Shown: positions 1-55,717 of the stretch, one piece after another
Numbering within the stretch: position 1 is the stretch's first letter
How the letters are laid out: every line of letters begins with the position of its first letter
IMG/VR virus record: IMGVR_UViG_3300005611_000035
Coordinates: 1 to 55,717 of that record
Reading direction: 5' to 3' (one strand)
DNA from: a virus
Lineage: Duplodnaviria; Caudoviricetes
Length of the DNA stretch: 55,717 bases
Notes under the pieces: generated by a model
Database searches by the model: none
The model's input: the letters and a program-made list of their open reading frames with translations, nothing else
What the model was told of the DNA's origin: nothing
Position numbers and translations under genes: made by a program

Positions 1-129
1 GACTTAGCTCAAATCATGCAGGTCAGTGGTCACGCAGATCCTGGATCAGTTAAACCTTACCTAGTAAACACATTCAGTGGTGCTAAAAGTGCATTATCTA
101 AGAGGTATAAACTTAATGAAGAACATTAA
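1..129 (+). CDS. int: Tyrosine integrase, C-terminal fragment (partial)
   Basis: Same sequence as the end of ORF 53193-54110 (SGH..VKPY), stop TAA at 127-129. Confidence 0.85.
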   Translation, partial: DLAQIMQVSGHADPGSVKPYLVNTFSGAKSALSKRYKLNEEH

Positions 130-904
130 GAACTACATAGAAGGTCTTGATCTTAAAGAAGGAACACAACATCGTGCTACCTGTCCTTGGTGTGGTGGTA
201 AGAACACATTCACTGCTACAAAGGCGGACGGTACTGTGGTCTATAACTGTTACAAGGTTAGCTGCCAGCTAAAGGGTGCTACCAGTACAGGCATGACAGC
301 AGAGGAGATCATAGGTAGGTTACGCCCACGTACTACATTCGCAAAGGAGGAACAAGAATTGCTTACGTGGCCTGAACATGTTGTCACACCCAGCGCAGAG
401 CACACACTACACACTAAGTTTGTCAAGCGCTGGGACTTAGACTATGAATACTTGATGTATGACGTGAAAGATAGACGTATTGTCTTCCCTATTCGTGACA
501 AGGGTAGATTGATTGACGCAGTAGGACGTGCATTAGATGGGGCTATACCTAAGTGGTATCGCTACTCTGGTATAGCTGATGTATACAAGCGTACAATAGG
601 CAAACCCAGTGGTGTAGTTTTAATAGTTGAGGATGTCATAAGTGCAATCACAGCAGCTAAGCTTTACCCTGGTTTGACAGGCATGGCTATCCTTGGTACA
701 TCATTGGGTGCTGCACAAATGCAACACTTGGATGGTTTTTATAGGGTAATCGTAGCGCTCGACCCTGATGCTGCACACAAGACCTTGACATACAAGAGAG
801 AGATAGAGGCATGGACAGGGTTAGACACAAGAGCATTAAGACTTGACGACGACTTGAAGTATAAGGTACACTCTGACATTGTAAAACTTAAGGAGATGTT
901 ATGA
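116..904 (+). CDS. DNA primase (zinc finger + TOPRIM), allele 1
   Basis: CPWC...CYKVSC zinc finger, IVEDVISA and ALDPD TOPRIM motifs; likely ATG at 116. Confidence 0.85.
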   Translation: MKNIKNYIEGLDLKEGTQHRATCPWCGGKNTFTATKADGTVVYNCYKVSCQLKGATSTGMTAEEIIGRLRPRTTFAKEEQELLTWPEHVVTPSAEHTLHTKFVKRWDLDYEYLMYDVKDRRIVFPIRDKGRLIDAVGRALDGAIPKWYRYSGIADVYKRTIGKPSGVVLIVEDVISAITAAKLYPGLTGMAILGTSLGAAQMQHLDGFYRVIVALDPDAAHKTLTYKREIEAWTGLDTRALRLDDDLKYKVHSDIVKLKEML

Positions 905-1530
905 TTAAGGCAACACTGATGGATCACATGGGTAGTGATGTTACTGTGGTTAATGCAGCAAGGGTGTCCTTTGGAAAGAGAACAGATAACACCTACACGA
1001 CAAACAAGGATGAGAAACTAATCTGGTATCTGGCAGAGCACAAACACATGTCACCCTTTGGGCATTGCTTTGCCAGCTTCCATGTCAAGGCTCCCATCTT
1101 TGTGGCACGTCAACTTGTGAAGCATAAATTTTTACGTTGGAATGAGATCAGCAGACGTTATGTTGATTACGAACCAGAGTTCTATGTTCCTGATGTGTGG
1201 CGTGGACGTGCAGAAGATAAAAAGCAAGGTAGTGCCGGTGAGGTAAAGAGTAATTTTAGTATTAATTACTATAATCTGGAAGCATTCAAGGCATATGAAC
1301 AACTGCTGGACGAAGGTGTATGCCCAGAGCAAGCACGTATGGTACTGCCACAATCAACCATGACTGAGTGGTACTGGTCAGGTAGCCTTGACGCCTTCGC
1401 TGATATGTGTGTACTTAGATGTGCTTCTGATACACAACAGGAGACACAAGAGGTGGCTAATCAGATCAGTGTAAAGATGCATAAACTATTTCCTGTGTCG
1501 TGGATGGCACTGTGTAAAAGGAGAACATGA
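901..1530 (+). CDS. thyX: Flavin-dependent thymidylate synthase, allele 1
   Basis: AARVSFG, HMSPFGH, ARQLVKHK..NEISRRY, PEQARMVLP, TQQET motifs. Confidence 0.92.
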   Translation: MIKATLMDHMGSDVTVVNAARVSFGKRTDNTYTTNKDEKLIWYLAEHKHMSPFGHCFASFHVKAPIFVARQLVKHKFLRWNEISRRYVDYEPEFYVPDVWRGRAEDKKQGSAGEVKSNFSINYYNLEAFKAYEQLLDEGVCPEQARMVLPQSTMTEWYWSGSLDAFADMCVLRCASDTQQETQEVANQISVKMHKLFPVSWMALCKRRT

Positions 1531-1787
1531 TGAGTAAAGAGGTAGGACTGATAGGCGTAGAACAAGTAGAAGAACACGAAGACGGTGGTGCAACTTACAA
1601 GTTTCACATGGATGCACATGCCCGTGGGCTACTGGCAGAGGAAGGCTTGAGGTTAGTGCTCTACTGTGCAGCAGCTAAGATGGATATGCAGTTGGTGTAT
1701 GACTTCATAGAGGATCACATTAAGTACAACAAGGATGAGAGGTTTGACGAGTATGGAAACTATGGTGAGAATAATCCTCCCGTTTAA
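1527..1787 (+). CDS. Hypothetical protein
   Basis: RBS AGGAG, overlaps thyX stop; conserved in the second terminal copy. Confidence 0.7.
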   Translation: MMSKEVGLIGVEQVEEHEDGGATYKFHMDAHARGLLAEEGLRLVLYCAAAKMDMQLVYDFIEDHIKYNKDERFDEYGNYGENNPPV

Positions 1788-1804
1788 TTGTAAAGGAAAA
1801 TAAA

Positions 1805-1975
1805 ATGGTAGAATTAAAAGACCTATTCAAAGAGTTAAAGATGTGGGAAGATAAACTGAAAAGCCCTAGCTTAAAAGAGTATGAACGTAAACTCATTCAG
1901 TGTGAGATTGCGTATGTGCAGAAAGAGATACAAGATAAACAATACTATAAACAAAAGCTAAAAGAAAACGCCTAG
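1805..1975 (+). CDS. Small hypothetical protein (56 aa, MVELKDLFKE...)
   Basis: AAGGA RBS; open frame fills the gap before the helicase; not in the ORF track. Confidence 0.6.
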   Translation: MVELKDLFKELKMWEDKLKSPSLKEYERKLIQCEIAYVQKEIQDKQYYKQKLKENA

Positions 1976-1998
1976 AAGTATTAAGAGGAGGCACGAAC

Positions 1999-3228
1999 AT
2001 GATGGAACTAGCATTGATCCGTACTCTTATGGATAAAGAGTTCTATGATAATCACAAAGGCATCCGTTGCCCTGATAAGATATTCACCAAGGATGTGCGT
2101 AAGATAAAGCAAACGCTAGACTACGCTATGAATACCTACGAGAAGACTCTGACTCCCTCAGAGCTAGAGGCTTTGTTCTATGCTGGCAATAGTAGTATGA
2201 CTACAGCTAACAAAGAATCGTATCGTGATTTGTTTCACAAGATAGCTAAGGAGAATCCGCTTAACAAAGAGATAGCCAATGACGTACTGTCTAAGTTATT
2301 TCAACAGGTAGTAGGAGAAGAGATAGCCAACCTTGGTTTTGACTATGTGAATGGTACACAGAATACACTAGAGCCGTTGCGTAATCTGATACGTGATTAC
2401 CAAGATGACTTCATGCCTAACCTTAAGATTGATTGGGATGACATGGACATCAACACCCTGCTTAAAGCTAACGACATTCAGTCACAGTGGAAGTGGAACA
2501 TATCATCGCTGCGCCGTAAGGTAGAAGGTATTAGTGGTGGGCATTTGGTTGTTGTAGGTGCACGTCCTAACACAGGTAAGACAAGCTTTCATGCTAGCGC
2601 TATCGCAGGTCCAGATGGCTTTGCCCATCAAGGTGCTAAGTGCATCATCCTATGTAATGAAGAAAGCTATGAACGTGTAGGTGCAAGATACCTCAGTGCC
2701 GCCACAAGCATGAGCATGGAAGAAGTAAAGGCTAACATGGCACAGGCTGGCCTACGCTATGAACCAGTACGTAAGAACATCTTTGTAAAGGATAGCACAG
2801 GTAAAGACATGTCATGGGTTGAGGCTGTAGTAAAAGCATACCAGCCTGACATAGTAGTACTAGACATGGGCGACAAGTTCGCTAACAAGACAAGCGATAA
2901 GTCTGATGTGTATCTTAAAGAGGCAGCTATATATGCACGTAACATAGCCAAGCAATATAAATGTGCAATCATATGGATGTCACAATTAAGTGCTGTGGCT
3001 GAAGGTGTAGTGCGTGTAGATCAGTCTATGCTAGAAGGCAGTAAGACAGGTAAGGCAGCAGAGGCTGACTTGATGATTCTCATCTCTAAGAACAGAGTTG
3101 TTGAAGGACAAGATGATGAAGAGAGTAATCAACGCCACCTTAACATTGCTAAGAATAAACTTAAAGGTGGGTGGCATGGTGTAGTACACTGTGAGTTAGA
3201 CGGTGAGCGGAGTCAGTACCTTGCGTAA
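1999..3228 (+). CDS. DnaB-like (SF4) replicative helicase
   Basis: Walker A GARPNTGKT, VVLD Walker B, MSQL, EADL, IAKNK motifs. Confidence 0.92.
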   Translation: MMELALIRTLMDKEFYDNHKGIRCPDKIFTKDVRKIKQTLDYAMNTYEKTLTPSELEALFYAGNSSMTTANKESYRDLFHKIAKENPLNKEIANDVLSKLFQQVVGEEIANLGFDYVNGTQNTLEPLRNLIRDYQDDFMPNLKIDWDDMDINTLLKANDIQSQWKWNISSLRRKVEGISGGHLVVVGARPNTGKTSFHASAIAGPDGFAHQGAKCIILCNEESYERVGARYLSAATSMSMEEVKANMAQAGLRYEPVRKNIFVKDSTGKDMSWVEAVVKAYQPDIVVLDMGDKFANKTSDKSDVYLKEAAIYARNIAKQYKCAIIWMSQLSAVAEGVVRVDQSMLEGSKTGKAAEADLMILISKNRVVEGQDDEESNQRHLNIAKNKLKGGWHGVVHCELDGERSQYLA

Positions 3229-5272
3229 TGTATTAGATGTAGAGAACACAATCACAAAGCGTGGTGGTAAGACTTTACTAGATCCGTTTGAACCAGGAAA
3301 CCATTTAGTGCAGGTTGGTATACTTGATGTAGACAACTGGAAGAACGAGAACATCTTTACGTTGGATCATGTAGAGTATAAAGATAATAGCGGTGTGGCA
3401 AAGAAGACCATACAAACTATACTAGACATGACTACGCTTCTCATTATGCACAACGCACAGCACGATCTTATGTGGCTGTGGGAGTGTGGCTACAAGTATG
3501 ACGGTGAGATATACGATACCATGTTAGCAGAATACTTGCTTGTACGTGGACAGAAAGAACCACTAAGCTTAGAGGCGTGTGCTGAACGCAGACAGCTAGA
3601 CTTTCAGAAGGATGACACACTAAAGAAATACTTTAAAGAAGGGTACAACACAAATGAAATACCTATCAGTGATCTTAGCTTTTATCTTAGGCATGATCTG
3701 CTCACAACTCGTGAGTTGTTCATCCATCAAGAGCATGACTTCGCCCAACCAGAGTCAGCCTCACTCCACGCTGTCAGAGAAGTCACCTTCAACACCTGTA
3801 AAACCCTCACAAGAATGTACATGTCAGGGTTCAGGGTGGATAACACCGCCCTTGAAGTAGTGCGTAAGGAGTTTGAGAATGAGAAAGCAGAGATTGAAGA
3901 CAGACTTCAGAGAAAAGTAAGGGAACTTATGGGTTCTACACCTATTAATCTTAACTCGCCTGAACAAATGTCTCAAGTTGTGTTCTCTGTTTCAGTCAAC
4001 AACAAAAAAGAATGGGTAGATCTGTTCAACTATACAGATACACAAGAAGAATTTAAAGCTGCTGTTAAGGCTAACACTACTATGTTATACCGTACAAAAG
4101 CATACACCTGCCCGACCTGCAATGGGGAAGGCAAGACGTATAAACTAAAGAAGGATGGCACACGTTACGCCAGACCTAACAAATGTAAGGACTGTGATGC
4201 ACGTGGATACCAGCTAAAGAAAACAAATGTAGTTGCTGGTCTATGCTTCGCTGCACCAAGTAAGAAATGGGTGAGCGCAAATGGATTCAGTACAAGTAAG
4301 GAAAACCTTGACATACTTATATCAACTGCTAAGAATAATAACATGGATACCGCTGTGGAGTTTCTCACTGATGTTAAAAGGCTTTCTGCTATTTCTGTGT
4401 ATCTTAGTAGTTTTGTTGATGGTATTTCCATATTCACCAAAGCAAACACAGGAATGCTGCACGTTGGGCTTACCCAGCATATCACCAGTACAGGTAGATT
4501 TTCTGGACGCAATCCCAATATGCAAAACATGCCTAGAGGAGGAACCTTTCCAGTAAAGAGAGTATTCGTATCAAGATGGACTAACGGTAAAATAATGGAG
4601 GCAGACTTTGCACAACTTGAATTTCGCACGGCAGCGTTCTTGGCCCAAGACGAAACAGCAATGCAGGAAATTGCAACAGGCTTTGATGTACACAGTTACA
4701 CAGCAAAGGTTATCACAGATGCAGGTGAACCCACGTCTAGGCAAGAAGCAAAGGCACACACCTTCGCTCCTCTCTTTGGGGCGACAGGATACGGTAGATC
4801 AAAAGCAGTTGCTGCATACTATGAACACTTCACAGAGAAGTACAAAGGTGTAGCAGCATGGCATAAGAAGCTAGCGAGTGAAGCTATAAGACTAAACAAA
4901 ATAACTAACGTGAGTGGTAGACAGTACGCTTTTCCTGACGTATCACGTAGATCTAACGGTAGCGTTACACACTTCACTATGATAAAGAATTACCCAGTGC
5001 AAGGCTTTGCTACAGGCGATGTAGTTCCTGTCGTGCTGGTTGAAATAGAACGCAGACTTGCAAACATGCAGTCCTGTTTAGTTAACTCTGTGCACGATTC
5101 AGTGGTAATAGATGTACACCCTGATGAAGTGGAAGTAGTAGTACAAACTATTAAGGATATGAACGAAGACTTAAACTCTTTAGTTGAAAAGGCTTACGGT
5201 GTTACCATGAATGTGCCTCTATTATTAGAAGCAAAATTAGGTAATAATTGGCTTGACATGTCTGACGTTTAG
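3221..5272 (+). CDS. polA: DNA polymerase family A with 3'-5' exonuclease and inserted DnaJ-type zinc finger (HMO-2011 type)
   Basis: LDVE exo motif, TGRFS..PNMQN, DFAQLEFR (motif A), KAHTF..LFG (B), VHDS (C); CPTCNGEG..CKDCDARG insert; start TTG 3221 or GTG 3203. Confidence 0.95.
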   Translation: MRNVLDVENTITKRGGKTLLDPFEPGNHLVQVGILDVDNWKNENIFTLDHVEYKDNSGVAKKTIQTILDMTTLLIMHNAQHDLMWLWECGYKYDGEIYDTMLAEYLLVRGQKEPLSLEACAERRQLDFQKDDTLKKYFKEGYNTNEIPISDLSFYLRHDLLTTRELFIHQEHDFAQPESASLHAVREVTFNTCKTLTRMYMSGFRVDNTALEVVRKEFENEKAEIEDRLQRKVRELMGSTPINLNSPEQMSQVVFSVSVNNKKEWVDLFNYTDTQEEFKAAVKANTTMLYRTKAYTCPTCNGEGKTYKLKKDGTRYARPNKCKDCDARGYQLKKTNVVAGLCFAAPSKKWVSANGFSTSKENLDILISTAKNNNMDTAVEFLTDVKRLSAISVYLSSFVDGISIFTKANTGMLHVGLTQHITSTGRFSGRNPNMQNMPRGGTFPVKRVFVSRWTNGKIMEADFAQLEFRTAAFLAQDETAMQEIATGFDVHSYTAKVITDAGEPTSRQEAKAHTFAPLFGATGYGRSKAVAAYYEHFTEKYKGVAAWHKKLASEAIRLNKITNVSGRQYAFPDVSRRSNGSVTHFTMIKNYPVQGFATGDVVPVVLVEIERRLANMQSCLVNSVHDSVVIDVHPDEVEVVVQTIKDMNEDLNSLVEKAYGVTMNVPLLLEAKLGNNWLDMSDV

Positions 5273-5283
5273 GGTATAACTAA
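5253..5283 (+). promoter_or_regulatory. Promoter TTGACA-N16-TATAACTA upstream of the SSB gene
   Basis: TTGACA 5253-5258, TATAAC 5275-5280; the same architecture recurs elsewhere in the window. Confidence 0.7.
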
Positions 5284-5312
5284 TCATCTTTAACTTAAAT
5301 AAAGGAGTAAGT

Positions 5313-6182
5313 ATGAATACTGAACTAGCAATACAAAATGATCTTGGTATGTCTTTAGCAGAGGCTATTGGTGTAGCAAACATGGGTGGTGAAACAAAGA
5401 GCGTATCCCTGCCCCGTGTTAACCTTACCCATAACGGTATCATGGGTAGCATCGAAGTCAACGGCAAGTCTGTAAAGACTGAGGTTGTACCTTTGGGTGC
5501 TTACAAGATTACATTATCGGAAGACAATGTAGTGTATAGTGTAAGACCTAACATTCGTATCTTTGCTGTACGTCAACAGTGGAGTAAGTGGAACTCCAAT
5601 GAAGAGATCATGATGAAGACTGTCATGAGTACAGATCTAAAGGGTGACCTTAAGGATAACATGGGTACGTTTAACTTGGGTAGACCCTCTGGTTATATCC
5701 AGGATTGGGATTCTGTAGACGATAAAACTAAGGACTTGATTCGTACAATTAAACGTAAGAAGATTGTCTTTGGTATGTTGACAGCTAATGACTGCACTGA
5801 TGAAGAGGGCAATCCTGCTGATGCTATCATTGATCCTATTCCGTTTGTGTTTGAAGTTTCACCTTCAAGTACTAAAGCACTAGACACCGCAATAAACACA
5901 CTGAAACGTAAGAACATCTTACCTATTCAGTACACGTTTATTCTTGGTGCTGACGAAGGCAAGCTACCTAATGGTAATGCATACGCTATAATGACACTGG
6001 AAGGTAGTGATTTAGTAGACCTCACCTCTGAAGATCAAACTAACTTGAAGAACTTCATGGAGTACATTGAGTATCAGAACTCTTACATCTTACAGCAGTG
6101 GGATGAAAAGAACCAAGGGACTATCTCTGGTGAAGATGCAGATGTGGTTGCTGAGTTTGTAAACGTAGAAGAGGCAGACTAA
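5313..6182 (+). CDS. Probable single-stranded DNA-binding protein
   Basis: Located after the polymerase, strong RBS and own promoter, acidic C-terminal tail. Confidence 0.55.
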   Translation: MNTELAIQNDLGMSLAEAIGVANMGGETKSVSLPRVNLTHNGIMGSIEVNGKSVKTEVVPLGAYKITLSEDNVVYSVRPNIRIFAVRQQWSKWNSNEEIMMKTVMSTDLKGDLKDNMGTFNLGRPSGYIQDWDSVDDKTKDLIRTIKRKKIVFGMLTANDCTDEEGNPADAIIDPIPFVFEVSPSSTKALDTAINTLKRKNILPIQYTFILGADEGKLPNGNAYAIMTLEGSDLVDLTSEDQTNLKNFMEYIEYQNSYILQQWDEKNQGTISGEDADVVAEFVNVEEAD

Positions 6183-7060
6183 TGAACCATCATGCTGAAC
6201 TGGCTGTCTACAACTTCCTTGCTCGCGCAGGTAAGGGCGAGACAGAAATGGCTGAAGACATTCGTAAGCAAGTTGCTGCTGATGTTGAGGCTGCACTAGA
6301 GAAACAGTTCAGTAGTGGGCCACGTGACAATTTTAAACTTAGGATGTCCAACATTGGGCGTCCTACTTGTCAGTTGTGGTTTGAGAAGAATGAACCTGAA
6401 GAGAGAACACCTCTACCTCCACACTTCTTGATCAACATGATTATAGGAGATATTGTAGAGGCTGTCTTTAAGGGGCTTCTTCGTGCTGCTGACGTTGACT
6501 TCAAAGATAATGACACAGTTACACTAAAGTTAGGCAGTGGTGTTGAGATCAACGGTGAGTATGACATGGTTATGGATGGCAAAGTGGATGATGTTAAGTC
6601 TGCATCTCCTTGGTCATACCAAAATAAGTTTGCTTCTCTAGAAGCACTGGCACAGGGCGATGGCTTTGGGTATATCCCACAGCTAGTAGGCTATGCTGCT
6701 GCAGCAGATCTTGATGTCGGTGGCTGGTGGGTAATCAACAAAGGTAATGGTGAGTTCAAGTATGTAGACGCATCAAGTGTAGATACTGATGAAGTACTAC
6801 AGCGCATCGAAGACACAGTGTCTTACATCAATGAGGACAAGCCTTTCAAGCGTTGCTTCAAATCAGTACCTGAGACATTCTATCGTAAGCCTACAGGCAA
6901 TCTCAAGCTTGACCCTAACACCTGTGGTTTCTGTTCATTCAAGCATAAGTGTTGGCCTAACTTGCAAACACTACCTGCTGTCAAGTCTACTGCTCAGAAT
7001 CCACCTATGGTAGACTACGTGTTTGTTGATCCCGCATACTTAGAGGGTGACATTGGCTAA
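6182..7060 (+). CDS. PD-(D/E)XK exonuclease, Cas4-like
   Basis: RMSNIGRPTC, D..VDDVKS, Q..GY, CGFCSFKHKC cysteine cluster. Confidence 0.8.
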   Translation: MNHHAELAVYNFLARAGKGETEMAEDIRKQVAADVEAALEKQFSSGPRDNFKLRMSNIGRPTCQLWFEKNEPEERTPLPPHFLINMIIGDIVEAVFKGLLRAADVDFKDNDTVTLKLGSGVEINGEYDMVMDGKVDDVKSASPWSYQNKFASLEALAQGDGFGYIPQLVGYAAAADLDVGGWWVINKGNGEFKYVDASSVDTDEVLQRIEDTVSYINEDKPFKRCFKSVPETFYRKPTGNLKLDPNTCGFCSFKHKCWPNLQTLPAVKSTAQNPPMVDYVFVDPAYLEGDIG

Positions 7061-7742
7061 AACAAGGAAACAAAAAGAGAATAGCCATTGCCTTAAGTCG
7101 GGCTGTGGCGCTCCTATACCCGAAGGAAAAAGGTCAGATGCAAAGTATTGCTCTGTTACCTGTAGAACAGCAGCAGAGAAGAAAAGATACTGTGATAGAA
7201 ATCCTGAATACGTAAAAAGACAAAGAAGGTTAGTGAATGAAATAAGGCACAATAGTATCTACGGACATACGGAGTTTCTAGATAACCCTATGAAGAACAA
7301 AAGAGATAAATACGCAAGAGCAAGAGCTATGGGTTACCGTTCTGGCTTAGAAGTACAAACAGCTAGATATTTAGATTCTATAGGTGTAAAGTATGGATAC
7401 GAGAACTTAAAGATAGAATGGGAAGACTTAAAATATAGAACCTACACGCCTGATATAATTTTAATGAATGGAATCATCATTGAAACTAAAGGCAGGTTCT
7501 TACCAGAAGACAGACGCAAGCATATAGCTATACAAAGGCAGCACCCTGAGTTAGACATTAGGTTTGTGTTTAGTAATGCAAACTCTAAGCTTTACAAAGG
7601 TGCTAAGTCTAGGTACTGTGATTGGTGTGACAAGTATGGCTTTCTGTGGGCGCACCGTGTAATACCTGAACCCTGGCTGAAAGAACACGGCGAAGAAATA
7701 AAAGCTAAACGTATATACGTTAAAACAAAAAGGAAAACATGA
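7047..7742 (+). CDS. T7 endonuclease I-like resolvase with an extra N-terminal Cys-rich domain
   Basis: GYRSGLE, YTPD, IIIETKG, DIRFVF motifs. Confidence 0.85.
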   Translation: MTLAKTRKQKENSHCLKSGCGAPIPEGKRSDAKYCSVTCRTAAEKKRYCDRNPEYVKRQRRLVNEIRHNSIYGHTEFLDNPMKNKRDKYARARAMGYRSGLEVQTARYLDSIGVKYGYENLKIEWEDLKYRTYTPDIILMNGIIIETKGRFLPEDRRKHIAIQRQHPELDIRFVFSNANSKLYKGAKSRYCDWCDKYGFLWAHRVIPEPWLKEHGEEIKAKRIYVKTKRKT

Positions 7743-8095
7743 TGGGTTATGAACTACAAGATGATGAGGTTGCTATTATTATACGCCCAAGGGACTACGA
7801 AGAAGATTGGAGTGGTGACGTAGCTATTAATTTAGTTTCGTCTAAGGACAGCCCAGTACCTATAGTAGTGATGGCACAGGTAATAAACATAGCTACCATG
7901 ATGTCAGCTTTTATTGATATAGCTTCTGATAATCCTGATCTATATGACTTAGTTGAAGAACATCGTAACTATCTACTAGGCTTTGACCCGCAAGAAGAAA
8001 AAGATGATGATGATGATGGAGAAGAGCTTGAAGTCATACGCAATGGTAATGTATATACATTGAGCAAGTGGAGTAAGACAGAAGGTAACGCATGA
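7739..8095 (+). CDS. Hypothetical acidic protein
   Basis: Overlaps both neighbouring genes by 4 bp. Confidence 0.7.
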   Translation: MMGYELQDDEVAIIIRPRDYEEDWSGDVAINLVSSKDSPVPIVVMAQVINIATMMSAFIDIASDNPDLYDLVEEHRNYLLGFDPQEEKDDDDDGEELEVIRNGNVYTLSKWSKTEGNA

Positions 8096-8346
8096 AAATA
8101 GAACCTAAAATAAGTAAAGACATAGACCCTGTAAACAAGCCTATGCACTATAACCAAGCAGGTATAGAATGTATAGATGCTATTGAAGCCATGACAGAGA
8201 ATATGTCAGGCTATCTAGCACCGCAAGCAGCTAACGTATTAAAATACATGTGGCGATGCGAGTACAAGAATGGCTTGGAAGATATAGATAAGGCTATCTG
8301 GTATCTTAAACGTATGCGTAAGCGCTGGGTGGAGAAGCACAAGTGA
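8092..8346 (+). CDS. DUF3310 / T7 gp1.7-like putative nucleotide kinase
   Basis: DPVNKPMHY..GIECIDAI..NVLKYMWR..K...EDIDKAIWYL. Confidence 0.85.
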   Translation: MKIEPKISKDIDPVNKPMHYNQAGIECIDAIEAMTENMSGYLAPQAANVLKYMWRCEYKNGLEDIDKAIWYLKRMRKRWVEKHK

Positions 8347-8510
8347 AAAAGTTTTACGTATCCTTTTATATTACATTAGAAGAGGACAACACTATCTTGT
8401 CCTTGTGTTCTGATACACATGAGGATGACGTACAGGAAGTTATACGTCATATCATATACGACATAGACGATGTTAAAATACACAACTTAACTGTGAAAGA
8501 GAAGACATGA
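8343..8510 (+). CDS. Small hypothetical protein (55 aa, GTG start)
   Basis: Open frame with GTGA and ATGA overlaps at the two ends; not in the ORF track. Confidence 0.6.
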   Translation: MKKFYVSFYITLEEDNTILSLCSDTHEDDVQEVIRHIIYDIDDVKIHNLTVKEKT

Positions 8511-8869
8511 TAAGCCAAGATGATATAGATGCGTTCAAGCGCTTCAATGATGTAGACTACTTGATGAATGAGTATCAAGACATGGCTGCATCTACTGCTA
8601 TCTACAAGACAGAACATCAAGTGTTATACCCAGCGCTGGGCTTAGCTGCGGAAGCTGGTGAGGTAGCAAACAAAGTAAAGAAGATCTTACGTGACGGTAA
8701 CTTTGATCGTGAAGCAATAGCAGACGAGATAGGAGATTGTCTCTGGTATATTGCAGCGCTGTGCCGTGACTTGAATGTGGATCTATCTGACATAGCTAGA
8801 AACAATCTAGCCAAACTAAAAGACCGTAAAGAAAGAGGAACCTTAAGGGGGAATGGAGATAAAAGATGA
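8507..8869 (+). CDS. mazG: MazG-like nucleotide pyrophosphohydrolase
   Basis: LGLAAEAGEV..KK..RD...DEIGDCLWY. Confidence 0.9.
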   Translation: MISQDDIDAFKRFNDVDYLMNEYQDMAASTAIYKTEHQVLYPALGLAAEAGEVANKVKKILRDGNFDREAIADEIGDCLWYIAALCRDLNVDLSDIARNNLAKLKDRKERGTLRGNGDKR

Positions 8870-10764
8870 GTAACTATTTACCGACAGATTATCAGTCTTT
8901 CATACACAAGTCTCGCTACGCAAAGTACTTCGATGGTACAGGGCGTGAGTCTTGGAGCGATACAGTAGAGCGCTACATGGACAATGTAGTACGCCCCAAA
9001 ATAGGTGACGACACATATGTCAACAGCATACGTGACGCCATTCTAAACCTTGAGGTGATGCCTTCCATGAGAGCTATGATGACTGCTGGCCCAGCACTAG
9101 AGCGTGACAATACAGCAGGATATAACTGTAGCTACTTACCCGTAGATGACCCTAAGTCCTTCGATGAGGCTATGTTCATCCTTCTCTGTGGTACTGGTGT
9201 TGGCTTCAGTGTTGAGAGGCAATACATCAGTAAGCTCCCTGAAGTCCCTACTCTCTTCCAGAGCGATACCACTATCGTTGTGAAGGACAGCAAGGAGGGA
9301 TGGGCTAAGGCGTTCAGACAACTTTTGGCACTCCTATGGGCTGGTGAGATTCCACAATGGGATGTCTCAAAGGTACGTCCTGCAGGTGCAAGACTAAAAA
9401 CGTTTGGCGGTAGAGCATCAGGCCCAGCGCCTTTGGTTGAACTGTTTAACTTTGCAGTCTCTACATTCAAGAATGCACAAGGGCGCAAGCTGTCTAGCAT
9501 AGAGTGCCATGACCTCATGTGCTTCATCGGTCAGATCGTTGTTGTAGGTGGTGTACGCCGTAGTGCTATGATCTCTCTGTCCAACCTCAGTGATGATCGT
9601 ATGCGTCACGCTAAGTCAGGACAGTGGTGGGAAACTGCAGCGCATCGTGCCTTAGCCAATAACTCTGTAGCTTACACTGAGAAGCCAGACATGGAAACGT
9701 TTATGCGTGAGTGGCTTGCCTTAGTTGAAAGTAAGTCAGGTGAAAGAGGGATATTTAATCGTGAAGCATCTAAGAAGCAAGCTGCAAAAAATGGTAGACG
9801 AGATCCAGAGTATCATTTTGGGACTAACCCGTGTTCGGAGATCATCTTGCGCGGATATCAGTTCTGCAATCTTACAGAAGTTGTGGTCAGGGCTACAGAT
9901 ACTGTCGATGATCTTGAGCGAAAAGTCCGTATGGCAACAATATTGGGAACTATACAATCCTCATACACTAAGTTCCCCTACTTGCGGAAAGTGTGGCAGA
10001 ATAATACTGAAGAGGAAAGACTGTTGGGAGTGTCACTAACAGGTATTATGGATAACCGCCTTATGACACACAAGAACCAAGGCTTAGATAAAACATTGGA
10101 GCACCTAAAGAATGTCGCCATTTCTACTAATGCTGAACTTGCTAGTCGTCTTGACATACCGCCCTCTGCTGCGATTAGCTGCGTTAAACCATCGGGCACA
10201 GTCTCGCAGTTGGTTGACTCCGCAAGTGGCATTCATGCTCGTCACTCTCCATATTATATCCGTACTGTACGGGGTGATAATAAAGACCCCTTAACTAAAT
10301 TTATGATTGATCAAGGTATCCCTAACGAACCGTGTGTGTTTAAGGGTGACACGACTACAGTGTTTAGCTTCCCTGTTAAATCACCTAATGGTGCAGTTAC
10401 ACGTAACGATATGACAGCCATTGAACAACTTGAGATGTGGCTTACCTATCAGCGACACTGGTGTGAACATAAACCCAGCGTAACAATATCAGTACGTGAC
10501 TCTGAGTGGATGGCTGTAGGAGCATTTGTGTACGAACACTTTGATGAAATGTCTGGTGTATCATTCTTGCCACACACTGATCACTCTTATCAGCAAGCAC
10601 CCTATCAAGACTGTGGTAAGTCTGACTACGAGTATCTCCTAAGTCTTATGCCAAAAAGAATTGATTGGTCTAAGCTTTCGGAGTATGAACAAGAAGATAA
10701 TACTGTAGCGATGCAGACTATGGCTTGCTCTGGTGATAGCTGTGAGATAGTAGACTTAGTATGA
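8866..10764 (+). CDS. nrdJ: Class II (B12-dependent) ribonucleotide reductase
   Basis: PSMR, YNC, GGVRRSA, TNPCSE, CNL, VKPSGT, C-terminal CSGDSC; no beta subunit gene in the window. Confidence 0.88.
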   Translation: MSNYLPTDYQSFIHKSRYAKYFDGTGRESWSDTVERYMDNVVRPKIGDDTYVNSIRDAILNLEVMPSMRAMMTAGPALERDNTAGYNCSYLPVDDPKSFDEAMFILLCGTGVGFSVERQYISKLPEVPTLFQSDTTIVVKDSKEGWAKAFRQLLALLWAGEIPQWDVSKVRPAGARLKTFGGRASGPAPLVELFNFAVSTFKNAQGRKLSSIECHDLMCFIGQIVVVGGVRRSAMISLSNLSDDRMRHAKSGQWWETAAHRALANNSVAYTEKPDMETFMREWLALVESKSGERGIFNREASKKQAAKNGRRDPEYHFGTNPCSEIILRGYQFCNLTEVVVRATDTVDDLERKVRMATILGTIQSSYTKFPYLRKVWQNNTEEERLLGVSLTGIMDNRLMTHKNQGLDKTLEHLKNVAISTNAELASRLDIPPSAAISCVKPSGTVSQLVDSASGIHARHSPYYIRTVRGDNKDPLTKFMIDQGIPNEPCVFKGDTTTVFSFPVKSPNGAVTRNDMTAIEQLEMWLTYQRHWCEHKPSVTISVRDSEWMAVGAFVYEHFDEMSGVSFLPHTDHSYQQAPYQDCGKSDYEYLLSLMPKRIDWSKLSEYEQEDNTVAMQTMACSGDSCEIVDLV

Positions 10765-10991
10765 GACAGTATATAATAATAGGTAGGGCTGACTGCATGT
10801 ATTGCAGCAAAGCAGTTGGCCTTATGAGAGATAATGGGTGTACGTTTAATTACTACTCCCTAAATGATTCCCTGTGGGTACTTGACTTGTTTAAAAAAGC
10901 AGGTATAAAAACAGTACCACAAATATGGGACATAAAAGGCAACTACATTGGTGGTTATCAAGAACTACAACAACATATAAAAGGAGAATAA
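10761..10991 (+). CDS. grx: Glutaredoxin
   Basis: CMYC active site, TVPQIW, IGGY. Confidence 0.88.
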   Translation: MRQYIIIGRADCMYCSKAVGLMRDNGCTFNYYSLNDSLWVLDLFKKAGIKTVPQIWDIKGNYIGGYQELQQHIKGE

Positions 10992-10992
10992 C

Positions 10993-11145
10993 ATGATTAT
11001 AACAATTCTAACTGGACTTACACATGTTCTTGTCGTAGGGGGTATTACATTTGGTGTGCTCACTGAAGTGGTAGAACCAACAGCGATAGCTGCCTATGAC
11101 AAAAGTACAGAGTTGTATCAAACATACGTAGTCGGTACTGAATAA
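10993..11145 (+). CDS. Small membrane protein (50 aa)
   Basis: AAGGAG RBS, hydrophobic N-terminus; not in the ORF track. Confidence 0.55.
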   Translation: MIITILTGLTHVLVVGGITFGVLTEVVEPTAIAAYDKSTELYQTYVVGTE

Positions 11146-11333
11146 TGTATGTTTTGGTAGCCATACTTTTTATGGGGCAGTCTTATAAGATAGAAACATC
11201 TCCTATCCTGCTTCCCAGTTTAGAGGAATGTAAAATAGTAAAAGACATTGTCCTTGAAGAGCTTATGGCTACCAAGCCTACACCCAGCGCATATGCTATA
11301 GCGTTTTGTGCAGCAGTACCTACGGAGGTGTAA
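11145..11333 (+). CDS. Small hypothetical protein
   Basis: TAATG coupling at both ends. Confidence 0.6.
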   Translation: MYVLVAILFMGQSYKIETSPILLPSLEECKIVKDIVLEELMATKPTPSAYAIAFCAAVPTEV

Positions 11334-11725
11334 TGCAATTAGAGTTAATAGAAACGTACTATAACATTAAACCTGGAGAATCTAAGACATGTAAAATATG
11401 CAACAAGAAAAAGCATATAGATTCCTTTGGGTCAATGAGAACTAATAAAGACAGAATAGACACTAGGTGTAAGCAGTGCGTAAATGAAGAAACAAAAATA
11501 AGAAATGCCTTAAGGAAAGAATACGCAGAAGAAAACAAAAATATCTGCCACTGCTGTGGAGGTACGCACCATAAATCTTTAGTTGTTGACCATTGTCACG
11601 ACACAAAAAACTATAGAGGCTGGCTCTGCGAACCTTGTAACTTTGCTATTGGTCATTTAGGAGACAATATAGAGGGAGTAAAAAAAGCAGTAAAGTATTT
11701 AGAGAAATATCATGAACGCACTTGA
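11333..11725 (+). CDS. Endonuclease VII-family (His-Me) nuclease, probable homing endonuclease
   Basis: CKIC..CKQC, CHCC..VDHCH..RGWLC..CN..IG. Confidence 0.85.
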   Translation: MQLELIETYYNIKPGESKTCKICNKKKHIDSFGSMRTNKDRIDTRCKQCVNEETKIRNALRKEYAEENKNICHCCGGTHHKSLVVDHCHDTKNYRGWLCEPCNFAIGHLGDNIEGVKKAVKYLEKYHERT

Positions 11726-12422
11726 ACCACCTACAAAACCATCAAGGTCACGCCGAAAAACTAACTACAAAGGGGCATCAAACAAAAGCACATCTGGCCT
11801 CGTACCTAAGACAGCCAAACAGAAAGAGTTTCTTGACCACCTGAAGTCAAACAATCAAGTGTTCGTATTAGGTCCAGCAGGTACAGGTAAGACCTACGTC
11901 ACAGCTACCTATGCAGCAGACTTGTATACCCTAAAGGAGATAGACAAGATTGTTGTTACACGCCCACACGTAGCTGTAGGTAAGGACATAGGGTTTCTAC
12001 CAGGTAGCTTAGAAGAAAAAGTTTATCCTTGGGCGCTACCTGTGCTTGACGTATTAGAGAAACACTGGGGTAAAGGTACACTAGAGACAGCTATAAAGAA
12101 TAACAATGTAGAGATGGCTCCCTTAGCTTTGATGCGTGGGCGTAGCTTTGAGAATGCATTTATCATTGTAGATGAAACACAAAATATTACTACTCATGAG
12201 CTTAAGATGTTGTTGACTCGTGTCGGTGAAGGTAGTACAATAGTACTCAATGGTGATGTACAGCAGTCAGACTTAAAGGAAGCAGACGGTCTGTCTAAAG
12301 TAATTCACTTGGCAAAGAAATATATGTTACCAGTACCTGTTGTGGAGTTTGATGTGGATGACATTATACGTAGCGACATCTGTGCACAATGGGTAAAGGT
12401 ATTCATGAAGGAAGGCATATGA
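11712..12422 (+). CDS. phoH: PhoH-like ATPase
   Basis: GPAGTGKT, TRP, GFLPG, MRGRSF, DETQN, GDVQQSD. Confidence 0.95.
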   Translation: MNALEPPTKPSRSRRKTNYKGASNKSTSGLVPKTAKQKEFLDHLKSNNQVFVLGPAGTGKTYVTATYAADLYTLKEIDKIVVTRPHVAVGKDIGFLPGSLEEKVYPWALPVLDVLEKHWGKGTLETAIKNNNVEMAPLALMRGRSFENAFIIVDETQNITTHELKMLLTRVGEGSTIVLNGDVQQSDLKEADGLSKVIHLAKKYMLPVPVVEFDVDDIIRSDICAQWVKVFMKEGI

Positions 12423-12625
12423 AGCTAGAGAAAGAAGCAGAAACGTTTATCTCTGGGAGACAAAGACAGTTTAGGGAGGGACTACAAGAAGGCATATCAA
12501 ACATAGAGCAGTACCTTGTTGACAATCTGCATAACACAGATGAAAAGAGAGAAGCACTGAAGAACTTAATAGAGGTGCAGATGTGGGCAGAGCGTAGCAT
12601 AAGAAACCACGGTATAAAAAAGTAA
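12419..12625 (+). CDS. Hypothetical protein, last gene of the plus arm
   Basis: ATGA overlap with the phoH stop. Confidence 0.65.
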   Translation: MKLEKEAETFISGRQRQFREGLQEGISNIEQYLVDNLHNTDEKREALKNLIEVQMWAERSIRNHGIKK

Positions 12626-12655
12626 AAAGAAAGGCCGCTTAGTGCGGCCTCTTCT
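12624..12655. terminator. Intrinsic terminator between the converging arms
   Basis: AGGCCGC-TTAGT-GCGGCCT hairpin with a T-tract on the minus strand and CTTCT on the plus strand. Confidence 0.8.
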
Positions 12656-12666
12656 GTGTGTATCTT

Positions 12667-15600
12667 TTAGTCTGCTTCAGTTTGCTTACGTCTTACTTTC
12701 TTCTCAAGCTTACCTGCATTGATGTACCAAAGAAGCAGCACTGACCGACGAGTATCTTTCTCGGCTTCATCGTATTGATCTGATGCATTAATCTCGGCTA
12801 TAGCTTCTTTGATAGTCTTACCTTCATAGCCGTAGCGTCCTGCAAGATCACCCCATGCTGCTTCAGCATCAGCTTTCTCACGTGGACCCATAGCAACAAA
12901 CTCACCTCGTATATACGCATTGAAGTCTGAACGATACTCTTCATTCTTAGCAGAGAAGTCTTCCAATATAGTACGTGCTATCTCACGTTTAGCATTAATG
13001 ACATTTTTAATCTTGTCTTCTAGCTGCAGCTTCTGGCGGCTGACATCAGAGCTATTGTAGATAGGATCATTCTCAATGAAAGCTTCTACTTCATCAGCTA
13101 AAGAACCTTGTGCAATCTGTTGAGTAAACAATTCTAGTGCACTATTCTTTTCACGATAAGGGTTATAAATAGAGAACGGATCAATGTTAAGTTTAGCCAT
13201 CTCCATCTTTAACTTATTAGGTGGAGGACTCTTCGTGAAACCTGTGATCTGCTTTAGCAAGGGGTCTAGCTGACGGATAGGACCATCACCAAACACATCG
13301 TGACGCACAGCATCATAACCTGTATCTTGGTTATCAGGGTCCATCATCTGAAAGTGTGTACGAGTAGAGCTACCCATCCACTTCATTAAGCCTTCTAGTT
13401 GCGACTCACCCATGTCAATGCCAGTAGCTTCTTTAAGTGTAGCTGACATTTCATTGAGATTAAAGTCTGCTATGTTTTTAGCAAACCTACTGTACAGATA
13501 CAGGTTAGGGCTACGTGGTCCTCCAATATCAGCTAAGGATACTGTAGCATCTAATGTCTGTGGGATGTAAGACGCACGAGGATCGTACTGACCATAGAAA
13601 TCTTTCACTGCAGCAGCAGGATAGGTAAACGTACTGAAGTAATCTCCTATCACTTTAGCTACAGGTTGCATATCAATATCTGTTTCACCATCTGCAATAG
13701 CTTTAGCAATGTTGTACATTGTACCTGTTACTTCGTCTATGGCGGTGCTACTTGGACGAAACTCTGAGCCAAGAATAAGGTTCATCATATTACGACTAAA
13801 TCTATCTTGATCATCTAGTAAATCATTAGGAAGACCCATAGATATACGGGCTGCAATATTAGCAGCATAATGTATAGGTGCCGCTGGACCCATAGCAGCT
13901 TGAGCATTAGTAACTTCACCTGAAGTCATTCTATCTTCGAACCAGTTTAGTCCCTGCTCTATGTTATCCTTTTGATACATGTAAGCTGAAGCAAATATAG
14001 CCCCGCCCGTAAGCTGCTTAGCCCACTCTTCATCTGTAAGTTTACCACCTTTATAGGCAATGTTGAGAACAGAGTAATCCTTAATAAACTTAGCCTGTGA
14101 TGCAAGGTAACGAGGGAAGGGTATAATAGTTGTAGCACCTGAACGATGGATAAACCCGATAGTCTTATTAACAAACTTACTTGTTTCACTTGCGCCCTTA
14201 CCACCAAACCTACGTTGGAAAGTAAAACCCAAGCTATCATCTAGTGCTTTTGTAATAATACTGTCAGGGATCTCACCCATTCTCCCTTCAGATAATACAT
14301 GCATTAGATTTAAACCTATGAAGTCGGGCTTAGTCTGTTGTATTCTTTGTAGGTCTTTACCAAGAGGGCTTTTCATAAATTCTACGTAGCCCTTATCTTT
14401 TAAAGCTTTAGAATAAGTGTTATAAATATCAGGGTTAAACCCTAATTCAGACAGTTGTTTCTGTGCTAATTGTTTTATTTCACGATCAATAGTACCTGCA
14501 ACTACAGCCTTCTTAAATATGTGGTCTGACATAGTGTTAAACGTGTTAACAAACGTACCTAGTTTAGCCAGCTTAGTATCCCCTACTACACCTGCTTCAG
14601 CTTGCGCCGCTTCACGAAAAACTTTCTGCATTAAATCAGGCGCATCTTGACGAAGCAATTCTACTGCTGCATCAGCTACATACTGATCCTTTAATAAGTA
14701 ACGTGCAATATCTGTTGTGCCATCCAATGTAGCAGCCGCACTTTCTCTACCTGTAACAGAACGAATCATCCAAGTGTTGAACTGATCCATAACATCTATG
14801 CCTGTCATAGCAACACCAAAGATGTTGTTACGCATGGTTGTTGCTGGTTGTGATGTCATAAAAGCACGACGAGCATCCTCAACATTACGTAAGTTACGCA
14901 CCATACGTTTACCTATAGTAAGCTGTAACTGTGCATCGCTTAACTCTTTAGCTTCTTGTCCAGAGACAGCAGACATACCTTCGTCATACAGTGTGTCTAG
15001 CTTCTGTTGAAACTTACCTGCTGCTTCAATGGCTTCTTTGCCTGTCAAAGCTTTACCTGCTGCAGTCTTAAACTGCTTCTGTTGTACAAGAATACGTGCA
15101 GCCTCTGATACTTCTGCAGCGTACACAGCAGCTAGTTGCCTACGTGTTAAGCCGTACTTTTCTGCTGTTGTATCAAAGAGTGTTACGCCATCGCCCTCAT
15201 CAATGCGGCGAGCTAGATACTCTGTGATGCGTTGGCCTTTCTCAGGCTTAACCCCTAGCTTTCGTGCTAAGTCTGTGGAAGCAGCACTAAGACGTAGTAC
15301 AGTACCACGATCTAGTCCACCAATAAGTCCGTCAGGTAGGTTTTCACTTAGGATGTCTACCTTAGCTTCCATACCTTCTTCGACAAGCTTAGGATCAATA
15401 GACGCTAAGAGTTTATCTTTACTAAAGCGGATGTATTTACGTCCTTCTGCAGTTTCGTTAAGCTTTTTAAGATCCTCAATAGCACGATTAGTTGTCTCCT
15501 GCATACGCTGCGCTTTAACTTGATCCCCTCTTTTTACAACCTCAACCATACGTTCAGCACCTTTGTATTGCTGACGTGTAGGAATAGCATAAGCTATACC

Positions 15601-16260
15601 ACCAGCTACACCACCTATAGTACCAGCCAATGCAATATTAGCACCGCTTACATCATACTCTTCGCCAATAGTTTCACCCGCTTCCTTCTTGATAAGCTCT
15701 TGCCCTAGCTGTGAAGCTGCAGCGACACTGCCTTCAAAGCCTACATCTAATAGACCTCTCTTCATGTAGTGCTTAGCTAGTTTCTTTAAGCCTTGCTTTG
15801 TGCCTTCTTTACCTGCTTGAACAGCGGCTGAACCTGCGCCGCCTGTTAAGGGAAGTGCAGCAGCAGATAAGTATGTAGTAGGAGCAGTAAGAAAACCTTC
15901 AGCGTAATCACGTACACCTGCAAAACCACCGTCTAATATACCCTCACCTTTAGCATTATCAAAGGCGTACATTAAACGAGCATAAGATTGTTTCTCTTTC
16001 TCTTGTGTATTATCATCCTTGATATAGTAAAAGTCTTTGGACATACTTACTTCGTTTACATTGGCTATACGAAAATGCTCTAGCACCTCATACACTACAT
16101 CATCAGCAGTCATCTGCTTTAGCTCATCGTCCTTCCAACCCTTGCGTCTGCTCTTAAGGAAAGTTACAGCATCGTTTAAAAAACCTTTATTATACTTTAG
16201 GTCAGATACTTTCTTTCCCTTCATGTTTTCTTCTGTGTAATATGTGTAAGGATCTGACAT
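12667..16260 (-). CDS. Large internal virion (ejection) protein
   Basis: 1197 aa, Ala-rich and helical, at the end of the structural arm as in other podoviruses. Confidence 0.6.
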   Translation of the reverse strand: MSDPYTYYTEENMKGKKVSDLKYNKGFLNDAVTFLKSRRKGWKDDELKQMTADDVVYEVLEHFRIANVNEVSMSKDFYYIKDDNTQEKEKQSYARLMYAFDNAKGEGILDGGFAGVRDYAEGFLTAPTTYLSAAALPLTGGAGSAAVQAGKEGTKQGLKKLAKHYMKRGLLDVGFEGSVAAASQLGQELIKKEAGETIGEEYDVSGANIALAGTIGGVAGGIAYAIPTRQQYKGAERMVEVVKRGDQVKAQRMQETTNRAIEDLKKLNETAEGRKYIRFSKDKLLASIDPKLVEEGMEAKVDILSENLPDGLIGGLDRGTVLRLSAASTDLARKLGVKPEKGQRITEYLARRIDEGDGVTLFDTTAEKYGLTRRQLAAVYAAEVSEAARILVQQKQFKTAAGKALTGKEAIEAAGKFQQKLDTLYDEGMSAVSGQEAKELSDAQLQLTIGKRMVRNLRNVEDARRAFMTSQPATTMRNNIFGVAMTGIDVMDQFNTWMIRSVTGRESAAATLDGTTDIARYLLKDQYVADAAVELLRQDAPDLMQKVFREAAQAEAGVVGDTKLAKLGTFVNTFNTMSDHIFKKAVVAGTIDREIKQLAQKQLSELGFNPDIYNTYSKALKDKGYVEFMKSPLGKDLQRIQQTKPDFIGLNLMHVLSEGRMGEIPDSIITKALDDSLGFTFQRRFGGKGASETSKFVNKTIGFIHRSGATTIIPFPRYLASQAKFIKDYSVLNIAYKGGKLTDEEWAKQLTGGAIFASAYMYQKDNIEQGLNWFEDRMTSGEVTNAQAAMGPAAPIHYAANIAARISMGLPNDLLDDQDRFSRNMMNLILGSEFRPSSTAIDEVTGTMYNIAKAIADGETDIDMQPVAKVIGDYFSTFTYPAAAVKDFYGQYDPRASYIPQTLDATVSLADIGGPRSPNLYLYSRFAKNIADFNLNEMSATLKEATGIDMGESQLEGLMKWMGSSTRTHFQMMDPDNQDTGYDAVRHDVFGDGPIRQLDPLLKQITGFTKSPPPNKLKMEMAKLNIDPFSIYNPYREKNSALELFTQQIAQGSLADEVEAFIENDPIYNSSDVSRQKLQLEDKIKNVINAKREIARTILEDFSAKNEEYRSDFNAYIRGEFVAMGPREKADAEAAWGDLAGRYGYEGKTIKEAIAEINASDQYDEAEKDTRRSVLLLWYINAGKLEKKVRRKQTEAD

Positions 16261-18053
16261 TAATATACCCCATTATACTCACGATGAATCATATTAATAA
16301 CAACCTCATTTAAGGGTAAGTTATTTTGTTTCATGAAGTCTATAATGATTTGCTTTCCATCCTCTCCTTCTAATACAGACATGTCAGAAAACTCTTCTTT
16401 CATAGCATATATGATATTTACAGCAGCTTTTGCTAAAGGCGCATTGTTTTCTTTTTTAGTTCTATCTATCTTAGTTTCTTCTGTAATATCACCTACGTCT
16501 ATTTGATTTGGTCCTCCCTTAAAGTATTGCTGGGGATTCAAAACACCAAACACAGCCCATCCATCTATAGGACGTTCAGGTAGTCCAGCTTCACGGCGTT
16601 CTTTTCTGCTCATAGCTTTGTATTCGGCGTAAGTTATTTTAGAAGCTGCCTCTCTAACACTACTAGGCACTTCGTTTTCTTTAGCTTCTACTGCTTCTTG
16701 CTTATCTCTATACTCTTGTGCACTTCTGCGTTGCTCTACTGGTGAGGGGAATCCTAAGCTAGGAGGTCCAGCTATTTCAATTTCTCCTATATCAGTACTT
16801 GTAACTGTAGGTTGTTTTACTTCTTCTTCTACTTCTTCTACTTCATCAGGTGTCTGGCTTAAGATAGTCGATACAATATCTTCTTCATCTACAACCACCT
16901 GAGCTTCTTCATTTACAGCTACTGGCTCTGCTCCTACTGACTCTAGCTTTGTTTCTACTGACTCTGGCTTTGTTTCTACTGACTCTGGTTTAGTACCTGT
17001 TAAGATATACTCAATATAATCATCTGTAAGTTTACCATTATTCTTCTTAAGAGACTCTAAGATAAGTTCTGTTGCTAGACCGTTTTCTATACCAGCTAAT
17101 AGATTGTCCATCTCAGCAGATGTGTTAACCTCTTTAGACAGACGTAATAGAGCTTGGTCACGTGTAAGCTGACTGTTTACACCACTTTGTGATAGAGCTA
17201 GTTCTAGGTCAGCAATAGCTATACCACCTTTACGTAACTTACTACCTAATTCTGTTTCGTCTTTAGCATTTGCCCTGTCTAGTGCCTCTTCCATATTTGT
17301 CGCATTAGCTAGATCATCCGTGCCAGCAAAGGTACGTGTAAAGGTACGTTCATACGTATTAGCTGTAGTCATATAGTCAGACTCTTTGTAATCTGTTGTT
17401 TCTATATCAAAACCTTTAACACGTTTAACACTAGGTAAAGGCTCATAACGTCCACCTGTAGCAGCCTCATAAGCTAGTACATCTTGTACTGGAATACCCA
17501 TGTAGCTCATAGCTTTCATGTGATCTTCAACAGAAGAGCGAGGGTCTAACATGAGGGTGTCCTTTAAAGCCCGACCCCATGACATACTCTTGTGTCCTTC
17601 TGACTTATTCTCTGGATCAGCACTAACATTACGTGCGTAACCTAGATAGATGTTCTCAAGAGCTTGTTCTGCTGTCATGCCCTCTGGTAAAGTTATACCT
17701 TTAGGTATGTCTAGTGATCCTAAAAATTGAGACTTATCTAACTTAGCCCCTTCAGGCAGATTCTCTTGTGCTTTCTGAATAGCGCCATACACTTGGGTAA
17801 CATCGTAGTTCTGAGCAATAGCCAGAAACTCTTCATCTGTAACACCAAACTCAGCTTTCATCTCTTGCCTAATAAGATCAGCATTCTTAGCTTCTGCCAT
17901 AGACTGTGCCATCTTAGGAGCATTTCTACGCACAGTATCCATCTGGCTATCTACTAATTCATCAAAACGTTTTTGACGTTCCTTTATACCCTCTGCAAAA
18001 CTTGTGGCAAATCCTTGAATTAAACCTGCCTGAAAAGCACCCTTAATAGCCAT
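16260..18053 (-). CDS. Probable internal virion protein
   Basis: 597 aa, adjacent to the large ejection protein. Confidence 0.55.
   Translation of the reverse strand: MAIKGAFQAGLIQGFATSFAEGIKERQKRFDELVDSQMDTVRRNAPKMAQSMAEAKNADLIRQEMKAEFGVTDEEFLAIAQNYDVTQVYGAIQKAQENLPEGAKLDKSQFLGSLDIPKGITLPEGMTAEQALENIYLGYARNVSADPENKSEGHKSMSWGRALKDTLMLDPRSSVEDHMKAMSYMGIPVQDVLAYEAATGGRYEPLPSVKRVKGFDIETTDYKESDYMTTANTYERTFTRTFAGTDDLANATNMEEALDRANAKDETELGSKLRKGGIAIADLELALSQSGVNSQLTRDQALLRLSKEVNTSAEMDNLLAGIENGLATELILESLKKNNGKLTDDYIEYILTGTKPESVETKPESVETKLESVGAEPVAVNEEAQVVVDEEDIVSTILSQTPDEVEEVEEEVKQPTVTSTDIGEIEIAGPPSLGFPSPVEQRRSAQEYRDKQEAVEAKENEVPSSVREAASKITYAEYKAMSRKERREAGLPERPIDGWAVFGVLNPQQYFKGGPNQIDVGDITEETKIDRTKKENNAPLAKAAVNIIYAMKEEFSDMSVLEGEDGKQIIIDFMKQNNLPLNEVVINMIHREYNGVY
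16934..16994. repeat. 21-bp in-frame tandem repeat x3 (TKPESVE)
   Basis: CTACTGACTCTRGCTTTGTTT repeated. Confidence 0.85.
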
Positions 18054-18054
18054 C

Positions 18055-18612
18055 TTACATTTGCTCCTTCGACATCAGACCTCTAGGCGCTTGTTCAGCT
18101 TCCATAGGCATCTCTTCTTGTTCTTGTTGTGGTTCTTCTAAATCCTGCTGAGTCTTCTGCATTATCTGTTCACCCTGATCAGGTGTGCCTACTACAGCGC
18201 CTGTCTTCATAGCTAACTTGGCAGCAAGCTTAGTGATACGTTTTTGTTTAGCTTCAGCATCTTTATCACGATATTCTTCCATCGTCATCTTGTATTCTAT
18301 GTTTAGTGCTTCCGCTAAAGTTTTAATCTGTAACATAAGCAAGGGCTTAAGAATAAGCTTTACATCTACCGTGTGCATACCATTCATAACGCCCATGCTT
18401 AACATAGTACCTGCAACAACAGATATAGGAACACCTATGTCTATCATATCCATAACATCATCTATTACTTCTTCTTCTGCTAGCTGTTCCATGTACATCT
18501 CAAATGCATCTAATGGATCAGGGAACTTAGAAGGTTTTTCCCAAGGAGCATTTCCTGGTTCTGCTGTTAAAGATTGACCTGGGATGGGTCCGTCAAAAGG
18601 AGATAGTGACAT
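18055..18612 (-). CDS. Hypothetical virion-associated protein
   Basis: PIPGQSLT..PWE.P N-terminus; lies in the structural operon. Confidence 0.6.
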   Translation of the reverse strand: MSLSPFDGPIPGQSLTAEPGNAPWEKPSKFPDPLDAFEMYMEQLAEEEVIDDVMDMIDIGVPISVVAGTMLSMGVMNGMHTVDVKLILKPLLMLQIKTLAEALNIEYKMTMEEYRDKDAEAKQKRITKLAAKLAMKTGAVVGTPDQGEQIMQKTQQDLEEPQQEQEEMPMEAEQAPRGLMSKEQM

Positions 18613-18623
18613 TTTGTTATACC

Positions 18624-19067
18624 TTATTTAGTGAAACCAGCGCCAAAATAGAGTCCTACAATAGCTGATACAATATGTGTGTCGAGTGGAGTTATTACAA
18701 AGCCCTGTGCCATCTTCCATTGTACTGACTCTGCTGGGCCGAACAGCCAGTTAAGCAAACCACCTGTAGCTTCTGTGTAGCCTACGAATACTGTAACTTC
18801 AGGATACCACACTGCGACTAGCTTTGGCAAGACAATAATAGAGAATACTGCAGATAAAGCTATGAGCCTACGTGTCCAAGCAAAGTGCTTATCTGTCTTA
18901 CCTGCGTCACGTGCATCAGCTACAGCACTCCTGTTAAACTCAGCACGTTGCATAAGCATCTCTTGCTGAGCTTGCTTAGCTTTTATGCTTTGCCCCCAGA
19001 TAGACATAACGCCACCCAGTATGGTGGAGAACAGCATGGTTATGAGTTCAAGAGGTAAGCCGAACAT
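18624..19067 (-). CDS. Membrane protein, putative holin
   Basis: 2-3 hydrophobic segments, C-terminal AIVGLYFG, next to the lysin. Confidence 0.55.
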   Translation of the reverse strand: MFGLPLELITMLFSTILGGVMSIWGQSIKAKQAQQEMLMQRAEFNRSAVADARDAGKTDKHFAWTRRLIALSAVFSIIVLPKLVAVWYPEVTVFVGYTEATGGLLNWLFGPAESVQWKMAQGFVITPLDTHIVSAIVGLYFGAGFTK

Positions 19068-20389
19068 TAGTTACTTGCCATGTATATTTCTTCAGGCCGT
19101 AATCTTGGACGGGGTGATGTATCAATGGATCCACCTGAATCTTTTATCTGTTTTAAGTACTCAGTAGCGTACTTCCATCTTTCATTCTTAACTTCGGTTG
19201 GTGCGTTTGGATTAACTAATTTCTGTAGTTTATTTTTTGTTATATCTGATGGTTTTAAATCAAAGAATCCTCTATAATCCATGTACGCTATAGCAGCAGG
19301 TACTGCGTATTTAGGATCGTTTACTAATTCAGGATTTTTAACTAGGTCTAACCCCAAGCGCTTACCTACTTCTTCATAATTGCTTTTATGTGTTATCTGA
19401 ATTAGTCCACGGCCTTTGTATTTTTTACCGCCTTCATACTTTATATCCCACATAGCTTCACCTAAAGCTTTTCTATCTGCAGAACTGGCCTGACCGCCTG
19501 TGCGCTTACCTGATTTTTCGTCTGCTAATAGTCGTGCTTTTTGTTCTGCTGGTAGTGTGTTTAATGCTTTTGTTACATCTGTATCAAGCCATACATCTTT
19601 AGCTCCTGCTACTGAGTACCAAGGGTCTTCATCTTTAACACCATCGCCTATCTCAGTTTTAATAGCACCTAATAAAGCAGCAGAGTATATATTATTTCCT
19701 ACACTATTAATAATAGTATCTTGTACTTTTGCCATGTCAACAACACCATCTGTTGTAACATCAGCTTTACGTACTGCAGACACTATACTGGGAGAGTCTA
19801 ACGGCTCATTTACAGCTATCATTCTATCTGCATCATAAGGCTTAGCCATCAACCCTTTCCCACTGGGGGCTGCACCTCCATCAGCATCGTCGGTGACAAC
19901 AGTAGTATCAGAATCGCTAGTAAAAATACTGTCAAGCATTCTGTTAATTGCACTTTGTCTTTCCTTATCTATACTCTCTTTTGATGTCTCTAATTCCTCT
20001 ACATCTACAGGTACAGGTTCCTCTAATGCTCTAGGTGCTAGCTTCATTGGACCACTAAGAGCGCTTTCATTGTAGCGTTTATTCGCTATCTCTGTCGGCA
20101 GAGATCTAGTTATACCAGCAGTTTGTCGTGACAGACGAACCTCCAATGCAGAACGCTCTGCTTCTTCTTGCATCATCCTAGATATTTCTTCTGCTTGGCT
20201 TTTGCTTCTATCAAAAACATTACCAAAGAAAGACAGAAAGGTGCTCTCTTCATCCTCTTCTTTTTTAGTGTCGGGCTTGCTAAGAATACCTGTAGTGGTA
20301 GTCTCCTCTCCTTGGTCCTCTTTAGGAGACAGCATGTCTTGTAAAGCTTGATAGTCTTTATCTTGTTTTGTTAATTTAAATAATCCCAT
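19067..20389 (-). CDS. GH19 (chitinase-like) peptidoglycan hydrolase with a long N-terminal extension
   Basis: KYKGRGLIQITHKSNY..LGLDLVKNPELV GH19 signature. Confidence 0.8.
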   Translation of the reverse strand: MGLFKLTKQDKDYQALQDMLSPKEDQGEETTTTGILSKPDTKKEEDEESTFLSFFGNVFDRSKSQAEEISRMMQEEAERSALEVRLSRQTAGITRSLPTEIANKRYNESALSGPMKLAPRALEEPVPVDVEELETSKESIDKERQSAINRMLDSIFTSDSDTTVVTDDADGGAAPSGKGLMAKPYDADRMIAVNEPLDSPSIVSAVRKADVTTDGVVDMAKVQDTIINSVGNNIYSAALLGAIKTEIGDGVKDEDPWYSVAGAKDVWLDTDVTKALNTLPAEQKARLLADEKSGKRTGGQASSADRKALGEAMWDIKYEGGKKYKGRGLIQITHKSNYEEVGKRLGLDLVKNPELVNDPKYAVPAAIAYMDYRGFFDLKPSDITKNKLQKLVNPNAPTEVKNERWKYATEYLKQIKDSGGSIDTSPRPRLRPEEIYMASN

Positions 20390-20403
20390 TGCGTTTTACC
20401 TTA

Positions 20404-23130
20404 TCATACACCCAGGGCTTTCTTAGCCACCACTTCAACTACAGTATTCAAAAGTGTGCCTGTACCTTGTCCTCTGGCCTTATCAATCTCTGCCTGTGTT
20501 TGCATCTCAGAAATTAAGAGGGCGTTCTCACGTTCCGCTGCACTTTCCGCTGAACGCCAAGCATAATCTAAAGCATCACGCTCTTGTTGCAGTATATTGT
20601 TATACGTAGTTTCAGTGAGGTTATTAGCTACAAGAGCGGCCTCTCGGTTGGCTATATTCTGTGCAGCAATCTCCATAGTAGTAATATCTTGCTCCCACTT
20701 AGCATTAGCCTGTTCTACAATTAAAGCATTAGCTGCATTAAACTGCTCACGAGCATTCTGTTGTTGTGCATTAAATTGGGCTAAAGCATTAGCCTCACCA
20801 GCATTAAATCTCTCCATAGCATTTTTCTGATCAACGTTAAACTGTTGAATAGAACTCTGCAAGTTAGCCATGAACATGTTAACCTGATCTTCACTTGCTG
20901 CATTAAACTGAAGTGCTGCATTCTCAGCAGCAGCATCAGACATATATACGTTTGCTAAACTTTGTGCTTTAAACATAGCTACTTGTTGCAGGTTATTCAA
21001 ACTAGCCATATCAAAGTCTAGGAAGGCTTGAGCACGTTGTACGTTGGCTTGCTGTCTGTTATTCAAGTTAGCTAAGTCAAGCTGTGTCATAGCTGCAGCG
21101 TCTGCCATGATCTTAGCATTCTTAGCATCTAAGTTAGCAATGTCTACTGTCTGAGCCATACGAGCATTCTCTAGTGCGACCTGTTGCTCAGCAGTAAAGT
21201 TAATCTGTGCTATGTCAGCAATACGTGCAGCGTTTTGTACACGTGCTTGGAACTGTTGATCAAACTCCATACCTAAGAACTTAGCGCGTTGCTCTGCAGC
21301 AAACATAGCAGCCTGTTGTCTATTGCTTAAGTTCTGTGCTTCAAACTGTGCTACTGTCTGTGCATCTTGCATAGCAATAGGTAGGGCCGACTCCATTGCA
21401 GCTTGTACAACAGCCTGTCCCGCCATAGAGGATGCGGCTAGACCACGTGCAGCAAGTGTAGCTGTAGCGGCCCTCATAGCACCTGCAGCCCAAGGAGGTG
21501 TTTTACCTCCCTCAAACTGCTCTAACAACCCTGTAAGTTGCCCTTGTACTGTAGCCTCAGTAGATGGAACACCAGTAGCTGCTTCAAAATTAGTCTCTGC
21601 TTTAGCTCTTTCAAAGTCTACAGTTGCTGATACTTTCATAGCATCTGTAAACTCTAACGGTGCTACTTCTTCTACACGCTGTGCGTTTTCAATCTGGTCT
21701 ACTGTAAGACCTAACTGAGCTAGTTCTTGTGGGTCCATAGTAGCAGCTTCAGCTAAGGCTTGATCACTTGGCTTACCTGTTACAGCAGTTAGCTTAGACA
21801 TAACATCTATTACTTCTTGTGCAGCTTGATCAGCAGTGTAGCCCTTTGCTTCAAACTCTTCTGCTAAAGGCACATCCCCCTCTATAGCAGCCTCTACTAG
21901 ACCAGCACCAGCGGCGCTTGCTGCCGCTTGACCTGTACCCTCCGCCATCTTACCTGCTGCAATTTGCTCTGGTGTTGCTTTAGCCACTTCAGCAGTTTTA
22001 ACCATAGACATAGGGTCTTCTAATGCCGCCTTACGCATCTCTGTAGTACTAGGCATACCTACACGTTCTACATTAGTCTGCGCTTGTCTTAGCTGTGCTT
22101 GAGAATTAGTTATGTTAACTTTCTGTTCATCAATTAAACCTTGAATAACCTCACGTTGCGGATCGTTAGGCTCCATAGCAGCTAATTGACGTGTGTATTC
22201 ATTAAGTAAGTTCTGCTCTTTTGAAAGATTAGCCTGAGCTTCATTTAATTGTGCAGATGTTTCTTCTGGTGATACAACAGACTGTTCACTGTAATAGCTT
22301 TTGTATTGACCTAGCTGTTCTTTATACTTATCTAGAGAACCTTGATATTGTTGATACTCAGGGCTTGCTTTTACTTGCTCTAACGCAGGTGTAACTTGTT
22401 CAGCTATTCGCTCTCTAACCCTAGACTCTCGCGCAACATTAATCTTCATAGTTGCACCATTGTCAAACGTAACAGTCCAATCTTCTGGTTTTCCTGTTAT
22501 AGTATACTTAGTAGGATCTTCTGGCAGATTACCTGTTTTAACTAAGGCATCGAAACCTGTTTTAGTATCAGGAGATACCCCTGTCACGCTTTCAAGAGCA
22601 GTGTCCAATCCTTCAGTGCTTGGGCTTGTAGGTAGACCTTGTGATGGATCATACGGTGGAGGACCACCATCAGCAGGTCCAGTACCAATAGGCTGACCTG
22701 TTAACGGGTTTGTATCACCCATAGGTTGAGGTGTTACACCCTGACCACGTGTGTCTTCACCAAAAGGATTAGTATCAAACCCGCCTGTAGTGTTAGGTGC
22801 CATACCACCTGTTTGCATAGCAATAGGCTGTTGCTGCTGTTGCATATTAGGTTGAGCATACAAGCGATTATAGTCTAGTGGAGGCATCATAGGTTGCTGC
22901 TGCATAGGCATAGGAGGAGCCATGTAGCCACCTACTTGCATAGCTGTCTGTGGTCCACCCTGCACACGAGCCTTAGCCATCTCTGTGTACCTGCCCATCA
23001 TAGCAGCGGCTTTTGGGCTAGCCATCATAAATTTATTAAGGTCATCCTGTTGCGCCGGACCTTGATAGCCAGCTAAGGATAAGAGTACTTGTTGTTGTTG
23101 CGGTGTGAAACCACCAAAACGTGTAGCCAT
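20404..23130 (-). CDS. Internal virion protein, Gln/Ala-rich
   Basis: 908 aa, repeated QFNA/NLxNxQQA coiled segments. Confidence 0.6.
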   Translation of the reverse strand: MATRFGGFTPQQQQVLLSLAGYQGPAQQDDLNKFMMASPKAAAMMGRYTEMAKARVQGGPQTAMQVGGYMAPPMPMQQQPMMPPLDYNRLYAQPNMQQQQQPIAMQTGGMAPNTTGGFDTNPFGEDTRGQGVTPQPMGDTNPLTGQPIGTGPADGGPPPYDPSQGLPTSPSTEGLDTALESVTGVSPDTKTGFDALVKTGNLPEDPTKYTITGKPEDWTVTFDNGATMKINVARESRVRERIAEQVTPALEQVKASPEYQQYQGSLDKYKEQLGQYKSYYSEQSVVSPEETSAQLNEAQANLSKEQNLLNEYTRQLAAMEPNDPQREVIQGLIDEQKVNITNSQAQLRQAQTNVERVGMPSTTEMRKAALEDPMSMVKTAEVAKATPEQIAAGKMAEGTGQAAASAAGAGLVEAAIEGDVPLAEEFEAKGYTADQAAQEVIDVMSKLTAVTGKPSDQALAEAATMDPQELAQLGLTVDQIENAQRVEEVAPLEFTDAMKVSATVDFERAKAETNFEAATGVPSTEATVQGQLTGLLEQFEGGKTPPWAAGAMRAATATLAARGLAASSMAGQAVVQAAMESALPIAMQDAQTVAQFEAQNLSNRQQAAMFAAEQRAKFLGMEFDQQFQARVQNAARIADIAQINFTAEQQVALENARMAQTVDIANLDAKNAKIMADAAAMTQLDLANLNNRQQANVQRAQAFLDFDMASLNNLQQVAMFKAQSLANVYMSDAAAENAALQFNAASEDQVNMFMANLQSSIQQFNVDQKNAMERFNAGEANALAQFNAQQQNAREQFNAANALIVEQANAKWEQDITTMEIAAQNIANREAALVANNLTETTYNNILQQERDALDYAWRSAESAAERENALLISEMQTQAEIDKARGQGTGTLLNTVVEVVAKKALGV

Positions 23131-23141
23131 TTTATTTTACC

Positions 23142-23387
23142 TTATTTTAAAGACATCCAAACTGCTGCTGCTATAAATGATATAACGGCAACGGTTCCCA
23201 TCTTTACTGTAGTAGCCCATATGCTTTTCTTAGTTAATCTCCATGCATCTAGTAAACTACGCATTTCACGTAGGTCAGTAGCTGCTGTTTCATCTTGCAA
23301 ACCTAACTCACGCAGAGCTTGTGCCGCACCTCTTTTAGCTGCACGATCTAGCATTTCTTCCATTTGCTCTGGTGTTAAGTCTGTCAT
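23142..23387 (-). CDS. Small membrane-anchored protein (DUF6127-like)
   Basis: RAAKRGA..AL..LGL.D..A..DLREMR.LLDAWR plus a C-terminal transmembrane segment. Confidence 0.6.
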   Translation of the reverse strand: MTDLTPEQMEEMLDRAAKRGAAQALRELGLQDETAATDLREMRSLLDAWRLTKKSIWATTVKMGTVAVISFIAAAVWMSLK

Positions 23388-23395
23388 ATCTTACC

Positions 23396-23938
23396 TCAAG
23401 GTGCAGTAGGCCAATCAGCTTCACTCAAGTGAGGCCAGTTTTCATGCGTAGTAATGTCACGGAGGGCTTGTCTGTACTGTGTAGTTATATCATCTAATGT
23501 GTTATCTGTCAAGGCTAGATAGTCTGTAGCAGCTAGTAACTCATTGCGTTTCTTACGGTTAGTCTCTGCAGTAGCAGCATCTAGTGTAGCTTGATATGCA
23601 GCTTCATGTTCAGCTTTAGTAGTAACTACACCATCTTCGTCTGTTGTATCAGCAAACATATCTACTGCAGTGTACTCAATCATCCAGTAGTTAGCTAGAA
23701 TGTCATTACCCTCTTCGTCTTGACCTGTGACAGGACGTGTAGGTAAAGCATTACGTTGTACTGTTTGGTAAGCACCTAGTGTAGGCTTTGGCCCTTCTAG
23801 TACACCTACCATGCCATACCTCTGCATGGTACCTGATGTGATGTTCTTAGGAAAAGATACGTTAGGATTATCCCTGCGTAAGTCTCCAAACGTGTAAGGG
23901 AATTGTAATACTGTGTTTCCTGATATTTTAGCATACAT
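23396..23938 (-). CDS. Tail fibre assembly chaperone-like protein
   Basis: RNELLAATDY..YRQALRDIT..WP C-terminal motif. Confidence 0.75.
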   Translation of the reverse strand: MYAKISGNTVLQFPYTFGDLRRDNPNVSFPKNITSGTMQRYGMVGVLEGPKPTLGAYQTVQRNALPTRPVTGQDEEGNDILANYWMIEYTAVDMFADTTDEDGVVTTKAEHEAAYQATLDAATAETNRKKRNELLAATDYLALTDNTLDDITTQYRQALRDITTHENWPHLSEADWPTAP

Positions 23939-23953
23939 GTTGTGTTCTCCTTG

Positions 23954-25885
23954 TTATGCTATTGCGTAGAAGATGTAAGTGCCAGAAGCTTTGTCAGCAG
24001 CAATGGAAAAACCAGATGAATAAGGGTCTATTCTATCGGCAGTTGAATCTTCTGCTGCTGTTTGGTTAAGAGCTAATCTTGCATCATTACCTGCAACAAT
24101 ACCTCTTGCAGTATCGTGTACTTCCCAATTTGTTGCTGTATCGCTTACTTTTGTTATAACAAACCTAGCACCTGCGCTAAACCCACAGTCCACGTCTGTG
24201 TTGCTTCCTGTTGTGTGGCTTACACTCCCCACCTTAGATACACCATCTAGGCTTGCGAATAGGTAGGCTATGTATAGATCGTTAGAACCATTTACGTCAC
24301 TAGCCAAACCCAATGTAAACTGCGTGCTTGTTGGCGCAGTATCGTTCCATAAAGTAGAGTTGTCTATTTCTGCATTGGTAAGATTTAACCGTATAAAGTA
24401 ATCTTGTGGAGTTGTGCCGCCATTTAAACCTGAATGATACACATTCCAATTAGTAGCATTATCCCTTTCTTTTATCCACATCATCTCAGGCGCAACACCA
24501 AGGTTATGGCTTACAGTACGCCCTGCTGTTCCGTTCCCCGTGTAAGCAACGACATCAAAGAACGAGGGGGCACGGCGCCACATCCAGCCATACAAAGTTG
24601 CAAAGTCACCGTTGTTTGAGTCAACACCGTTCATGTAGTCAAACTGAGTGTTTACTGCTGCTGCCTCTGCGTTTGTAAGGTTAGTATAACTTACTTTGCC
24701 CTGACGTAGCCTATCACTTATGAGCCAGTTACTTACTATGTCGCTACGTCTGTAAAAGTACATATCAGTAACAAATCCAGATTTGTACCCAGGTTCATTA
24801 GCTGTTCTGCTTGCAACATCAAACACATCAGTCGCACTCTCAGGCACAGCCATAGGGCCACGGCGAATGGCTATGTAGATGTAGTCATTATTGCCATTTA
24901 CATCTGTACCACCTGTATTTAGGACAAACCCTGTCGCTGTAGGGTAAACTTGATAAACTTCACTTTCTGATGCTGTAGTGTTTGGATGCAAGTGAGGTAC
25001 GCCCGTCTGTGCTGCATCCGAAAACATACCACGCATATTATCTAAAAGTACCCAATCTAGAGCTGCATTTGTTCTTTTTATAAGTAACCACTGAGGCTCC
25101 CAGCCCAATGTGATCTCTTTTCCCGCAGCACCCGTCCCAGTATAACTCCCACACTTGATAATATCAGCATCACCATCAGGGCCAAACTCACCGTCACCAT
25201 CGTTGTGGGCGAATAGGTAGGCTACGTAATTTGAGCCAGTAGCATTTACTCTATTAGCATTCCCCAAAGTAACAGTAGTGCTTGTAGGGGCTGTATTATT
25301 CCAATAACTGCTACTAGCCGCACGAGCAAAGTTTTCATTTAGGTTCATATAATAGTTTTCTGGCGTGGGGTGCATACCTCTATGATAAACAGCCCAAGGA
25401 ACGGCTACACCTAGGTTTTTGATAATAATCATTCCGGGAACTGACCCTAGATTGTGGCTTATAGTACGACCAGCAACACTATCCCCAGTATAAGTCACCA
25501 CATCAAAGAACTTAGGGGCTTTGCGGAATGTCCAAGAGGCGTAGTCATATGAAGCATTGTTTACATCATTACCACCCTGAACAGAAAAACCGCTACTGTT
25601 AAACGCATTCAATCCGCCTGAGCCATACTGAACAGCAGCATTAGCTGTGTTACTTTCTAGGTGATTGTTGGCGCCTCTTTCAGTGTCGTGAAGGGAATGG
25701 TCATATGTGAAGTTACGTGTTTTAATCCAAACCAAACCACCTTCACCAGATAGGTCAACCCCATTGGTGATCGTCTGTGTAGAACCATTACCTTCATACA
25801 AATAAGTGCTGAACACATCTTCTACGTTCAAAGGCTTAACCAGGGTATTAGCTGCCTGTCCTGCTACTCGTGCTACATTGCTCAT
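23954..25885 (-). CDS. Tail fibre / receptor-binding protein with internal repeats
   Basis: Repeated FFDVVxYTG..GRTxSHNLGxxPxMxxIK units, beta-rich. Confidence 0.7.
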   Translation of the reverse strand: MSNVARVAGQAANTLVKPLNVEDVFSTYLYEGNGSTQTITNGVDLSGEGGLVWIKTRNFTYDHSLHDTERGANNHLESNTANAAVQYGSGGLNAFNSSGFSVQGGNDVNNASYDYASWTFRKAPKFFDVVTYTGDSVAGRTISHNLGSVPGMIIIKNLGVAVPWAVYHRGMHPTPENYYMNLNENFARAASSSYWNNTAPTSTTVTLGNANRVNATGSNYVAYLFAHNDGDGEFGPDGDADIIKCGSYTGTGAAGKEITLGWEPQWLLIKRTNAALDWVLLDNMRGMFSDAAQTGVPHLHPNTTASESEVYQVYPTATGFVLNTGGTDVNGNNDYIYIAIRRGPMAVPESATDVFDVASRTANEPGYKSGFVTDMYFYRRSDIVSNWLISDRLRQGKVSYTNLTNAEAAAVNTQFDYMNGVDSNNGDFATLYGWMWRRAPSFFDVVAYTGNGTAGRTVSHNLGVAPEMMWIKERDNATNWNVYHSGLNGGTTPQDYFIRLNLTNAEIDNSTLWNDTAPTSTQFTLGLASDVNGSNDLYIAYLFASLDGVSKVGSVSHTTGSNTDVDCGFSAGARFVITKVSDTATNWEVHDTARGIVAGNDARLALNQTAAEDSTADRIDPYSSGFSIAADKASGTYIFYAIA

Positions 25886-26235
25886 GCTATGTTACTCCCT
25901 GCTAGTTTGCCATAGTACGTAGTACCTCCGTCAACCGTGATAAACGTGTATAACTCTTTTGATGCTGTTGCTGTTGGGGCTGTACCTAAGTGCCACTTCA
26001 CTGAGCTAGGCCAAGTGATAGCACTACCGTCACCGTTGATCTCTACAGCAAAGCCAATAGCAATACCTGATGCTGGCGGGTTAGTGAATGACACAGTAGT
26101 TGCACCAGATGGTGTAAAGCTGAATGTGTTGCCTGTGGATAGGTCTAGGGTTCCAGACGCAATAGTACCGTTACTCCCCAAGTACCTACCTGCAAGTAGT
26201 CCGTTCTTTACGACAAAGCTCTTATTGTTAGCCAT
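25882..26235 (-). CDS. Fibre-tip paralog C (minimal, no insert)
   Basis: MANNKSFVVKN..LDLSTGN..ITWPSS..GTAPT..TVDGGTTY. Confidence 0.7.
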   Translation of the reverse strand: MANNKSFVVKNGLLAGRYLGSNGTIASGTLDLSTGNTFSFTPSGATTVSFTNPPASGIAIGFAVEINGDGSAITWPSSVKWHLGTAPTATASKELYTFITVDGGTTYYGKLAGSNIA

Positions 26236-26254
26236 CTATTTCACATCTCCATAG

Positions 26255-27391
26255 TTAGCTTAGATTGTCAGCAGTTTTAAAGCCGTGATACGTTGTACCA
26301 CCATCGTCTGTGCTGATGGTAAACAAGTCAGTCTCACCATTAGCAGGTGCAGCAGGGGCAGAACCACCAGCCCATTCTATTGAGGTAGGCCATGTGATGG
26401 TGGATGCGGTTGTGGAGTACTGATATACAGTGTCGTTTGTTTCACCAGTGGTGTAGAACTTATCCCCATTATCAGAGAACGCAAGCCCATAGAAGTCCGT
26501 ACCTACTTCAGAGATGGTATAGCTAATACTGTCGTAGCTTGCTGTGGAAACATCCCACGCTGTACTTAGTGTATAAGAGAACACGTTGTTTGTAGTGGTG
26601 TCTGCAATAAACATTCTTAGCCCATCCACACTGAAGTGTAGGCTCTGGGGGTCTGTTGCCTGACTTGTCACACTAAAGCTTATGGAATCATAGCTTGCTG
26701 TGGAAACATCCCAAGCGGTACTTAAGGTGTACTGATATACAGTATCGCTTAAGAAACCAACAACGTACATTTTAGTACCGTCTGGTTTAAAGAAAATACC
26801 CGTTGGCGCTGCTTCTTGCGATGCAACCGAGAAGGATTTACTGGCGTATGACCCCGTAGATACATCATATGCTGTGCCAAGGGTATATTGATAGACCGTA
26901 TCAGTATCAAACCCTACAGCATACAAAGATGCCCCACTGTCCCCTACAAACAGGGCAGTGGGTGCTGTAAGTTGAGAACTAACATCAAGGGACTTACTTG
27001 CGTAACTAGCAGTAGATACATCCCAAGCTGTACTAAGTGTGTACTGGTATATGGCATCATTAATTGCATCTATTGTGTACATTGTAGTACCGTCAGACTT
27101 GAAGAACAAGTCTTCTGGCCTTGGGCCTTGAGAGGAAACCGAAAAACTCTTGCTGTCATATACGGCCCCTGAAATATCATAAGGCGCAACACCACCAGTC
27201 ACCTCTACCTGAAACGACTGCACATCCCCAGCATTGCTGAAGGTGTATGTTGTGTTAGCTGTTAGTGTATCACTGAAGTAGTTGCCTGTGCTAAGATCAA
27301 TGTTGCTGCTAGTGATTGTACCAAGTGTTACCTTAGTGTCAGCACCGATTTGTATAGCATTCTTAACTACAAAATCTTTATTATTTGACAT
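26255..27391 (-). CDS. Fibre-tip paralog B with one beta-propeller insert
   Basis: Same termini as paralog C; repeated YQYTLSTAWDVSTASY blades. Confidence 0.75.
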   Translation of the reverse strand: MSNNKDFVVKNAIQIGADTKVTLGTITSSNIDLSTGNYFSDTLTANTTYTFSNAGDVQSFQVEVTGGVAPYDISGAVYDSKSFSVSSQGPRPEDLFFKSDGTTMYTIDAINDAIYQYTLSTAWDVSTASYASKSLDVSSQLTAPTALFVGDSGASLYAVGFDTDTVYQYTLGTAYDVSTGSYASKSFSVASQEAAPTGIFFKPDGTKMYVVGFLSDTVYQYTLSTAWDVSTASYDSISFSVTSQATDPQSLHFSVDGLRMFIADTTTNNVFSYTLSTAWDVSTASYDSISYTISEVGTDFYGLAFSDNGDKFYTTGETNDTVYQYSTTASTITWPTSIEWAGGSAPAAPANGETDLFTISTDDGGTTYHGFKTADNLS

Positions 27392-27962
27392 CTACTTCAC
27401 CTTCCATAGTTGTCTTTTTACGTTTAGCCCACCAAACCTTCCTAGCTTCGGACTGCTTTCTTTTAGTGGTATCTGAGTGTTTTCGGCCTTTACTTGTGGC
27501 ACTTATCTTTTGTCTTGTCTCTTCTGAAACTTCAACACCGTACCTAGGATTGTTAGAACCTGAGTTATTCTCAGACATAATCTTTAATGTCTCTTCAGAG
27601 TGTTTGCGTCCTGACTGAGACTTAGACATTTTAGCACGAGTCTCTTCAGTAATCTCCCTACCAATACAACCCCTGTTACCCCCAACAACAAGATTTAAAC
27701 AGGTTGGGTCTTCTACTACTCGTTCAGTAACTACAATAGATTCCCAAAGCAAACACTCGTCATACGTACCTAAAAACAAAACATTACGTACCCAATCTTC
27801 AGGGTCTTTACATTCTGTCCTACGTCTACCGCCAAACTTCTTATTAAACAATACACCACTACCTGCGTAGTTGTCCTCTGGACTGCCTTTGTGTATCCCT
27901 CTATAGAACTCTCCAGTAGACTTACGTACCCACTGATAGCCAAACGCCTCGTGTTCCATCAT
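27381..27962 (-). CDS. GIY-YIG (Seg-like) homing endonuclease with NUMOD3 repeats
   Basis: GYQW..FYRG..YAGSG; repeated HSEET/EETRAKMS/EETRQKIS motifs. Confidence 0.8.
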   Translation of the reverse strand: MMEHEAFGYQWVRKSTGEFYRGIHKGSPEDNYAGSGVLFNKKFGGRRRTECKDPEDWVRNVLFLGTYDECLLWESIVVTERVVEDPTCLNLVVGGNRGCIGREITEETRAKMSKSQSGRKHSEETLKIMSENNSGSNNPRYGVEVSEETRQKISATSKGRKHSDTTKRKQSEARKVWWAKRKKTTMEGEVDVK

Positions 27963-29896
27963 TTTGCACCATCCACAGCTTGTACTGCTTGGTAGGATGT
28001 ACCACCATCACGAGTGCTGAAGGTTAGTACATCTGTATCACCTATGGCTGGACTTGTGGGTGCAGTACCTCCTGCAAACTCTATGGTGCTGTCGTAGGTG
28101 ATGGTGGCTGGCGCTGAAGAATTATACTGATAAACAGTATCGTTAGCAGTGCCTAAAACCATTAAAACTTTACCGTCTGAACTGAACTGCAAACTTCTTG
28201 GATCTCCACTCTCAGATGATGTGTCAAGTGTAATACTGTCGTAAGAAGCTGTACTGATATCCCATGCAGTGCTTAATGAATACTGATAAACATTATCGTT
28301 TGTAATGCCTGTCATGTACACTTTGGTTCCATCACTCTTGAATGTAAGTCCATCCATGTTTGTATCTTGTGAGCTAGTCGTAAAAGACTTACTTGCATAA
28401 GATGCAGTAGAGATATCCCAAGCTGTTGATAGGGTGTACTGGTAGACAACGGTACTAGAAGCAACATACATAGTTGTACCATCTGGTTTAAACCACATAG
28501 CTTGCGGTGAGGTAGTTTGAGTTGCAACACTAAAGCTAACACTGTCATATGAAGCTGTGGAAAGATCATAAGCCGTAGACATGCTATATGAATATACTGC
28601 ATCACCGCCTGTGCCTGTTCCCAACATATAAAACTTTGTGCCATCCGATTTAACATGAACAGACGCAGGCATAGTATTTTGAGCATTAACACTTATAGAT
28701 TTACTATCGTATGATGCCGTGCTTATATCCCAAGCTGTTGATAAACTGTATGATCTGACTGTATCTGTGTTGCCCACTAAAAAGAATTGTGTGCCATCAG
28801 ACTTAAAGTGCATAGCCTGTGGGCCACTTTCCTCTGTAGCCACACTGAACGATTTATTTGCGTAAGTCGCATTTTCTACATCATAACTTCCTGCACCTGC
28901 CTGATCCAACAACAACGTAGCCTGACTAACAGTACCACTAGAAGCAGGGTTGCTTAGGTTAATCTGAATGTCAGACGTTGGGGTAATCTCAAAGACTGAG
29001 CCAGTGGATAGGTCTAGGGTGCGGGTGTTTAGGGCTGTGGAGTATTGGTAGATAATACCACTTGTAGAAACAATGTATAAGTTAGTCCCATCAGAGTTAA
29101 ACGTAAGGCCAACAGTGTTTAAAGGTTCACTGGGGCTGAAGCTAACACTATCATAACTTGCTGTAGACATATCCCAAGCTGTACTCAATGAATATTGATA
29201 CACACTGCTTCCCACAGTGCCAACAATGTACATCTTAGTACCATCATCCTTAAAGAATATACCAACAGGCCCAGCATCTTGAGATGACACACTAAAAGTT
29301 ACACTATCAAAAGATGCCGTAGATATGTCCCATGCTGTAGACAAACTGTACTGATTAACCTCATCACCTGAATTACCTACAACATACAGCTTAGTCCCGT
29401 CTGTCTTAAAGGCTATATCAGCAGGTAATGCTTCTTGGGAGCTAACATTTATACTTTTTGAGGCGTAACTTGCAGTTGATAAATCCCAAGCTGTAGTAAG
29501 GTCATACTGATAAACTGTGTCTGAAACATTACCCGTTATATAGAATTTAGTACCATCGGGCTTGAAGAATAAACCAGTGGGTGTTGTCTCCTGAGAGGCT
29601 ACACTAAAACTTACACTGTCATAAGATGCCGTGCTAATATCAAAAGCAGTAGATAGGGAATACTGATAAATAGAATCATTTGTTAGACCACTTGTGTACA
29701 TTTTAGTACCATCAGAGCTAAAAGCAACATCATAGGGCACTGTATCTTGAGATGAAGTATCGTAGCTTTTGTTAGTATAGCTAACACTATTTAAGTTGTA
29801 TCCATCCCCTAGCCCAGACACAACAGTACCCACGCCCTCATGGTAGACCGTGGGTTTAATACCTGCTTTAACCTTAAAATCTTTACTATTCGACAT
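27959..29896 (-). CDS. Fibre-tip paralog A with two beta-propeller inserts
   Basis: MSNSKDFKVK..LDLSTG..ITYDSTIEFAGGTAPT..RDGGTSY; about 10 STAWDISTASY repeats. Confidence 0.75.
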   Translation of the reverse strand: MSNSKDFKVKAGIKPTVYHEGVGTVVSGLGDGYNLNSVSYTNKSYDTSSQDTVPYDVAFSSDGTKMYTSGLTNDSIYQYSLSTAFDISTASYDSVSFSVASQETTPTGLFFKPDGTKFYITGNVSDTVYQYDLTTAWDLSTASYASKSINVSSQEALPADIAFKTDGTKLYVVGNSGDEVNQYSLSTAWDISTASFDSVTFSVSSQDAGPVGIFFKDDGTKMYIVGTVGSSVYQYSLSTAWDMSTASYDSVSFSPSEPLNTVGLTFNSDGTNLYIVSTSGIIYQYSTALNTRTLDLSTGSVFEITPTSDIQINLSNPASSGTVSQATLLLDQAGAGSYDVENATYANKSFSVATEESGPQAMHFKSDGTQFFLVGNTDTVRSYSLSTAWDISTASYDSKSISVNAQNTMPASVHVKSDGTKFYMLGTGTGGDAVYSYSMSTAYDLSTASYDSVSFSVATQTTSPQAMWFKPDGTTMYVASSTVVYQYTLSTAWDISTASYASKSFTTSSQDTNMDGLTFKSDGTKVYMTGITNDNVYQYSLSTAWDISTASYDSITLDTSSESGDPRSLQFSSDGKVLMVLGTANDTVYQYNSSAPATITYDSTIEFAGGTAPTSPAIGDTDVLTFSTRDGGTSYQAVQAVDGAK

Positions 29897-29924
29897 GGTT
29901 CACCTTTCCCCTTGTCTTTATATC

Positions 29925-30809
29925 TTACAGTGTGATTGCTTTAACTGTAAACGCTGTACTATTTGTTGATGCTGGTGTGCCTAAGATACGGACGTTACCA
30001 CCTGATAGGTCTACATCAAATGTAGCTAGTGCAGTAGCTGTATTAATCTGTGCGTACTCTGTTGCTACAGCAGTTGTGCCATCGTGTGTGATAAGCAACT
30101 CAGTGATACTACGTTCTGTGGCTGATGAGTCATACGCTGTAATAACTGCTTTAATACCACCATAAGTTGTAGCATTGTAAGACGCTAGTGTTACTTGTGT
30201 TGTAGCTGTAGTAGTTTGTGTCTGTGTGTCAAACGCTTCTACTGCAGCATTCACCCATGCACTACCATTCCATTGTAAGTACTCACCTGATGTAGCACTC
30301 GTGATAGTTACGTTATCAATGTCATTCAATGCAGTGATAGTATCGTTAACCCACGCAGAGCCATTCCACTTAACAAAGTCACCTGTTGTAGCACTGGTGA
30401 TAGTTACATTACTAATATCATTTAGTGTATTAATAGTAGGGATACTTGCATTAACCCAAGCTGCACCGTCCCACTTAAGAAACTCTCCTGATGATGCACT
30501 AGTAATAGTAACGTTAGAGATGTCATTAAGTGTATTGATAGTTGGGATACTCTCAGCTTGCCAGCCGTTAGTAGTATCAAATGTAAGTACTTGCCCATCT
30601 GTTGGGGACATAGCACTGTACACATTGTCCAAGTCTTGAATGTTAGACGGTACATCACTTTCTTTAGCTAGTGGAAAACCAGCCTGTGTTGAACCATCGT
30701 GAACAACTACAGTGTTCTTAGTTGAGTCGATAGTAATTTCGCCAGCGGCACCTGTGAACGTGGAGTGCTCAGTAGTAGTACCACGGCGGCGTTGAATTTG
30801 TGTAGACAT
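29925..30809 (-). CDS. Tail fibre with an Mtd-like N-terminal domain and ~35-aa repeats
   Basis: MSTQIQRRRGTT..GEITID..VVVHDG; repeats LNDIxNVTITSAxxGxxLxWxGxAWVN. Confidence 0.75.
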   Translation of the reverse strand: MSTQIQRRRGTTTEHSTFTGAAGEITIDSTKNTVVVHDGSTQAGFPLAKESDVPSNIQDLDNVYSAMSPTDGQVLTFDTTNGWQAESIPTINTLNDISNVTITSASSGEFLKWDGAAWVNASIPTINTLNDISNVTITSATTGDFVKWNGSAWVNDTITALNDIDNVTITSATSGEYLQWNGSAWVNAAVEAFDTQTQTTTATTQVTLASYNATTYGGIKAVITAYDSSATERSITELLITHDGTTAVATEYAQINTATALATFDVDLSGGNVRILGTPASTNSTAFTVKAITL

Positions 30810-30811
30810 AC

Positions 30812-32254
30812 TTATAATGCTCCGTAATCTGCCGTTGACGTAGGTGAGTTGTTAATAAAGCCATAATCCCCTACAGTAGCACCAACCACAGCCGCTAACT
30901 GTGCAGTACTATTATAGCTATCTTCAGCTTTAGCTGCCCAATGCAAAGCAGAGTAACCTGTAGTAACACTATCTGATAAAGTGTATTGGCTATCTTCAGG
31001 GTTAATAGCCAGTTTCTCTGCATCTGCTGCACTGTCTGCTGCCGCTGTTGCTGAACCTAAAATACCATCTACATACGTTTTAGTAGTGAGGTCTGAACCT
31101 GTTGTGGGTGTACCAGCACCAGTGATCTTGTTGCCACCCATAGCAATGGCACCTGTCATAGTGCCTCCTGCTAGTGGTAGCTTAGTTGCGATAACGTTTG
31201 TTAGAGTAGTGTAAACGTTATTGTCATCATTGATAGCTTGAGCAATCTCGTCTAGCGTATCTAGTGTAGCAGGTGCACCAGCGATAAGGTTGTTAATAGC
31301 TGTATCAACATAGTTTTTCGTTGCAGCCTGTTGTGCCGTAGTTGGATCAGTAACGTTGTCTAGGGTAGTGTTAGTAAAATCTGCACTACCATTAACTGTT
31401 AAGTCACCGCCAATAGTAACGTTACCTGTAGTTGTTACACTATCTAAGTAACTGTCTGCCCAGTACGCTGATGCACTACCCAAGTTGTAAGCACTGTCTG
31501 TTGTAGGAATGAGTGCTGTACTGATCTTAGCATTGATAGCTACTGTGTCAGTATTAGCATCACCAATAACAGTATTACCATCAATAGTAACATTACTGTC
31601 AAACTTAGCATTGCCTGTTACATCAAGAGTACCAGCAAAGTCAGCATTAGCATCAGTGAATGTAACTGCTGTAGTTGTGTTACTCTTAAGTGTGAGGTTG
31701 CCTGAGTTGTTAGTGAATACTGCATATGTAGTTCCTGCATCTTTAAGGAAAACATCTGCACCATCTGCATCTAAAACTATATCACCTGCTACATCAAATG
31801 TCAAGTTACCTGCTGCTACAGTGTAATCGTTGTCTGTAATAGTAGTGTAGTCATTATCACCAATACTTAGTGTGTCAGCGTATACTGTACCATCAAAGTA
31901 CGCATTTTTGTATTCTAGTGAAGATGTACCTAAGTCAATGTCATTATCTGTAACAGGTACAATAACACCATCTTGAAATCTTACCTGCTCTACTGCAACA
32001 GTGCTTACCTCAACAAATACACCATGACGATTATTGGCGGTATCTACAGCAATTTTATTTTTAGCATCAAGATCAGCAATCAGGGGTACGTAGGAACCCT
32101 CATCGGATGTACCGTCATGTTTGTGGCCTGTAGTACCTGTAGTACTGTGAGCAAAGGCATCTCTTAATTTATCGTATTCTGAATTAATCGGCGCTGCTCT
32201 AACTACTGCAGTAGGTATAATATCAGCTACTGATTGACGTGTATAACCTGACAT
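30812..32254 (-). CDS. Proximal tail fibre protein
   Basis: GHKHDG, AATKNYVD, APATLDTLDEIAQAI, LPLAGGTMTG fibre motifs. Confidence 0.75.
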   Translation of the reverse strand: MSGYTRQSVADIIPTAVVRAAPINSEYDKLRDAFAHSTTGTTGHKHDGTSDEGSYVPLIADLDAKNKIAVDTANNRHGVFVEVSTVAVEQVRFQDGVIVPVTDNDIDLGTSSLEYKNAYFDGTVYADTLSIGDNDYTTITDNDYTVAAGNLTFDVAGDIVLDADGADVFLKDAGTTYAVFTNNSGNLTLKSNTTTAVTFTDANADFAGTLDVTGNAKFDSNVTIDGNTVIGDANTDTVAINAKISTALIPTTDSAYNLGSASAYWADSYLDSVTTTGNVTIGGDLTVNGSADFTNTTLDNVTDPTTAQQAATKNYVDTAINNLIAGAPATLDTLDEIAQAINDDNNVYTTLTNVIATKLPLAGGTMTGAIAMGGNKITGAGTPTTGSDLTTKTYVDGILGSATAAADSAADAEKLAINPEDSQYTLSDSVTTGYSALHWAAKAEDSYNSTAQLAAVVGATVGDYGFINNSPTSTADYGAL

Positions 32255-32257
32255 ATT

Positions 32258-34042
32258 TTATCTCCTATCCCCAAGTCCATATGTAATGGTCATAGCTTGA
32301 ATGGTGTGGCTTGGGTCTGTACTATTTGTAACATAGCTGACTGACATAGATTTTGCAGAACCAACAATGTTAGTAGATTCTACAGGCGAGGGATTTCCAT
32401 CGTAAATATCTGTTGCATCAAATGTAGCGGCATCGTAAAAAGCTGCAGCACCTTCAGTAGACAAATTGTAATCTGATGATACACTACTTTGTGGATTACC
32501 ATAATCAAAGTCTACTGAAACAACTACATTAACTACACCCTCTGAACGCATATAAGTATCTAAGTCATAAAACGTTTTACGTACCGCAGGATCATCCATA
32601 TAAAAGTAAGGTGTTTGATATAGGCTAAATATTTTATTACCGTTAAAGCTTGTGCCTACTTCTTGCCGATACACATAGCCCTCAGAATCCCCGTGTATAA
32701 CAAACTCTTCATCGCCTATATAACCACTTGAGGCTGTCTTTACATCTACCCCTACAAGTTGACTATACTCAAACCCCGCGCCACCTTGCCCACTTCTACG
32801 TATAGAACCTAAAATACCCAAAGAATCTTGATCAGCAAAGAACATTCTAAACTGTGACTTCTTTTTTATTACTACTGCTGTTAGGGTAGCCAAGTCTTCC
32901 TGTGCTGTATACTTTTCAAAAATAGATTGTATTGGCTTAGAAAGAGTAGCAAATTCAATATCGCCGATACGATCTGTACCTGTGATAGGCCTTATACCAT
33001 CAGGCGCTAGAAAAAGTACATCACCATTAAACTCTATAACAGTATCAGGTGCAACACATCCTATGTTAGATGTTATAGTTTCAACAGCAAAGTTAGCGAT
33101 GTTATCACCAGTTAAACGTTTAATATTATTAGAGCCGAATATAAATAAATTATTACGAAAAGACTTAATTTGTATAATCTCAAAGCCTACATTAATAACA
33201 CCCGCACCACTAGCAGGGGTCCAGTCTGTTTCATTTACGTTTGCACTGAAGTACAAGTTGTACGGCTCTGAACTATCACCACCTAAGAATAAATGATTGT
33301 TAAACGCTGCAGCTAAACTAGGCGCAGAGGGTACGCTGCCTGTATTAAGTTGTGTATAAGTAGTACCGTCCCACGTAGCGGCAGGGTTGACTCCATCCAC
33401 AACAACAAACTTAGGTGTTCCCCAATTAAAACTTTCAAACCTAACTTTACTAACACCTGTCATTGTAGGTGAGCCTGAAGTGGTTATTGCTTGCCACCCT
33501 TTAACAGTAGGGGTTGATTGCACCGTACCTGTAGCAGAAGATGTACCGCCTGTTAAAACATTGCCTGTAGCAAATATATTATCTGGCAACTTACCAAAGT
33601 CAATTACAAGAGCATCTGCTGTTTTAGATATAACTGTACCTGTAGCTGCTACTGCAGTACTATCTCCTGAACTAACAACACCTGTTACAGTTTCACCTAC
33701 TGTAAAACCAGATCCTTCACCCGTGCCCAACGATACATCATAGTAGTGATTGTACCAATGTAAATAATTATTTCCTGACGTGGGTTTACGTGCAGCAAAG
33801 ATGCCTTGGTTAATACTTGCTGAAACATGTACTCCCAAAACGGGTGAATTAGCTAAACCAGTTAGTTCACCGTATGCTCGTGTGTATCCGCTTATACGAC
33901 GATACCCACCATCAAGGGCGGGTTCATAATTAATCATACGTATAGCTGTACCTGAAAGCTGACCCCCCTGTGTAAGAGGATCTGTATTAATTACTAATCC
34001 TCCCTGACAAGGAGAAGCAAATGTACGCAGATTATCTGGCAT
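32258..34042 (-). CDS. Tail nozzle / tubular protein B-like
   Basis: 594 aa, beta-rich, follows the adaptor gene. Confidence 0.65.
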   Translation of the reverse strand: MPDNLRTFASPCQGGLVINTDPLTQGGQLSGTAIRMINYEPALDGGYRRISGYTRAYGELTGLANSPVLGVHVSASINQGIFAARKPTSGNNYLHWYNHYYDVSLGTGEGSGFTVGETVTGVVSSGDSTAVAATGTVISKTADALVIDFGKLPDNIFATGNVLTGGTSSATGTVQSTPTVKGWQAITTSGSPTMTGVSKVRFESFNWGTPKFVVVDGVNPAATWDGTTYTQLNTGSVPSAPSLAAAFNNHLFLGGDSSEPYNLYFSANVNETDWTPASGAGVINVGFEIIQIKSFRNNLFIFGSNNIKRLTGDNIANFAVETITSNIGCVAPDTVIEFNGDVLFLAPDGIRPITGTDRIGDIEFATLSKPIQSIFEKYTAQEDLATLTAVVIKKKSQFRMFFADQDSLGILGSIRRSGQGGAGFEYSQLVGVDVKTASSGYIGDEEFVIHGDSEGYVYRQEVGTSFNGNKIFSLYQTPYFYMDDPAVRKTFYDLDTYMRSEGVVNVVVSVDFDYGNPQSSVSSDYNLSTEGAAAFYDAATFDATDIYDGNPSPVESTNIVGSAKSMSVSYVTNSTDPSHTIQAMTITYGLGDRR

Positions 34043-34764
34043 TATTTAGTGCCTGTATTAGAGTTAAAATGGTATCCCGTTAAAACAGTAGAAGTCACAT
34101 ACATAGGTGAGTCTAGTAATAAACGCCGCATGTTATCAATACCATTCTCAAACTTCTGTTGATGTATAGCTCCACCTTGTTCATTTGCCCTAAACCGCAT
34201 TAAGTACATAACTGCGCCATCAACTATGACAGTGTTAAACCTATCAGGAATAATACAAGTATCATTATACACAGTTAAGTCTGAAGGAAACTTCCAATAA
34301 CGGTACTCTATTTCATACGCTTCATCAGGAAGAGGTGTTACGCCAAACTTAGTATCTTGTGTTTGGTAAACTATATTAGGCGTTGAGTAGCCATTTGTAC
34401 TTGAAGCGTCTTCTATAGCGCGATGGTATCTAATGTAATCATTATAAGTTATTACGGGTAATCTTCCAGGATCATTACTTGTAGATACTAGCTTCTTAAT
34501 GTAAAACGTATCCCAATCTGCCTTGGAGTAGTCAGAAGGAAAAGCATAAGTTCCTACACCTGAAGATAGTGTTTGAGTGTACGTCACAAGAGTAAAAGGC
34601 CACTCCTGTGAGGTTTGCAATATCTCTCTTATACTAGCATTTACGGCATCCTTAGCCAATGCTTGTAGGTTACGTACATCAGAGAAGCCATTGCCCCCTG
34701 TGTCTAACTGTACTTCATTCATGCGGCGAAGTACTTCATTTACAAGTGTTACATACGTAGCCAT
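34042..34764 (-). CDS. Head-tail adaptor / tail tubular protein A-like
   Basis: MATYVTLVNEVLRRMNE..WPF; immediately after the MCP gene. Confidence 0.7.
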   Translation of the reverse strand: MATYVTLVNEVLRRMNEVQLDTGGNGFSDVRNLQALAKDAVNASIREILQTSQEWPFTLVTYTQTLSSGVGTYAFPSDYSKADWDTFYIKKLVSTSNDPGRLPVITYNDYIRYHRAIEDASSTNGYSTPNIVYQTQDTKFGVTPLPDEAYEIEYRYWKFPSDLTVYNDTCIIPDRFNTVIVDGAVMYLMRFRANEQGGAIHQQKFENGIDNMRRLLLDSPMYVTSTVLTGYHFNSNTGTK

Positions 34765-34794
34765 TAAAAAACCTTACATTTTAAATGTGCTGAA

Positions 34795-34821
34795 GGGCCA
34801 GCCTCTTGACAAAGCCAGCCC
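34795..34821 (-). terminator. GC-rich hairpin after MCP (possible terminator or processing site)
   Basis: GGGCTGGCT...GGCTGGCCC stem with G-U pairs; weak U-tract. Confidence 0.45.
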
Positions 34822-34837
34822 AACAGTCTATGTAATA

Positions 34838-35902
34838 TTAAGCAGCGTTGTAACGTGCTGTTACAAGCGCTTCTGGGCGAAGAATTTTTCTACCGTAAAG
34901 ATGCATACCGCGAACAATGTCAGCGAATGAATCAGGGTCACGATAGTTCTCGACTTTGTTGATCTGCTCAGCAGAAGCAACAGCATCGTCCTGTCCAGCA
35001 ACGACAACACCATAGTTATCATCCTGTGCAGTTGCGCCTGAAGTGCCTGGTCCTGTACCCGCTGAAGGCAAGTTATTTGAAACGTATACACGGAAACCGT
35101 GCAAGTTGTTCAATACCAAGCCGTTCATCAAGCCAGAGCCACCCCAATCAGATTGCAATAGACGTGAATCTTCGTCTTTCAAGATCTCCATGAACACAGG
35201 GTCAACAACGATCCACCGTCCACGTGAGTCTACATTTGCTACATCCATTGTACGTGCCATACGTGCTACCACCGTTAGTGGTGAAGTCGTTGTGGTTGAC
35301 AATGCAGTCGCGCCTGGAAGACGTGAGGTTAGTGGGATTGAGTCACCTGTTGTACCTGCAGATGCTGCAGTTGTGATGTGACCAATGTCAGCCATAGTAA
35401 GATGATTGGCAGTCAAAAATTCACCAGTCAAGTTACCTGCTGTGTCATGCTGTGCGTCGCCAGATGTTGTCGTAATCAAAACACCAGCAGTTGTGTGGCC
35501 TGACATGTATGACAGAATGTCTGCGTCCATTGCGTCCGCCATTTTATATGCTGCACGATCAGCAGCAAGGGAAACGTAATCAACACTTGAGAATTGATCT
35601 TCAATGTCATCCATTTTGAAAGCAAAGTAGTTAGCTTTGTCAATGGTGAGTGAGAAGTCCTCGTCATTCAGGTCTTCAACGCTGATAGCAGTTTTACGCT
35701 CAAGAGCGTTGACTGTTACGTCAGGCTCTTTCTGGATGCGAACTACATCACCTTGGTTTGCAATCTCGCCAAAATAAGAGTTGTTCGTGATTGCATTTGA
35801 GACAGCCGCCTTGCGTAGAGCGATCTGTGCTTGTTTGGAATAGATAATCGGGCTGAAGTTGCCGTCAAATCCAGTTTTGCCAGAGGCAAGTGCTATAGCC
35901 AT
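34838..35902 (-). CDS. Major capsid protein
   Basis: NFSPIIYSK, GEIANQGDVVRI, FKMDDIE, DSFADIVRGMHLYG; follows the scaffold gene. Confidence 0.9.
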   Translation of the reverse strand: MAIALASGKTGFDGNFSPIIYSKQAQIALRKAAVSNAITNNSYFGEIANQGDVVRIQKEPDVTVNALERKTAISVEDLNDEDFSLTIDKANYFAFKMDDIEDQFSSVDYVSLAADRAAYKMADAMDADILSYMSGHTTAGVLITTTSGDAQHDTAGNLTGEFLTANHLTMADIGHITTAASAGTTGDSIPLTSRLPGATALSTTTTSPLTVVARMARTMDVANVDSRGRWIVVDPVFMEILKDEDSRLLQSDWGGSGLMNGLVLNNLHGFRVYVSNNLPSAGTGPGTSGATAQDDNYGVVVAGQDDAVASAEQINKVENYRDPDSFADIVRGMHLYGRKILRPEALVTARYNAA

Positions 35903-36090
35903 AGTTAATTTCTCCTTATAGATATGGCGTGAAGTTTGACACTACATATCCACTAAAGAGGCTCATCATTTCAGGGTAGTCAGCTATGCATCAAGGATGG
36001 CCTTCCTATCAGCGCTGGGCCTTTACTCAGAGGTAGTTCTTTGTTGTGGCTAGTGCTTATAAAAGCATACACACTTATTTGGTGTATATA
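35903..36090 (-). promoter_or_regulatory. Structured 5' leader of the MCP mRNA
   Basis: Several hairpins (TATACAC/GTGTGTA, AGGA/TCCT, GATATG/CATATC) between the promoter and the AAGGAG RBS. Confidence 0.55.
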
Positions 36091-36092
36091 CT

Positions 36093-36123
36093 ATAGTTTT
36101 ACTTATGATTGTTTTCTTGTCAA
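36093..36123 (-). promoter_or_regulatory. MCP promoter TTGACA-N16-TAAAACTAT
   Basis: Matches the recurrent promoter architecture. Confidence 0.7.
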
Positions 36124-36124
36124 G

Positions 36125-37078
36125 TTATTTCTTAGATATATCATAAATAAACTTACCAGAGCGCTGAGCTTCCATAATCTCTTCCATGCGCTTCTCATAT
36201 TCTTTAATAGACATTTTAGCTACTTGTGATTCTCGTATGTAACCCGCAGCCTCGTCGTAGTCAGGTGTAGCTGTACGCTTTGCCATCACAGAAGTTGCTG
36301 CACTTTTGTCGCTACTAGGTTTCTTAGGTTTAGACGAGATACCTTTGTCAACTTTATATAGGTCAATCACACGAGCTACAGACTTAGCGTCTTCTATGTT
36401 TTCATACAGAGCATCCTGCACCCACTTAGGCTGTTCTTTAGCCCAATCATGGAAAGTATCATCTGAACGAATAGCATCAAAGTCAGGATGTAATGCAGCA
36501 AGTTCAGCTTCAGCCTTTTCACGTTTAGCTACGATGCGTAACTCTTCAATCTCTTTTAGCCTACCGTCAAGATCAGATGAACGCTCTCTGGCCTTCTTAT
36601 CTGCTATAGCTTCGACAATACCCGCTACATCAGGGTACTTCTTAGCCCAAGCTTCTACCTCGTTTTCTGACTTAGGTAGTACAAGCTCATTCTTAGTAGC
36701 TGCGTCAAGTTGCTTCTTTAGCTTTTCAATCTCTTCTTTATGTTGATCTGCTGTCTTCTGCATGTGACGCTGAATGTCAGCATATCTTTGCTTGAACGTC
36801 TTCTCTTCAGCACTTAAGCTATCATCGCTTTCTTGTGCTTCAGCTTTAGGTTCTTCTTTTTGTTTGGCACTACTCTCTGCCTGTACTGGCTCTGCGCTAG
36901 GCTTTGGGCTACGGGGTTGCGCTTCAGCAACTTGCTCTTCTTCTTCTTGTGCTTCTTCATCTTGAATAACACCTGCCTGTTTAAGCAGTTCCCTTAGTTC
37001 TGCCTCATCTTGTGCGACACGATTAGCATTACGTTGATGTGACGCAGAGTTAGTTTGTATTAATTGAGTTTCAACCAT
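36125..37078 (-). CDS. Capsid scaffolding protein
   Basis: Charged coiled coil, FKQRYADI, HPDF; located before MCP. Confidence 0.8.
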   Translation of the reverse strand: MVETQLIQTNSASHQRNANRVAQDEAELRELLKQAGVIQDEEAQEEEEQVAEAQPRSPKPSAEPVQAESSAKQKEEPKAEAQESDDSLSAEEKTFKQRYADIQRHMQKTADQHKEEIEKLKKQLDAATKNELVLPKSENEVEAWAKKYPDVAGIVEAIADKKARERSSDLDGRLKEIEELRIVAKREKAEAELAALHPDFDAIRSDDTFHDWAKEQPKWVQDALYENIEDAKSVARVIDLYKVDKGISSKPKKPSSDKSAATSVMAKRTATPDYDEAAGYIRESQVAKMSIKEYEKRMEEIMEAQRSGKFIYDISKK

Positions 37079-37149
37079 TTCTTACTCCTTATGTTGGGGC
37101 CAGTCGTAACTGGGTATCCTTATAGTTATATGGATCGGGTCCAATAATT

Positions 37150-38364
37150 TTAGGTAGAACCACTTGGGTTAGAATTATTTTGCTCATCTTCAGCAGTGTT
37201 TGTAGAATAGGATTTACCTTTATATTCAAAAGTACCACCTGCACCTTGTTCAGCACGTGCTGCTGCAAAGGCTTCACCAAAACTCTGGGAGCCTGAGCCA
37301 CTAGAATCAGATTGAGTACCGTTACCAGAACTAGAGCCAGGCCTTGACCTTGGTCTTGGTGATTCATCTGGTGTAGTGTCGTCTGTTGTGTAAGACCCTG
37401 TATCTGGGTTATATGTATAACCCCTTGGAGCGGCATCTTCCATAGCTTTAATATCAGCAGGATCAGTAGGAACAATAAACTTAGAACCCGTATCACTTGG
37501 CTCTGTATCGACTCTTGATTTTCTACTATCTAATTCTGCTTGGTACATTTCTATTTGTTTTTGCGTGTTAGTTGTTCCTGCCAACATATTTATGCCAGCA
37601 ATAATTGGTATGCTATCTATAAACGAAGAAATCTTGCCTTCTGTTGTCGATTTATCTTTAAGCCCTTGAATCCTACCTTCCAATTCTTCAATAGACAAAT
37701 TGCTATAATCTGGAGGTTTTCTTTCTGGTGGGTCTTTATCATCTCTATCTCTAGAAGAATCATCAACTTTTTTTGCCTCTGGTTTAGTTTGTGTTCCTTC
37801 TGGGGCATAACCTGGCGGTATCATAGCCATAGGCTGTCCATTAAAAAACGGGATAGTAATTTTCATACCTTGATCATTTACGTACACACGATACTCTAGG
37901 CCACCAACAAAGTCAGGACCACTAGGTCTGAACTGTGTTATATCAGGTTGCTTGATATATTCAGGGAAGTTTAGACCTCCTGCTTGGAAACCCATAAGAC
38001 CTCCTTGAGCAGCCCCTGTTTGAGTTCGTGATAAGTCTTGCAGCATCATAGCCGCAACCTCTTCATCCGAGATACCACTATCGCCTTCTACTTCAACAGG
38101 CTCCCCACCGATACGACCATTAGCTTCCATTTCAGACATACCAATCTTGGCCTGTTCACGTAGATCCTCAAAGAACTTCATGCCATAGTAACGTAGAACA
38201 TCAGCAGGGACAACATATTCACCTTCACTTAACATTGCAGGTATGTCATCACGTACTTCTTCTGGTAGAGAACCTGGCGGTACTTCATTGCCTGACACAG
38301 GGTCTACTTGATTGCGCCGTGTCTTAAATACTATTTCTGTTTGATCGTCTTCATTTAATGCCAT
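37150..38364 (-). CDS. Head-module protein with a DDIPAMLSEGEYVV domain (candidate maturation protease)
   Basis: Lies between portal and scaffold; low-complexity C-terminus. Confidence 0.6.
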   Translation of the reverse strand: MALNEDDQTEIVFKTRRNQVDPVSGNEVPPGSLPEEVRDDIPAMLSEGEYVVPADVLRYYGMKFFEDLREQAKIGMSEMEANGRIGGEPVEVEGDSGISDEEVAAMMLQDLSRTQTGAAQGGLMGFQAGGLNFPEYIKQPDITQFRPSGPDFVGGLEYRVYVNDQGMKITIPFFNGQPMAMIPPGYAPEGTQTKPEAKKVDDSSRDRDDKDPPERKPPDYSNLSIEELEGRIQGLKDKSTTEGKISSFIDSIPIIAGINMLAGTTNTQKQIEMYQAELDSRKSRVDTEPSDTGSKFIVPTDPADIKAMEDAAPRGYTYNPDTGSYTTDDTTPDESPRPRSRPGSSSGNGTQSDSSGSGSQSFGEAFAAARAEQGAGGTFEYKGKSYSTNTAEDEQNNSNPSGST

Positions 38365-38545
38365 TAACTTTGTCCCTTAAATACATGAGTCTACGTAAAG
38401 CACGTATACCTCCCTGTGTTTGGTATATATCATTTACATTCTCAGACTGTTCCAAGCGTTTGTGTAATTCTGCTATTTGATTATTAATCTCTTCACAGAA
38501 TGCGTCCCATTCTTGTTTATTATTTACGAAAGACTTAAGCGACAT
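38351..38545 (-). CDS. Small head-module protein
   Basis: 64 aa, QGGIRALRRL..LRD; overlaps the portal stop. Confidence 0.7.
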   Translation of the reverse strand: MSLKSFVNNKQEWDAFCEEINNQIAELHKRLEQSENVNDIYQTQGGIRALRRLMYLRDKVNGIK

Positions 38546-40670
38546 TACCTGAGAATCCTTGTTCTCCTGGTGCTGGTGCTACTCCTGTACCTATAGTTCC
38601 GCCACCTGCTCCTGTCTGATCTTGTGCTACCGCACCTGCTGGTAATGCTGCACCTTCTTGTCCTACTGGCGCTGGGCCACCCGCAGCTTCAGGCGGTGGT
38701 GGAGCAGGTTGTTGGAACCCTTTAAGAATCTCAGCTTGGATAGCTGCATCCTGCATAGAGTTAGTAACTTTATTAGGATCAAGGTCCATGCTCTTAGCGA
38801 TCTCACGAATGATGTAATCCATCTTAGCAAAGGGTGCTAGTGCTGGGTTCTGTACTACACCCAAGAATTGCATTAGGCGCTGGGAGCGTACTTCGTTAGC
38901 CATCAAGCTCTCAGTACCGTTAGCCATAACCTCTAGGTCACCCTTGATGTCTTCATCATAGTCAAACTGCATGTTAAATGCGAAGAATGCACGACCCATA
39001 GGTGCTAATAGATAGTCATCTACATTTTTAACAACAGATCGTATAGAGCCATTAGCTGCAGACATAAGCATACTAATACCAGAAGCAGTCCTTCCCACTC
39101 CCGATACACCCGTCTGACCGTGTGCAAACGATGGAAAACCCGTGGATTCATCAGCTAATACCCTTGCTTTATCAAATAGTTGCATATTCTCAGCAGCTAC
39201 ATTGGGGAACTTGGTACCAAAAATGGCCTGTCCTGGTGCGCCGCCTTGTCTACGGAAGACCTTGCCTGGGTACACAGATAAGTCTTGGCCTGGTACTAGG
39301 TTGGTTTCATCTATCTCAATCAGTAGATTACCAGATAATACAGCATTGTCAACAGCCATTCGCATGAAACCGTTCATCAATGTTTGTGTATCATCCATAT
39401 TCTCTGCAATACCTACACCAAAGAAGCTGTATGGGTTATGCTCGTATGGTACAGCATAATAAGGAATACGTGATGGCTTAAATGGATTTAGTACACAACG
39501 GATGATCTCACCGTTAACAATCCATATATTAGCATTTACTTCTGGTAGATCACGTAAGTCACGTGGTATGTTAATCCCATTCTCTTCTAGTAAATCTGTA
39601 TCAACAAAGCCCCAGAACTCTAACACCTCCCAGCGCTCACTGTCAGAAGGACGTGTATCATCATCCTCCATCTTCATTTCCCAGTGCTTACGCACATAGT
39701 CAGAACCTTTATCAATGGCTAGCTGAATTGAGTCATCAATAAAGTAAGGACGCCCACGTAGAGCACGTAGCTGATTACGGGACATCTTGTGACGCTCTAC
39801 TACATACTCTGCGTCATCCATGCTTGTAGATTCAGGATCAGGATAAAAGTTCCACACAGATACGTGATTAGTAGAAGGAACAGTCTTGATTAAAGGATCG
39901 TAGTCACCCTCTTCATTCCAGTTAGGATACTCTTTATCTACAGCAAACGGACCCTTCATAACACCCGTGCCTAGCAATGCCATCTCAAATGCCATGCTAC
40001 GTAAATGCTTTGATGCTCCGCTTTCATTTAGTTGATCGTGTATTTTCTTTTCCATCTTCTTAGCTGCTACCATAGCAGGATGGAAGGTAACGCTTGTAGG
40101 TGTAGTGCCATCACCCTCAATAATCTTGTCGCTTACAGGGGTTAGCTTTCTTTCAAGGCCACCCAAGCGCTTCATAAGAGAAGTACGTGTTTCACCAGGT
40201 TGTAGCTTTGTATCAGGACCAATCAAGTAAGGCTTAGGTAATTCTGCGCCAAAGGCTTCTGCTAGTGCTCCTTGCGCTGGGCCAGCATTAGGATCAACGT
40301 TAATGTGTACGGATTCTGCTACACCATCAGGTAAAACAGAAGGTTCTACAGATAAAGGAAACTTGTTGTTTCCAAAGAGTACATCTACAATCTGCCCATA
40401 CGCTGCAAGAGTTTTTGTCTTAGTAACCTTGACAAACATCTTAGATTTTTCACTAGACGTAAACTGTACCTCTGGACCATATATGCCACGGTAGTTTCGA
40501 TAAGAGCGTAGCCAGCGTTCCTCATCACCTAGTCGCGCATCCTCTGCACGTTTAAAGCGATCATTTACGAATGTTACAATGCCGTTCAAGCTAGCAAACA
40601 TATTGTCTTCACTAGATTCTGCAGCTACTACTTCGTCTGTCTCAAAGGAAAGATCGTCTATTTCTGCCAT
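38535..40670 (-). CDS. Portal protein
   Basis: 711 aa, GTGVMKGP, FYPDP, GRTASGISML; downstream of TerL. Confidence 0.9.
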   Translation of the reverse strand: MAEIDDLSFETDEVVAAESSEDNMFASLNGIVTFVNDRFKRAEDARLGDEERWLRSYRNYRGIYGPEVQFTSSEKSKMFVKVTKTKTLAAYGQIVDVLFGNNKFPLSVEPSVLPDGVAESVHINVDPNAGPAQGALAEAFGAELPKPYLIGPDTKLQPGETRTSLMKRLGGLERKLTPVSDKIIEGDGTTPTSVTFHPAMVAAKKMEKKIHDQLNESGASKHLRSMAFEMALLGTGVMKGPFAVDKEYPNWNEEGDYDPLIKTVPSTNHVSVWNFYPDPESTSMDDAEYVVERHKMSRNQLRALRGRPYFIDDSIQLAIDKGSDYVRKHWEMKMEDDDTRPSDSERWEVLEFWGFVDTDLLEENGINIPRDLRDLPEVNANIWIVNGEIIRCVLNPFKPSRIPYYAVPYEHNPYSFFGVGIAENMDDTQTLMNGFMRMAVDNAVLSGNLLIEIDETNLVPGQDLSVYPGKVFRRQGGAPGQAIFGTKFPNVAAENMQLFDKARVLADESTGFPSFAHGQTGVSGVGRTASGISMLMSAANGSIRSVVKNVDDYLLAPMGRAFFAFNMQFDYDEDIKGDLEVMANGTESLMANEVRSQRLMQFLGVVQNPALAPFAKMDYIIREIAKSMDLDPNKVTNSMQDAAIQAEILKGFQQPAPPPPEAAGGPAPVGQEGAALPAGAVAQDQTGAGGGTIGTGVAPAPGEQGFSGNVA

Positions 40671-41173
40671 TGCTTAGTATCCCAACTATTATGTTTATTA
40701 TGTTTAGCTAGATTCATGCTTGCTGGCAGAATAGCTAAGTTCCACGGAACATGAAGTCCACATACATCTACACCTTGTAAGGGTATTATATGATCCACGT
40801 GGTGTGCTTTTCCTGTACGTTCTGTTATTTTAGCACAGGCTTTGTATATCGTATTTATATCATTTAACTGTTTCTCAGTCAACCAAGAAGGTGTAGCTTT
40901 TAGTTTAGCGGCTCTGCGTAAGTTAATACTAGAGTTGTATTGGCCTTTATTCTCTAAGTAATGCTTCCTTCTATATGCTTGCCTGTACTCTTTATTATTA
41001 GCGTACCAATCTGAAGCCCTTTTAATAGCTGCTTCTTTATTGTTAGTGTAATGAGACTTGCTTTTGTTAGCACTACAGACCTTGCAATAAGAAGTATGTC
41101 CATCCTTTTTAGACTTGTCTTTATAGAACAAATCTAAAGACTTAGAGTTATTACACTTAATACATTTCTTCAT
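40658..41173 (-). CDS. HNH homing endonuclease between terL and portal
   Basis: CIKC..CKVC, ATPSWL, HVDHIIPLQG..CGLHVPWNL. Confidence 0.88.
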   Translation of the reverse strand: MKKCIKCNNSKSLDLFYKDKSKKDGHTSYCKVCSANKSKSHYTNNKEAAIKRASDWYANNKEYRQAYRRKHYLENKGQYNSSINLRRAAKLKATPSWLTEKQLNDINTIYKACAKITERTGKAHHVDHIIPLQGVDVCGLHVPWNLAILPASMNLAKHNKHNSWDTKQWQK

Positions 41174-41177
41174 TGTA

Positions 41178-42767
41178 TCAATAGCCAAAAGTTGAGTCTG
41201 ACATCTGAAAACCTGCATTCTGCTGAGTGGGCGAAAAGTCCCATATTGAGCTACGGGGTCTAGTCATTATACCATACCTTAATGCATCATATAAGTGGTC
41301 TTCTGCATTTGTGTCTACGTCTTCAGGGTTCTTCTTGTCTAAGGGTATTGAAGGTATCTGTGCTATAGTGTTAGTGCAGGTGGAAAAGAACACAAGGCGA
41401 GGCTCTTCAGTGAACTCATCCACCTGCAAACGGCGGTGTATCTCATTCTTACCTGCAACCCTTGACCCACGAGAGCGATCTGATGGACGCCATCTGCATC
41501 CCTTCATATTCATTTGCTCTGCTAGTGAAGGGCCAGTGTCACCTCTTTTATGCCAGAGGGAAGAGTCCAACACGCCGTACCTAATAGTTCCATCTTTATA
41601 TTCTGCTTCTAGTATCATATCAGCTAAATCTGTAGCCGTAACCTTAGAACAATATAACTCTCTGTAGACAACCAACTGCTCACTTGGTGTGACAGCGAAC
41701 CATAGTACTCCTGTATAGGAGCCGTAACCATAGTCGCAAGCTCTAAACTTAGGCCAGGAGTCAGGGATGTCGATAGGCTCAACAACGTGTATACTTCTGT
41801 TAAATTCAGGGAAAGCTGCTCCTTCGTTAATATCCCAGTTACCCTCTAGTAGTTGCTTGCGCTGGTGCTCTGGAAGCGAGAGTAGCATTGCTTCGTAGTC
41901 ACCAGTGTCTGCTAGATAAGGGTTGTCAAACAGACTAGCAGGAATAAACCTACGTTTAAATAGGGGTTGCCCTTCACGACTATGACCAACAGGAAACCTA
42001 ATAGTCTCACCTGTTTCTATGTTTGTAGCCCAAAAGGATTTACCTGAAGGCGCTGGGTCAATAAACATTTTTTTAACCCACTGGTGCCCATTTCCCCCGG
42101 GATTGGTTGTAGCCCTCATGTACAAGCCTAGCTCTGTTGATGCAGACCTCAAGCGGCTTCGCATGTAGTCCCACGCATAGGGGCTAGGCCACTGCGTAAG
42201 CTCGTCAAAGCCTATCCAATTAAACGCTTGACCTTGGTAGCGAGTGACGTCCATGTCTTTGTCGAGATAGGACATCCATAGTCTGCCCCCTCTGGGTGAT
42301 ACCCATTGAGACTTTCGTTCAGACCATTTGATATTGGGTATAGCCTTGGGATAAAGCTCTTGCGATTTTTGAATAAGTTCACGTAGTTCTTCCGTTGTAT
42401 GTCGTACAAGTAGACCACTAAAGTTAGGGTCATTTAAACCGTGGAGTGGGTCAGCTAACATGGCATATGACTTACCGCCACCTGCTGCCCCTCCATAAAG
42501 TACTTCCCTTTCAGATGCGCTTAGGAAGTCTGTCTGTGGACCTGGGTTAGGCTTAAACACTACTTCTTGTGCAGTGTCAACATCAAACTCAGGTGCTTTT
42601 ACTTCAGCAGGAATACGCTCTACAAGTATAGGCTCACTCTTCTGGGGGTATGATTCTGTATGCGCCGATACTTTCTTCTTCGAGCTTCTTGATTTCCTGT
42701 AACGTCTTTTCGAGCCTCCTGGCAAGCTTGCGTTTAATTGAAGCTGCTTTCTTACGTCTTCGCTCAA
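41178..42767 (-). CDS. terL: Terminase large subunit (start uncertain)
   Basis: YGGAAGGGKS Walker A, FDELTQ, ATTNPGG, DYGY, DHLYDALRY. Confidence 0.93.
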   Translation of the reverse strand: MSEDVRKQLQLNASLPGGSKRRYRKSRSSKKKVSAHTESYPQKSEPILVERIPAEVKAPEFDVDTAQEVVFKPNPGPQTDFLSASEREVLYGGAAGGGKSYAMLADPLHGLNDPNFSGLLVRHTTEELRELIQKSQELYPKAIPNIKWSERKSQWVSPRGGRLWMSYLDKDMDVTRYQGQAFNWIGFDELTQWPSPYAWDYMRSRLRSASTELGLYMRATTNPGGNGHQWVKKMFIDPAPSGKSFWATNIETGETIRFPVGHSREGQPLFKRRFIPASLFDNPYLADTGDYEAMLLSLPEHQRKQLLEGNWDINEGAAFPEFNRSIHVVEPIDIPDSWPKFRACDYGYGSYTGVLWFAVTPSEQLVVYRELYCSKVTATDLADMILEAEYKDGTIRYGVLDSSLWHKRGDTGPSLAEQMNMKGCRWRPSDRSRGSRVAGKNEIHRRLQVDEFTEEPRLVFFSTCTNTIAQIPSIPLDKKNPEDVDTNAEDHLYDALRYGIMTRPRSSIWDFSPTQQNAGFQMSDSTFGY

Positions 42768-43047
42768 TGTCTACCCTTTGCTTTAAACCCGTTGTTGAGA
42801 TATAACGGCCTGTCTGTTTAGTTAACCATATAGCAACTTCTTTGTAACTATACTGTTTTATGTGCCGCTTTGCAAGTTCTAATGCTTCTAACTCATGTGC
42901 TATTGGGTCTAATAGTCCTTCATTCTCAGGGTGTACTCTGTAGCCAAATGGCACGGTGCTTGTTGATCTCGCTATTACGTGCCACTCTCTCTCCTCACCT
43001 TTGTGTGGTTTGGGTAGCTCCCAATACCCCAAAGATTCACGGTTCAT
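42634..43047 (-). CDS. Putative DNA-binding protein between terS and terL
   Basis: VPFGY.. followed by an HTH-like SYKEVAIWL..TGRYIS. Confidence 0.65.
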   Translation of the reverse strand: MNRESLGYWELPKPHKGEEREWHVIARSTSTVPFGYRVHPENEGLLDPIAHELEALELAKRHIKQYSYKEVAIWLTKQTGRYISTTGLKQRVDIERRRKKAASIKRKLARRLEKTLQEIKKLEEESIGAYRIIPPEE

Positions 43048-43051
43048 TTAA

Positions 43052-43423
43052 TTACTCGTTTTTACCTTCCTTTGATGGCAGTATAAATACGCCACCACTA
43101 CTCGACCCCACATCGATCTTATCAACTTTACCAAGCCCTGCACGATCAAGTAAATCTTTTGCTGCCGCCATCTTATCACGTATACCTAGTTCAGTAGGAT
43201 CGTACAAAGCATTAGTCATAGCCATTGCAGCTTTAGGTGCTGTACGCGCAAACCATGTACGTGTTTTATCCGCTATTTCATCCTTAAGAGATTCAACAAT
43301 ACTTGTAGTAGATGAACCCTCACCATACCCTGCAAGTTTCTTAGCTGCGACAACATCTCCGTTGGCCTCATCAAATAAGACCTCTAAAAACTTTTGTTGC
43401 TTTTCTGTTAACTGTCTTGCCAT
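43052..43423 (-). CDS. terS: Terminase small subunit
   Basis: LTEKQQKF..A.KLAGY N-terminal HTH typical of TerS; AAKDLLDRAG. Confidence 0.75.
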   Translation of the reverse strand: MARQLTEKQQKFLEVLFDEANGDVVAAKKLAGYGEGSSTTSIVESLKDEIADKTRTWFARTAPKAAMAMTNALYDPTELGIRDKMAAAKDLLDRAGLGKVDKIDVGSSSGGVFILPSKEGKNE

Positions 43424-43881
43424 TACCTAGTTCCTAACCACACAAATCCAAACAAAGCGCCTGAACAAAGTATAAACAATATAATACCTAAAGTCCACTC
43501 TATTATTTTTTGTTTAATTTCCATTTGCCTGTGTTCGTGTTCTCTCTTCTGCTTACGTAAGTCTGCTTCTATCTCTAGTATTTCTTGCCACTTTGATGGG
43601 CCATACATAACCGATATGTAGTCTTTTAGCTCCTGCCTCATGGAAGCAGCCTTCTGTTTGGCTGCAAAGATTTCCATAGCTTGAGCCTGTACTCCACCAC
43701 CCAGTGCTTTGTACCACGGTGGCTTTTGGTTTTGGCGATCTGCAAACTCTAAGTCTGCTATTGCACCTGCCCACTTAGAAAGCTGACCGCCCATATCCTG
43801 CAGATCTTTGCCAACGGCTATGCCTTTTTTTAAAGCGTTGAAGGCAATAGTGGCCCCGCTAATTATAGTAAATGGGTCCAC
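43423..43881 (-). CDS. Membrane-anchored coiled-coil protein
   Basis: MDPFTII N-terminus, C-terminal transmembrane segment. Confidence 0.65.
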   Translation of the reverse strand: MDPFTIISGATIAFNALKKGIAVGKDLQDMGGQLSKWAGAIADLEFADRQNQKPPWYKALGGGVQAQAMEIFAAKQKAASMRQELKDYISVMYGPSKWQEILEIEADLRKQKREHEHRQMEIKQKIIEWTLGIILFILCSGALFGFVWLGTR

Positions 43882-43902
43882 AAGCCTCTCCCTCTTGCTA
43901 GA

Positions 43903-44115
43903 CTATTCTTCGTTTACAACTCTACGTATGTCGCCACGGTTAATCCCTATGTCTCTCAGATCTCTGTCTGACATAGCGTATAGTTGCATCATGGCAATAC
44001 GCCGATTCGCTTCCTTCTGCCTTGCTTCAATTAAAGCTTTAAACACTTCAACCAACCAAGTCTTAAAATTAACGGCCCACTTTGATGATTCAGAAATTAT
44101 TAGTTCCATGTCCAT
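43903..44115 (-). CDS. DUF1127 (YjiS-like) small protein
   Basis: R..QLYAMSDRDLRDIGINRGDI signature. Confidence 0.85.
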   Translation of the reverse strand: MDMELIISESSKWAVNFKTWLVEVFKALIEARQKEANRRIAMMQLYAMSDRDLRDIGINRGDIRRVVNEE

Positions 44116-44157
44116 TCTCCTTGTTGTTAGGACGCTAGCTCTGCTAGCATTATGAAC

Positions 44158-44188
44158 ATAGTTATACTAAAATACTGGGCCTTTTGAA
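44158..44188 (-). promoter_or_regulatory. Promoter of the DUF1127 gene, TTCAAA-N16-TATAACTAT
   Basis: Degenerate -35 with the same spacing and -10 as the other promoters. Confidence 0.55.
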
Positions 44189-44208
44189 TTGCTATATTGG
44201 AATACCCG

Positions 44209-44574
44209 TTATGAAATTCTAACGGGATTATAATGCTCTTCTACAGATATTGTGACACCCATAGTACCGCCACCATTAAATACAGTTATCCTGTCACCTG
44301 AATGTAAGTGCAACCTATCAGATGTAATCATATTGTAAACATCATTACCTGAAATAGATTTGTTATTAACTATAGTATAGTATGCGTTATCTTCTTTATG
44401 ATACCACTGAATAGAAACATTATCTGTAGATGAACCCCCGTTACTTACATGAAGAAAGGTAATTATAGCATCATAGTTATTAGGGCAGGTGTATAAAGTT
44501 TGACTACTTGCCCCACCTGCAGTAGCTGTAACAGCAACACTTTCAGTTGCTGTGTTATAAGTTAAAGCTACCAT
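44209..44574 (-). CDS. Hypothetical beta-rich virion protein
   Basis: LYTCP..LHVSN..LHSGD. Confidence 0.6.
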   Translation of the reverse strand: MVALTYNTATESVAVTATAGGASSQTLYTCPNNYDAIITFLHVSNGGSSTDNVSIQWYHKEDNAYYTIVNNKSISGNDVYNMITSDRLHLHSGDRITVFNGGGTMGVTISVEEHYNPVRIS

Positions 44575-44575
44575 A

Positions 44576-44932
44576 TTATTTTTTCTTTAACGTTTTTTTA
44601 ACGGTCTTAACTACCCAAGCCTCATTTACATCAGGTGTATCGGGATCATCAGCGATGAAATGTCCATTTTTGTCACGTGCTCGTACCATTTCCAGAGTTT
44701 CTTCATATTCAGGTTCCTCCTTCTTGGCTTTCTTAGCACTTGGCTTTTTAGGCGCTGCTTCTACTTCTTGACAGATCCTAGTTACGTTAGGGTCTTTACA
44801 CTGTACGTTACCATAGGCATCTTCTGCCGCTGATTGATTACCAAAAGAATCCCTAACACAACCAGCTTCATCTACTGTGTAACCGTGTGCTTCTAGTGCT
44901 TCTTGGTATTTATGATAAAACTTGTTTGACAT
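44576..44932 (-). CDS. Hypothetical protein with RARDKNGHFIADDPDTPDVNEAW motif
   Basis: ORF coupled to its neighbours. Confidence 0.65.
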   Translation of the reverse strand: MSNKFYHKYQEALEAHGYTVDEAGCVRDSFGNQSAAEDAYGNVQCKDPNVTRICQEVEAAPKKPSAKKAKKEEPEYEETLEMVRARDKNGHFIADDPDTPDVNEAWVVKTVKKTLKKK

Positions 44933-45234
44933 TAACTGCTCTTCTTCTTTTTCAGAGGGCGCTCTGCTGGGTTAGACGCACCACAAGCTAGACCACCATG
45001 TCCGTAGCCCATACGCTTTTTAGCCATGCCGCCACCCATCATGCCCATCTTCTTCTTTTTAGCCATACCACCATAGCCGTAGCCCATCTTCTTAGCTACT
45101 TCTGGTGCTTCTTTCTTTAATGCTTTCATTCCTTCGTTCATCATTCCACCTTTGTTCATGTTGTTGTGATAACCTGTGTAGTTGCAATGAGAGCAACCCT
45201 TTCCTTTACACTTAGGACACTTAGTCTTAGCCAT
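44932..45234 (-). CDS. Small basic Gly/Met/Lys-rich protein
   Basis: CPKCKGKGCSHC and repeated xxxGGMAKK. Confidence 0.65.
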   Translation of the reverse strand: MAKTKCPKCKGKGCSHCNYTGYHNNMNKGGMMNEGMKALKKEAPEVAKKMGYGYGGMAKKKKMGMMGGGMAKKRMGYGHGGLACGASNPAERPLKKKKSS

Positions 45235-45246
45235 ATTACCGATCCT

Positions 45247-45474
45247 CTAAGCTACTACAAAGTCTACATGCTCACCCTGTCTCTGAGGGTATATCTTATT
45301 CATGTTATGCGGGTGATACGTATATGCATCCGTATATTTATATTTTTCTACTTTTTTATCTATGGCTTTAGCAGATTCCTCTACACGCCTAGTAGCCTCA
45401 TTTTGTTGAGGCACCTTATCGAAAGGCATTTGAGGTAACGGCAAGTAGCCTAACAAACCTAAGTTTACATCCAT
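45247..45474 (-). CDS. Hypothetical protein
   Basis: ORF track; operon context. Confidence 0.55.
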   Translation of the reverse strand: MDVNLGLLGYLPLPQMPFDKVPQQNEATRRVEESAKAIDKKVEKYKYTDAYTYHPHNMNKIYPQRQGEHVDFVVA

Positions 45475-45656
45475 ACGTTTAACATTGCAACTACAAAAGA
45501 AGCCATTGCACCAAACAATACAATACCAGGAAAGTATTCATATACCCACTTAGCTGACTTCATAGTAATCTCTCTCCAGTTCTGTCTTTTTACCCAGCGC
45601 CCCATGTCCCACAACAAACTAGCTAACGTATATGCTGAACCTATTATGTTCCACAT
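45465..45656 (-). CDS. Small membrane protein
   Basis: ORF track; hydrophobic C-terminus. Confidence 0.5.
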   Translation of the reverse strand: MWNIIGSAYTLASLLWDMGRWVKRQNWREITMKSAKWVYEYFPGIVLFGAMASFVVAMLNVWM

Positions 45657-45661
45657 GAAAG

Positions 45662-45847
45662 TTACAAACGTTTAGTTATTGATGTAGGTATGTCTATAAT
45701 AGTGTAGCCCTCTTTGTCTTTGTACACTTCAGGCTTAGGTTTCTTTTTCTTAATGTACTTCTTATCTACTGGCACATCCCCTAGCTTTCTAGGTAAAAGA
45801 TGTTGGAAGTTTCTAGTGTTAGAACCCATTATGTTCTTGTACTTCAT
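45662..45847 (-). CDS. Small basic protein
   Basis: ORF track; operon context. Confidence 0.5.
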   Translation of the reverse strand: MKYKNIMGSNTRNFQHLLPRKLGDVPVDKKYIKKKKPKPEVYKDKEGYTIIDIPTSITKRL

Positions 45848-45848
45848 T

Positions 45849-46130
45849 TTACTTCTTACCCTTCTTTACCACGCCACCCCTAGCGGCTCTAAACTTAGCG
45901 GTCTTCTTTGCGATGCCTTTAGGTTGAGCCACATGCTGCTTACCTGCCTTCGTGCCTTTTCGTTTAGCTCTGGTTGTAGCGGCATACTCACTGCTGCTAA
46001 GAGACTTAATAGCCTTAGCAGGTAAGTAACGCTCACCAGTAGCATCACTGCCTTGCGTAGAGGGTTTACCACTCTTAGTACGCCAATCTTGTTTAGTCCA
46101 TGCCTTGAGAGACTTCTGGGGAGCCTTCAT
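45849..46130 (-). CDS. Small basic protein (DUF5872-like C-terminal half)
   Basis: QKSLKAWTKQDWRT..TGERYLP. Confidence 0.65.
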   Translation of the reverse strand: MKAPQKSLKAWTKQDWRTKSGKPSTQGSDATGERYLPAKAIKSLSSSEYAATTRAKRKGTKAGKQHVAQPKGIAKKTAKFRAARGGVVKKGKK

Positions 46131-46417
46131 GATGTGTAGCCCCCACCTTTAGCTTTATACTCTTTAGCTACCATCTGAGCTTTACGTGCTGACCACTGAC
46201 CAGGCTTACCACCCTTGTCACCTGCTTTATACTTTGCAACAAGCTTCTTACGCATAGTAGGCTTAGTGTAGTTACCTGCAGCGTTTACTGTGGAACCACC
46301 CTTACTGTAACCACTGGCATAAATAGCTCTACCTTGCTTTTCAGCAGCAGCCTTGGTCTTGTAGACTTTACCAGTCTTACCCCAGCGATAACCACCTTTT
46401 ACTTTTTGTACAGGCAT
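46127..46417 (-). CDS. Small basic protein (DUF5872-like N-terminal half)
   Basis: YTKPTMRK..KGGKPGQWSARKAQ..YKAKGGGY. Confidence 0.65.
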   Translation of the reverse strand: MPVQKVKGGYRWGKTGKVYKTKAAAEKQGRAIYASGYSKGGSTVNAAGNYTKPTMRKKLVAKYKAGDKGGKPGQWSARKAQMVAKEYKAKGGGYTS

Positions 46418-46614
46418 TACGTACTAACTCCCGCTTTAACTTTGTGGCAGCTAGGTATAGCAATCATGCCTTGCTTCGTTAGCGCCTCACCAAAAGCTAT
46501 AACATCATCTATACAAGCTTGCTCTGTAGCAAAAGGCTGACTCTTTATCATAACCTTACAAGAGAATACTGTAGGGTCAGAACAAGCTAACATAATTGCA
46601 AGCCACATCACCAC
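46417..46614 (-). CDS. Small Cys-containing secreted or membrane protein
   Basis: Hydrophobic N-terminus ending in LAC. Confidence 0.5.
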   Translation of the reverse strand: MVMWLAIMLACSDPTVFSCKVMIKSQPFATEQACIDDVIAFGEALTKQGMIAIPSCHKVKAGVST

Positions 46615-46877
46615 TTCACTTTATCTGCCCAGTATGCTGCTGACATCTTTCCTTTAGATATATTCTTAGCATGGCGAGCCTTAAAAGACTTGCGCCTAGC
46701 TTTTTGTTTAGCTGTAGAGGGAGACTTTCCTGCTCCACTAACACCTTGCTGACCAAAGCGGATAATCTTTTCTTTGCCATTCTCACAAGCCTTTACTACG
46801 TGTGACTTAGTTTTATGCTTAGGAGTACGCTTAGGTTTGTTACAAGCCATACTCTTCTTGGATACAGGTTTAGCCAT
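46608..46877 (-). CDS. Small basic protein
   Basis: IIRFGQQG..RRKSFKARH..SAAYWA. Confidence 0.65.
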   Translation of the reverse strand: MAKPVSKKSMACNKPKRTPKHKTKSHVVKACENGKEKIIRFGQQGVSGAGKSPSTAKQKARRKSFKARHAKNISKGKMSAAYWADKVKW

Positions 46878-47127
46878 ACTCTCGTTCTCGCTCTGGGTCT
46901 AACACTTCATCCCTACTGAGATGCCCCTCTAAATACATAGCTCTCTCTACGTGATCTAACGTGTACCACTCACCAGTGCGGGAGTATATAGCTTCTCTAA
47001 CGTAGAACACATCTGACTTAGGTATGTGCACCTTACGCATAGCAGTAGGGTCATTGTTAGCAAGAGCATCATAGAAGTCTGTTAAAACATCTTCACTTGC
47101 ATATAGTTGTACAGGTTTGTTAGGCAT
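46870..47127 (-). CDS. Hypothetical protein, first conserved gene of the late arm
   Basis: ATG at 47127; HIPKSDVFYVR. Confidence 0.6.
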   Translation of the reverse strand: MPNKPVQLYASEDVLTDFYDALANNDPTAMRKVHIPKSDVFYVREAIYSRTGEWYTLDHVERAMYLEGHLSRDEVLDPEREREYG

Positions 47128-47133
47128 TGTCAA
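47103..47133 (-). promoter_or_regulatory. Promoter TTGACA-N16-TACAACTAT
   Basis: Matches the recurrent architecture; overlaps the start of the 46870 ORF. Confidence 0.55.
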
Positions 47134-47157
47134 GAAAAAAGATACATGTAAATACGT

Positions 47158-47301
47158 AAAAAAAGTACGTACTGCAAGTAGCTACAGGCTACACTGTAAA
47201 CGTTACAGAGAGGAGGGAGAGGAGACACACCGTTACAACATAACTGTATCTACTCACAGTACGTAGTCACATAGTATTATTACTTATTATGTTTTGTGAC
47301 T
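47158..47301 (-). ncRNA. Putative small RNA with an anti-Shine-Dalgarno loop
   Basis: Upstream TTGACA-N18-TATACT, 5' hairpin, long stem enclosing GUGUGUCUCCUCUCCCUCCUCUC, 3' U7 tract. Confidence 0.6.
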
Positions 47302-47307
47302 AGGTGT

Positions 47308-47337
47308 AGTATAACATTAATGTTAAAACTATGTCAA
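47308..47337 (-). promoter_or_regulatory. Sigma70-like promoter of the putative sRNA
   Basis: TTGACA-N18-TATACT preceded by TGT. Confidence 0.6.
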
Positions 47338-47373
47338 GTACAAATATTAATATTATTACTAATATAAGTAAAT

Positions 47374-47456
47374 TATTATTATAGTTACTATAGTATGTTT
47401 TAACTATTATAGTTTTTACTATTATTATAGTTACTATAGTATGTTTTAACTATTAT
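47374..47456. repeat. AT-rich 37-bp direct repeat x2 (period 46)
   Basis: TATTATTATAGTTACTATAGTATGTTTTAACTATTAT at 47374 and 47420. Confidence 0.85.
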
Positions 47457-47527
47457 GTGTAACTACTCTTAAGTGTTATTACTTAATAAAGTTTAAACTA
47501 TTATGTTATACTTACCCCCTTTCCCCC

Positions 47528-47558
47528 ATAGTTATACAAATTGTCAAGCCCCTGTCAA
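47528..47558 (-). promoter_or_regulatory. Promoter TTGACA-N16-TATAACTAT
   Basis: Matches the recurrent architecture. Confidence 0.6.
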
Positions 47559-47619
47559 GTCACTTTTCTGTAAACCTATACTTAATAGTCAGGAAAGTTA
47601 TGCTTTTTAGCCATACCCC

Positions 47620-48381
47620 CTAGTTGTTAGACTTGAATACGTTAACATAACCAGGCAGAACCTGTAAGTTCCAAGGCACATGTAACCCACAGATGTTCTC
47701 ACCTCTTAGTGGTACTATATGATCTACGTGATAGTCTTCACCAGTAATAGACCTACAGTCACGCATTAGTTCATACGTATCTGCTATCTGTTGTTTATGC
47801 TCTTTGCTTAACCATTTAGGTGTAGCTTGTCTGTTGCGGCGATCACGTAATGCGTTATTGCGTTTCTTACGGTGCCTACCTTCAGGTGTGTTTTCATAGT
47901 GTCTATTGTTAGTACGCCTACAGGTTTTACATTTAGCGTAGGGGACTTTGTAAGTACTACCGTCTTTACGCTTACGGTTACGCATGTGGTACTGGGATAA
48001 AGGCTTCTCTTCTTTACAGGTACTACATGTTTTAACACCTGTTGCTAAAGCAGCCTCACGTTCTTGTTCTGCTTTCTTGCGCCATTCTTCTTGTATCTTT
48101 TCTATAGCACCGCTTTCTATATACTCTGCATACCAAGCTTCCCACTTTGCTTTGCCAGCTTCCTGCCTCTCTTCGGGAGAAAGTTTTGGTTTACGTACTC
48201 TATTTAGCCATTTCTCCCGTGTTAAGGCTATTTTAGAGCGATTCTTAGAAGAATATTCTCTTATGTACTCTCTTCTACAAGCCTTACATCTACCTGTAGG
48301 TACTTTATCGCCGTTAGCTTTAGTACGCTTATCAAACTTGTCTAACTCTTTTGTTTCATTACATACTGTGCAGCTTTTCAT
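47620..48381 (-). CDS. HNH homing endonuclease with two Cys4 modules
   Basis: AAGGAGG RBS before ATG 48381; ATPKWL..HVDHIVPLRG..CGLHVPWNL. Confidence 0.88.
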   Translation of the reverse strand: MKSCTVCNETKELDKFDKRTKANGDKVPTGRCKACRREYIREYSSKNRSKIALTREKWLNRVRKPKLSPEERQEAGKAKWEAWYAEYIESGAIEKIQEEWRKKAEQEREAALATGVKTCSTCKEEKPLSQYHMRNRKRKDGSTYKVPYAKCKTCRRTNNRHYENTPEGRHRKKRNNALRDRRNRQATPKWLSKEHKQQIADTYELMRDCRSITGEDYHVDHIVPLRGENICGLHVPWNLQVLPGYVNVFKSNN

Positions 48382-48402
48382 GTTTTCCTCCTTGGTGTGC
48401 AT

Positions 48403-48433
48403 ATAGTTATACTCATGTGTATACATATGTCAA
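48403..48433 (-). promoter_or_regulatory. Promoter TTGACA-N16-TATAACTAT of the HNH gene
   Basis: Matches the recurrent architecture. Confidence 0.65.
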
Positions 48434-48707
48434 TAGGGGGGTGTGACACTTTAAAAAAGCTCGTGTGTGTATTTGTACATATACGTATTACGTACCCACC
48501 CCGTATGGCCCCCGTGCCGCATCGACAGATATAGCTAAGCTGCTGAAAACATTGAGCTTTCTACTTCTAGTTGTGTCCCGGATTTAAATACAATTTTATT
48601 CTAGCTAGTAAATATACTGCTATGTTGTTGTTTTTATTATGTTTTACTAGTGATATGGCTTCACTAGTTTTGTATATATGTAAAAAAAGCATATCCCTAT
48701 TTTGGCT

Positions 48708-48801
48708 TGTGATCACAAACAAAAGAGACGTGCACGAAACACATTTATGTGATCACAAAATAGTAATACTCTTTTTTGTCTACTCATTATTTGTGATCAC
48801 A
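48708..48801. repeat. Three copies of the palindrome TGTGATCACA
   Basis: At 48708, 48748 and 48792 in the non-coding divergence region. Confidence 0.85.
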
Positions 48802-48966
48802 TTTCCAGTACAACCAATGCGATACCTTAGCACAACCTGAAGTAGAGCTTATATAGTAATACTGTGCATGTTGTGCTTTTAAAGCTAGACTTATCTTACT
48901 CACTACTAAAAACATTAATGAAAACAATAGCTTATAAAAAAGTTGCATAAAAAGTAAAAAAAGTGC

Positions 48967-48996
48967 TTGCAATATTCAAAACAATCTGTGCATAGT
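48967..48996 (+). promoter_or_regulatory. Early sigma70-like promoter TTGCAA-N18-CATAGT with an A-rich upstream tract
   Basis: A-tracts upstream, TGTG before the -10; first promoter of the plus arm. Confidence 0.5.
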
Positions 48997-49002
48997 TATT
49001 AC

Positions 49003-49450
49003 ATCGAAAGCGACAAGAAACAAACGCACAAGATAAGACCTAGCAAAGTTTCAGCGTCCTAAGCGATCAGCACTCTTGAAAGAGACTTGCACAAACTAAA
49101 AACTGAAAGACTAAACGCAACACAAAGGAGACACACGAACCGGACACACGATAGATACTGACACACCTTGTATCGACGTTATTTGACATAGCAGCCCTGG
49201 CTGACTGGGTGAGGTGCGCCCGGCTGCAACCTATACTGTGACGGTATGACAGTATAATCCTTGCTAGGATAAGGTATAGACTTAAGCGTACCCTTGGTGG
49301 CAAACACATCTGACAAATGTGCTACCTACCTTGACCGATAGGTGGCAAACGGCGTGACGTGACATCATATAGATGTAGTCTCACAATGGGCGTCCAAGGC
49401 TGAAAGGGTGCGTGTGATCTAAAACGTAGCACGATTAATGCAAAAAACTT
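49003..49450 (+). ncRNA. Putative large structured non-coding RNA or early leader
   Basis: No plus-strand ORF of 60 aa or more in the ORF track; at least 7 helices including long-range pairs. Confidence 0.5.
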
Positions 49451-49510
49451 TCTTGACAGATAGGCGCTATATGTGCCTATTCTCAAGACAGTTAAACGAG
49501 AGGTGAGACA

Positions 49511-50131
49511 ATGCAACAAGTACACATTAGCAAAATGACGGGTAAGCTTGACGGGTTCAAAGCCATCAGCACCAACACAATCACCAATGATTACTGCAAC
49601 AAGCAACACATCAAAGGCAAAGCCACGGGTGACAATATATGTGGTGACTGTTACAGCCACGCTATGCTCAATACGTACCGCAAGAATATGCAAGCTGCGT
49701 TGCAACGTAATAGCGATTTATTGTCCAGTAGACCATTGGAACCGCAAGAGATACCAAGAGTGACGGACGCAATGTTCCGCTTCAATGCACACGGTGAGCT
49801 TATCAATATGCAACACCTAGAAAATCTCATGGCAATAGTGCAAGACAATCCTTGGTGTACCTTTGCCTTATGGACTAAGCGAGTTGACCTAGTGTTCCGT
49901 TGGCTACGCAACAATGACAAGCCAACAAACTTAAACCTGATATACTCAAACCCTAAGAAAGGACACATCATGTCCAAGCCACCAAAGGGATTTGACAAGA
50001 CGTTTAACAATGTACAAGAGGATGAATTTGTTGACCGACAAAACTGTACAGGACAGAAATGCAAAGATTGTCGCTTGTGTTATACTTTCAATGACACAAG
50101 AACCATTGTTGAAAAAGTTAAAAAGTATTAA
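49511..50131 (+). CDS. Gp88-like Cys-rich protein
   Basis: C..C..CY, FRFNAHGEL, FALWTKR, C..KCKDCRLCY. Confidence 0.65.
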   Translation: MQQVHISKMTGKLDGFKAISTNTITNDYCNKQHIKGKATGDNICGDCYSHAMLNTYRKNMQAALQRNSDLLSSRPLEPQEIPRVTDAMFRFNAHGELINMQHLENLMAIVQDNPWCTFALWTKRVDLVFRWLRNNDKPTNLNLIYSNPKKGHIMSKPPKGFDKTFNNVQEDEFVDRQNCTGQKCKDCRLCYTFNDTRTIVEKVKKY

Positions 50132-50190
50132 CTTGACAACTAAACTTAACTATGATCCAACTTAATCGAACAGCAAAGGAGATACACATC

Positions 50191-50424
50191 ATGTTCGTAC
50201 TATTCGCAACCAAGCCACTCAATGATGGCACCAAAGGATTCCGTTTCAACTTTTGCGGCAAGAAAGGTATCGTTCGCTTCCGTAAACGGCGCAGTGCTTG
50301 GCACTTAGGCTACCGCAAAGGTAAGTGCACAAATATCCTAGAGGTATATCCCTTGTATATCTCACTAGAGCAAAAGCAAAATCGGTTCAACCTTGAGCGC
50401 AAGCTTCGCCACTTTGCAGGGTAA
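50191..50424 (+). CDS. Early basic hypothetical protein
   Basis: AAGGAG RBS before ATG 50191. Confidence 0.6.
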   Translation: MFVLFATKPLNDGTKGFRFNFCGKKGIVRFRKRRSAWHLGYRKGKCTNILEVYPLYISLEQKQNRFNLERKLRHFAG

Positions 50425-50428
50425 TACT

Positions 50429-50656
50429 ATGGCTAAACTGGACTTCAACAACATTGTGGTACGTCATAACGGGCGTACCATATCCATCGCCCAACATTGG
50501 GAGCAAACCGACGAAGGTTACTTCTTGAACACACAAGAAATACTTGACCTTGGCACATCAGGATCTGACTATGAAGCTGATCCCATTAGGTTTAACGGTA
50601 CAGTTGACGATCTAATCAATGCCTTACAAGCTATCAAAATGGAGATTGACCAATGA
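50429..50656 (+). CDS. Early hypothetical protein
   Basis: ORF track, trimmed to ATG. Confidence 0.55.
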   Translation: MAKLDFNNIVVRHNGRTISIAQHWEQTDEGYFLNTQEILDLGTSGSDYEADPIRFNGTVDDLINALQAIKMEIDQ

Positions 50657-50844
50657 CGCTTAGAGAATTGACACAAGCTTTGGCAAATCATGATGACGTG
50701 CGCTGGGGCAATGATGGCTACCGTGTACAGTGGGAACATTTACCTGATGGACCTGCTATCACCATAAGATGCACAGCCAATGGTTTTGGTGGTGCGATGG
50801 CTAATAGTGAAATGAAAGACTGCTACATTAAGGAGACACAATGA
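50653..50844 (+). CDS. Early hypothetical protein
   Basis: GGAG RBS, ATGA overlaps. Confidence 0.6.
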   Translation: MTLRELTQALANHDDVRWGNDGYRVQWEHLPDGPAITIRCTANGFGGAMANSEMKDCYIKETQ

Positions 50845-51020
50845 GCAAAGACTTCACAGTGGAACTCGCAAAGCAACGAGGTGTTGCTGAGGTAATAGTC
50901 AAACTGCGCGGTGGACACATAAGTGTGCTGCATTGTGAGACAGGCAAAGTTTTAATTGAACGTCCCGCATATGAAGGTGATTGGGATAAACTATGGCTAG
51001 CATTGGAGGGCAAGCAATGA
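50841..51020 (+). CDS. Early hypothetical protein (59 aa)
   Basis: AAGGAG RBS, ATGA overlaps; not in the ORF track. Confidence 0.6.
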   Translation: MSKDFTVELAKQRGVAEVIVKLRGGHISVLHCETGKVLIERPAYEGDWDKLWLALEGKQ

Positions 51021-51145
51021 CAACCTTTACAAAGAAAGAACAGATACTTTTACTTGTGGCTGACTTGGGTTGGGATTACGACAGGATGTCCAGTTCAGGA
51101 CGGAAAACATATGACGAGCTATGCAATCTTTTGGGGATAGAATGA
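51017..51145 (+). CDS. Early hypothetical protein (42 aa)
   Basis: GGAGG RBS, ATGA overlaps; LGWDYDRMSSSG. Confidence 0.55.
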   Translation: MTTFTKKEQILLLVADLGWDYDRMSSSGRKTYDELCNLLGIE

Positions 51146-51351
51146 TGGACGCTCCGTTAGCAATACAGATATGTGAACAGCTAGTCATGGCTGAACACGA
51201 TGAAGAAGTAGAAGCTTGGCAATATCTGATCGACACAGGCTTAGCGTGGCAACTACAAGGGTGGTACGGACGTACTGCCCAGCGCCTAATCAACGATGGG
51301 TACTGTACGTATACAGATAGAGCAGATGAGAGGAGACAAAGTAATGACTAA
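51142..51351 (+). CDS. Early hypothetical protein
   Basis: AWQYLIDTGLAWQLQGWYGRTA..LI..G motif. Confidence 0.65.
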   Translation: MMDAPLAIQICEQLVMAEHDEEVEAWQYLIDTGLAWQLQGWYGRTAQRLINDGYCTYTDRADERRQSND

Positions 51352-52066
51352 AGGTATCGTATTATCACTGTATGACTACACAGGCGAAGCACTAAAGCCG
51401 TGGGCAGAAGCAGGGTATCAGTGTTACGCCTTCGATATACAGCATGAGCATAACATTGAAGAATACCATGAGTATGACAGTGGCGGTAGCATAAGTTACA
51501 TACACATGGATCTCTGGAATAGTAGCAACATATCTAAGCTACATGAATGGTTTGAATATGATAATGTAGTATTTGGCATGGCCTTCCCTGTCTGTACAGA
51601 CTTAGCTGTATCAGGTGCGGCACACTTTGCACGTAAAGAAAAAGAAAATCCAGGATTTCAAACCAAAGCAAGCAACCATGCTCGCTGGTGCGCTGATCTA
51701 TTCGATGCGCTGGGTTGTCCTTACTTCATAGAAAATCCAGTCAGTGTCTTAGCTACCAAGTGGCGCAAGCCTGACTACTCGTTCCACCCTTATGAGTATG
51801 GCAATTACATACACGACGATGAAGCAGAGCATCCACGCTGGCCTGATTATATCGCAGCCAAGGATGCGTATCCTAAGAAGACATGCCTATGGACAGGCAA
51901 TGGTTTCACTATGCCTTGGACTGACCCTGTTGAACCTGAGAAGGGACACAGTAGGCAACACTTGAAGCTTGGTGGTAAATCTGCTAAGACTAAGAACATA
52001 CGCAGTGCAACGCCTCGTGGCTTCGCTCGTGCAGTGTATGAGTTTAACAGTATGGAGACAATATGA
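51344..52066 (+). CDS. DNA cytosine-C5 methyltransferase-like protein
   Basis: LSLYDYTG (motif I variant), FDI, AFPVCT (PC variant), IENPV, KKTCLW, RSATP.GFA. Confidence 0.75.
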   Translation: MTKGIVLSLYDYTGEALKPWAEAGYQCYAFDIQHEHNIEEYHEYDSGGSISYIHMDLWNSSNISKLHEWFEYDNVVFGMAFPVCTDLAVSGAAHFARKEKENPGFQTKASNHARWCADLFDALGCPYFIENPVSVLATKWRKPDYSFHPYEYGNYIHDDEAEHPRWPDYIAAKDAYPKKTCLWTGNGFTMPWTDPVEPEKGHSRQHLKLGGKSAKTKNIRSATPRGFARAVYEFNSMETI

Positions 52067-52404
52067 TGGAACTTAAAGTTAATGGAAGAGACTTCCCTGA
52101 TTTAACAGCATCAAACGTAGAGGACATGCTTGGCGTATTACCTTATTGGGTAGGCGAGTACATCCTATACGGCTGGAAAAAAATGGACATCGTAGGTTTT
52201 ATGACTGACCGCTACGGCTTTGGTGAGCTATACAAATTCAAGGGTGAGGTCTTACCAAATGGCACATACAAGTCTGAAGATGATCCTGACCTACCGTATG
52301 TAGCAAGAATGAATACGCCCAGTGGCAATGTTTACTTCTACGAATACGCTATGCTTGCACTGCCATTACCTGATGGATCACATTTTGTAACAAGGATGGA
52401 CTAA
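52063..52404 (+). CDS. Early hypothetical protein
   Basis: GGAG RBS; ends in TRMD. Confidence 0.65.
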   Translation: MMELKVNGRDFPDLTASNVEDMLGVLPYWVGEYILYGWKKMDIVGFMTDRYGFGELYKFKGEVLPNGTYKSEDDPDLPYVARMNTPSGNVYFYEYAMLALPLPDGSHFVTRMD

Positions 52405-52408
52405 CACA

Positions 52409-52609
52409 ATGATAACACTTGTCGTGCCTATAGTATGTTGGTTTCTGCTGATACTTACGATGGGGGTGCTAGCTACTATAGGCATGGACGTAAAAGAGTT
52501 TGACACAGTAGGTATATTTTTTGTATACCTGCAAATAGCAACAGTAATACTAGTAATACGCTGGCTTAAGAGGAGAAGAAGTAATGTACAGAGTTCTGTA
52601 TTACGATAA
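52409..52609 (+). CDS. Small two-TM membrane protein
   Basis: Two hydrophobic segments and a basic tail. Confidence 0.55.
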   Translation: MITLVVPIVCWFLLILTMGVLATIGMDVKEFDTVGIFFVYLQIATVILVIRWLKRRRSNVQSSVLR

Positions 52610-52721
52610 CAATCACAAGCTTATCTGCTGGTACACTACACCAAAGAAGCTTGAAGCAGAAAGACTTGTAACTAAAACAAGACACTGGTATTCAAAACTT
52701 GAGGAGATAACAAATGCCTAA
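52584..52721 (+). CDS. Small hypothetical protein (45 aa)
   Basis: GAGGAG RBS; not in the ORF track. Confidence 0.5.
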   Translation: MYRVLYYDNNHKLICWYTTPKKLEAERLVTKTRHWYSKLEEITNA

Positions 52722-52893
52722 ATATAATGTTGAACACCTAGCTAATATACACAAGTACCACAATGATCTGCAAAGACAAATAGATGACGCAGATTGGATA
52801 GGTCAGTATGAAAGTGTGGATTACCTACGCAAAGAGTTAGAGCTAGTAAAGGAAAGCATGAATAATGGTGACGTTTATTATCCATTGTTTTGA
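52714..52893 (+). CDS. Small hypothetical protein (59 aa)
   Basis: GAGGAG RBS; not in the ORF track. Confidence 0.55.
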   Translation: MPKYNVEHLANIHKYHNDLQRQIDDADWIGQYESVDYLRKELELVKESMNNGDVYYPLF

Positions 52894-52971
52894 TGTAGTA
52901 CTGAGATGGCTTATCCCTTTATATATCCTGGCTCCTTTCATTTATATCTTCTTGGTATACGTAGGGGCATT

Positions 52972-53199
52972 ATGAAGGTACTCGTTCCACTTGGGCGCTA
53001 CGCCAAAAGAATATTAACAGCACTGAGCGTTCTACTGAATGTGCTACTAGGAGGGAGCAATAACCAAACGTTCAGTGCAAGGAACCACCAATGGCAGAGA
53101 GATGGAAAGCCTAACATTGTATACTTCATTGACTTAACTCTAGGTAAAGGTCATTGTGTAGAGTGTTGGGTGTACTGGAAAGTGAGGAGAAAATGGTAA
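52972..53199 (+). CDS. Hypothetical protein
   Basis: LNVLLGGSNNQTFSARN..HC motif. Confidence 0.55.
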   Translation: MKVLVPLGRYAKRILTALSVLLNVLLGGSNNQTFSARNHQWQRDGKPNIVYFIDLTLGKGHCVECWVYWKVRRKW

Positions 53200-54110
53200 A
53201 ACTACCCAAGAAGTCAGCCACAGTAGGTGACATCGTTAGCTTTTACTTACGCAGCGATCACTTCGCTAGGCTGTCAGGCGCTACACAAAAGCAATACGAG
53301 CATCACTTAGATGCTGCACTAGATACACGTGTCTTAGGTAAACGCATAGAAGACTATCGTGCTCGTTCACTTAAGGCACAGCATACTAACTTAGCCTATC
53401 AAAAGTGGCTAGACAAAGGCATACGTACAGCTAACTACCGCAAGGCTGCACTGAGTACAGCATGGAAGTATTGCATGAGGCTAGACATCATGGAGAACGA
53501 TCCTGTTAGACTTATCAAAGCTGAGACAGACACGCCACGCAAGGTACGCTGGACACGGGAGCAGGTACATACCTTCCTTAACACTGCATACTCTGACTTC
53601 AAGTGGCGTAGCATAGGGCTAATCGTACACATGGCATACGATCTAGCTCAACGTGTAGGTGATATGCGTCTTCTGACATGGGATAAAGTAAACCTTGATG
53701 CCCAGCGCATAGACCTAACACAAAGTAAGCGTGGAGCAGACGTTCATTTACCTATCTCAGAGGCGCTGACAGCTATGCTACAGGCGCAGAAGGAAGACTT
53801 TGGGTTTCAACCCTATGTAGCACCCAAAACCAAGCCTGTAGCGGGATCTTATGCGCCGTACCCAGTAGACCAAATTGATGGTGCAATCAATGAAGTCAAG
53901 GAAGCTGCAGGACTACCAAAGAATATCACTGCTATGGATCTACGCCGTACTGCTATCACTGAGATGGTAGAGGGTGGCGCAGACTTAGCTCAAATCATGC
54001 AGGTCAGTGGTCACGCAGATCCTGGATCAGTTAAACCTTACCTAGTAAACACATTCAGCGGTGCTAAGAACGCATTATCCAAGAGGCATAAACTTAATGA
54101 AGAACATTAA
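53193..54110 (+). CDS. int: Tyrosine recombinase / integrase
   Basis: AQRVGD (R), QSK (K), MDLRRT, SGH, KPY (Y); GAGGAG RBS. Confidence 0.88.
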   Translation: MVKLPKKSATVGDIVSFYLRSDHFARLSGATQKQYEHHLDAALDTRVLGKRIEDYRARSLKAQHTNLAYQKWLDKGIRTANYRKAALSTAWKYCMRLDIMENDPVRLIKAETDTPRKVRWTREQVHTFLNTAYSDFKWRSIGLIVHMAYDLAQRVGDMRLLTWDKVNLDAQRIDLTQSKRGADVHLPISEALTAMLQAQKEDFGFQPYVAPKTKPVAGSYAPYPVDQIDGAINEVKEAAGLPKNITAMDLRRTAITEMVEGGADLAQIMQVSGHADPGSVKPYLVNTFSGAKNALSKRHKLNEEH

Positions 54111-54885
54111 GAACTACATAGAAGGTCTTGATCTTAAAGAAGGAACACAGCATCGTGCTACCTGTCCTTGGTGTGGTGGTAAGAACACATTCACTGCTAC
54201 AAAGACAGACGGTACTGTGGTCTACAACTGTTACAAGGTTAGCTGCCAGCTAAAGGGTGCTACCAGTACAGGCATGACAGCAGAGGAGATCATAGGTAGA
54301 TTACGTCCTCACGAAAACAAAGAGGAGCAAGAGAAAGAGTTACTTACTTTGCCTGAGTATGTGGTTACACCCAGCGCAGAGCATACTCTACATAAGAAGT
54401 TTGTACAACGGTGGGACTTAGAGTATGAGAGCCTGATGTATGACGTGAAAGATAGACGTATTGTCTTTCCTATTCGTGACAAGGGTAGATTGATAGACGC
54501 AGTAGGACGTGCATTAGACGGGGCTATACCTAAGTGGTATAGATACTCTGGTATAGCTGATGTATACAAACGTACAATAGGCAAGCCCGGTGGTGTAGTT
54601 TTAATAGTTGAGGATGTCATAAGTGCAATCACAGCAGCTAAGCTTTATCCTGGTTTGACAGGCATGGCTATCCTTGGTACATCATTAGGTGCTGCACAAA
54701 TGCAACACTTGGATGGTTTTTATAGGGTAATCGTAGCGCTTGACCCTGATGCTGCACACAAGACCTTGACATACAAGAGAGAGATAGAGGCATGGACAGG
54801 GTTAGACACAAGAGCGTTAAGACTTGACGACGACTTAAAGTATAAGGTACACTCTGACATTGTAAAACTTAAGGAGATGTTATGA
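54097..54885 (+). CDS. DNA primase, allele 2
   Basis: Near-identical to 116-904 except for the zinc finger-TOPRIM linker. Confidence 0.85.
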   Translation: MKNIKNYIEGLDLKEGTQHRATCPWCGGKNTFTATKTDGTVVYNCYKVSCQLKGATSTGMTAEEIIGRLRPHENKEEQEKELLTLPEYVVTPSAEHTLHKKFVQRWDLEYESLMYDVKDRRIVFPIRDKGRLIDAVGRALDGAIPKWYRYSGIADVYKRTIGKPGGVVLIVEDVISAITAAKLYPGLTGMAILGTSLGAAQMQHLDGFYRVIVALDPDAAHKTLTYKREIEAWTGLDTRALRLDDDLKYKVHSDIVKLKEML

Positions 54886-55634
54886 TTAAGGCAACATACA
54901 TAGATCACATGGGCAGTGACTTGTCTGTAGTAAACTCTGCTAGAGTTAGCTTTGGTAAAAAGTCTGACTGGGTGCCACGTGTACACAATGGAGAAGCTAA
55001 AGTTCTACAACAGAAAGACAATAAGCTAATCTGGTATCTGGCAGAGCATAAACACATGTCACCCTTTGGTCACTGCTTTGCAAGCTTCCATGTCAAGGCT
55101 CCTATCTTTGTAGCTAGGCAGTTGGTGAAGCATAAGTTCCTACGCTGGAACGAGATAAGTCGTAGGTATGTGGACGAAGAGCCTGAGTTTTATGTGCCTG
55201 ATGTGTGGCGTGGACGTAGTGAAGACAAGAAGCAGGGCAGTGAGGGTGAGGTGAAGATTGAAGACTATATGATTGAACTAGCCTTCTTAAAACCAAACAC
55301 AGGTAAAGCTGTAGCAGCCTCTAAAGAGCCTCACAATGCATGGAATACATACGATCAGATAGAGAACGATTACGGAGGATTGATGGTTTTATATACAGGT
55401 CTTCTTGACATGGGAGTAGCACCAGAGCAAGCACGTATGGTCTTGCCACAGTCTATGATGACAGAGTGGTACTGGTCAGGTAGCCTTGACGCCTTCGCTG
55501 ATATGTGTATATTAAGATGTGCTTCTGACACACAACAGGAGACACAAGAGGTAGCCAATCAGATCAGTGTAAAGATGCACAAACTATTTCCCGTGTCGTG
55601 GATGGCACTATGTAAAGGAAGAAACAATGAGTAA
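54882..55634 (+). CDS. thyX: ThyX, allele 2 (longer loops)
   Basis: Same motifs as 901-1530 with two expanded loops. Confidence 0.9.
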   Translation: MIKATYIDHMGSDLSVVNSARVSFGKKSDWVPRVHNGEAKVLQQKDNKLIWYLAEHKHMSPFGHCFASFHVKAPIFVARQLVKHKFLRWNEISRRYVDEEPEFYVPDVWRGRSEDKKQGSEGEVKIEDYMIELAFLKPNTGKAVAASKEPHNAWNTYDQIENDYGGLMVLYTGLLDMGVAPEQARMVLPQSMMTEWYWSGSLDAFADMCILRCASDTQQETQEVANQISVKMHKLFPVSWMALCKGRNNE

Positions 55635-55717
55635 AGATGCAGGACTGATAGGCGTAGAACAAGTAGAAGAACACGAAGACGGTGGTGCAACTTACAAGTT
55701 TCACATGGATGCACATG
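55627..55717 (+). CDS. Hypothetical protein, partial (copy of 1527-1787)
   Basis: MSKDAGLIGVEQVEEHEDGG..., truncated by the window end. Confidence 0.7.
   Translation, partial: MSKDAGLIGVEQVEEHEDGGATYKFHMDAH

Follow-up and report, generated by a model that had tools for sequence, protein, structure and literature searches.

Several bacterial small RNAs, among them AbcR1/2 and RsaE, carry an unpaired C-rich loop motif that pairs with the G-rich Shine-Dalgarno (SD) sequences of several mRNAs. The cuckoo, CcsR1-4 and NfeR1 sRNAs of the Alphaproteobacteria belong to the Rfam family ar14, as it is named in PMC8034643; according to that report, an ar14/cuckoo RNA has two hairpins with the motif CCUCCUCCC in each loop, and the cuckoo/CcsR RNAs of Rhodobacteraceae, with these anti-SD loops, are linked to DUF1127 genes. 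In Rhodobacter, CcsR RNAs are bound by CcaF1, which belongs to the DUF1127 proteins (PMC8034643). RNAs of the CIN1 subgroup of ar14/cuckoo adjoin a DUF1127 ORF.

The window (the whole stretch of DNA analysed here, 55,717 nucleotides) belongs to an HMO-2011-type roseophage whose minus strand carries a 35-kb block of structural genes, in which small genes are followed by the terminase, portal, capsid, tail and lysis genes. The first feature on this strand, upstream of all its genes, proved to be a real structured RNA that is conserved and specific to the strand; a promoter of its own precedes it, its tail is rich in U, and it exposes a CU-rich loop resembling an anti-SD sequence. Like the cuckoo/CcsR RNAs it carries a CU-rich anti-SD motif in a hairpin loop (the exact CCUCCUCCC in the relatives of group B), is found in a Rhodobacteraceae setting and has a genomic link to a DUF1127 protein. 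Unlike them, it is phage-borne and preceded by a sigma-70-type promoter, its DUF1127 gene lies 1.7-3.8 kb off instead of being adjacent, and where they have two short motif hairpins it has an A/U-rich first hairpin and a single loop of 13-29 nt borne by a stem of about 33 bp. The loop in the window lacks the exact CCUCCUCCC and has a core of its own, UGU(G/A)UCUCC, and the phage RNA has no covariance-model match to ar14. The analogy with cuckoo/CcsR made in the original prediction was apt, given the exact motif of group B and the co-encoded DUF1127 protein. AbcR1/2 and RsaE share with the phage RNA the C/U-rich anti-SD loop motif, but they are chromosomal and differ in fold and sequence. A scan of the whole window with all 4227 Rfam families at the gathering score left the RNA without a match, be it to these RNAs or to ar14, nor was ar14 recovered at E values up to 10 from positions 47100-47620 and from eight loci representing seven groups of relatives.

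Genomic setting, promoters and distribution

The features of the predicted unit and of the genes downstream are as follows.

47158..47301, minus strand: predicted small RNA of about 143-145 nt, the start inferred from the position of the -10 element, the end being the U7 tract
47531..47558, minus strand: upstream promoter P1, TTGACA, 16-nt spacer, TATAAC; would read through the RNA
47308..47337, minus strand: promoter P2 of the RNA, TTGACA at 47337-47332, 18-nt spacer, TATACT at 47313-47308, TG before the -10
47313..47324, no strand assigned: palindrome AACATTAATGTT within the P2 spacer, repeat family D2
47265..47301, minus strand: hairpin 1, 7-bp stem (AGUCACA 47301-47295 with UGUGACU 47271-47265) and A/U-rich loop of 23 nt
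47166..47264, minus strand: hairpin 2, the CU-rich loop on its stem of about 33 bp, from folding and covariation
47204..47228, minus strand: apical loop GUGUCUCCUCUCCCUCCUCUCUGUA, 25 nt with invariant core UGUGUCUCC, mean unpaired probability 0.95
47158..47164, minus strand: U7 tract right after the stem, a terminator-like tail read from the sequence, with one C between stem and U7
46870..47133, minus strand: first gene of the structural strand, 85 aa, ATG at 47127, no known family
43903..44115, minus strand: DUF1127 small protein, 70 aa, Pfam PF06568 with E = 6e-9 and 35.9 bits, the cut-off being 23.3

P2 matches the consensus at 11 of 12 positions and ranked first among the 12 promoter-like sites of positions 46500-50000; a similar -35/-10 pair precedes the unit in 65 of 67 distinct upstream sequences of relatives. 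P1 is kept in CRP-2 (as TATAAT), CRP-603 and CRP-207. The palindrome AACATTAATGTT was also found after P1 in relatives; it is operator-like in sequence and might be bound by a regulator. At the other end, 47 of 54 sequences have at least five U residues within the 9 nt that follow the stem, the tract being weakest in group C and weak also in many relatives of group A. Its own promoter and a stem with a U tract give the unit the sequence features of independently transcribed, terminator-ended sRNAs. The unit of about 145 nt, the TTGACA-N18-TATACT promoter on the minus strand and the U7 tract had all been proposed originally and were all recovered here. The claim that the unit is free of ORFs did not strictly hold, since a 32-codon GTG frame (47228-47130), which is not conserved, overlaps it.

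A covariance model of the unit (R1) scored 165 bits on the minus strand against 34 bits on the plus strand, this being its sole forward match in the genome. No tRNA or tmRNA was found within the window. Small shares of the window recur in five metatranscriptome runs; the contigs from four of these, which do not show ends or strand, cover mostly positions 46300-46970, and a single RNA-library contig lies on the element, a 218-nt sequence (47231-47445) that spans P2 and ends in the loop.

The first gene has 475 relatives in IMG/VR, and among the best 80, which were examined, the unit lies upstream of the same gene in 67 of 67 distinct sequences. The module is absent from the syntenic leaders of HMO-2011, CRP-1, CRP-9, CRP-13 and CRP-345 and from all 74 CRP-1-type contigs. 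The hosts of CRP-2, CRP-603 and CRP-207 are Rhodobacteraceae, and a single host strain, FZCC0023, is infected by CRP-2, which bears the RNA, and by CRP-1, CRP-9 and CRP-13, all lacking it.

The first gene has no Pfam or PHROG match, and the protein atlas returned unnamed clusters alone, all below 0.9. Its ATG comes after an invariant TTGACA and no SD precedes it in any relative, an arrangement that would fit read-through transcripts evading their own anti-SD loop, a form of self-immunity. The sequence TTGACAATG was considered as a stop codon (UGA) ending an upstream ORF, which would allow translational coupling, and this was rejected, since in most sequences the TGA is preceded by only three open codons and by no start codon. 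The DUF1127 gene is located 3 kb downstream of the RNA within the same transcription unit. DUF1127 was detected in eight of ten related genomes searched, including seven of the eight that bear the RNA; strict co-occurrence was rejected, since CRP-1 has DUF1127 without the RNA, and the genome G001 (74% complete) shows no DUF1127.

Secondary structure and covariation

The minimum free energy of the whole unit was -42.6 kcal/mol (z = -3.4), and none of 200 shuffled sequences folded equally well. The alignment of groups A-C contained 41 sequences, 38 of them distinct, fitted to the model; 98.1% of its cells pair and 27 of 35 pairs have changed on both sides, which none of 500 shuffles matched, and slid controls paired in 20-43% of cells. 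In group A none of the 35 pairs is broken, and many of the G-U exchanges are compatible only with an RNA read from the minus strand. The more distant groups D-G and CRP-207 showed the same fold with unrelated stem sequences. At least ten different sequences form the base of the stem among relatives. The number of pairs in the stem is 33 in the window and ranges from 20 to 39 among relatives.

In helix 1 the cells were paired in 99.2% of cases and three of seven pairs had changed on both sides, bearing out the 5' hairpin AGTCACA/TGTGACT that had been predicted; for helices 2-4 both sides had changed in 24 of 28 pairs, which together with the fold upholds the long stem at 47166-47264. The inner CTGTAA/TTACAG hairpin did not survive, the covariation supporting instead an inner helix in which UUAUGUUGUAAC is paired with GUUUACAGUGUAG. 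Conservation of the stem and of the CU loop in relatives, the check suggested with the original prediction, was found.

Hairpin 1 has an A/U-rich loop, and the unit thus displays one CU-rich loop. Among the 67 distinct upstream sequences of relatives, 54 hairpins of 60-115 nt carry CU-rich loops (CU content at least 0.79) of 13-29 nt, with unpaired probabilities of 0.88-0.97. The nine-nucleotide core UGU(G/A)UCUCC is invariant across these loops. The exact CCUCCUCCC occurs in the loops of group B only, once per RNA, and the loop of the window reads CUCCUCUCCCUCCUCUC instead. With its core and CCUCC-type repeats the loop resembles the 3' end of 16S rRNA. A long-range contact in which the loop would pair with the purine-rich beginning of P1 transcripts (GGGGGAAAGGGGG, 47526-47514) was examined and rejected, as the G box is limited to groups A-C and groups D-G carry GUAGCAGUAGCAG.

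Complementary sites and candidate targets

Sequences complementary to the loop were found at the following positions outside the RNA gene.

49126..49136, plus strand: orphan perfect 11-nt complement AGGAGACACAC in an ORF-free stretch, preceding no ORF
50831..50840, plus strand: candidate target, AGGAGACACA adjoining the ATG of a 59-aa ORF
51328..51338, plus strand: candidate target, ribosome-binding site (RBS) of the methyltransferase gene, GAGAGGAGACA followed by AAGUA-AUG
1985..1994, plus strand: candidate target, RBS of the helicase gene, GAGGAGGCAC, pairing with the core over 10 bp that include one G-U pair
43885..43894, minus strand: candidate target by pairing energy, RBS GAGGGAGAGG of a membrane-protein gene (43423-43881) that precedes terS

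With at most one mismatch, AGGAGACACAC occurs at six places, all on the plus strand, against 1.09 expected by shuffling, and none of 100 shuffles reached six; the places are 47220 (the complement of the RNA gene itself), 49126, 50177, 50831 and the pair 1439/55537, which is one site counted twice because the ends of the window overlap. The loop-complementary sites listed in the original prediction for the early strand, including 49126, 50177, 50831 and 51328, are all present. The site at 49126, assigned there to the early leader, is indeed a perfect complement, but no ORF follows it, and no GAGGAG lies ahead of the listed integrase start, where a match of this type had been claimed. Two of the early targets named, the ORF at 50841 and the methyltransferase, are poorly conserved among relatives. 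The orthologous helicase RBS reads GAGGAGACAC in CRP-603 and CRP-2, GAGGAGACA in G001 and AGGAGACAU in CRP-207, and the strongest conserved pairing was that of the RBS GAGGGAGAGG, with a mean of -22.6 kcal/mol over six genomes.

When it was paired with 66 ribosome-binding windows, the real loop gave duplex energies no better than those of 300 composition-matched shuffled loops. The best duplex, at the methyltransferase RBS, had -26.1 kcal/mol against -23.3 +/- 2.3 kcal/mol for shuffled loops, 13% of which equalled it, and the mean energies were equal. Exchange of loops between genomes weakened pairing in none of 28 orthologous gene groups after correction for multiple testing (lowest p 0.004; helicase p 0.69). 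For duplex energies, target pairing was accordingly no better than that of random controls with either shuffled or swapped loops, an outcome that the original prediction had named as counting against it. A comparative target prediction in which each of eight genomes was given its own loop (67 genes) was discarded, as its top z score (-5.85, the group of the gene at 43423) reflects long purine tracts.

GGAGACA ribosome-binding sites

The sequence GGAGACA complements the loop core. GGAG-type RBSs were called uniformly, on genes taken from a crude longest-ORF greedy caller. In a first set GGAGACA was found in 26 of 118 early-strand RBSs of nine RNA-bearing genomes and in 3 of 99 of five genomes that lack the RNA (p = 3e-5). 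These 26 genes represent 20 families, and among 45 trinucleotides following GGAG a strong difference was seen for ACA only. In a second set of nine genomes the counts were 11 of 67 and 3 of 70, respectively (p = 0.024, or 0.053 if the ambiguous contig G008, with 0 of 13, is counted as bearing the RNA). Combined, the replication strand carries GGAGACA at 37 of 185 sites in bearers and at 6 of 169 in sister phages without the RNA (p = 1e-6), a statistic not corrected for phylogeny, as the RNA-bearing phages may form one clade. Within the bearers the early strand exceeds the late strand (37 of 185 against 2 of 83; p = 5e-5), and a rank test per genome gave p = 1e-4. Host preference does not explain the difference, since the bearing CRP-2 and the non-bearing CRP-1, CRP-9 and CRP-13 share a host strain. 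For the predicted complementarity between loop and early-gene RBSs the evidence is mixed: GGAGACA is enriched on the replication strand of bearers only and near-perfect complements of the loop exceed expectation, but duplex energies equal those of the controls.

Function of the RNA and alternative explanations

There is in our judgement an even chance that the RNA is a phage-encoded regulatory sRNA acting in trans against SD sequences. A transcript of about 145 nt would be made from its own sigma-70-type promoter and would end at the hairpin and U tract, and the long covarying stem would hold out the single-stranded CU-rich loop. The RNA would then pair in trans with SD regions, by preference with GGAGACA-type sites on the replication ('early') genes of the opposite strand; the helicase and methyltransferase genes and numerous small ORFs would be examples of such targets. 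Pairing would block ribosome entry, and replication genes would be turned down while the structural-gene strand is transcribed. We infer a discrete transcript, its action in trans, repression and its timing, possibly with help from Hfq or the DUF1127 protein. Of the action on early genes originally proposed, the conserved structure, the loop and the association with GGAGACA speak in favour, but the duplex-energy controls were not beaten.

The element might instead act in cis, as leader or attenuator for the operon of structural genes, where transcripts from P1 and P2 stop at the hairpin and U tract unless termination is overcome, the short RNA being a by-product or doubling as a regulator. Phage lambda provides a precedent in its late leader PR'-6S RNA-tR', a short transcript running from a strong promoter to a terminator before the late genes, as does StxS of Stx phages, a short late-leader transcript reported to act in trans too. 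The phage unit is likewise short, extends from a strong promoter to a terminator-like end and lies directly upstream of morphogenesis and lysis genes; it sits in the leader of the whole 35-kb block, P1 reads through it, most groups keep the tail after the stem, and no other good promoter separates the U tract from the first gene, so that downstream expression must cross the hairpin. We nevertheless consider this reading unlikely, because no antiterminator (Q, N or similar) was recognised among 71 ORFs searched with PHROGs or 28 small ORFs searched with Pfam, which leaves room for unknown small proteins, and because sister phages of the same operon layout lack the element, indicating that the operon does not need it. 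Moreover, the U tract is poorly conserved in strength and the loop is invariant in sequence, the reverse of what a pure terminator would lead one to expect, and the enrichment of GGAGACA on the other strand would be left unexplained.

Rather improbable, in our view, is an RNA directed at proteins or at the host, its loop being a platform or decoy for S1, Rho (as a rut-like YC-rich site), Hfq or the DUF1127 protein, or the whole being a CcsR/cuckoo mimic acting on host mRNAs. The nine-nucleotide core, invariant without target-specific co-variation, would suit such a role, as would the DUF1127 protein encoded in the same unit, the binding of CcsR RNAs by CcaF1 and the exact CCUCCUCCC of group B. 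The missing ar14/cuckoo match at E up to 10, the single large loop on a long stem in place of two small hairpins and the presence of DUF1127 in CRP-1 argue against it. Very unlikely is an element for RNA processing or stability in the operon leader, in which the stem of about 33 bp would be cut by RNase III or would stabilise the 5' end, the loop being incidental. The early leader of phage T7 contains RNase III processing sites, and the stem here is unusually long and near-perfect and lies in a 5' leader behind two promoters; this reading would not account for the invariant CU-rich loop, the dedicated promoter directly upstream, the U tract or the link to GGAGACA sites.

Significance

A search of the literature on roseophages and sRNAs gave a sole match, which by its title concerns a Vibrio phage. 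HMO-2011-type phages are described as a marine viral group that is dominant and distributed worldwide (PMC9038755); the words non-coding, intergenic, promoter and DUF1127 do not occur in that report. The element would be a new RNA family supported by covariation and absent from Rfam. As a speculation of rather low probability, a subgroup of these phages could bear a phage version of the cuckoo/CcsR-CcaF1 module of its host family, an anti-SD RNA with a DUF1127 protein, as a temporal switch that masks co-evolved GGAGACA sites on replication-strand genes when the structural-gene strand fires, and that may also hijack the CcsR regulon of the host. If the trans-acting mechanism is true, it would clearly exemplify a phage that sets the timing of its genes through an anti-Shine-Dalgarno RNA with matching RBSs in the early genes, and it would tie phage regulation to the little-understood DUF1127/CcaF1 proteins.

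Genome context and organization of the leader region

The window, a complete virus record of IMG/VR, is a relative of the HMO-2011-type roseophages CRP-603 and CRP-2. PHROG scans indicated that it is organized in two divergent arms, and the predicted small RNA comes first on the minus-strand one.

Features of the two arms and of the leader
49.5 kb to the end, then 1-12.4 kb, plus strand: arm with methyltransferase, integrase, primase, ThyX, helicase, DNA polymerase, exonuclease, RNR and PhoH genes (PHROG)
47127 down to 12667, minus strand: arm with about 12 small unknown genes, then terminase, portal, capsid, tail and lysis genes (PHROG)
47620-48426, minus strand: HNH/endonuclease VII-type gene, 268 aa, inserted between a conserved upstream block and P1
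47558-47531, minus strand: P1, a second, conserved promoter upstream of the RNA
47374-47456: two direct repeats between P1 and P2, perfect over 37 nt and spaced 46 nt, plus a degenerate third copy
47337-47308, minus strand: P2, the RNA's own promoter (TTGACA 47337-47332, 18-nt spacer, TATACT 47313-47308, TG ahead of the -10)
47301-47265, minus strand: hairpin 1, 7 bp with an A/U-rich loop
47264-47166, minus strand: long hairpin, 3' of hairpin 1
47164-47158, minus strand: U7 tail, separated from the long hairpin by a single C
47127-47125, minus strand: ATG of the first downstream gene, 85 aa, no known family
43903-44115, minus strand: DUF1127 protein, 70 aa (E = 6e-9), in the same transcription unit as the RNA

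Folding of a 152-nt stretch gave -42.6 kcal/mol; 200 dinucleotide shuffles gave -30.1 +/- 3.7, and not one was as stable. The apical loop GUGUCUCCUCUCCCUCCUCUCUGUA (47228-47204) is accessible, with a mean unpaired probability of 0.95. Rfam gave no match to the whole window at gathering scores or to 47100-47620 at E up to 10, and no tRNA or tmRNA was found in the window. The first gene has no Shine-Dalgarno (SD) sequence, and TTGACA (47128-47133) directly abuts its ATG. Reading this TTGACA as a -35 element left just a weak -10 within codons 6-8 of the gene, and its reading as the stop of an upstream ORF was rejected.

The HNH gene at 47620-48426 is missing at that place in CRP-2 and CRP-603, while related HNH genes occur at 40658-41218 and 27381-27962 of the window. 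Relatives carry other AT-rich repeats in place of those at 47374-47456. A palindrome, AACATTAATGTT, lies within the P2 spacer and again after P1 in relatives, which suggests that firing of P2 may be regulated. The predicted start of the P1 transcript (47514-47526, minus strand) reads GGGGGAAAGGGGG; groups A-C of the RNA variants among relatives keep it as GGGGGtaaGGGGG and groups D-G have GUAGCAGUAGCAG. Four copies of the palindrome TGTGATCACA, resembling putative operator sites, lie inside 100 nt of the divergent control region (48701-48802) and are found in CRP-2 and CRP-603 too. The block 48440-48520 (plus strand) is kept in all groups, and in relatives it sits some 450-560 nt ahead of the first gene; read on the minus strand it shows G-runs, ccac, G-runs, tacgttatacgtatat and cacacacGGGGttttt, and may serve as a terminator or mark a genome end. 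The record ends overlap (1-938 with 53981-54918 at 93% identity, 1315-1620 with 55413-55717 at 92%), so that the primase and ThyX genes are present twice; since these overlaps are only 93% and 92% identical, the record may be a concatemer or a co-assembly of two variants and not a clean terminal repeat.

Conservation and covariation of the RNA

Relatives were collected in two ways. A 15-nt loop word gave 58 IMG/VR matches and 28 homologous loci, 24 of them distinct including the window, a set biased towards the loop; unbiased retrieval through the downstream protein gave 475 relatives, and the best 80 of them went into the analysis. From these 80 came 67 distinct upstream sequences 200 nt or longer, and all 67 were built alike, with the promoter followed by hairpin 1, the long hairpin and its CU-rich tract, a U-rich tail, an SD-less AU-rich spacer and TTGACAATG. 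The first gene never had an SD sequence, TTGACA preceding its ATG directly in every case. Promoter and tail are established features of the unit, a P2-like promoter occurring in 65 of 67 sequences and 47 of 54 having five or more U within the 9 nt 3' of the stem. Minimum-energy folding alone gave, in 54 of 67, a hairpin of 60-115 nt with a loop of 13-29 nt and C+U of at least 79%. In a natural variant at L083 446-597, on a contig shared with L025, a 16-nt alignment gap removes the 3' arm of the long stem and leaves the loop and promoter in place.

The stem bases are wholly different in sequence among at least 10 types (ACGUACUG, ACGUGCUG, ACGUGUGUAG, ACGUGUCGUG, ACGUGUAGCG, GCGUGUUAUA, GCGUAUUACA, AAGUGUUACA, GUGCUAUAGC and, in CRP-207, GUACGUGGCA). 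The loop is the opposite, its invariant UGU(G/A)UCUCC anchoring the global alignment. In a plain MAFFT alignment of the 21 group A sequences, RNAalifold predicted 35 pairs, none broken and three changed on both sides. Many of the changes were G-C/G-U or U-A/U-G exchanges, and because these wobble pairs are C-A mismatches on the opposite strand, the minus-strand RNA is the molecule under selection. The covariance model built from this alignment recovered groups B, C, D, E, F, G and CRP-207. Among its 41 forward hits (E < 9e-7; 38 distinct, groups A-C and one group E sequence), standard pairs occupied 98.1% of 1294 cells and 27 of 35 pairs were changed on both sides, in an alignment fitted to the model and so favouring structure. 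None of 500 shuffles attained any of five covariation measures, and pairing fell to 20-43% when the 3' partners were slid. The distant groups, folded independently, point the same way as this model-fitted covariation. Structure, strand and conservation are established by these comparisons, and retention of the stem and CU loop in relatives, named beforehand as a check, was observed.

Presence and absence of the RNA in related phages

HMO-2011, CRP-1 and CRP-345 carry the same first gene with TTGACAATG and a P1-like promoter upstream, without the CU-rich hairpin; CRP-9 and CRP-13 have the first gene and neither the hairpin nor the TTGACAATG start. The covariance model gave no credible match in HMO-2011, CRP-9, CRP-13 or CRP-345 (one hit in CRP-13, E = 0.43). 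Among 74 CRP-1-type IMG/VR loci whose upstream sequence reaches 300 nt or more, none had the CU tract or the core motif, and TTGACA-ATG was present in all 74 and in HMO-2011. Since these sister phages keep the first gene without the RNA, the operon works without it. The RNA brings its own promoter and tail and has the look of a gene that entered the leader of one sub-lineage.

The 58.6-kb IMG/VR record G008 (L257-L259) contains two diverged copies of the first gene, 57400-57806 and 2944-3135 (both minus strand), with a CU-loop RNA upstream of one and none upstream of the other. Its ends overlap at 83% identity. Either the assembly is chimeric or the phage carries two leader modules.

Ribosome-binding sites complementary to the loop

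The complementary sites listed in the original prediction were all present. Outside the RNA gene itself, the loop has its longest perfect complement, AGGAGACACAC, at 49126-49136 (plus strand), in a stretch without ORFs that precedes the plus-strand genes; this site may act as a leader target or a decoy, or may have arisen by chance.

GGAGACA is the complement of the invariant loop core. Its share of GGAG-type sites (GGAG 4-11 nt ahead of an in-frame start) was counted with one uniform, crude caller of greedy longest ORFs, whose gene calls are rough. In the discovery set the early (plus) strand gave 26/118 in nine genomes bearing the RNA versus 3/99 in five non-bearing genomes (Fisher p = 3e-5; p = 1e-4 with group A cut to one representative), and the late (minus) strand 2/51 and 1/39, respectively. 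ACA was the sole trinucleotide, of 45 following GGAG, with a strong difference between bearing and non-bearing genomes. The 26 discovery genes fell into 20 protein families (helicase four, methyltransferase two, two pairs and 16 singletons). Replication in ten further near-complete IMG/VR records, with G008 set aside for its two first-gene copies, one with the RNA, gave 11/67 in five bearing versus 3/70 in four non-bearing genomes on the early strand (p = 0.024) and 0/32 on the late strand of the bearing ones; G008 had 0/13, and taken as bearing it changes the comparison to 11/80 versus 3/70 (p = 0.053). The combined early-strand counts were 37/185 versus 6/169 (p = 1.1e-6), a statistic that ignores kinship where the bearers may be one clade, as does the per-genome rank test of 12 versus 9 genomes (p = 1e-4). 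Within bearers, early exceeded late (37/185 versus 2/83, p = 5e-5). These counts establish an association of the RNA with complementary ribosome-binding sites. Host ribosome preference is not its cause, because CRP-2 (bearing) and CRP-1, CRP-9 and CRP-13 (non-bearing) were isolated on one host strain. Two CRP-207 sites read GGAGACAU(G), fitting that phage's own second loop motif CAUGUCUCC.

Pairing energies were computed with RNAduplex for the loop against -30..+12 windows of 66 genes, with 300 loop shuffles as control. The best duplex was -26.1 versus -23.3 +/- 2.3 for shuffles (13% as good) and the means over the 66 genes were equal; pairing was slightly better with plus-strand than minus-strand genes (p = 0.05). 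Across eight genomes with their own loops, conserved pairing was strongest, at a mean of -22.6, for the ribosome-binding site of the gene for a membrane protein that precedes terS (43423-43881 plus orthologues), and helicase came second (-18.2). When loops were permuted among genomes nothing outlived 28 tests (best p 0.004; 43423 group 0.027; helicase 0.69). The expectation that target pairing would be better than random controls thus failed on energies with both the shuffles and the permutation; by this measure any CU-rich loop would serve.

Relationship to CcsR RNAs and proposed function

According to PMC8034643, every CcsR ('cuckoo') RNA of Rhodobacter sphaeroides shows the anti-SD sequence CCUCCUCCC in two hairpin loops, and these RNAs are linked to the DUF1127 gene that encodes the RNA-binding protein CcaF1, an arrangement limited to Rhodobacteraceae and some Rhizobiales. 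The loops of group B relatives hold exactly CCUCCUCCC. The DUF1127 family PF06568 was present in the window, CRP-207, CRP-603, four related genomes (G002-G005) and the RNA-less CRP-1; searches of HMO-2011 and of the 74%-complete G001 gave no hit. As CRP-1 has it without the RNA and G001 shows none, the link between DUF1127 and the RNA is suggestive and non-exclusive. The phage RNA differs from ar14, of which it is not a member by covariance model or by architecture. The main text of PMC9038755, the main genomic paper on the HMO-2011-type group, lacks the words non-coding, intergenic, promoter and DUF1127; the sole match to a literature search on roseophage and sRNA deals, judging by its title, with a Vibrio phage, and none of the ten papers listed for DUF1127 and phage has a title on phage DUF1127.

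A leader terminator or attenuator resembling lambda PR'-tR' would fit the layout, but no antiterminator was found in the 71 ORFs searched against PHROGs or the 28 against Pfam, the element is missing from sister phages and its conserved part is the loop and not the U tract, and we regard this explanation as unlikely. A protein-binding RNA or a host-directed mimic of the cuckoo RNAs is slightly less probable again, and a role as an RNase III or stability element is improbable. Any of these can hold together with an anti-SD function.

We give roughly even chances to a trans-acting anti-SD small RNA, whose loop would pair with the GGAGACA-type sites of replication-strand genes and so damp their translation; the discrete transcript, its action in trans, the repression and its timing are what we infer. 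On this reading the RNA would be a CU-rich anti-SD riboregulator, a kind already known, here phage-borne, with its own fold and no match in Rfam.

Follow-up and report, generated by a model that had tools for sequence, protein, structure and literature searches.

A leader that very probably folds into a structured RNA separates the early promoter from the first early gene of a marine phage

Why should a phage keep about 500 nt of non-coding sequence between its early promoter and its first early gene? The question arises at about 49001-49495 of the window, by which we mean the whole 55,717 nt stretch analysed (IMG/VR record IMGVR_UViG_3300005611_000035), whose source virus is marine roseophage-like. 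A first-pass annotation, made from the letters of the window, had proposed that a novel structured non-coding RNA heads the early arm here, and covariation in 55 motif C sequences and 25 full leaders bears this out. The leader consists, in order, of modules A, B1, B2, B3 and C0, followed by motif C and, at its end, hairpin D; it has at least ten helices, and many of its unpaired bases are invariant (Table 1). We consider it very probable, judging from sequence comparison, that a conserved structured RNA encoded by the plus strand is real, and alignment of dozens of related sequences from ocean phages shows that compensating mutations keep its structure.

Table 1. Features of the early promoter, the leader and the first early gene (window coordinates)
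Feature	Position	Strand	Details
Early promoter (predicted)	48967-48996	+	-35 TTGCAA 48967-72, 18-nt spacer, -10 CATAGT 48991-96
Module A	49000-49095	+	Invariant 5' end UACAUCGAAAGCGACAAG (49000-17), A1, invariant CAGCGUCCUAAGCGAUCAGC (49053-72), A2
Helix A1	49017-21 with 49048-52	+	4/5 pairs changed on both sides; 91.6 % paired (alignment A4)
Hairpin A2	49074-76 with 49083-85	+	2/3 pairs changed on both sides (alignment A4)
Purine-rich, Shine-Dalgarno-like stretch	49125-49135	+	AAGGAGACACA; no start codon behind it; read from sequence
Hairpin B1	49154-49174	+	GAUAC 49154-58 with GUAUC 49170-74
Unpaired segment	49176-49190	+	ACGUUAUUUGACAUA; nearly invariant over 25 full leaders
Domain B2, outer helix	49191-96 with 49222-27	+	6/6 pairs changed on both sides; 88.9 % paired
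Domain B2, inner helix	49207-11 with 49217-21	+	GGGUG with CGCCC; 2/4 pairs changed on both sides
Hairpin B3	49232-49256	+	UAUACUGU with ACAGUAUA; 8/8 pairs changed on both sides; 89-93 % paired
Lineage-specific insertion	49257-49295	+	Local hairpin AUCCU 49257-61 with AGGAU 49266-70
Hairpin C0, outer stem	49296-300 with 49322-26	+	GGUGG with CUACC; recovered by MFE
Hairpin C0, inner stem	49305-09 with 49317-21	+	CACAU with AUGUG
Motif C	49330-49436	+	107 nt, three-helix; covariance model R1 92.9 bits, E 6.5e-18
Motif C, P1	49334-36 with 49407-09	+	Covariation
Motif C, P1b	49341-44 with 49391-94	+	Covariation; RNAalifold gives a different register
Motif C, P2	49350-57 with 49381-88, 49362-66 with 49372-76	+	Loop AUAUA
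Motif C, P3	49411-15 with 49429-33	+	Covariation
Motif C, invariant internal loop		+	GUCCAAGGCUGAAAG
Terminal hairpin D	49446-49493	+	~19 bp, three segments separated by small internal loops; 5' arm includes TTGACA 49453-58
Ribosome-binding site and first early gene	49497-50131	+	GAGGUGAG; ORF 49511-50131, 206 aa

The early promoter and the search for reading frames

The layout of the predicted promoter is kept across 23 distinct upstream contexts whose flanks otherwise differ. The -35-like hexamer, a spacer of 17-18 nt and the -10-like hexamer keep their place in 22 of the 23 by script and in the last by eye, as does the distance of 4-5 nt from the -10-like hexamer, which is CATAGT in 13 contexts, to ACATCG. 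Sequence invariance begins just 3' of the promoter, at TACATCGAAAGCGACAAG (49000-17), about 5 nt past the -10, with an 18-mer that occurs once in the window, and transcription would most likely begin at about 49001-49003. The consensus is matched at only 8 of 12 positions, which is below the cut-off of the consensus scan, and the promoter is not listed there; its agreement with the consensus is weak and its position and spacing are conserved, and we take it to be a probable host sigma-70-type early promoter. A second promoter at TTGACA (49453-58) was considered and seems unlikely, as the spacer to TATTCT is 19 nt, the promoter scan does not list it, the hexamer pairs inside hairpin D, and other types of D do not have it. 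Neither the viral record nor the control genomes gave a match to a phage-type RNA polymerase (PF00940).

All of the strings quoted by the first-pass annotation were found again at their positions, and its claim that no credible plus-strand ORF precedes 49511 holds: between 48967 and 49511 there is none of 32 aa or more, and the longest (31, 24 and 22 aa) are not kept in frame in relatives. The 22-aa ORF (49438-49506) was accordingly dismissed as coding, and so was a minus-strand ORF (49067-49309) that is interrupted by a 4-nt indel in relatives. When the intergenic region was compared by tblastx all six frames matched equally, hence the conservation is at the nucleotide level. As there is no conserved ORF and a 4-nt indel lies inside B2 in the related leaders L212 and L163, the leader is not coding. 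No tRNA or tmRNA was found.

Folding energy and covariation

The first-pass annotation had described the region as densely structured, and had named comparison with shuffled sequences as a check. Folding energy does not bear this description out, as the plus-strand MFE over the 448 nt from 49003 to 49450 (-107.6) equals the shuffle mean (-107.6; z 0.00), and 48 of 100 shuffles fold at least equally well; the minus strand gives z -1.05. When the modules were folded separately, only hairpin D (z -5.96) was outstanding, motif C giving +0.86, module A 0.01 and B2-B3 -1.67. Since the whole stretch and most modules are no better than shuffles, folding energy was rejected as a criterion, though the RNA itself was not.

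Covariation gives a different answer. The covariance model of motif C found 78 matches in 91 sources, 55 of them distinct, and in these 55 sequences 95.7 % of cells pair, compared with 79.3 % in shuffles (none of 500 reaching 95.7 %) and 31-54 % when the partners are slid. A structure-blind MAFFT alignment of 14 sequences has 92.6 % of cells paired and 16 of 27 pairs compensatory, and RNAalifold recovers P1, P2 and P3 unaided. The internal loops between the covarying helices are highly conserved (GUCCAUGGCUGAA.GGGU and ACCRAUAGG.GGC), and the apical part of P2 is swapped wholesale in one subclass (L129, L138, L142 and L167). Upstream of motif C, helices A1, A2, B2 and B3 were examined on a structure-blind MAFFT alignment of 25 full leaders (alignment A4), where 85.2 % of cells are paired, as against 31-46 % with partners slid. 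Covariation among homologues, suggested at the outset as evidence to look for, was favourable in both parts, 17 of 26 pairs in motif C and 25 of 32 in the upstream helices changing on both sides.

Three of the helices picked out from the letters alone are confirmed by covariation. The pairing of GCAGCC (49191) with GGCTGC (49222) enclosing GGGTG/CGCCC is the covarying domain B2, TATACTGT (49232) with ACAGTATA (49249) is B3, every pair of which changes on both sides, and ACATC (49362) with GATGT (49372), in P2, is 99.2 % paired in the 55 sequences with all five pairs changing on both sides. The MFE fold of 49186-49260 recovers the outer helix of B2 with a different inner pairing. That of module A additionally pairs AUCG 49003-06 with CGAU 49064-67 and GAC with GUC, and because these bases are invariant there is no covariation by which to test them. 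B1 is the weakest of the helices, with 57.5 % of cells paired on the MAFFT alignment, a low figure that is due to alignment gaps; by eye, its stem is GGUAU/GUACC, GGUC/GACC, GGAU/AUCC or GGCC/GGCC in relatives. The Shine-Dalgarno-like stretch, which is the spot put forward in the first-pass annotation as a target for a late sRNA (49126), is kept in relatives as GAGGTGA.ACA.

Other pairings that had been proposed did not survive comparison with relatives. The 3' arm of the long-range pair CCTAGCAA (49039) with TTGCTAGG (49261) falls within the insertion, which is absent from most relatives and present, among the leaders compared, only in the window, L086, L208 and L219; moreover, L219 retains TTGCTAGG and does not have CCTAGCAA, and the insertion's own local hairpin competes. 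For GCGTACCCT/AGGGTGCGT and CCTTGG/CCAAGG, the 3' arms (49394-49413) fall in the conserved internal loop and the P1 strand of motif C, which have other pairing partners. CCUUGG with CCAAGG was also considered as a tertiary pair and rejected by eye: in most relatives the two strands would be CUUGG and CCAUGG, mismatched at the centre, and the GG of the former is part of hairpin C0. Of the switch that was to arise from GCTACC (49321) pairing with either of two copies of GGTGGC, one half stands: pairing with the copy at 49296 matches C0, which by eye is kept as a hairpin with other stems in relatives (GGUUGG/CUAACC, UUGUAU/AUACAA, CUACAC/GUGUAG, and CACG/CGUG in L219). The mutually exclusive half falls, as the second copy in relatives is GGCGGC and, by eye, not complementary to the 3' strands of C0.

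The argument that G-U pairs favour the plus strand was upheld, since in motif C some 176 of 1345 cells are G-U and some 58 non-standard (sums from the pair table), and frequent G-U cells mean that the pairing works on the plus strand only. This weighs against a DNA-level element where the two arms diverge, whether an origin of replication, a template for a primer RNA, or a signal for packaging or entry, a reading to which we give very little credence. The leader does lie at the minimum of cumulative GC skew (~49,000) and adjoins an AT-rich region with three TGTGATCACA palindromes, but the skew change coincides with the switch in gene orientation and conservation begins at the +1 position of the promoter.

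Hairpin D, the genes behind it and the distribution of the leader

Hairpin D (-22.8 kcal/mol, with none of 200 shuffles as good) has counterparts in most relatives: of 58 distinct contexts, 51 have a hairpin of -8 kcal/mol or lower 3' of motif C and ahead of the ribosome site. The hairpin comes within 10-25 nt of motif C and is followed by the ribosome site, and one D pair covaries by eye (GAUAGGC/GCCUAUU vs GGUAGGC/GCCUACU). In the window no U is found in the 9 nt after D and the terminator scan lists nothing there, and among the 51 contexts with a stable hairpin 16 have at least 4 U within 9 nt and 8 have at least 5. Hence D need not be a terminator, though several types have a U-rich tail, and those of L085 (CGCCCUUUUUAUGG) and L188 (GCCGUUUUGGUG) look, from their sequence, like true terminators.

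Substrates of RNase III are imperfect double-stranded RNAs of about 20 bp, and the modelled D, like other D types of similar length, is of this size. The leader might then serve only to process or stabilise the early mRNA, with D either cut by RNase III or RNase E or protecting the 5' end as a stem, which we judge unlikely, with the remainder, equally improbably, as ballast or as a timing spacer for transcription-coupled DNA entry. D is the sole element that is thermodynamically outstanding (z -5.96) and it adjoins the ribosome site in nearly all contexts. There is also a precedent in the early leader of T7, in which an RNase III site precedes gene 0.3; in both phages the first early gene is separated from host-type early promoters by several hundred bases that do not code, and both leaders end with a long imperfect hairpin beside a ribosome site. 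However, we know of no set of covarying domains in the T7 leader, whereas the marine leader has them, and in the latter D would be a candidate cleavage site. Eight or more covarying helices and invariant unpaired segments upstream of D would be left unexplained by processing.

The first early gene begins a few bases 3' of D and its product matches Pfam GP88 (PF17338, E 8.9e-10). In relatives the leader is always upstream of a start codon on the same strand, and the first genes behind it differ among phages (GP88-like, MTYKLIGVG..., MKLYILSDGWP... and others), most being without an assigned function. That these genes are mutually unrelated gives no consistent link to one pathway, which speaks against motif C or the whole leader being a riboswitch-like sensor of a host metabolite or signal that gates the early genes through D. 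We regard such a sensor as improbable, and switching as the least favoured of the functions first proposed, though conserved internal loops between covarying helices, and a hairpin within 10-25 nt followed by a ribosome site, are features it would have. Alternative pairing of AUAGGCGGCA in motif C with the 3' arm of D was rejected as no better than chance: the duplex energy of the 5' segment of motif C with the 100 nt downstream, set against dinucleotide shuffles, gave a mean z of -0.23, with 1 of 58 contexts below -2. Relatives do not conserve the GCUACC switch, one subclass has the apical part of P2 replaced wholesale, as noted above, and there is no Rfam match.

The Rfam search, another check suggested at the outset, returned nothing for the whole window at the gathering score (Rfam 15, 4227 models) or for 48900-49600 even at E <= 10. 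Seven relatives searched at E <= 1 gave only two weak mir-274 matches, at 24 bits where the gathering score is 56, and judging from their coordinates these fall outside the leader. A covarying RNA of many hairpins that matches no described family looks like a new phage RNA. Among 50,697 phage records, blastn with 48400-49520 matched CRP-2 only, and outside the leader, and the leader of L119 had no match at E <= 1. CRP-2, the closest cultured relative (DNA polymerase 87.4 % identical), lacks the leader, the best score of the motif C model on its 1.2-kb intergenic region and first 2.5 kb being 6.3 bits (E 2.2). Of 80 loci that share the first gene, 78 lack the leader too, and relatives with this gene have in its place either small early ORFs of 70-120 aa or an untranslated region that is short. 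Going by these comparisons, the leader is accessory and dispensable, with a mosaic distribution.

A motif C pattern search of prokaryote genomes gave 11 loci, none confirmed by the model, hence the motif is known only from viral and marine contigs, though one exact pattern was used and absence is not proven. Chance accounted for 13 of 73 metagenome pattern matches and, judged by eye, for 4 of 10, about 9 of 24 and about 15 of 30 loci across the viral scans. In four metatranscriptome runs, each from a different study, RNA-library contigs span parts of 48984-49497 but hardly reach into the flanks, though one starts 45 nt or more ahead of the proposed transcription start. As these runs were picked using the leader stretch itself, depths are mostly 2-7 and the contigs are without ends or strand, they hint at most that the leader can occur in RNA preparations.

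A leader acting in cis or in trans

The explanation that we tentatively favour, over a trans-acting RNA product, is a cis-acting role on the early transcript like that of the put RNAs of phage HK022, which are processive antitermination RNAs of about 70 nt with two stem-loops. Host RNA polymerase would make the leader first, as the 5' part of the early transcript, and the folded leader would act in cis on that same transcript. By analogy with put, the nascent leader might engage the transcribing polymerase and cause read-through of D and of later stop signals, and D may in addition serve as the leader's boundary or as a site of processing. The order of promoter, leader, hairpin D and ribosome site on one strand is that expected of put, and in both cases a cis-linked structured RNA lies just behind a host-polymerase early promoter, ahead of stop signals and early genes, and does not depend on which gene follows. 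The constant place and strand of the leader ahead of differing first genes, and the stable hairpin that 51 of 58 contexts have after motif C and before the ribosome site, fit a role in cis. Put-like action requires no alternative pairing, consistent with the negative test of motif C against D. The silence of the record for a T7-type RNA polymerase also sides with it, though the controls were silent too.

Against a put-like role, the leader, at about 450-500 nt and with ten or more helices, is far larger than known put RNAs and, going by their description, has no sequence or structural likeness to them. It is also dispensable, D in the window is without a U-tract and the promoter agrees with the consensus at only 8 of 12 positions. 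That the whole stretch and motif C fold no better than shuffles counts against this explanation as well.

Alternatively, the leader may itself be the product, an accessory 'first early gene' whose RNA is cut or ended at D and acts in trans directly after infection, and this we hold to be possible but doubtful; a scaffold, a ribozyme, and a decoy or sponge whose target is a host defence or RNA-binding protein are candidates of the same modest standing. Its accessory, mosaic distribution, with small early ORFs or a short untranslated region in its place in relatives, would suit such an RNA, as would its size, fixed domain order and many invariant unpaired bases, which are found in complex-folded RNAs, hairpin D, which at ~19 bp and with its internal loops is as long as RNase III substrates are, and a motif known only from viral and marine contigs. 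On the other hand, the leader of the window lacks its own terminator, and the early genes have no evident promoter apart from the one ahead of the leader, which makes the leader RNA physically a 5' untranslated region.

Other phage RNAs offer partial parallels. The prohead RNA (pRNA) of phi29, which has a family in Rfam and is essential for packaging, is likewise a non-coding RNA of a podovirus that is transcribed from the first early promoter, where the early region begins, but the leader has no Rfam match at E <= 10 and is missing from close relatives. GOLLD, ROOL and HEARO/omega RNA are large phage-associated structured RNAs whose function is unknown or was recently found, and the leader resembles them in its large size, many covarying helices, conserved unpaired bases and association with phages; it differs in matching none of them in Rfam and in being fixed as the 5' leader of an early operon in lytic marine podoviruses. 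Large orphan structured RNAs linked to phages are a subject of 10.1101/2024.12.08.627333.

The leader could, with some doubt, represent a new class of large (~450-500 nt) multi-domain RNA that is the first product of infection and works as RNA itself. Examples that may be imagined with the same reserve are a decoy or sponge that disarms a defence protein or an RNA-binding protein of the host, an RNA that reprograms the polymerase in a more elaborate way than put, or a ribozyme. Such an RNA might perhaps be an accessory 'RNA gene' that moves between phages and occupies the slot held by small early proteins in relatives. Its makers would be members of the abundant marine HMO-2011-type phages, which are described as a dominant and widely distributed marine viral group (PMC9038755). 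A text search of the main papers on HMO-2011-type phages showed that 'promoter', 'noncoding', 'non-coding' and 'riboswitch' are not used in them, and 'intergenic' only for host rDNA spacers.

If true, the leader would join a small number of large structured RNAs whose genomic role in lytic phages is defined. It gives a testable entry point to the start of infection in slow-growing ocean bacteria, and it may be a candidate for a mechanism of a new kind based on RNA, be it control of the polymerase or a decoy directed at the host. The 108-position covariance model of motif C is ready for use in the annotation of marine viromes.

Genomic setting and related loci

The window comprises the whole of a complete virus record (55,717 bases). 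Judging from its DNA polymerase, which shares 87.4 % identity with that of Roseobacter phage CRP-2, 86.6 % with CRP-603 and 57.5 % with Puniceispirillum phage HMO-2011, the virus is an HMO-2011-type phage. Two divergent gene arms flank the intergenic region that holds the leader.

Features of the window
Feature	Position	Strand	Details
Plus-strand arm	49511 across record ends to 12422	+	
Minus-strand arm	12667 to 48426	-	
Intergenic region between the two arms	48427-49510		1085 nt
First minus-strand gene	47620-48426	-	268-aa protein, cysteine- and lysine/arginine-rich
Conserved island	48449-48514		directly upstream of first minus-strand gene
Palindrome TTGTGATCACA, three copies	48707-48801		40- and 44-nt spacing, AT-rich divergent region
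Predicted promoter	48967-96		8/12 consensus positions
Shine-Dalgarno-like AAGGAGACACA	49125-49135		inside leader, without start codon
TGACA, six copies (by eye)	49159, 49184, 49247, 49311, 49360, 49454		leader of ~510 nt
Motif C	49330-49436		~105 nt
Motif C, P1			CACC with GGUG
Motif C, P1b			GGCG with CGUC
Motif C, P2			long, irregular; ends in 5-bp stem with invariant AUAUA loop
Motif C, internal loop			GUCCAUGGCUGAA.G, invariant
Motif C, P3			loop GGCAAAUGCAAAG
Hairpin D	49446-93		about 19 bp, -22.8 kcal/mol
Ribosome site	49497-49510		
First plus-strand gene	49511-50131	+	Pfam GP88 match

A query with the GP88-like protein returned 80 viral loci (64-96 % identity), only two of which, L003 and L004, have upstream DNA in common with the window, and upstream of the two closest (96 %) lies unrelated sequence that contains a small ORF. 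Alignment of the window with L003 and L004 revealed near-identical islands within a poorly conserved stretch, and pattern scans seeded from these islands gathered further contigs in which motif C recurs between otherwise unrelated flanks; a metagenome scan added 73 loci. In many relatives (L003:2549-2774, L004, L085, L119 and L126), hairpin D is separated from the next gene by one of ~72 aa (MKLYILSDGWPAYL...). This ~72-aa gene is absent from the window, where the GP88-like gene directly follows the same ribosome site.

Other features of the region were also noted. The product of the first minus-strand gene had no Pfam match at E ≤ 0.01, and its C-terminal end resembles HNH by eye (HVDHIVPL...N). 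The island upstream of this gene is 78-92 % identical in four loci (L005, L007, L012 and L081) and lies inside the CRP-2 match (69 %), and in one rRNA-depleted RNA library contigs with depths of 54 and 139 cover 48454-48494; it may be a leader or small RNA of the minus-strand arm. The palindrome, which looks like a candidate operator or origin-type binding site, has one copy in the CRP-2 intergenic region, and L085 and L088 match the stretch containing the three copies. A weak Rfam match to mir-274 (24 bits, E about 0.2), common to L167:1201-1319 and L129:1262-1361 and read by us as lying on the opposite strand upstream of the leader promoter, probably reflects a hairpin conserved in the divergent region and not a microRNA.

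A conserved plus-strand fold behind a conserved predicted promoter

Between a conserved predicted promoter and the first early gene lies a conserved multi-domain fold on the plus strand. The sequence preceding the invariant 5' end is highly variable among 23 distinct contexts, and all 23 retain a -35-like hexamer (TTGCAA, TTTACA, TTGAGT, TTGAAT and others), a spacer of 17-18 nt and a -10-like hexamer (CATAGT in 13) ending 4-5 nt before ACATCG, as placed by script in 22 and by eye in L118. The promoter and the start at 49003 proposed in the first-pass annotation agree with this pattern, and the best evidence that the predicted promoter would drive the leader RNA is that conservation sets in at the predicted start; the promoter was absent from the list of a simple consensus scan.

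The structure of motif C was drawn by eye on a structure-blind MAFFT alignment of 14 sequences, on which 92.6 % of cells are paired, 16 of 27 pairs show changes on both sides and the covariation score is 0.435, versus 0.035-0.099 once partners are slid 1-3 columns out of register. Searching 91 sources with a covariance model (R1) gave 78 matches, of which 55 are distinct. On the resulting alignment 95.7 % of cells are paired, versus 79.3 % in shuffles (0/500) and 31-54 % when slid, and both-side changes affect 17 of 26 pairs (209 cells). Having been fitted to the model, this alignment is biased towards it, the safeguards being the structure-blind result and RNAalifold, which unaided recovers P1, P2 and P3. 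P1b is the least certain helix, because RNAalifold favours a different register and its bases are nearly invariant. In a subclass (L129, L138, L142, L167 and kin) the apical part of P2 is swapped for another hairpin. Motif C is rich in G-U pairs (about 176 cells by our sum). On the complementary strand these would be A-C mismatches; the plus strand is therefore the one that folds. That the region acts as a DNA-level element is very improbable.

Sequence upstream of motif C is also common to many motif C contigs, and 25 full leaders aligned with MAFFT have a single fixed module order: the invariant 5' end, A1 around a variable insert, a second invariant segment, A2, B1, a conserved unpaired segment, domain B2, hairpin B3, C0 and motif C. 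Jointly, A1, A2, B1, B2 and B3 have 85.2 % of cells paired, versus 31-46 % when slid, with both-side changes in 25 of 32 pairs. B1 alone reaches 57.5 %, lowered by gaps in the alignment, and by eye the stem variation of both B1 and C0 is compensating.

All strings quoted in the first-pass annotation were found where it placed them, and several of its helices stand, namely GCAGCC/GGCTGC together with the stem inside it, TATACTGT/ACAGTATA, ACATC/GATGT and, essentially, GGTGGC/GCTACC (hairpin C0). Others are not supported. The partner in the long-range pair CCTAGCAA/TTGCTAGG sits in an insertion confined to the window, L086, L208 and L219, of which L219 has TTGCTAGG without CCTAGCAA, and a local hairpin competes for it. 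GCGTACCCT/AGGGTGCGT and CCTTGG/CCAAGG are incompatible with two elements of motif C, P1 and the conserved loop. A switch had been suggested from the repeat of GGTGGCAAAC; in relatives the second copy is GGCGGC and no longer matches the C0 strand. Pairing between the D region and the 5' segment of motif C, of the kind expected of a riboswitch platform, is at chance level (mean z -0.23, 1 of 58 contexts below -2), and a ligand-sensing switch seems improbable.

The description 'densely structured' fails as a statement about folding energy: the -107.6 kcal/mol of 49003-49450 is exactly the average over 100 dinucleotide shuffles (z 0.00; minus strand, -1.05), and by module z is +0.86 for motif C, 0.01 for module A and -1.67 for B2-B3. 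Only hairpin D is a thermodynamic outlier (z -5.96, 0/200 shuffles). As previously proposed, there is no credible plus-strand ORF, none of 32 aa or more occurring between 48967 and 49511, and a 4-nt indel within B2 (L212 and L163) and tblastx matches in six frames argue against coding on either strand. The Shine-Dalgarno-like site, GAGGTGA.ACA in relatives, is similar to the true ribosome site. Several TGACA copies lie in loops or conserved unpaired segments, and only some are kept in relatives.

Hairpin D, distribution and possible presence in RNA

A hairpin of -8 kcal/mol or better lies within 10-25 nt past motif C in 51 of 58 distinct contexts, followed by the ribosome site and start codon. 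These hairpins are of at least three sequence types, and TTGACA at 49453, part of the 5' arm in the window, is missing from the other types. Some have U-rich tails and are terminator-like in appearance (L085 and L188); four or more U follow in only 16 of the 51, and that of the window, with none in the next 9 nt, does not have this appearance. It is also improbable that the leader is a processing or stability element and nothing else.

The leader is an accessory element. Of 81 sources, only three give an R1 match to motif C, the window and two of the 80 loci sharing the first gene, some of which have little upstream sequence. CRP-2 lacks the leader; its intergenic region, 1.2 kb long, contains a TTGACA-type promoter about 75 nt upstream of the first gene. 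Searching 50,697 phage records with a typical leader (blastn) returned nothing at E ≤ 1, and none of 11 pattern matches in 185,579 representative prokaryote genomes was true. Every true match lies on an IMG/VR viral contig or a metagenome contig; among the latter, several record names refer to marine or Tara samples.

Four metatranscriptome runs, each from a different study, yielded contigs that span parts of 48984-49497 (95-99 % likeness) or a relative's version, and one contig of 449 nt (depth 181) links modules B2 and D of a relative. These runs had been selected with the leader stretch itself, the contigs lack ends and strand, DNA carry-over is possible and one contig reaches upstream of the proposed start; hence, they give only a hint that the leader is present in RNA.

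Possible roles and novelty

The host polymerase would transcribe the leader first. As to its role, the evidence is divided. We tentatively favour, at less than even odds, a role in cis, like that of the put RNA of phage HK022, because position and orientation are fixed, the leader is indifferent to the gene that follows, a hairpin that is terminator-like in some lineages separates the RNA from the genes, and a put-like role does not require alternative pairing. An RNA product acting in trans is nearly as likely: the leader is dispensable, mosaic in its spread and occupies the slot of small early genes in relatives, its size and many invariant unpaired bases fit such a product, and D has RNase III-like dimensions.

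No Rfam match was found at gathering score in the whole window or at E ≤ 10 in 48900-49600, and no Rfam family matches the leader. A full-text literature search found no paper on HMO-2011 together with noncoding RNA, and text searches of the two main papers on HMO-2011-type phages found no mention of promoters, noncoding RNA or riboswitches. We rate the leader as a new RNA family; the known RNAs with which it compares are put, the T7 early leader, phi29 pRNA and GOLLD/ROOL. Judged by position, it belongs with the known structured leaders behind phage early promoters, although it is much larger and more complex, and it could be a categorically new kind of RNA.
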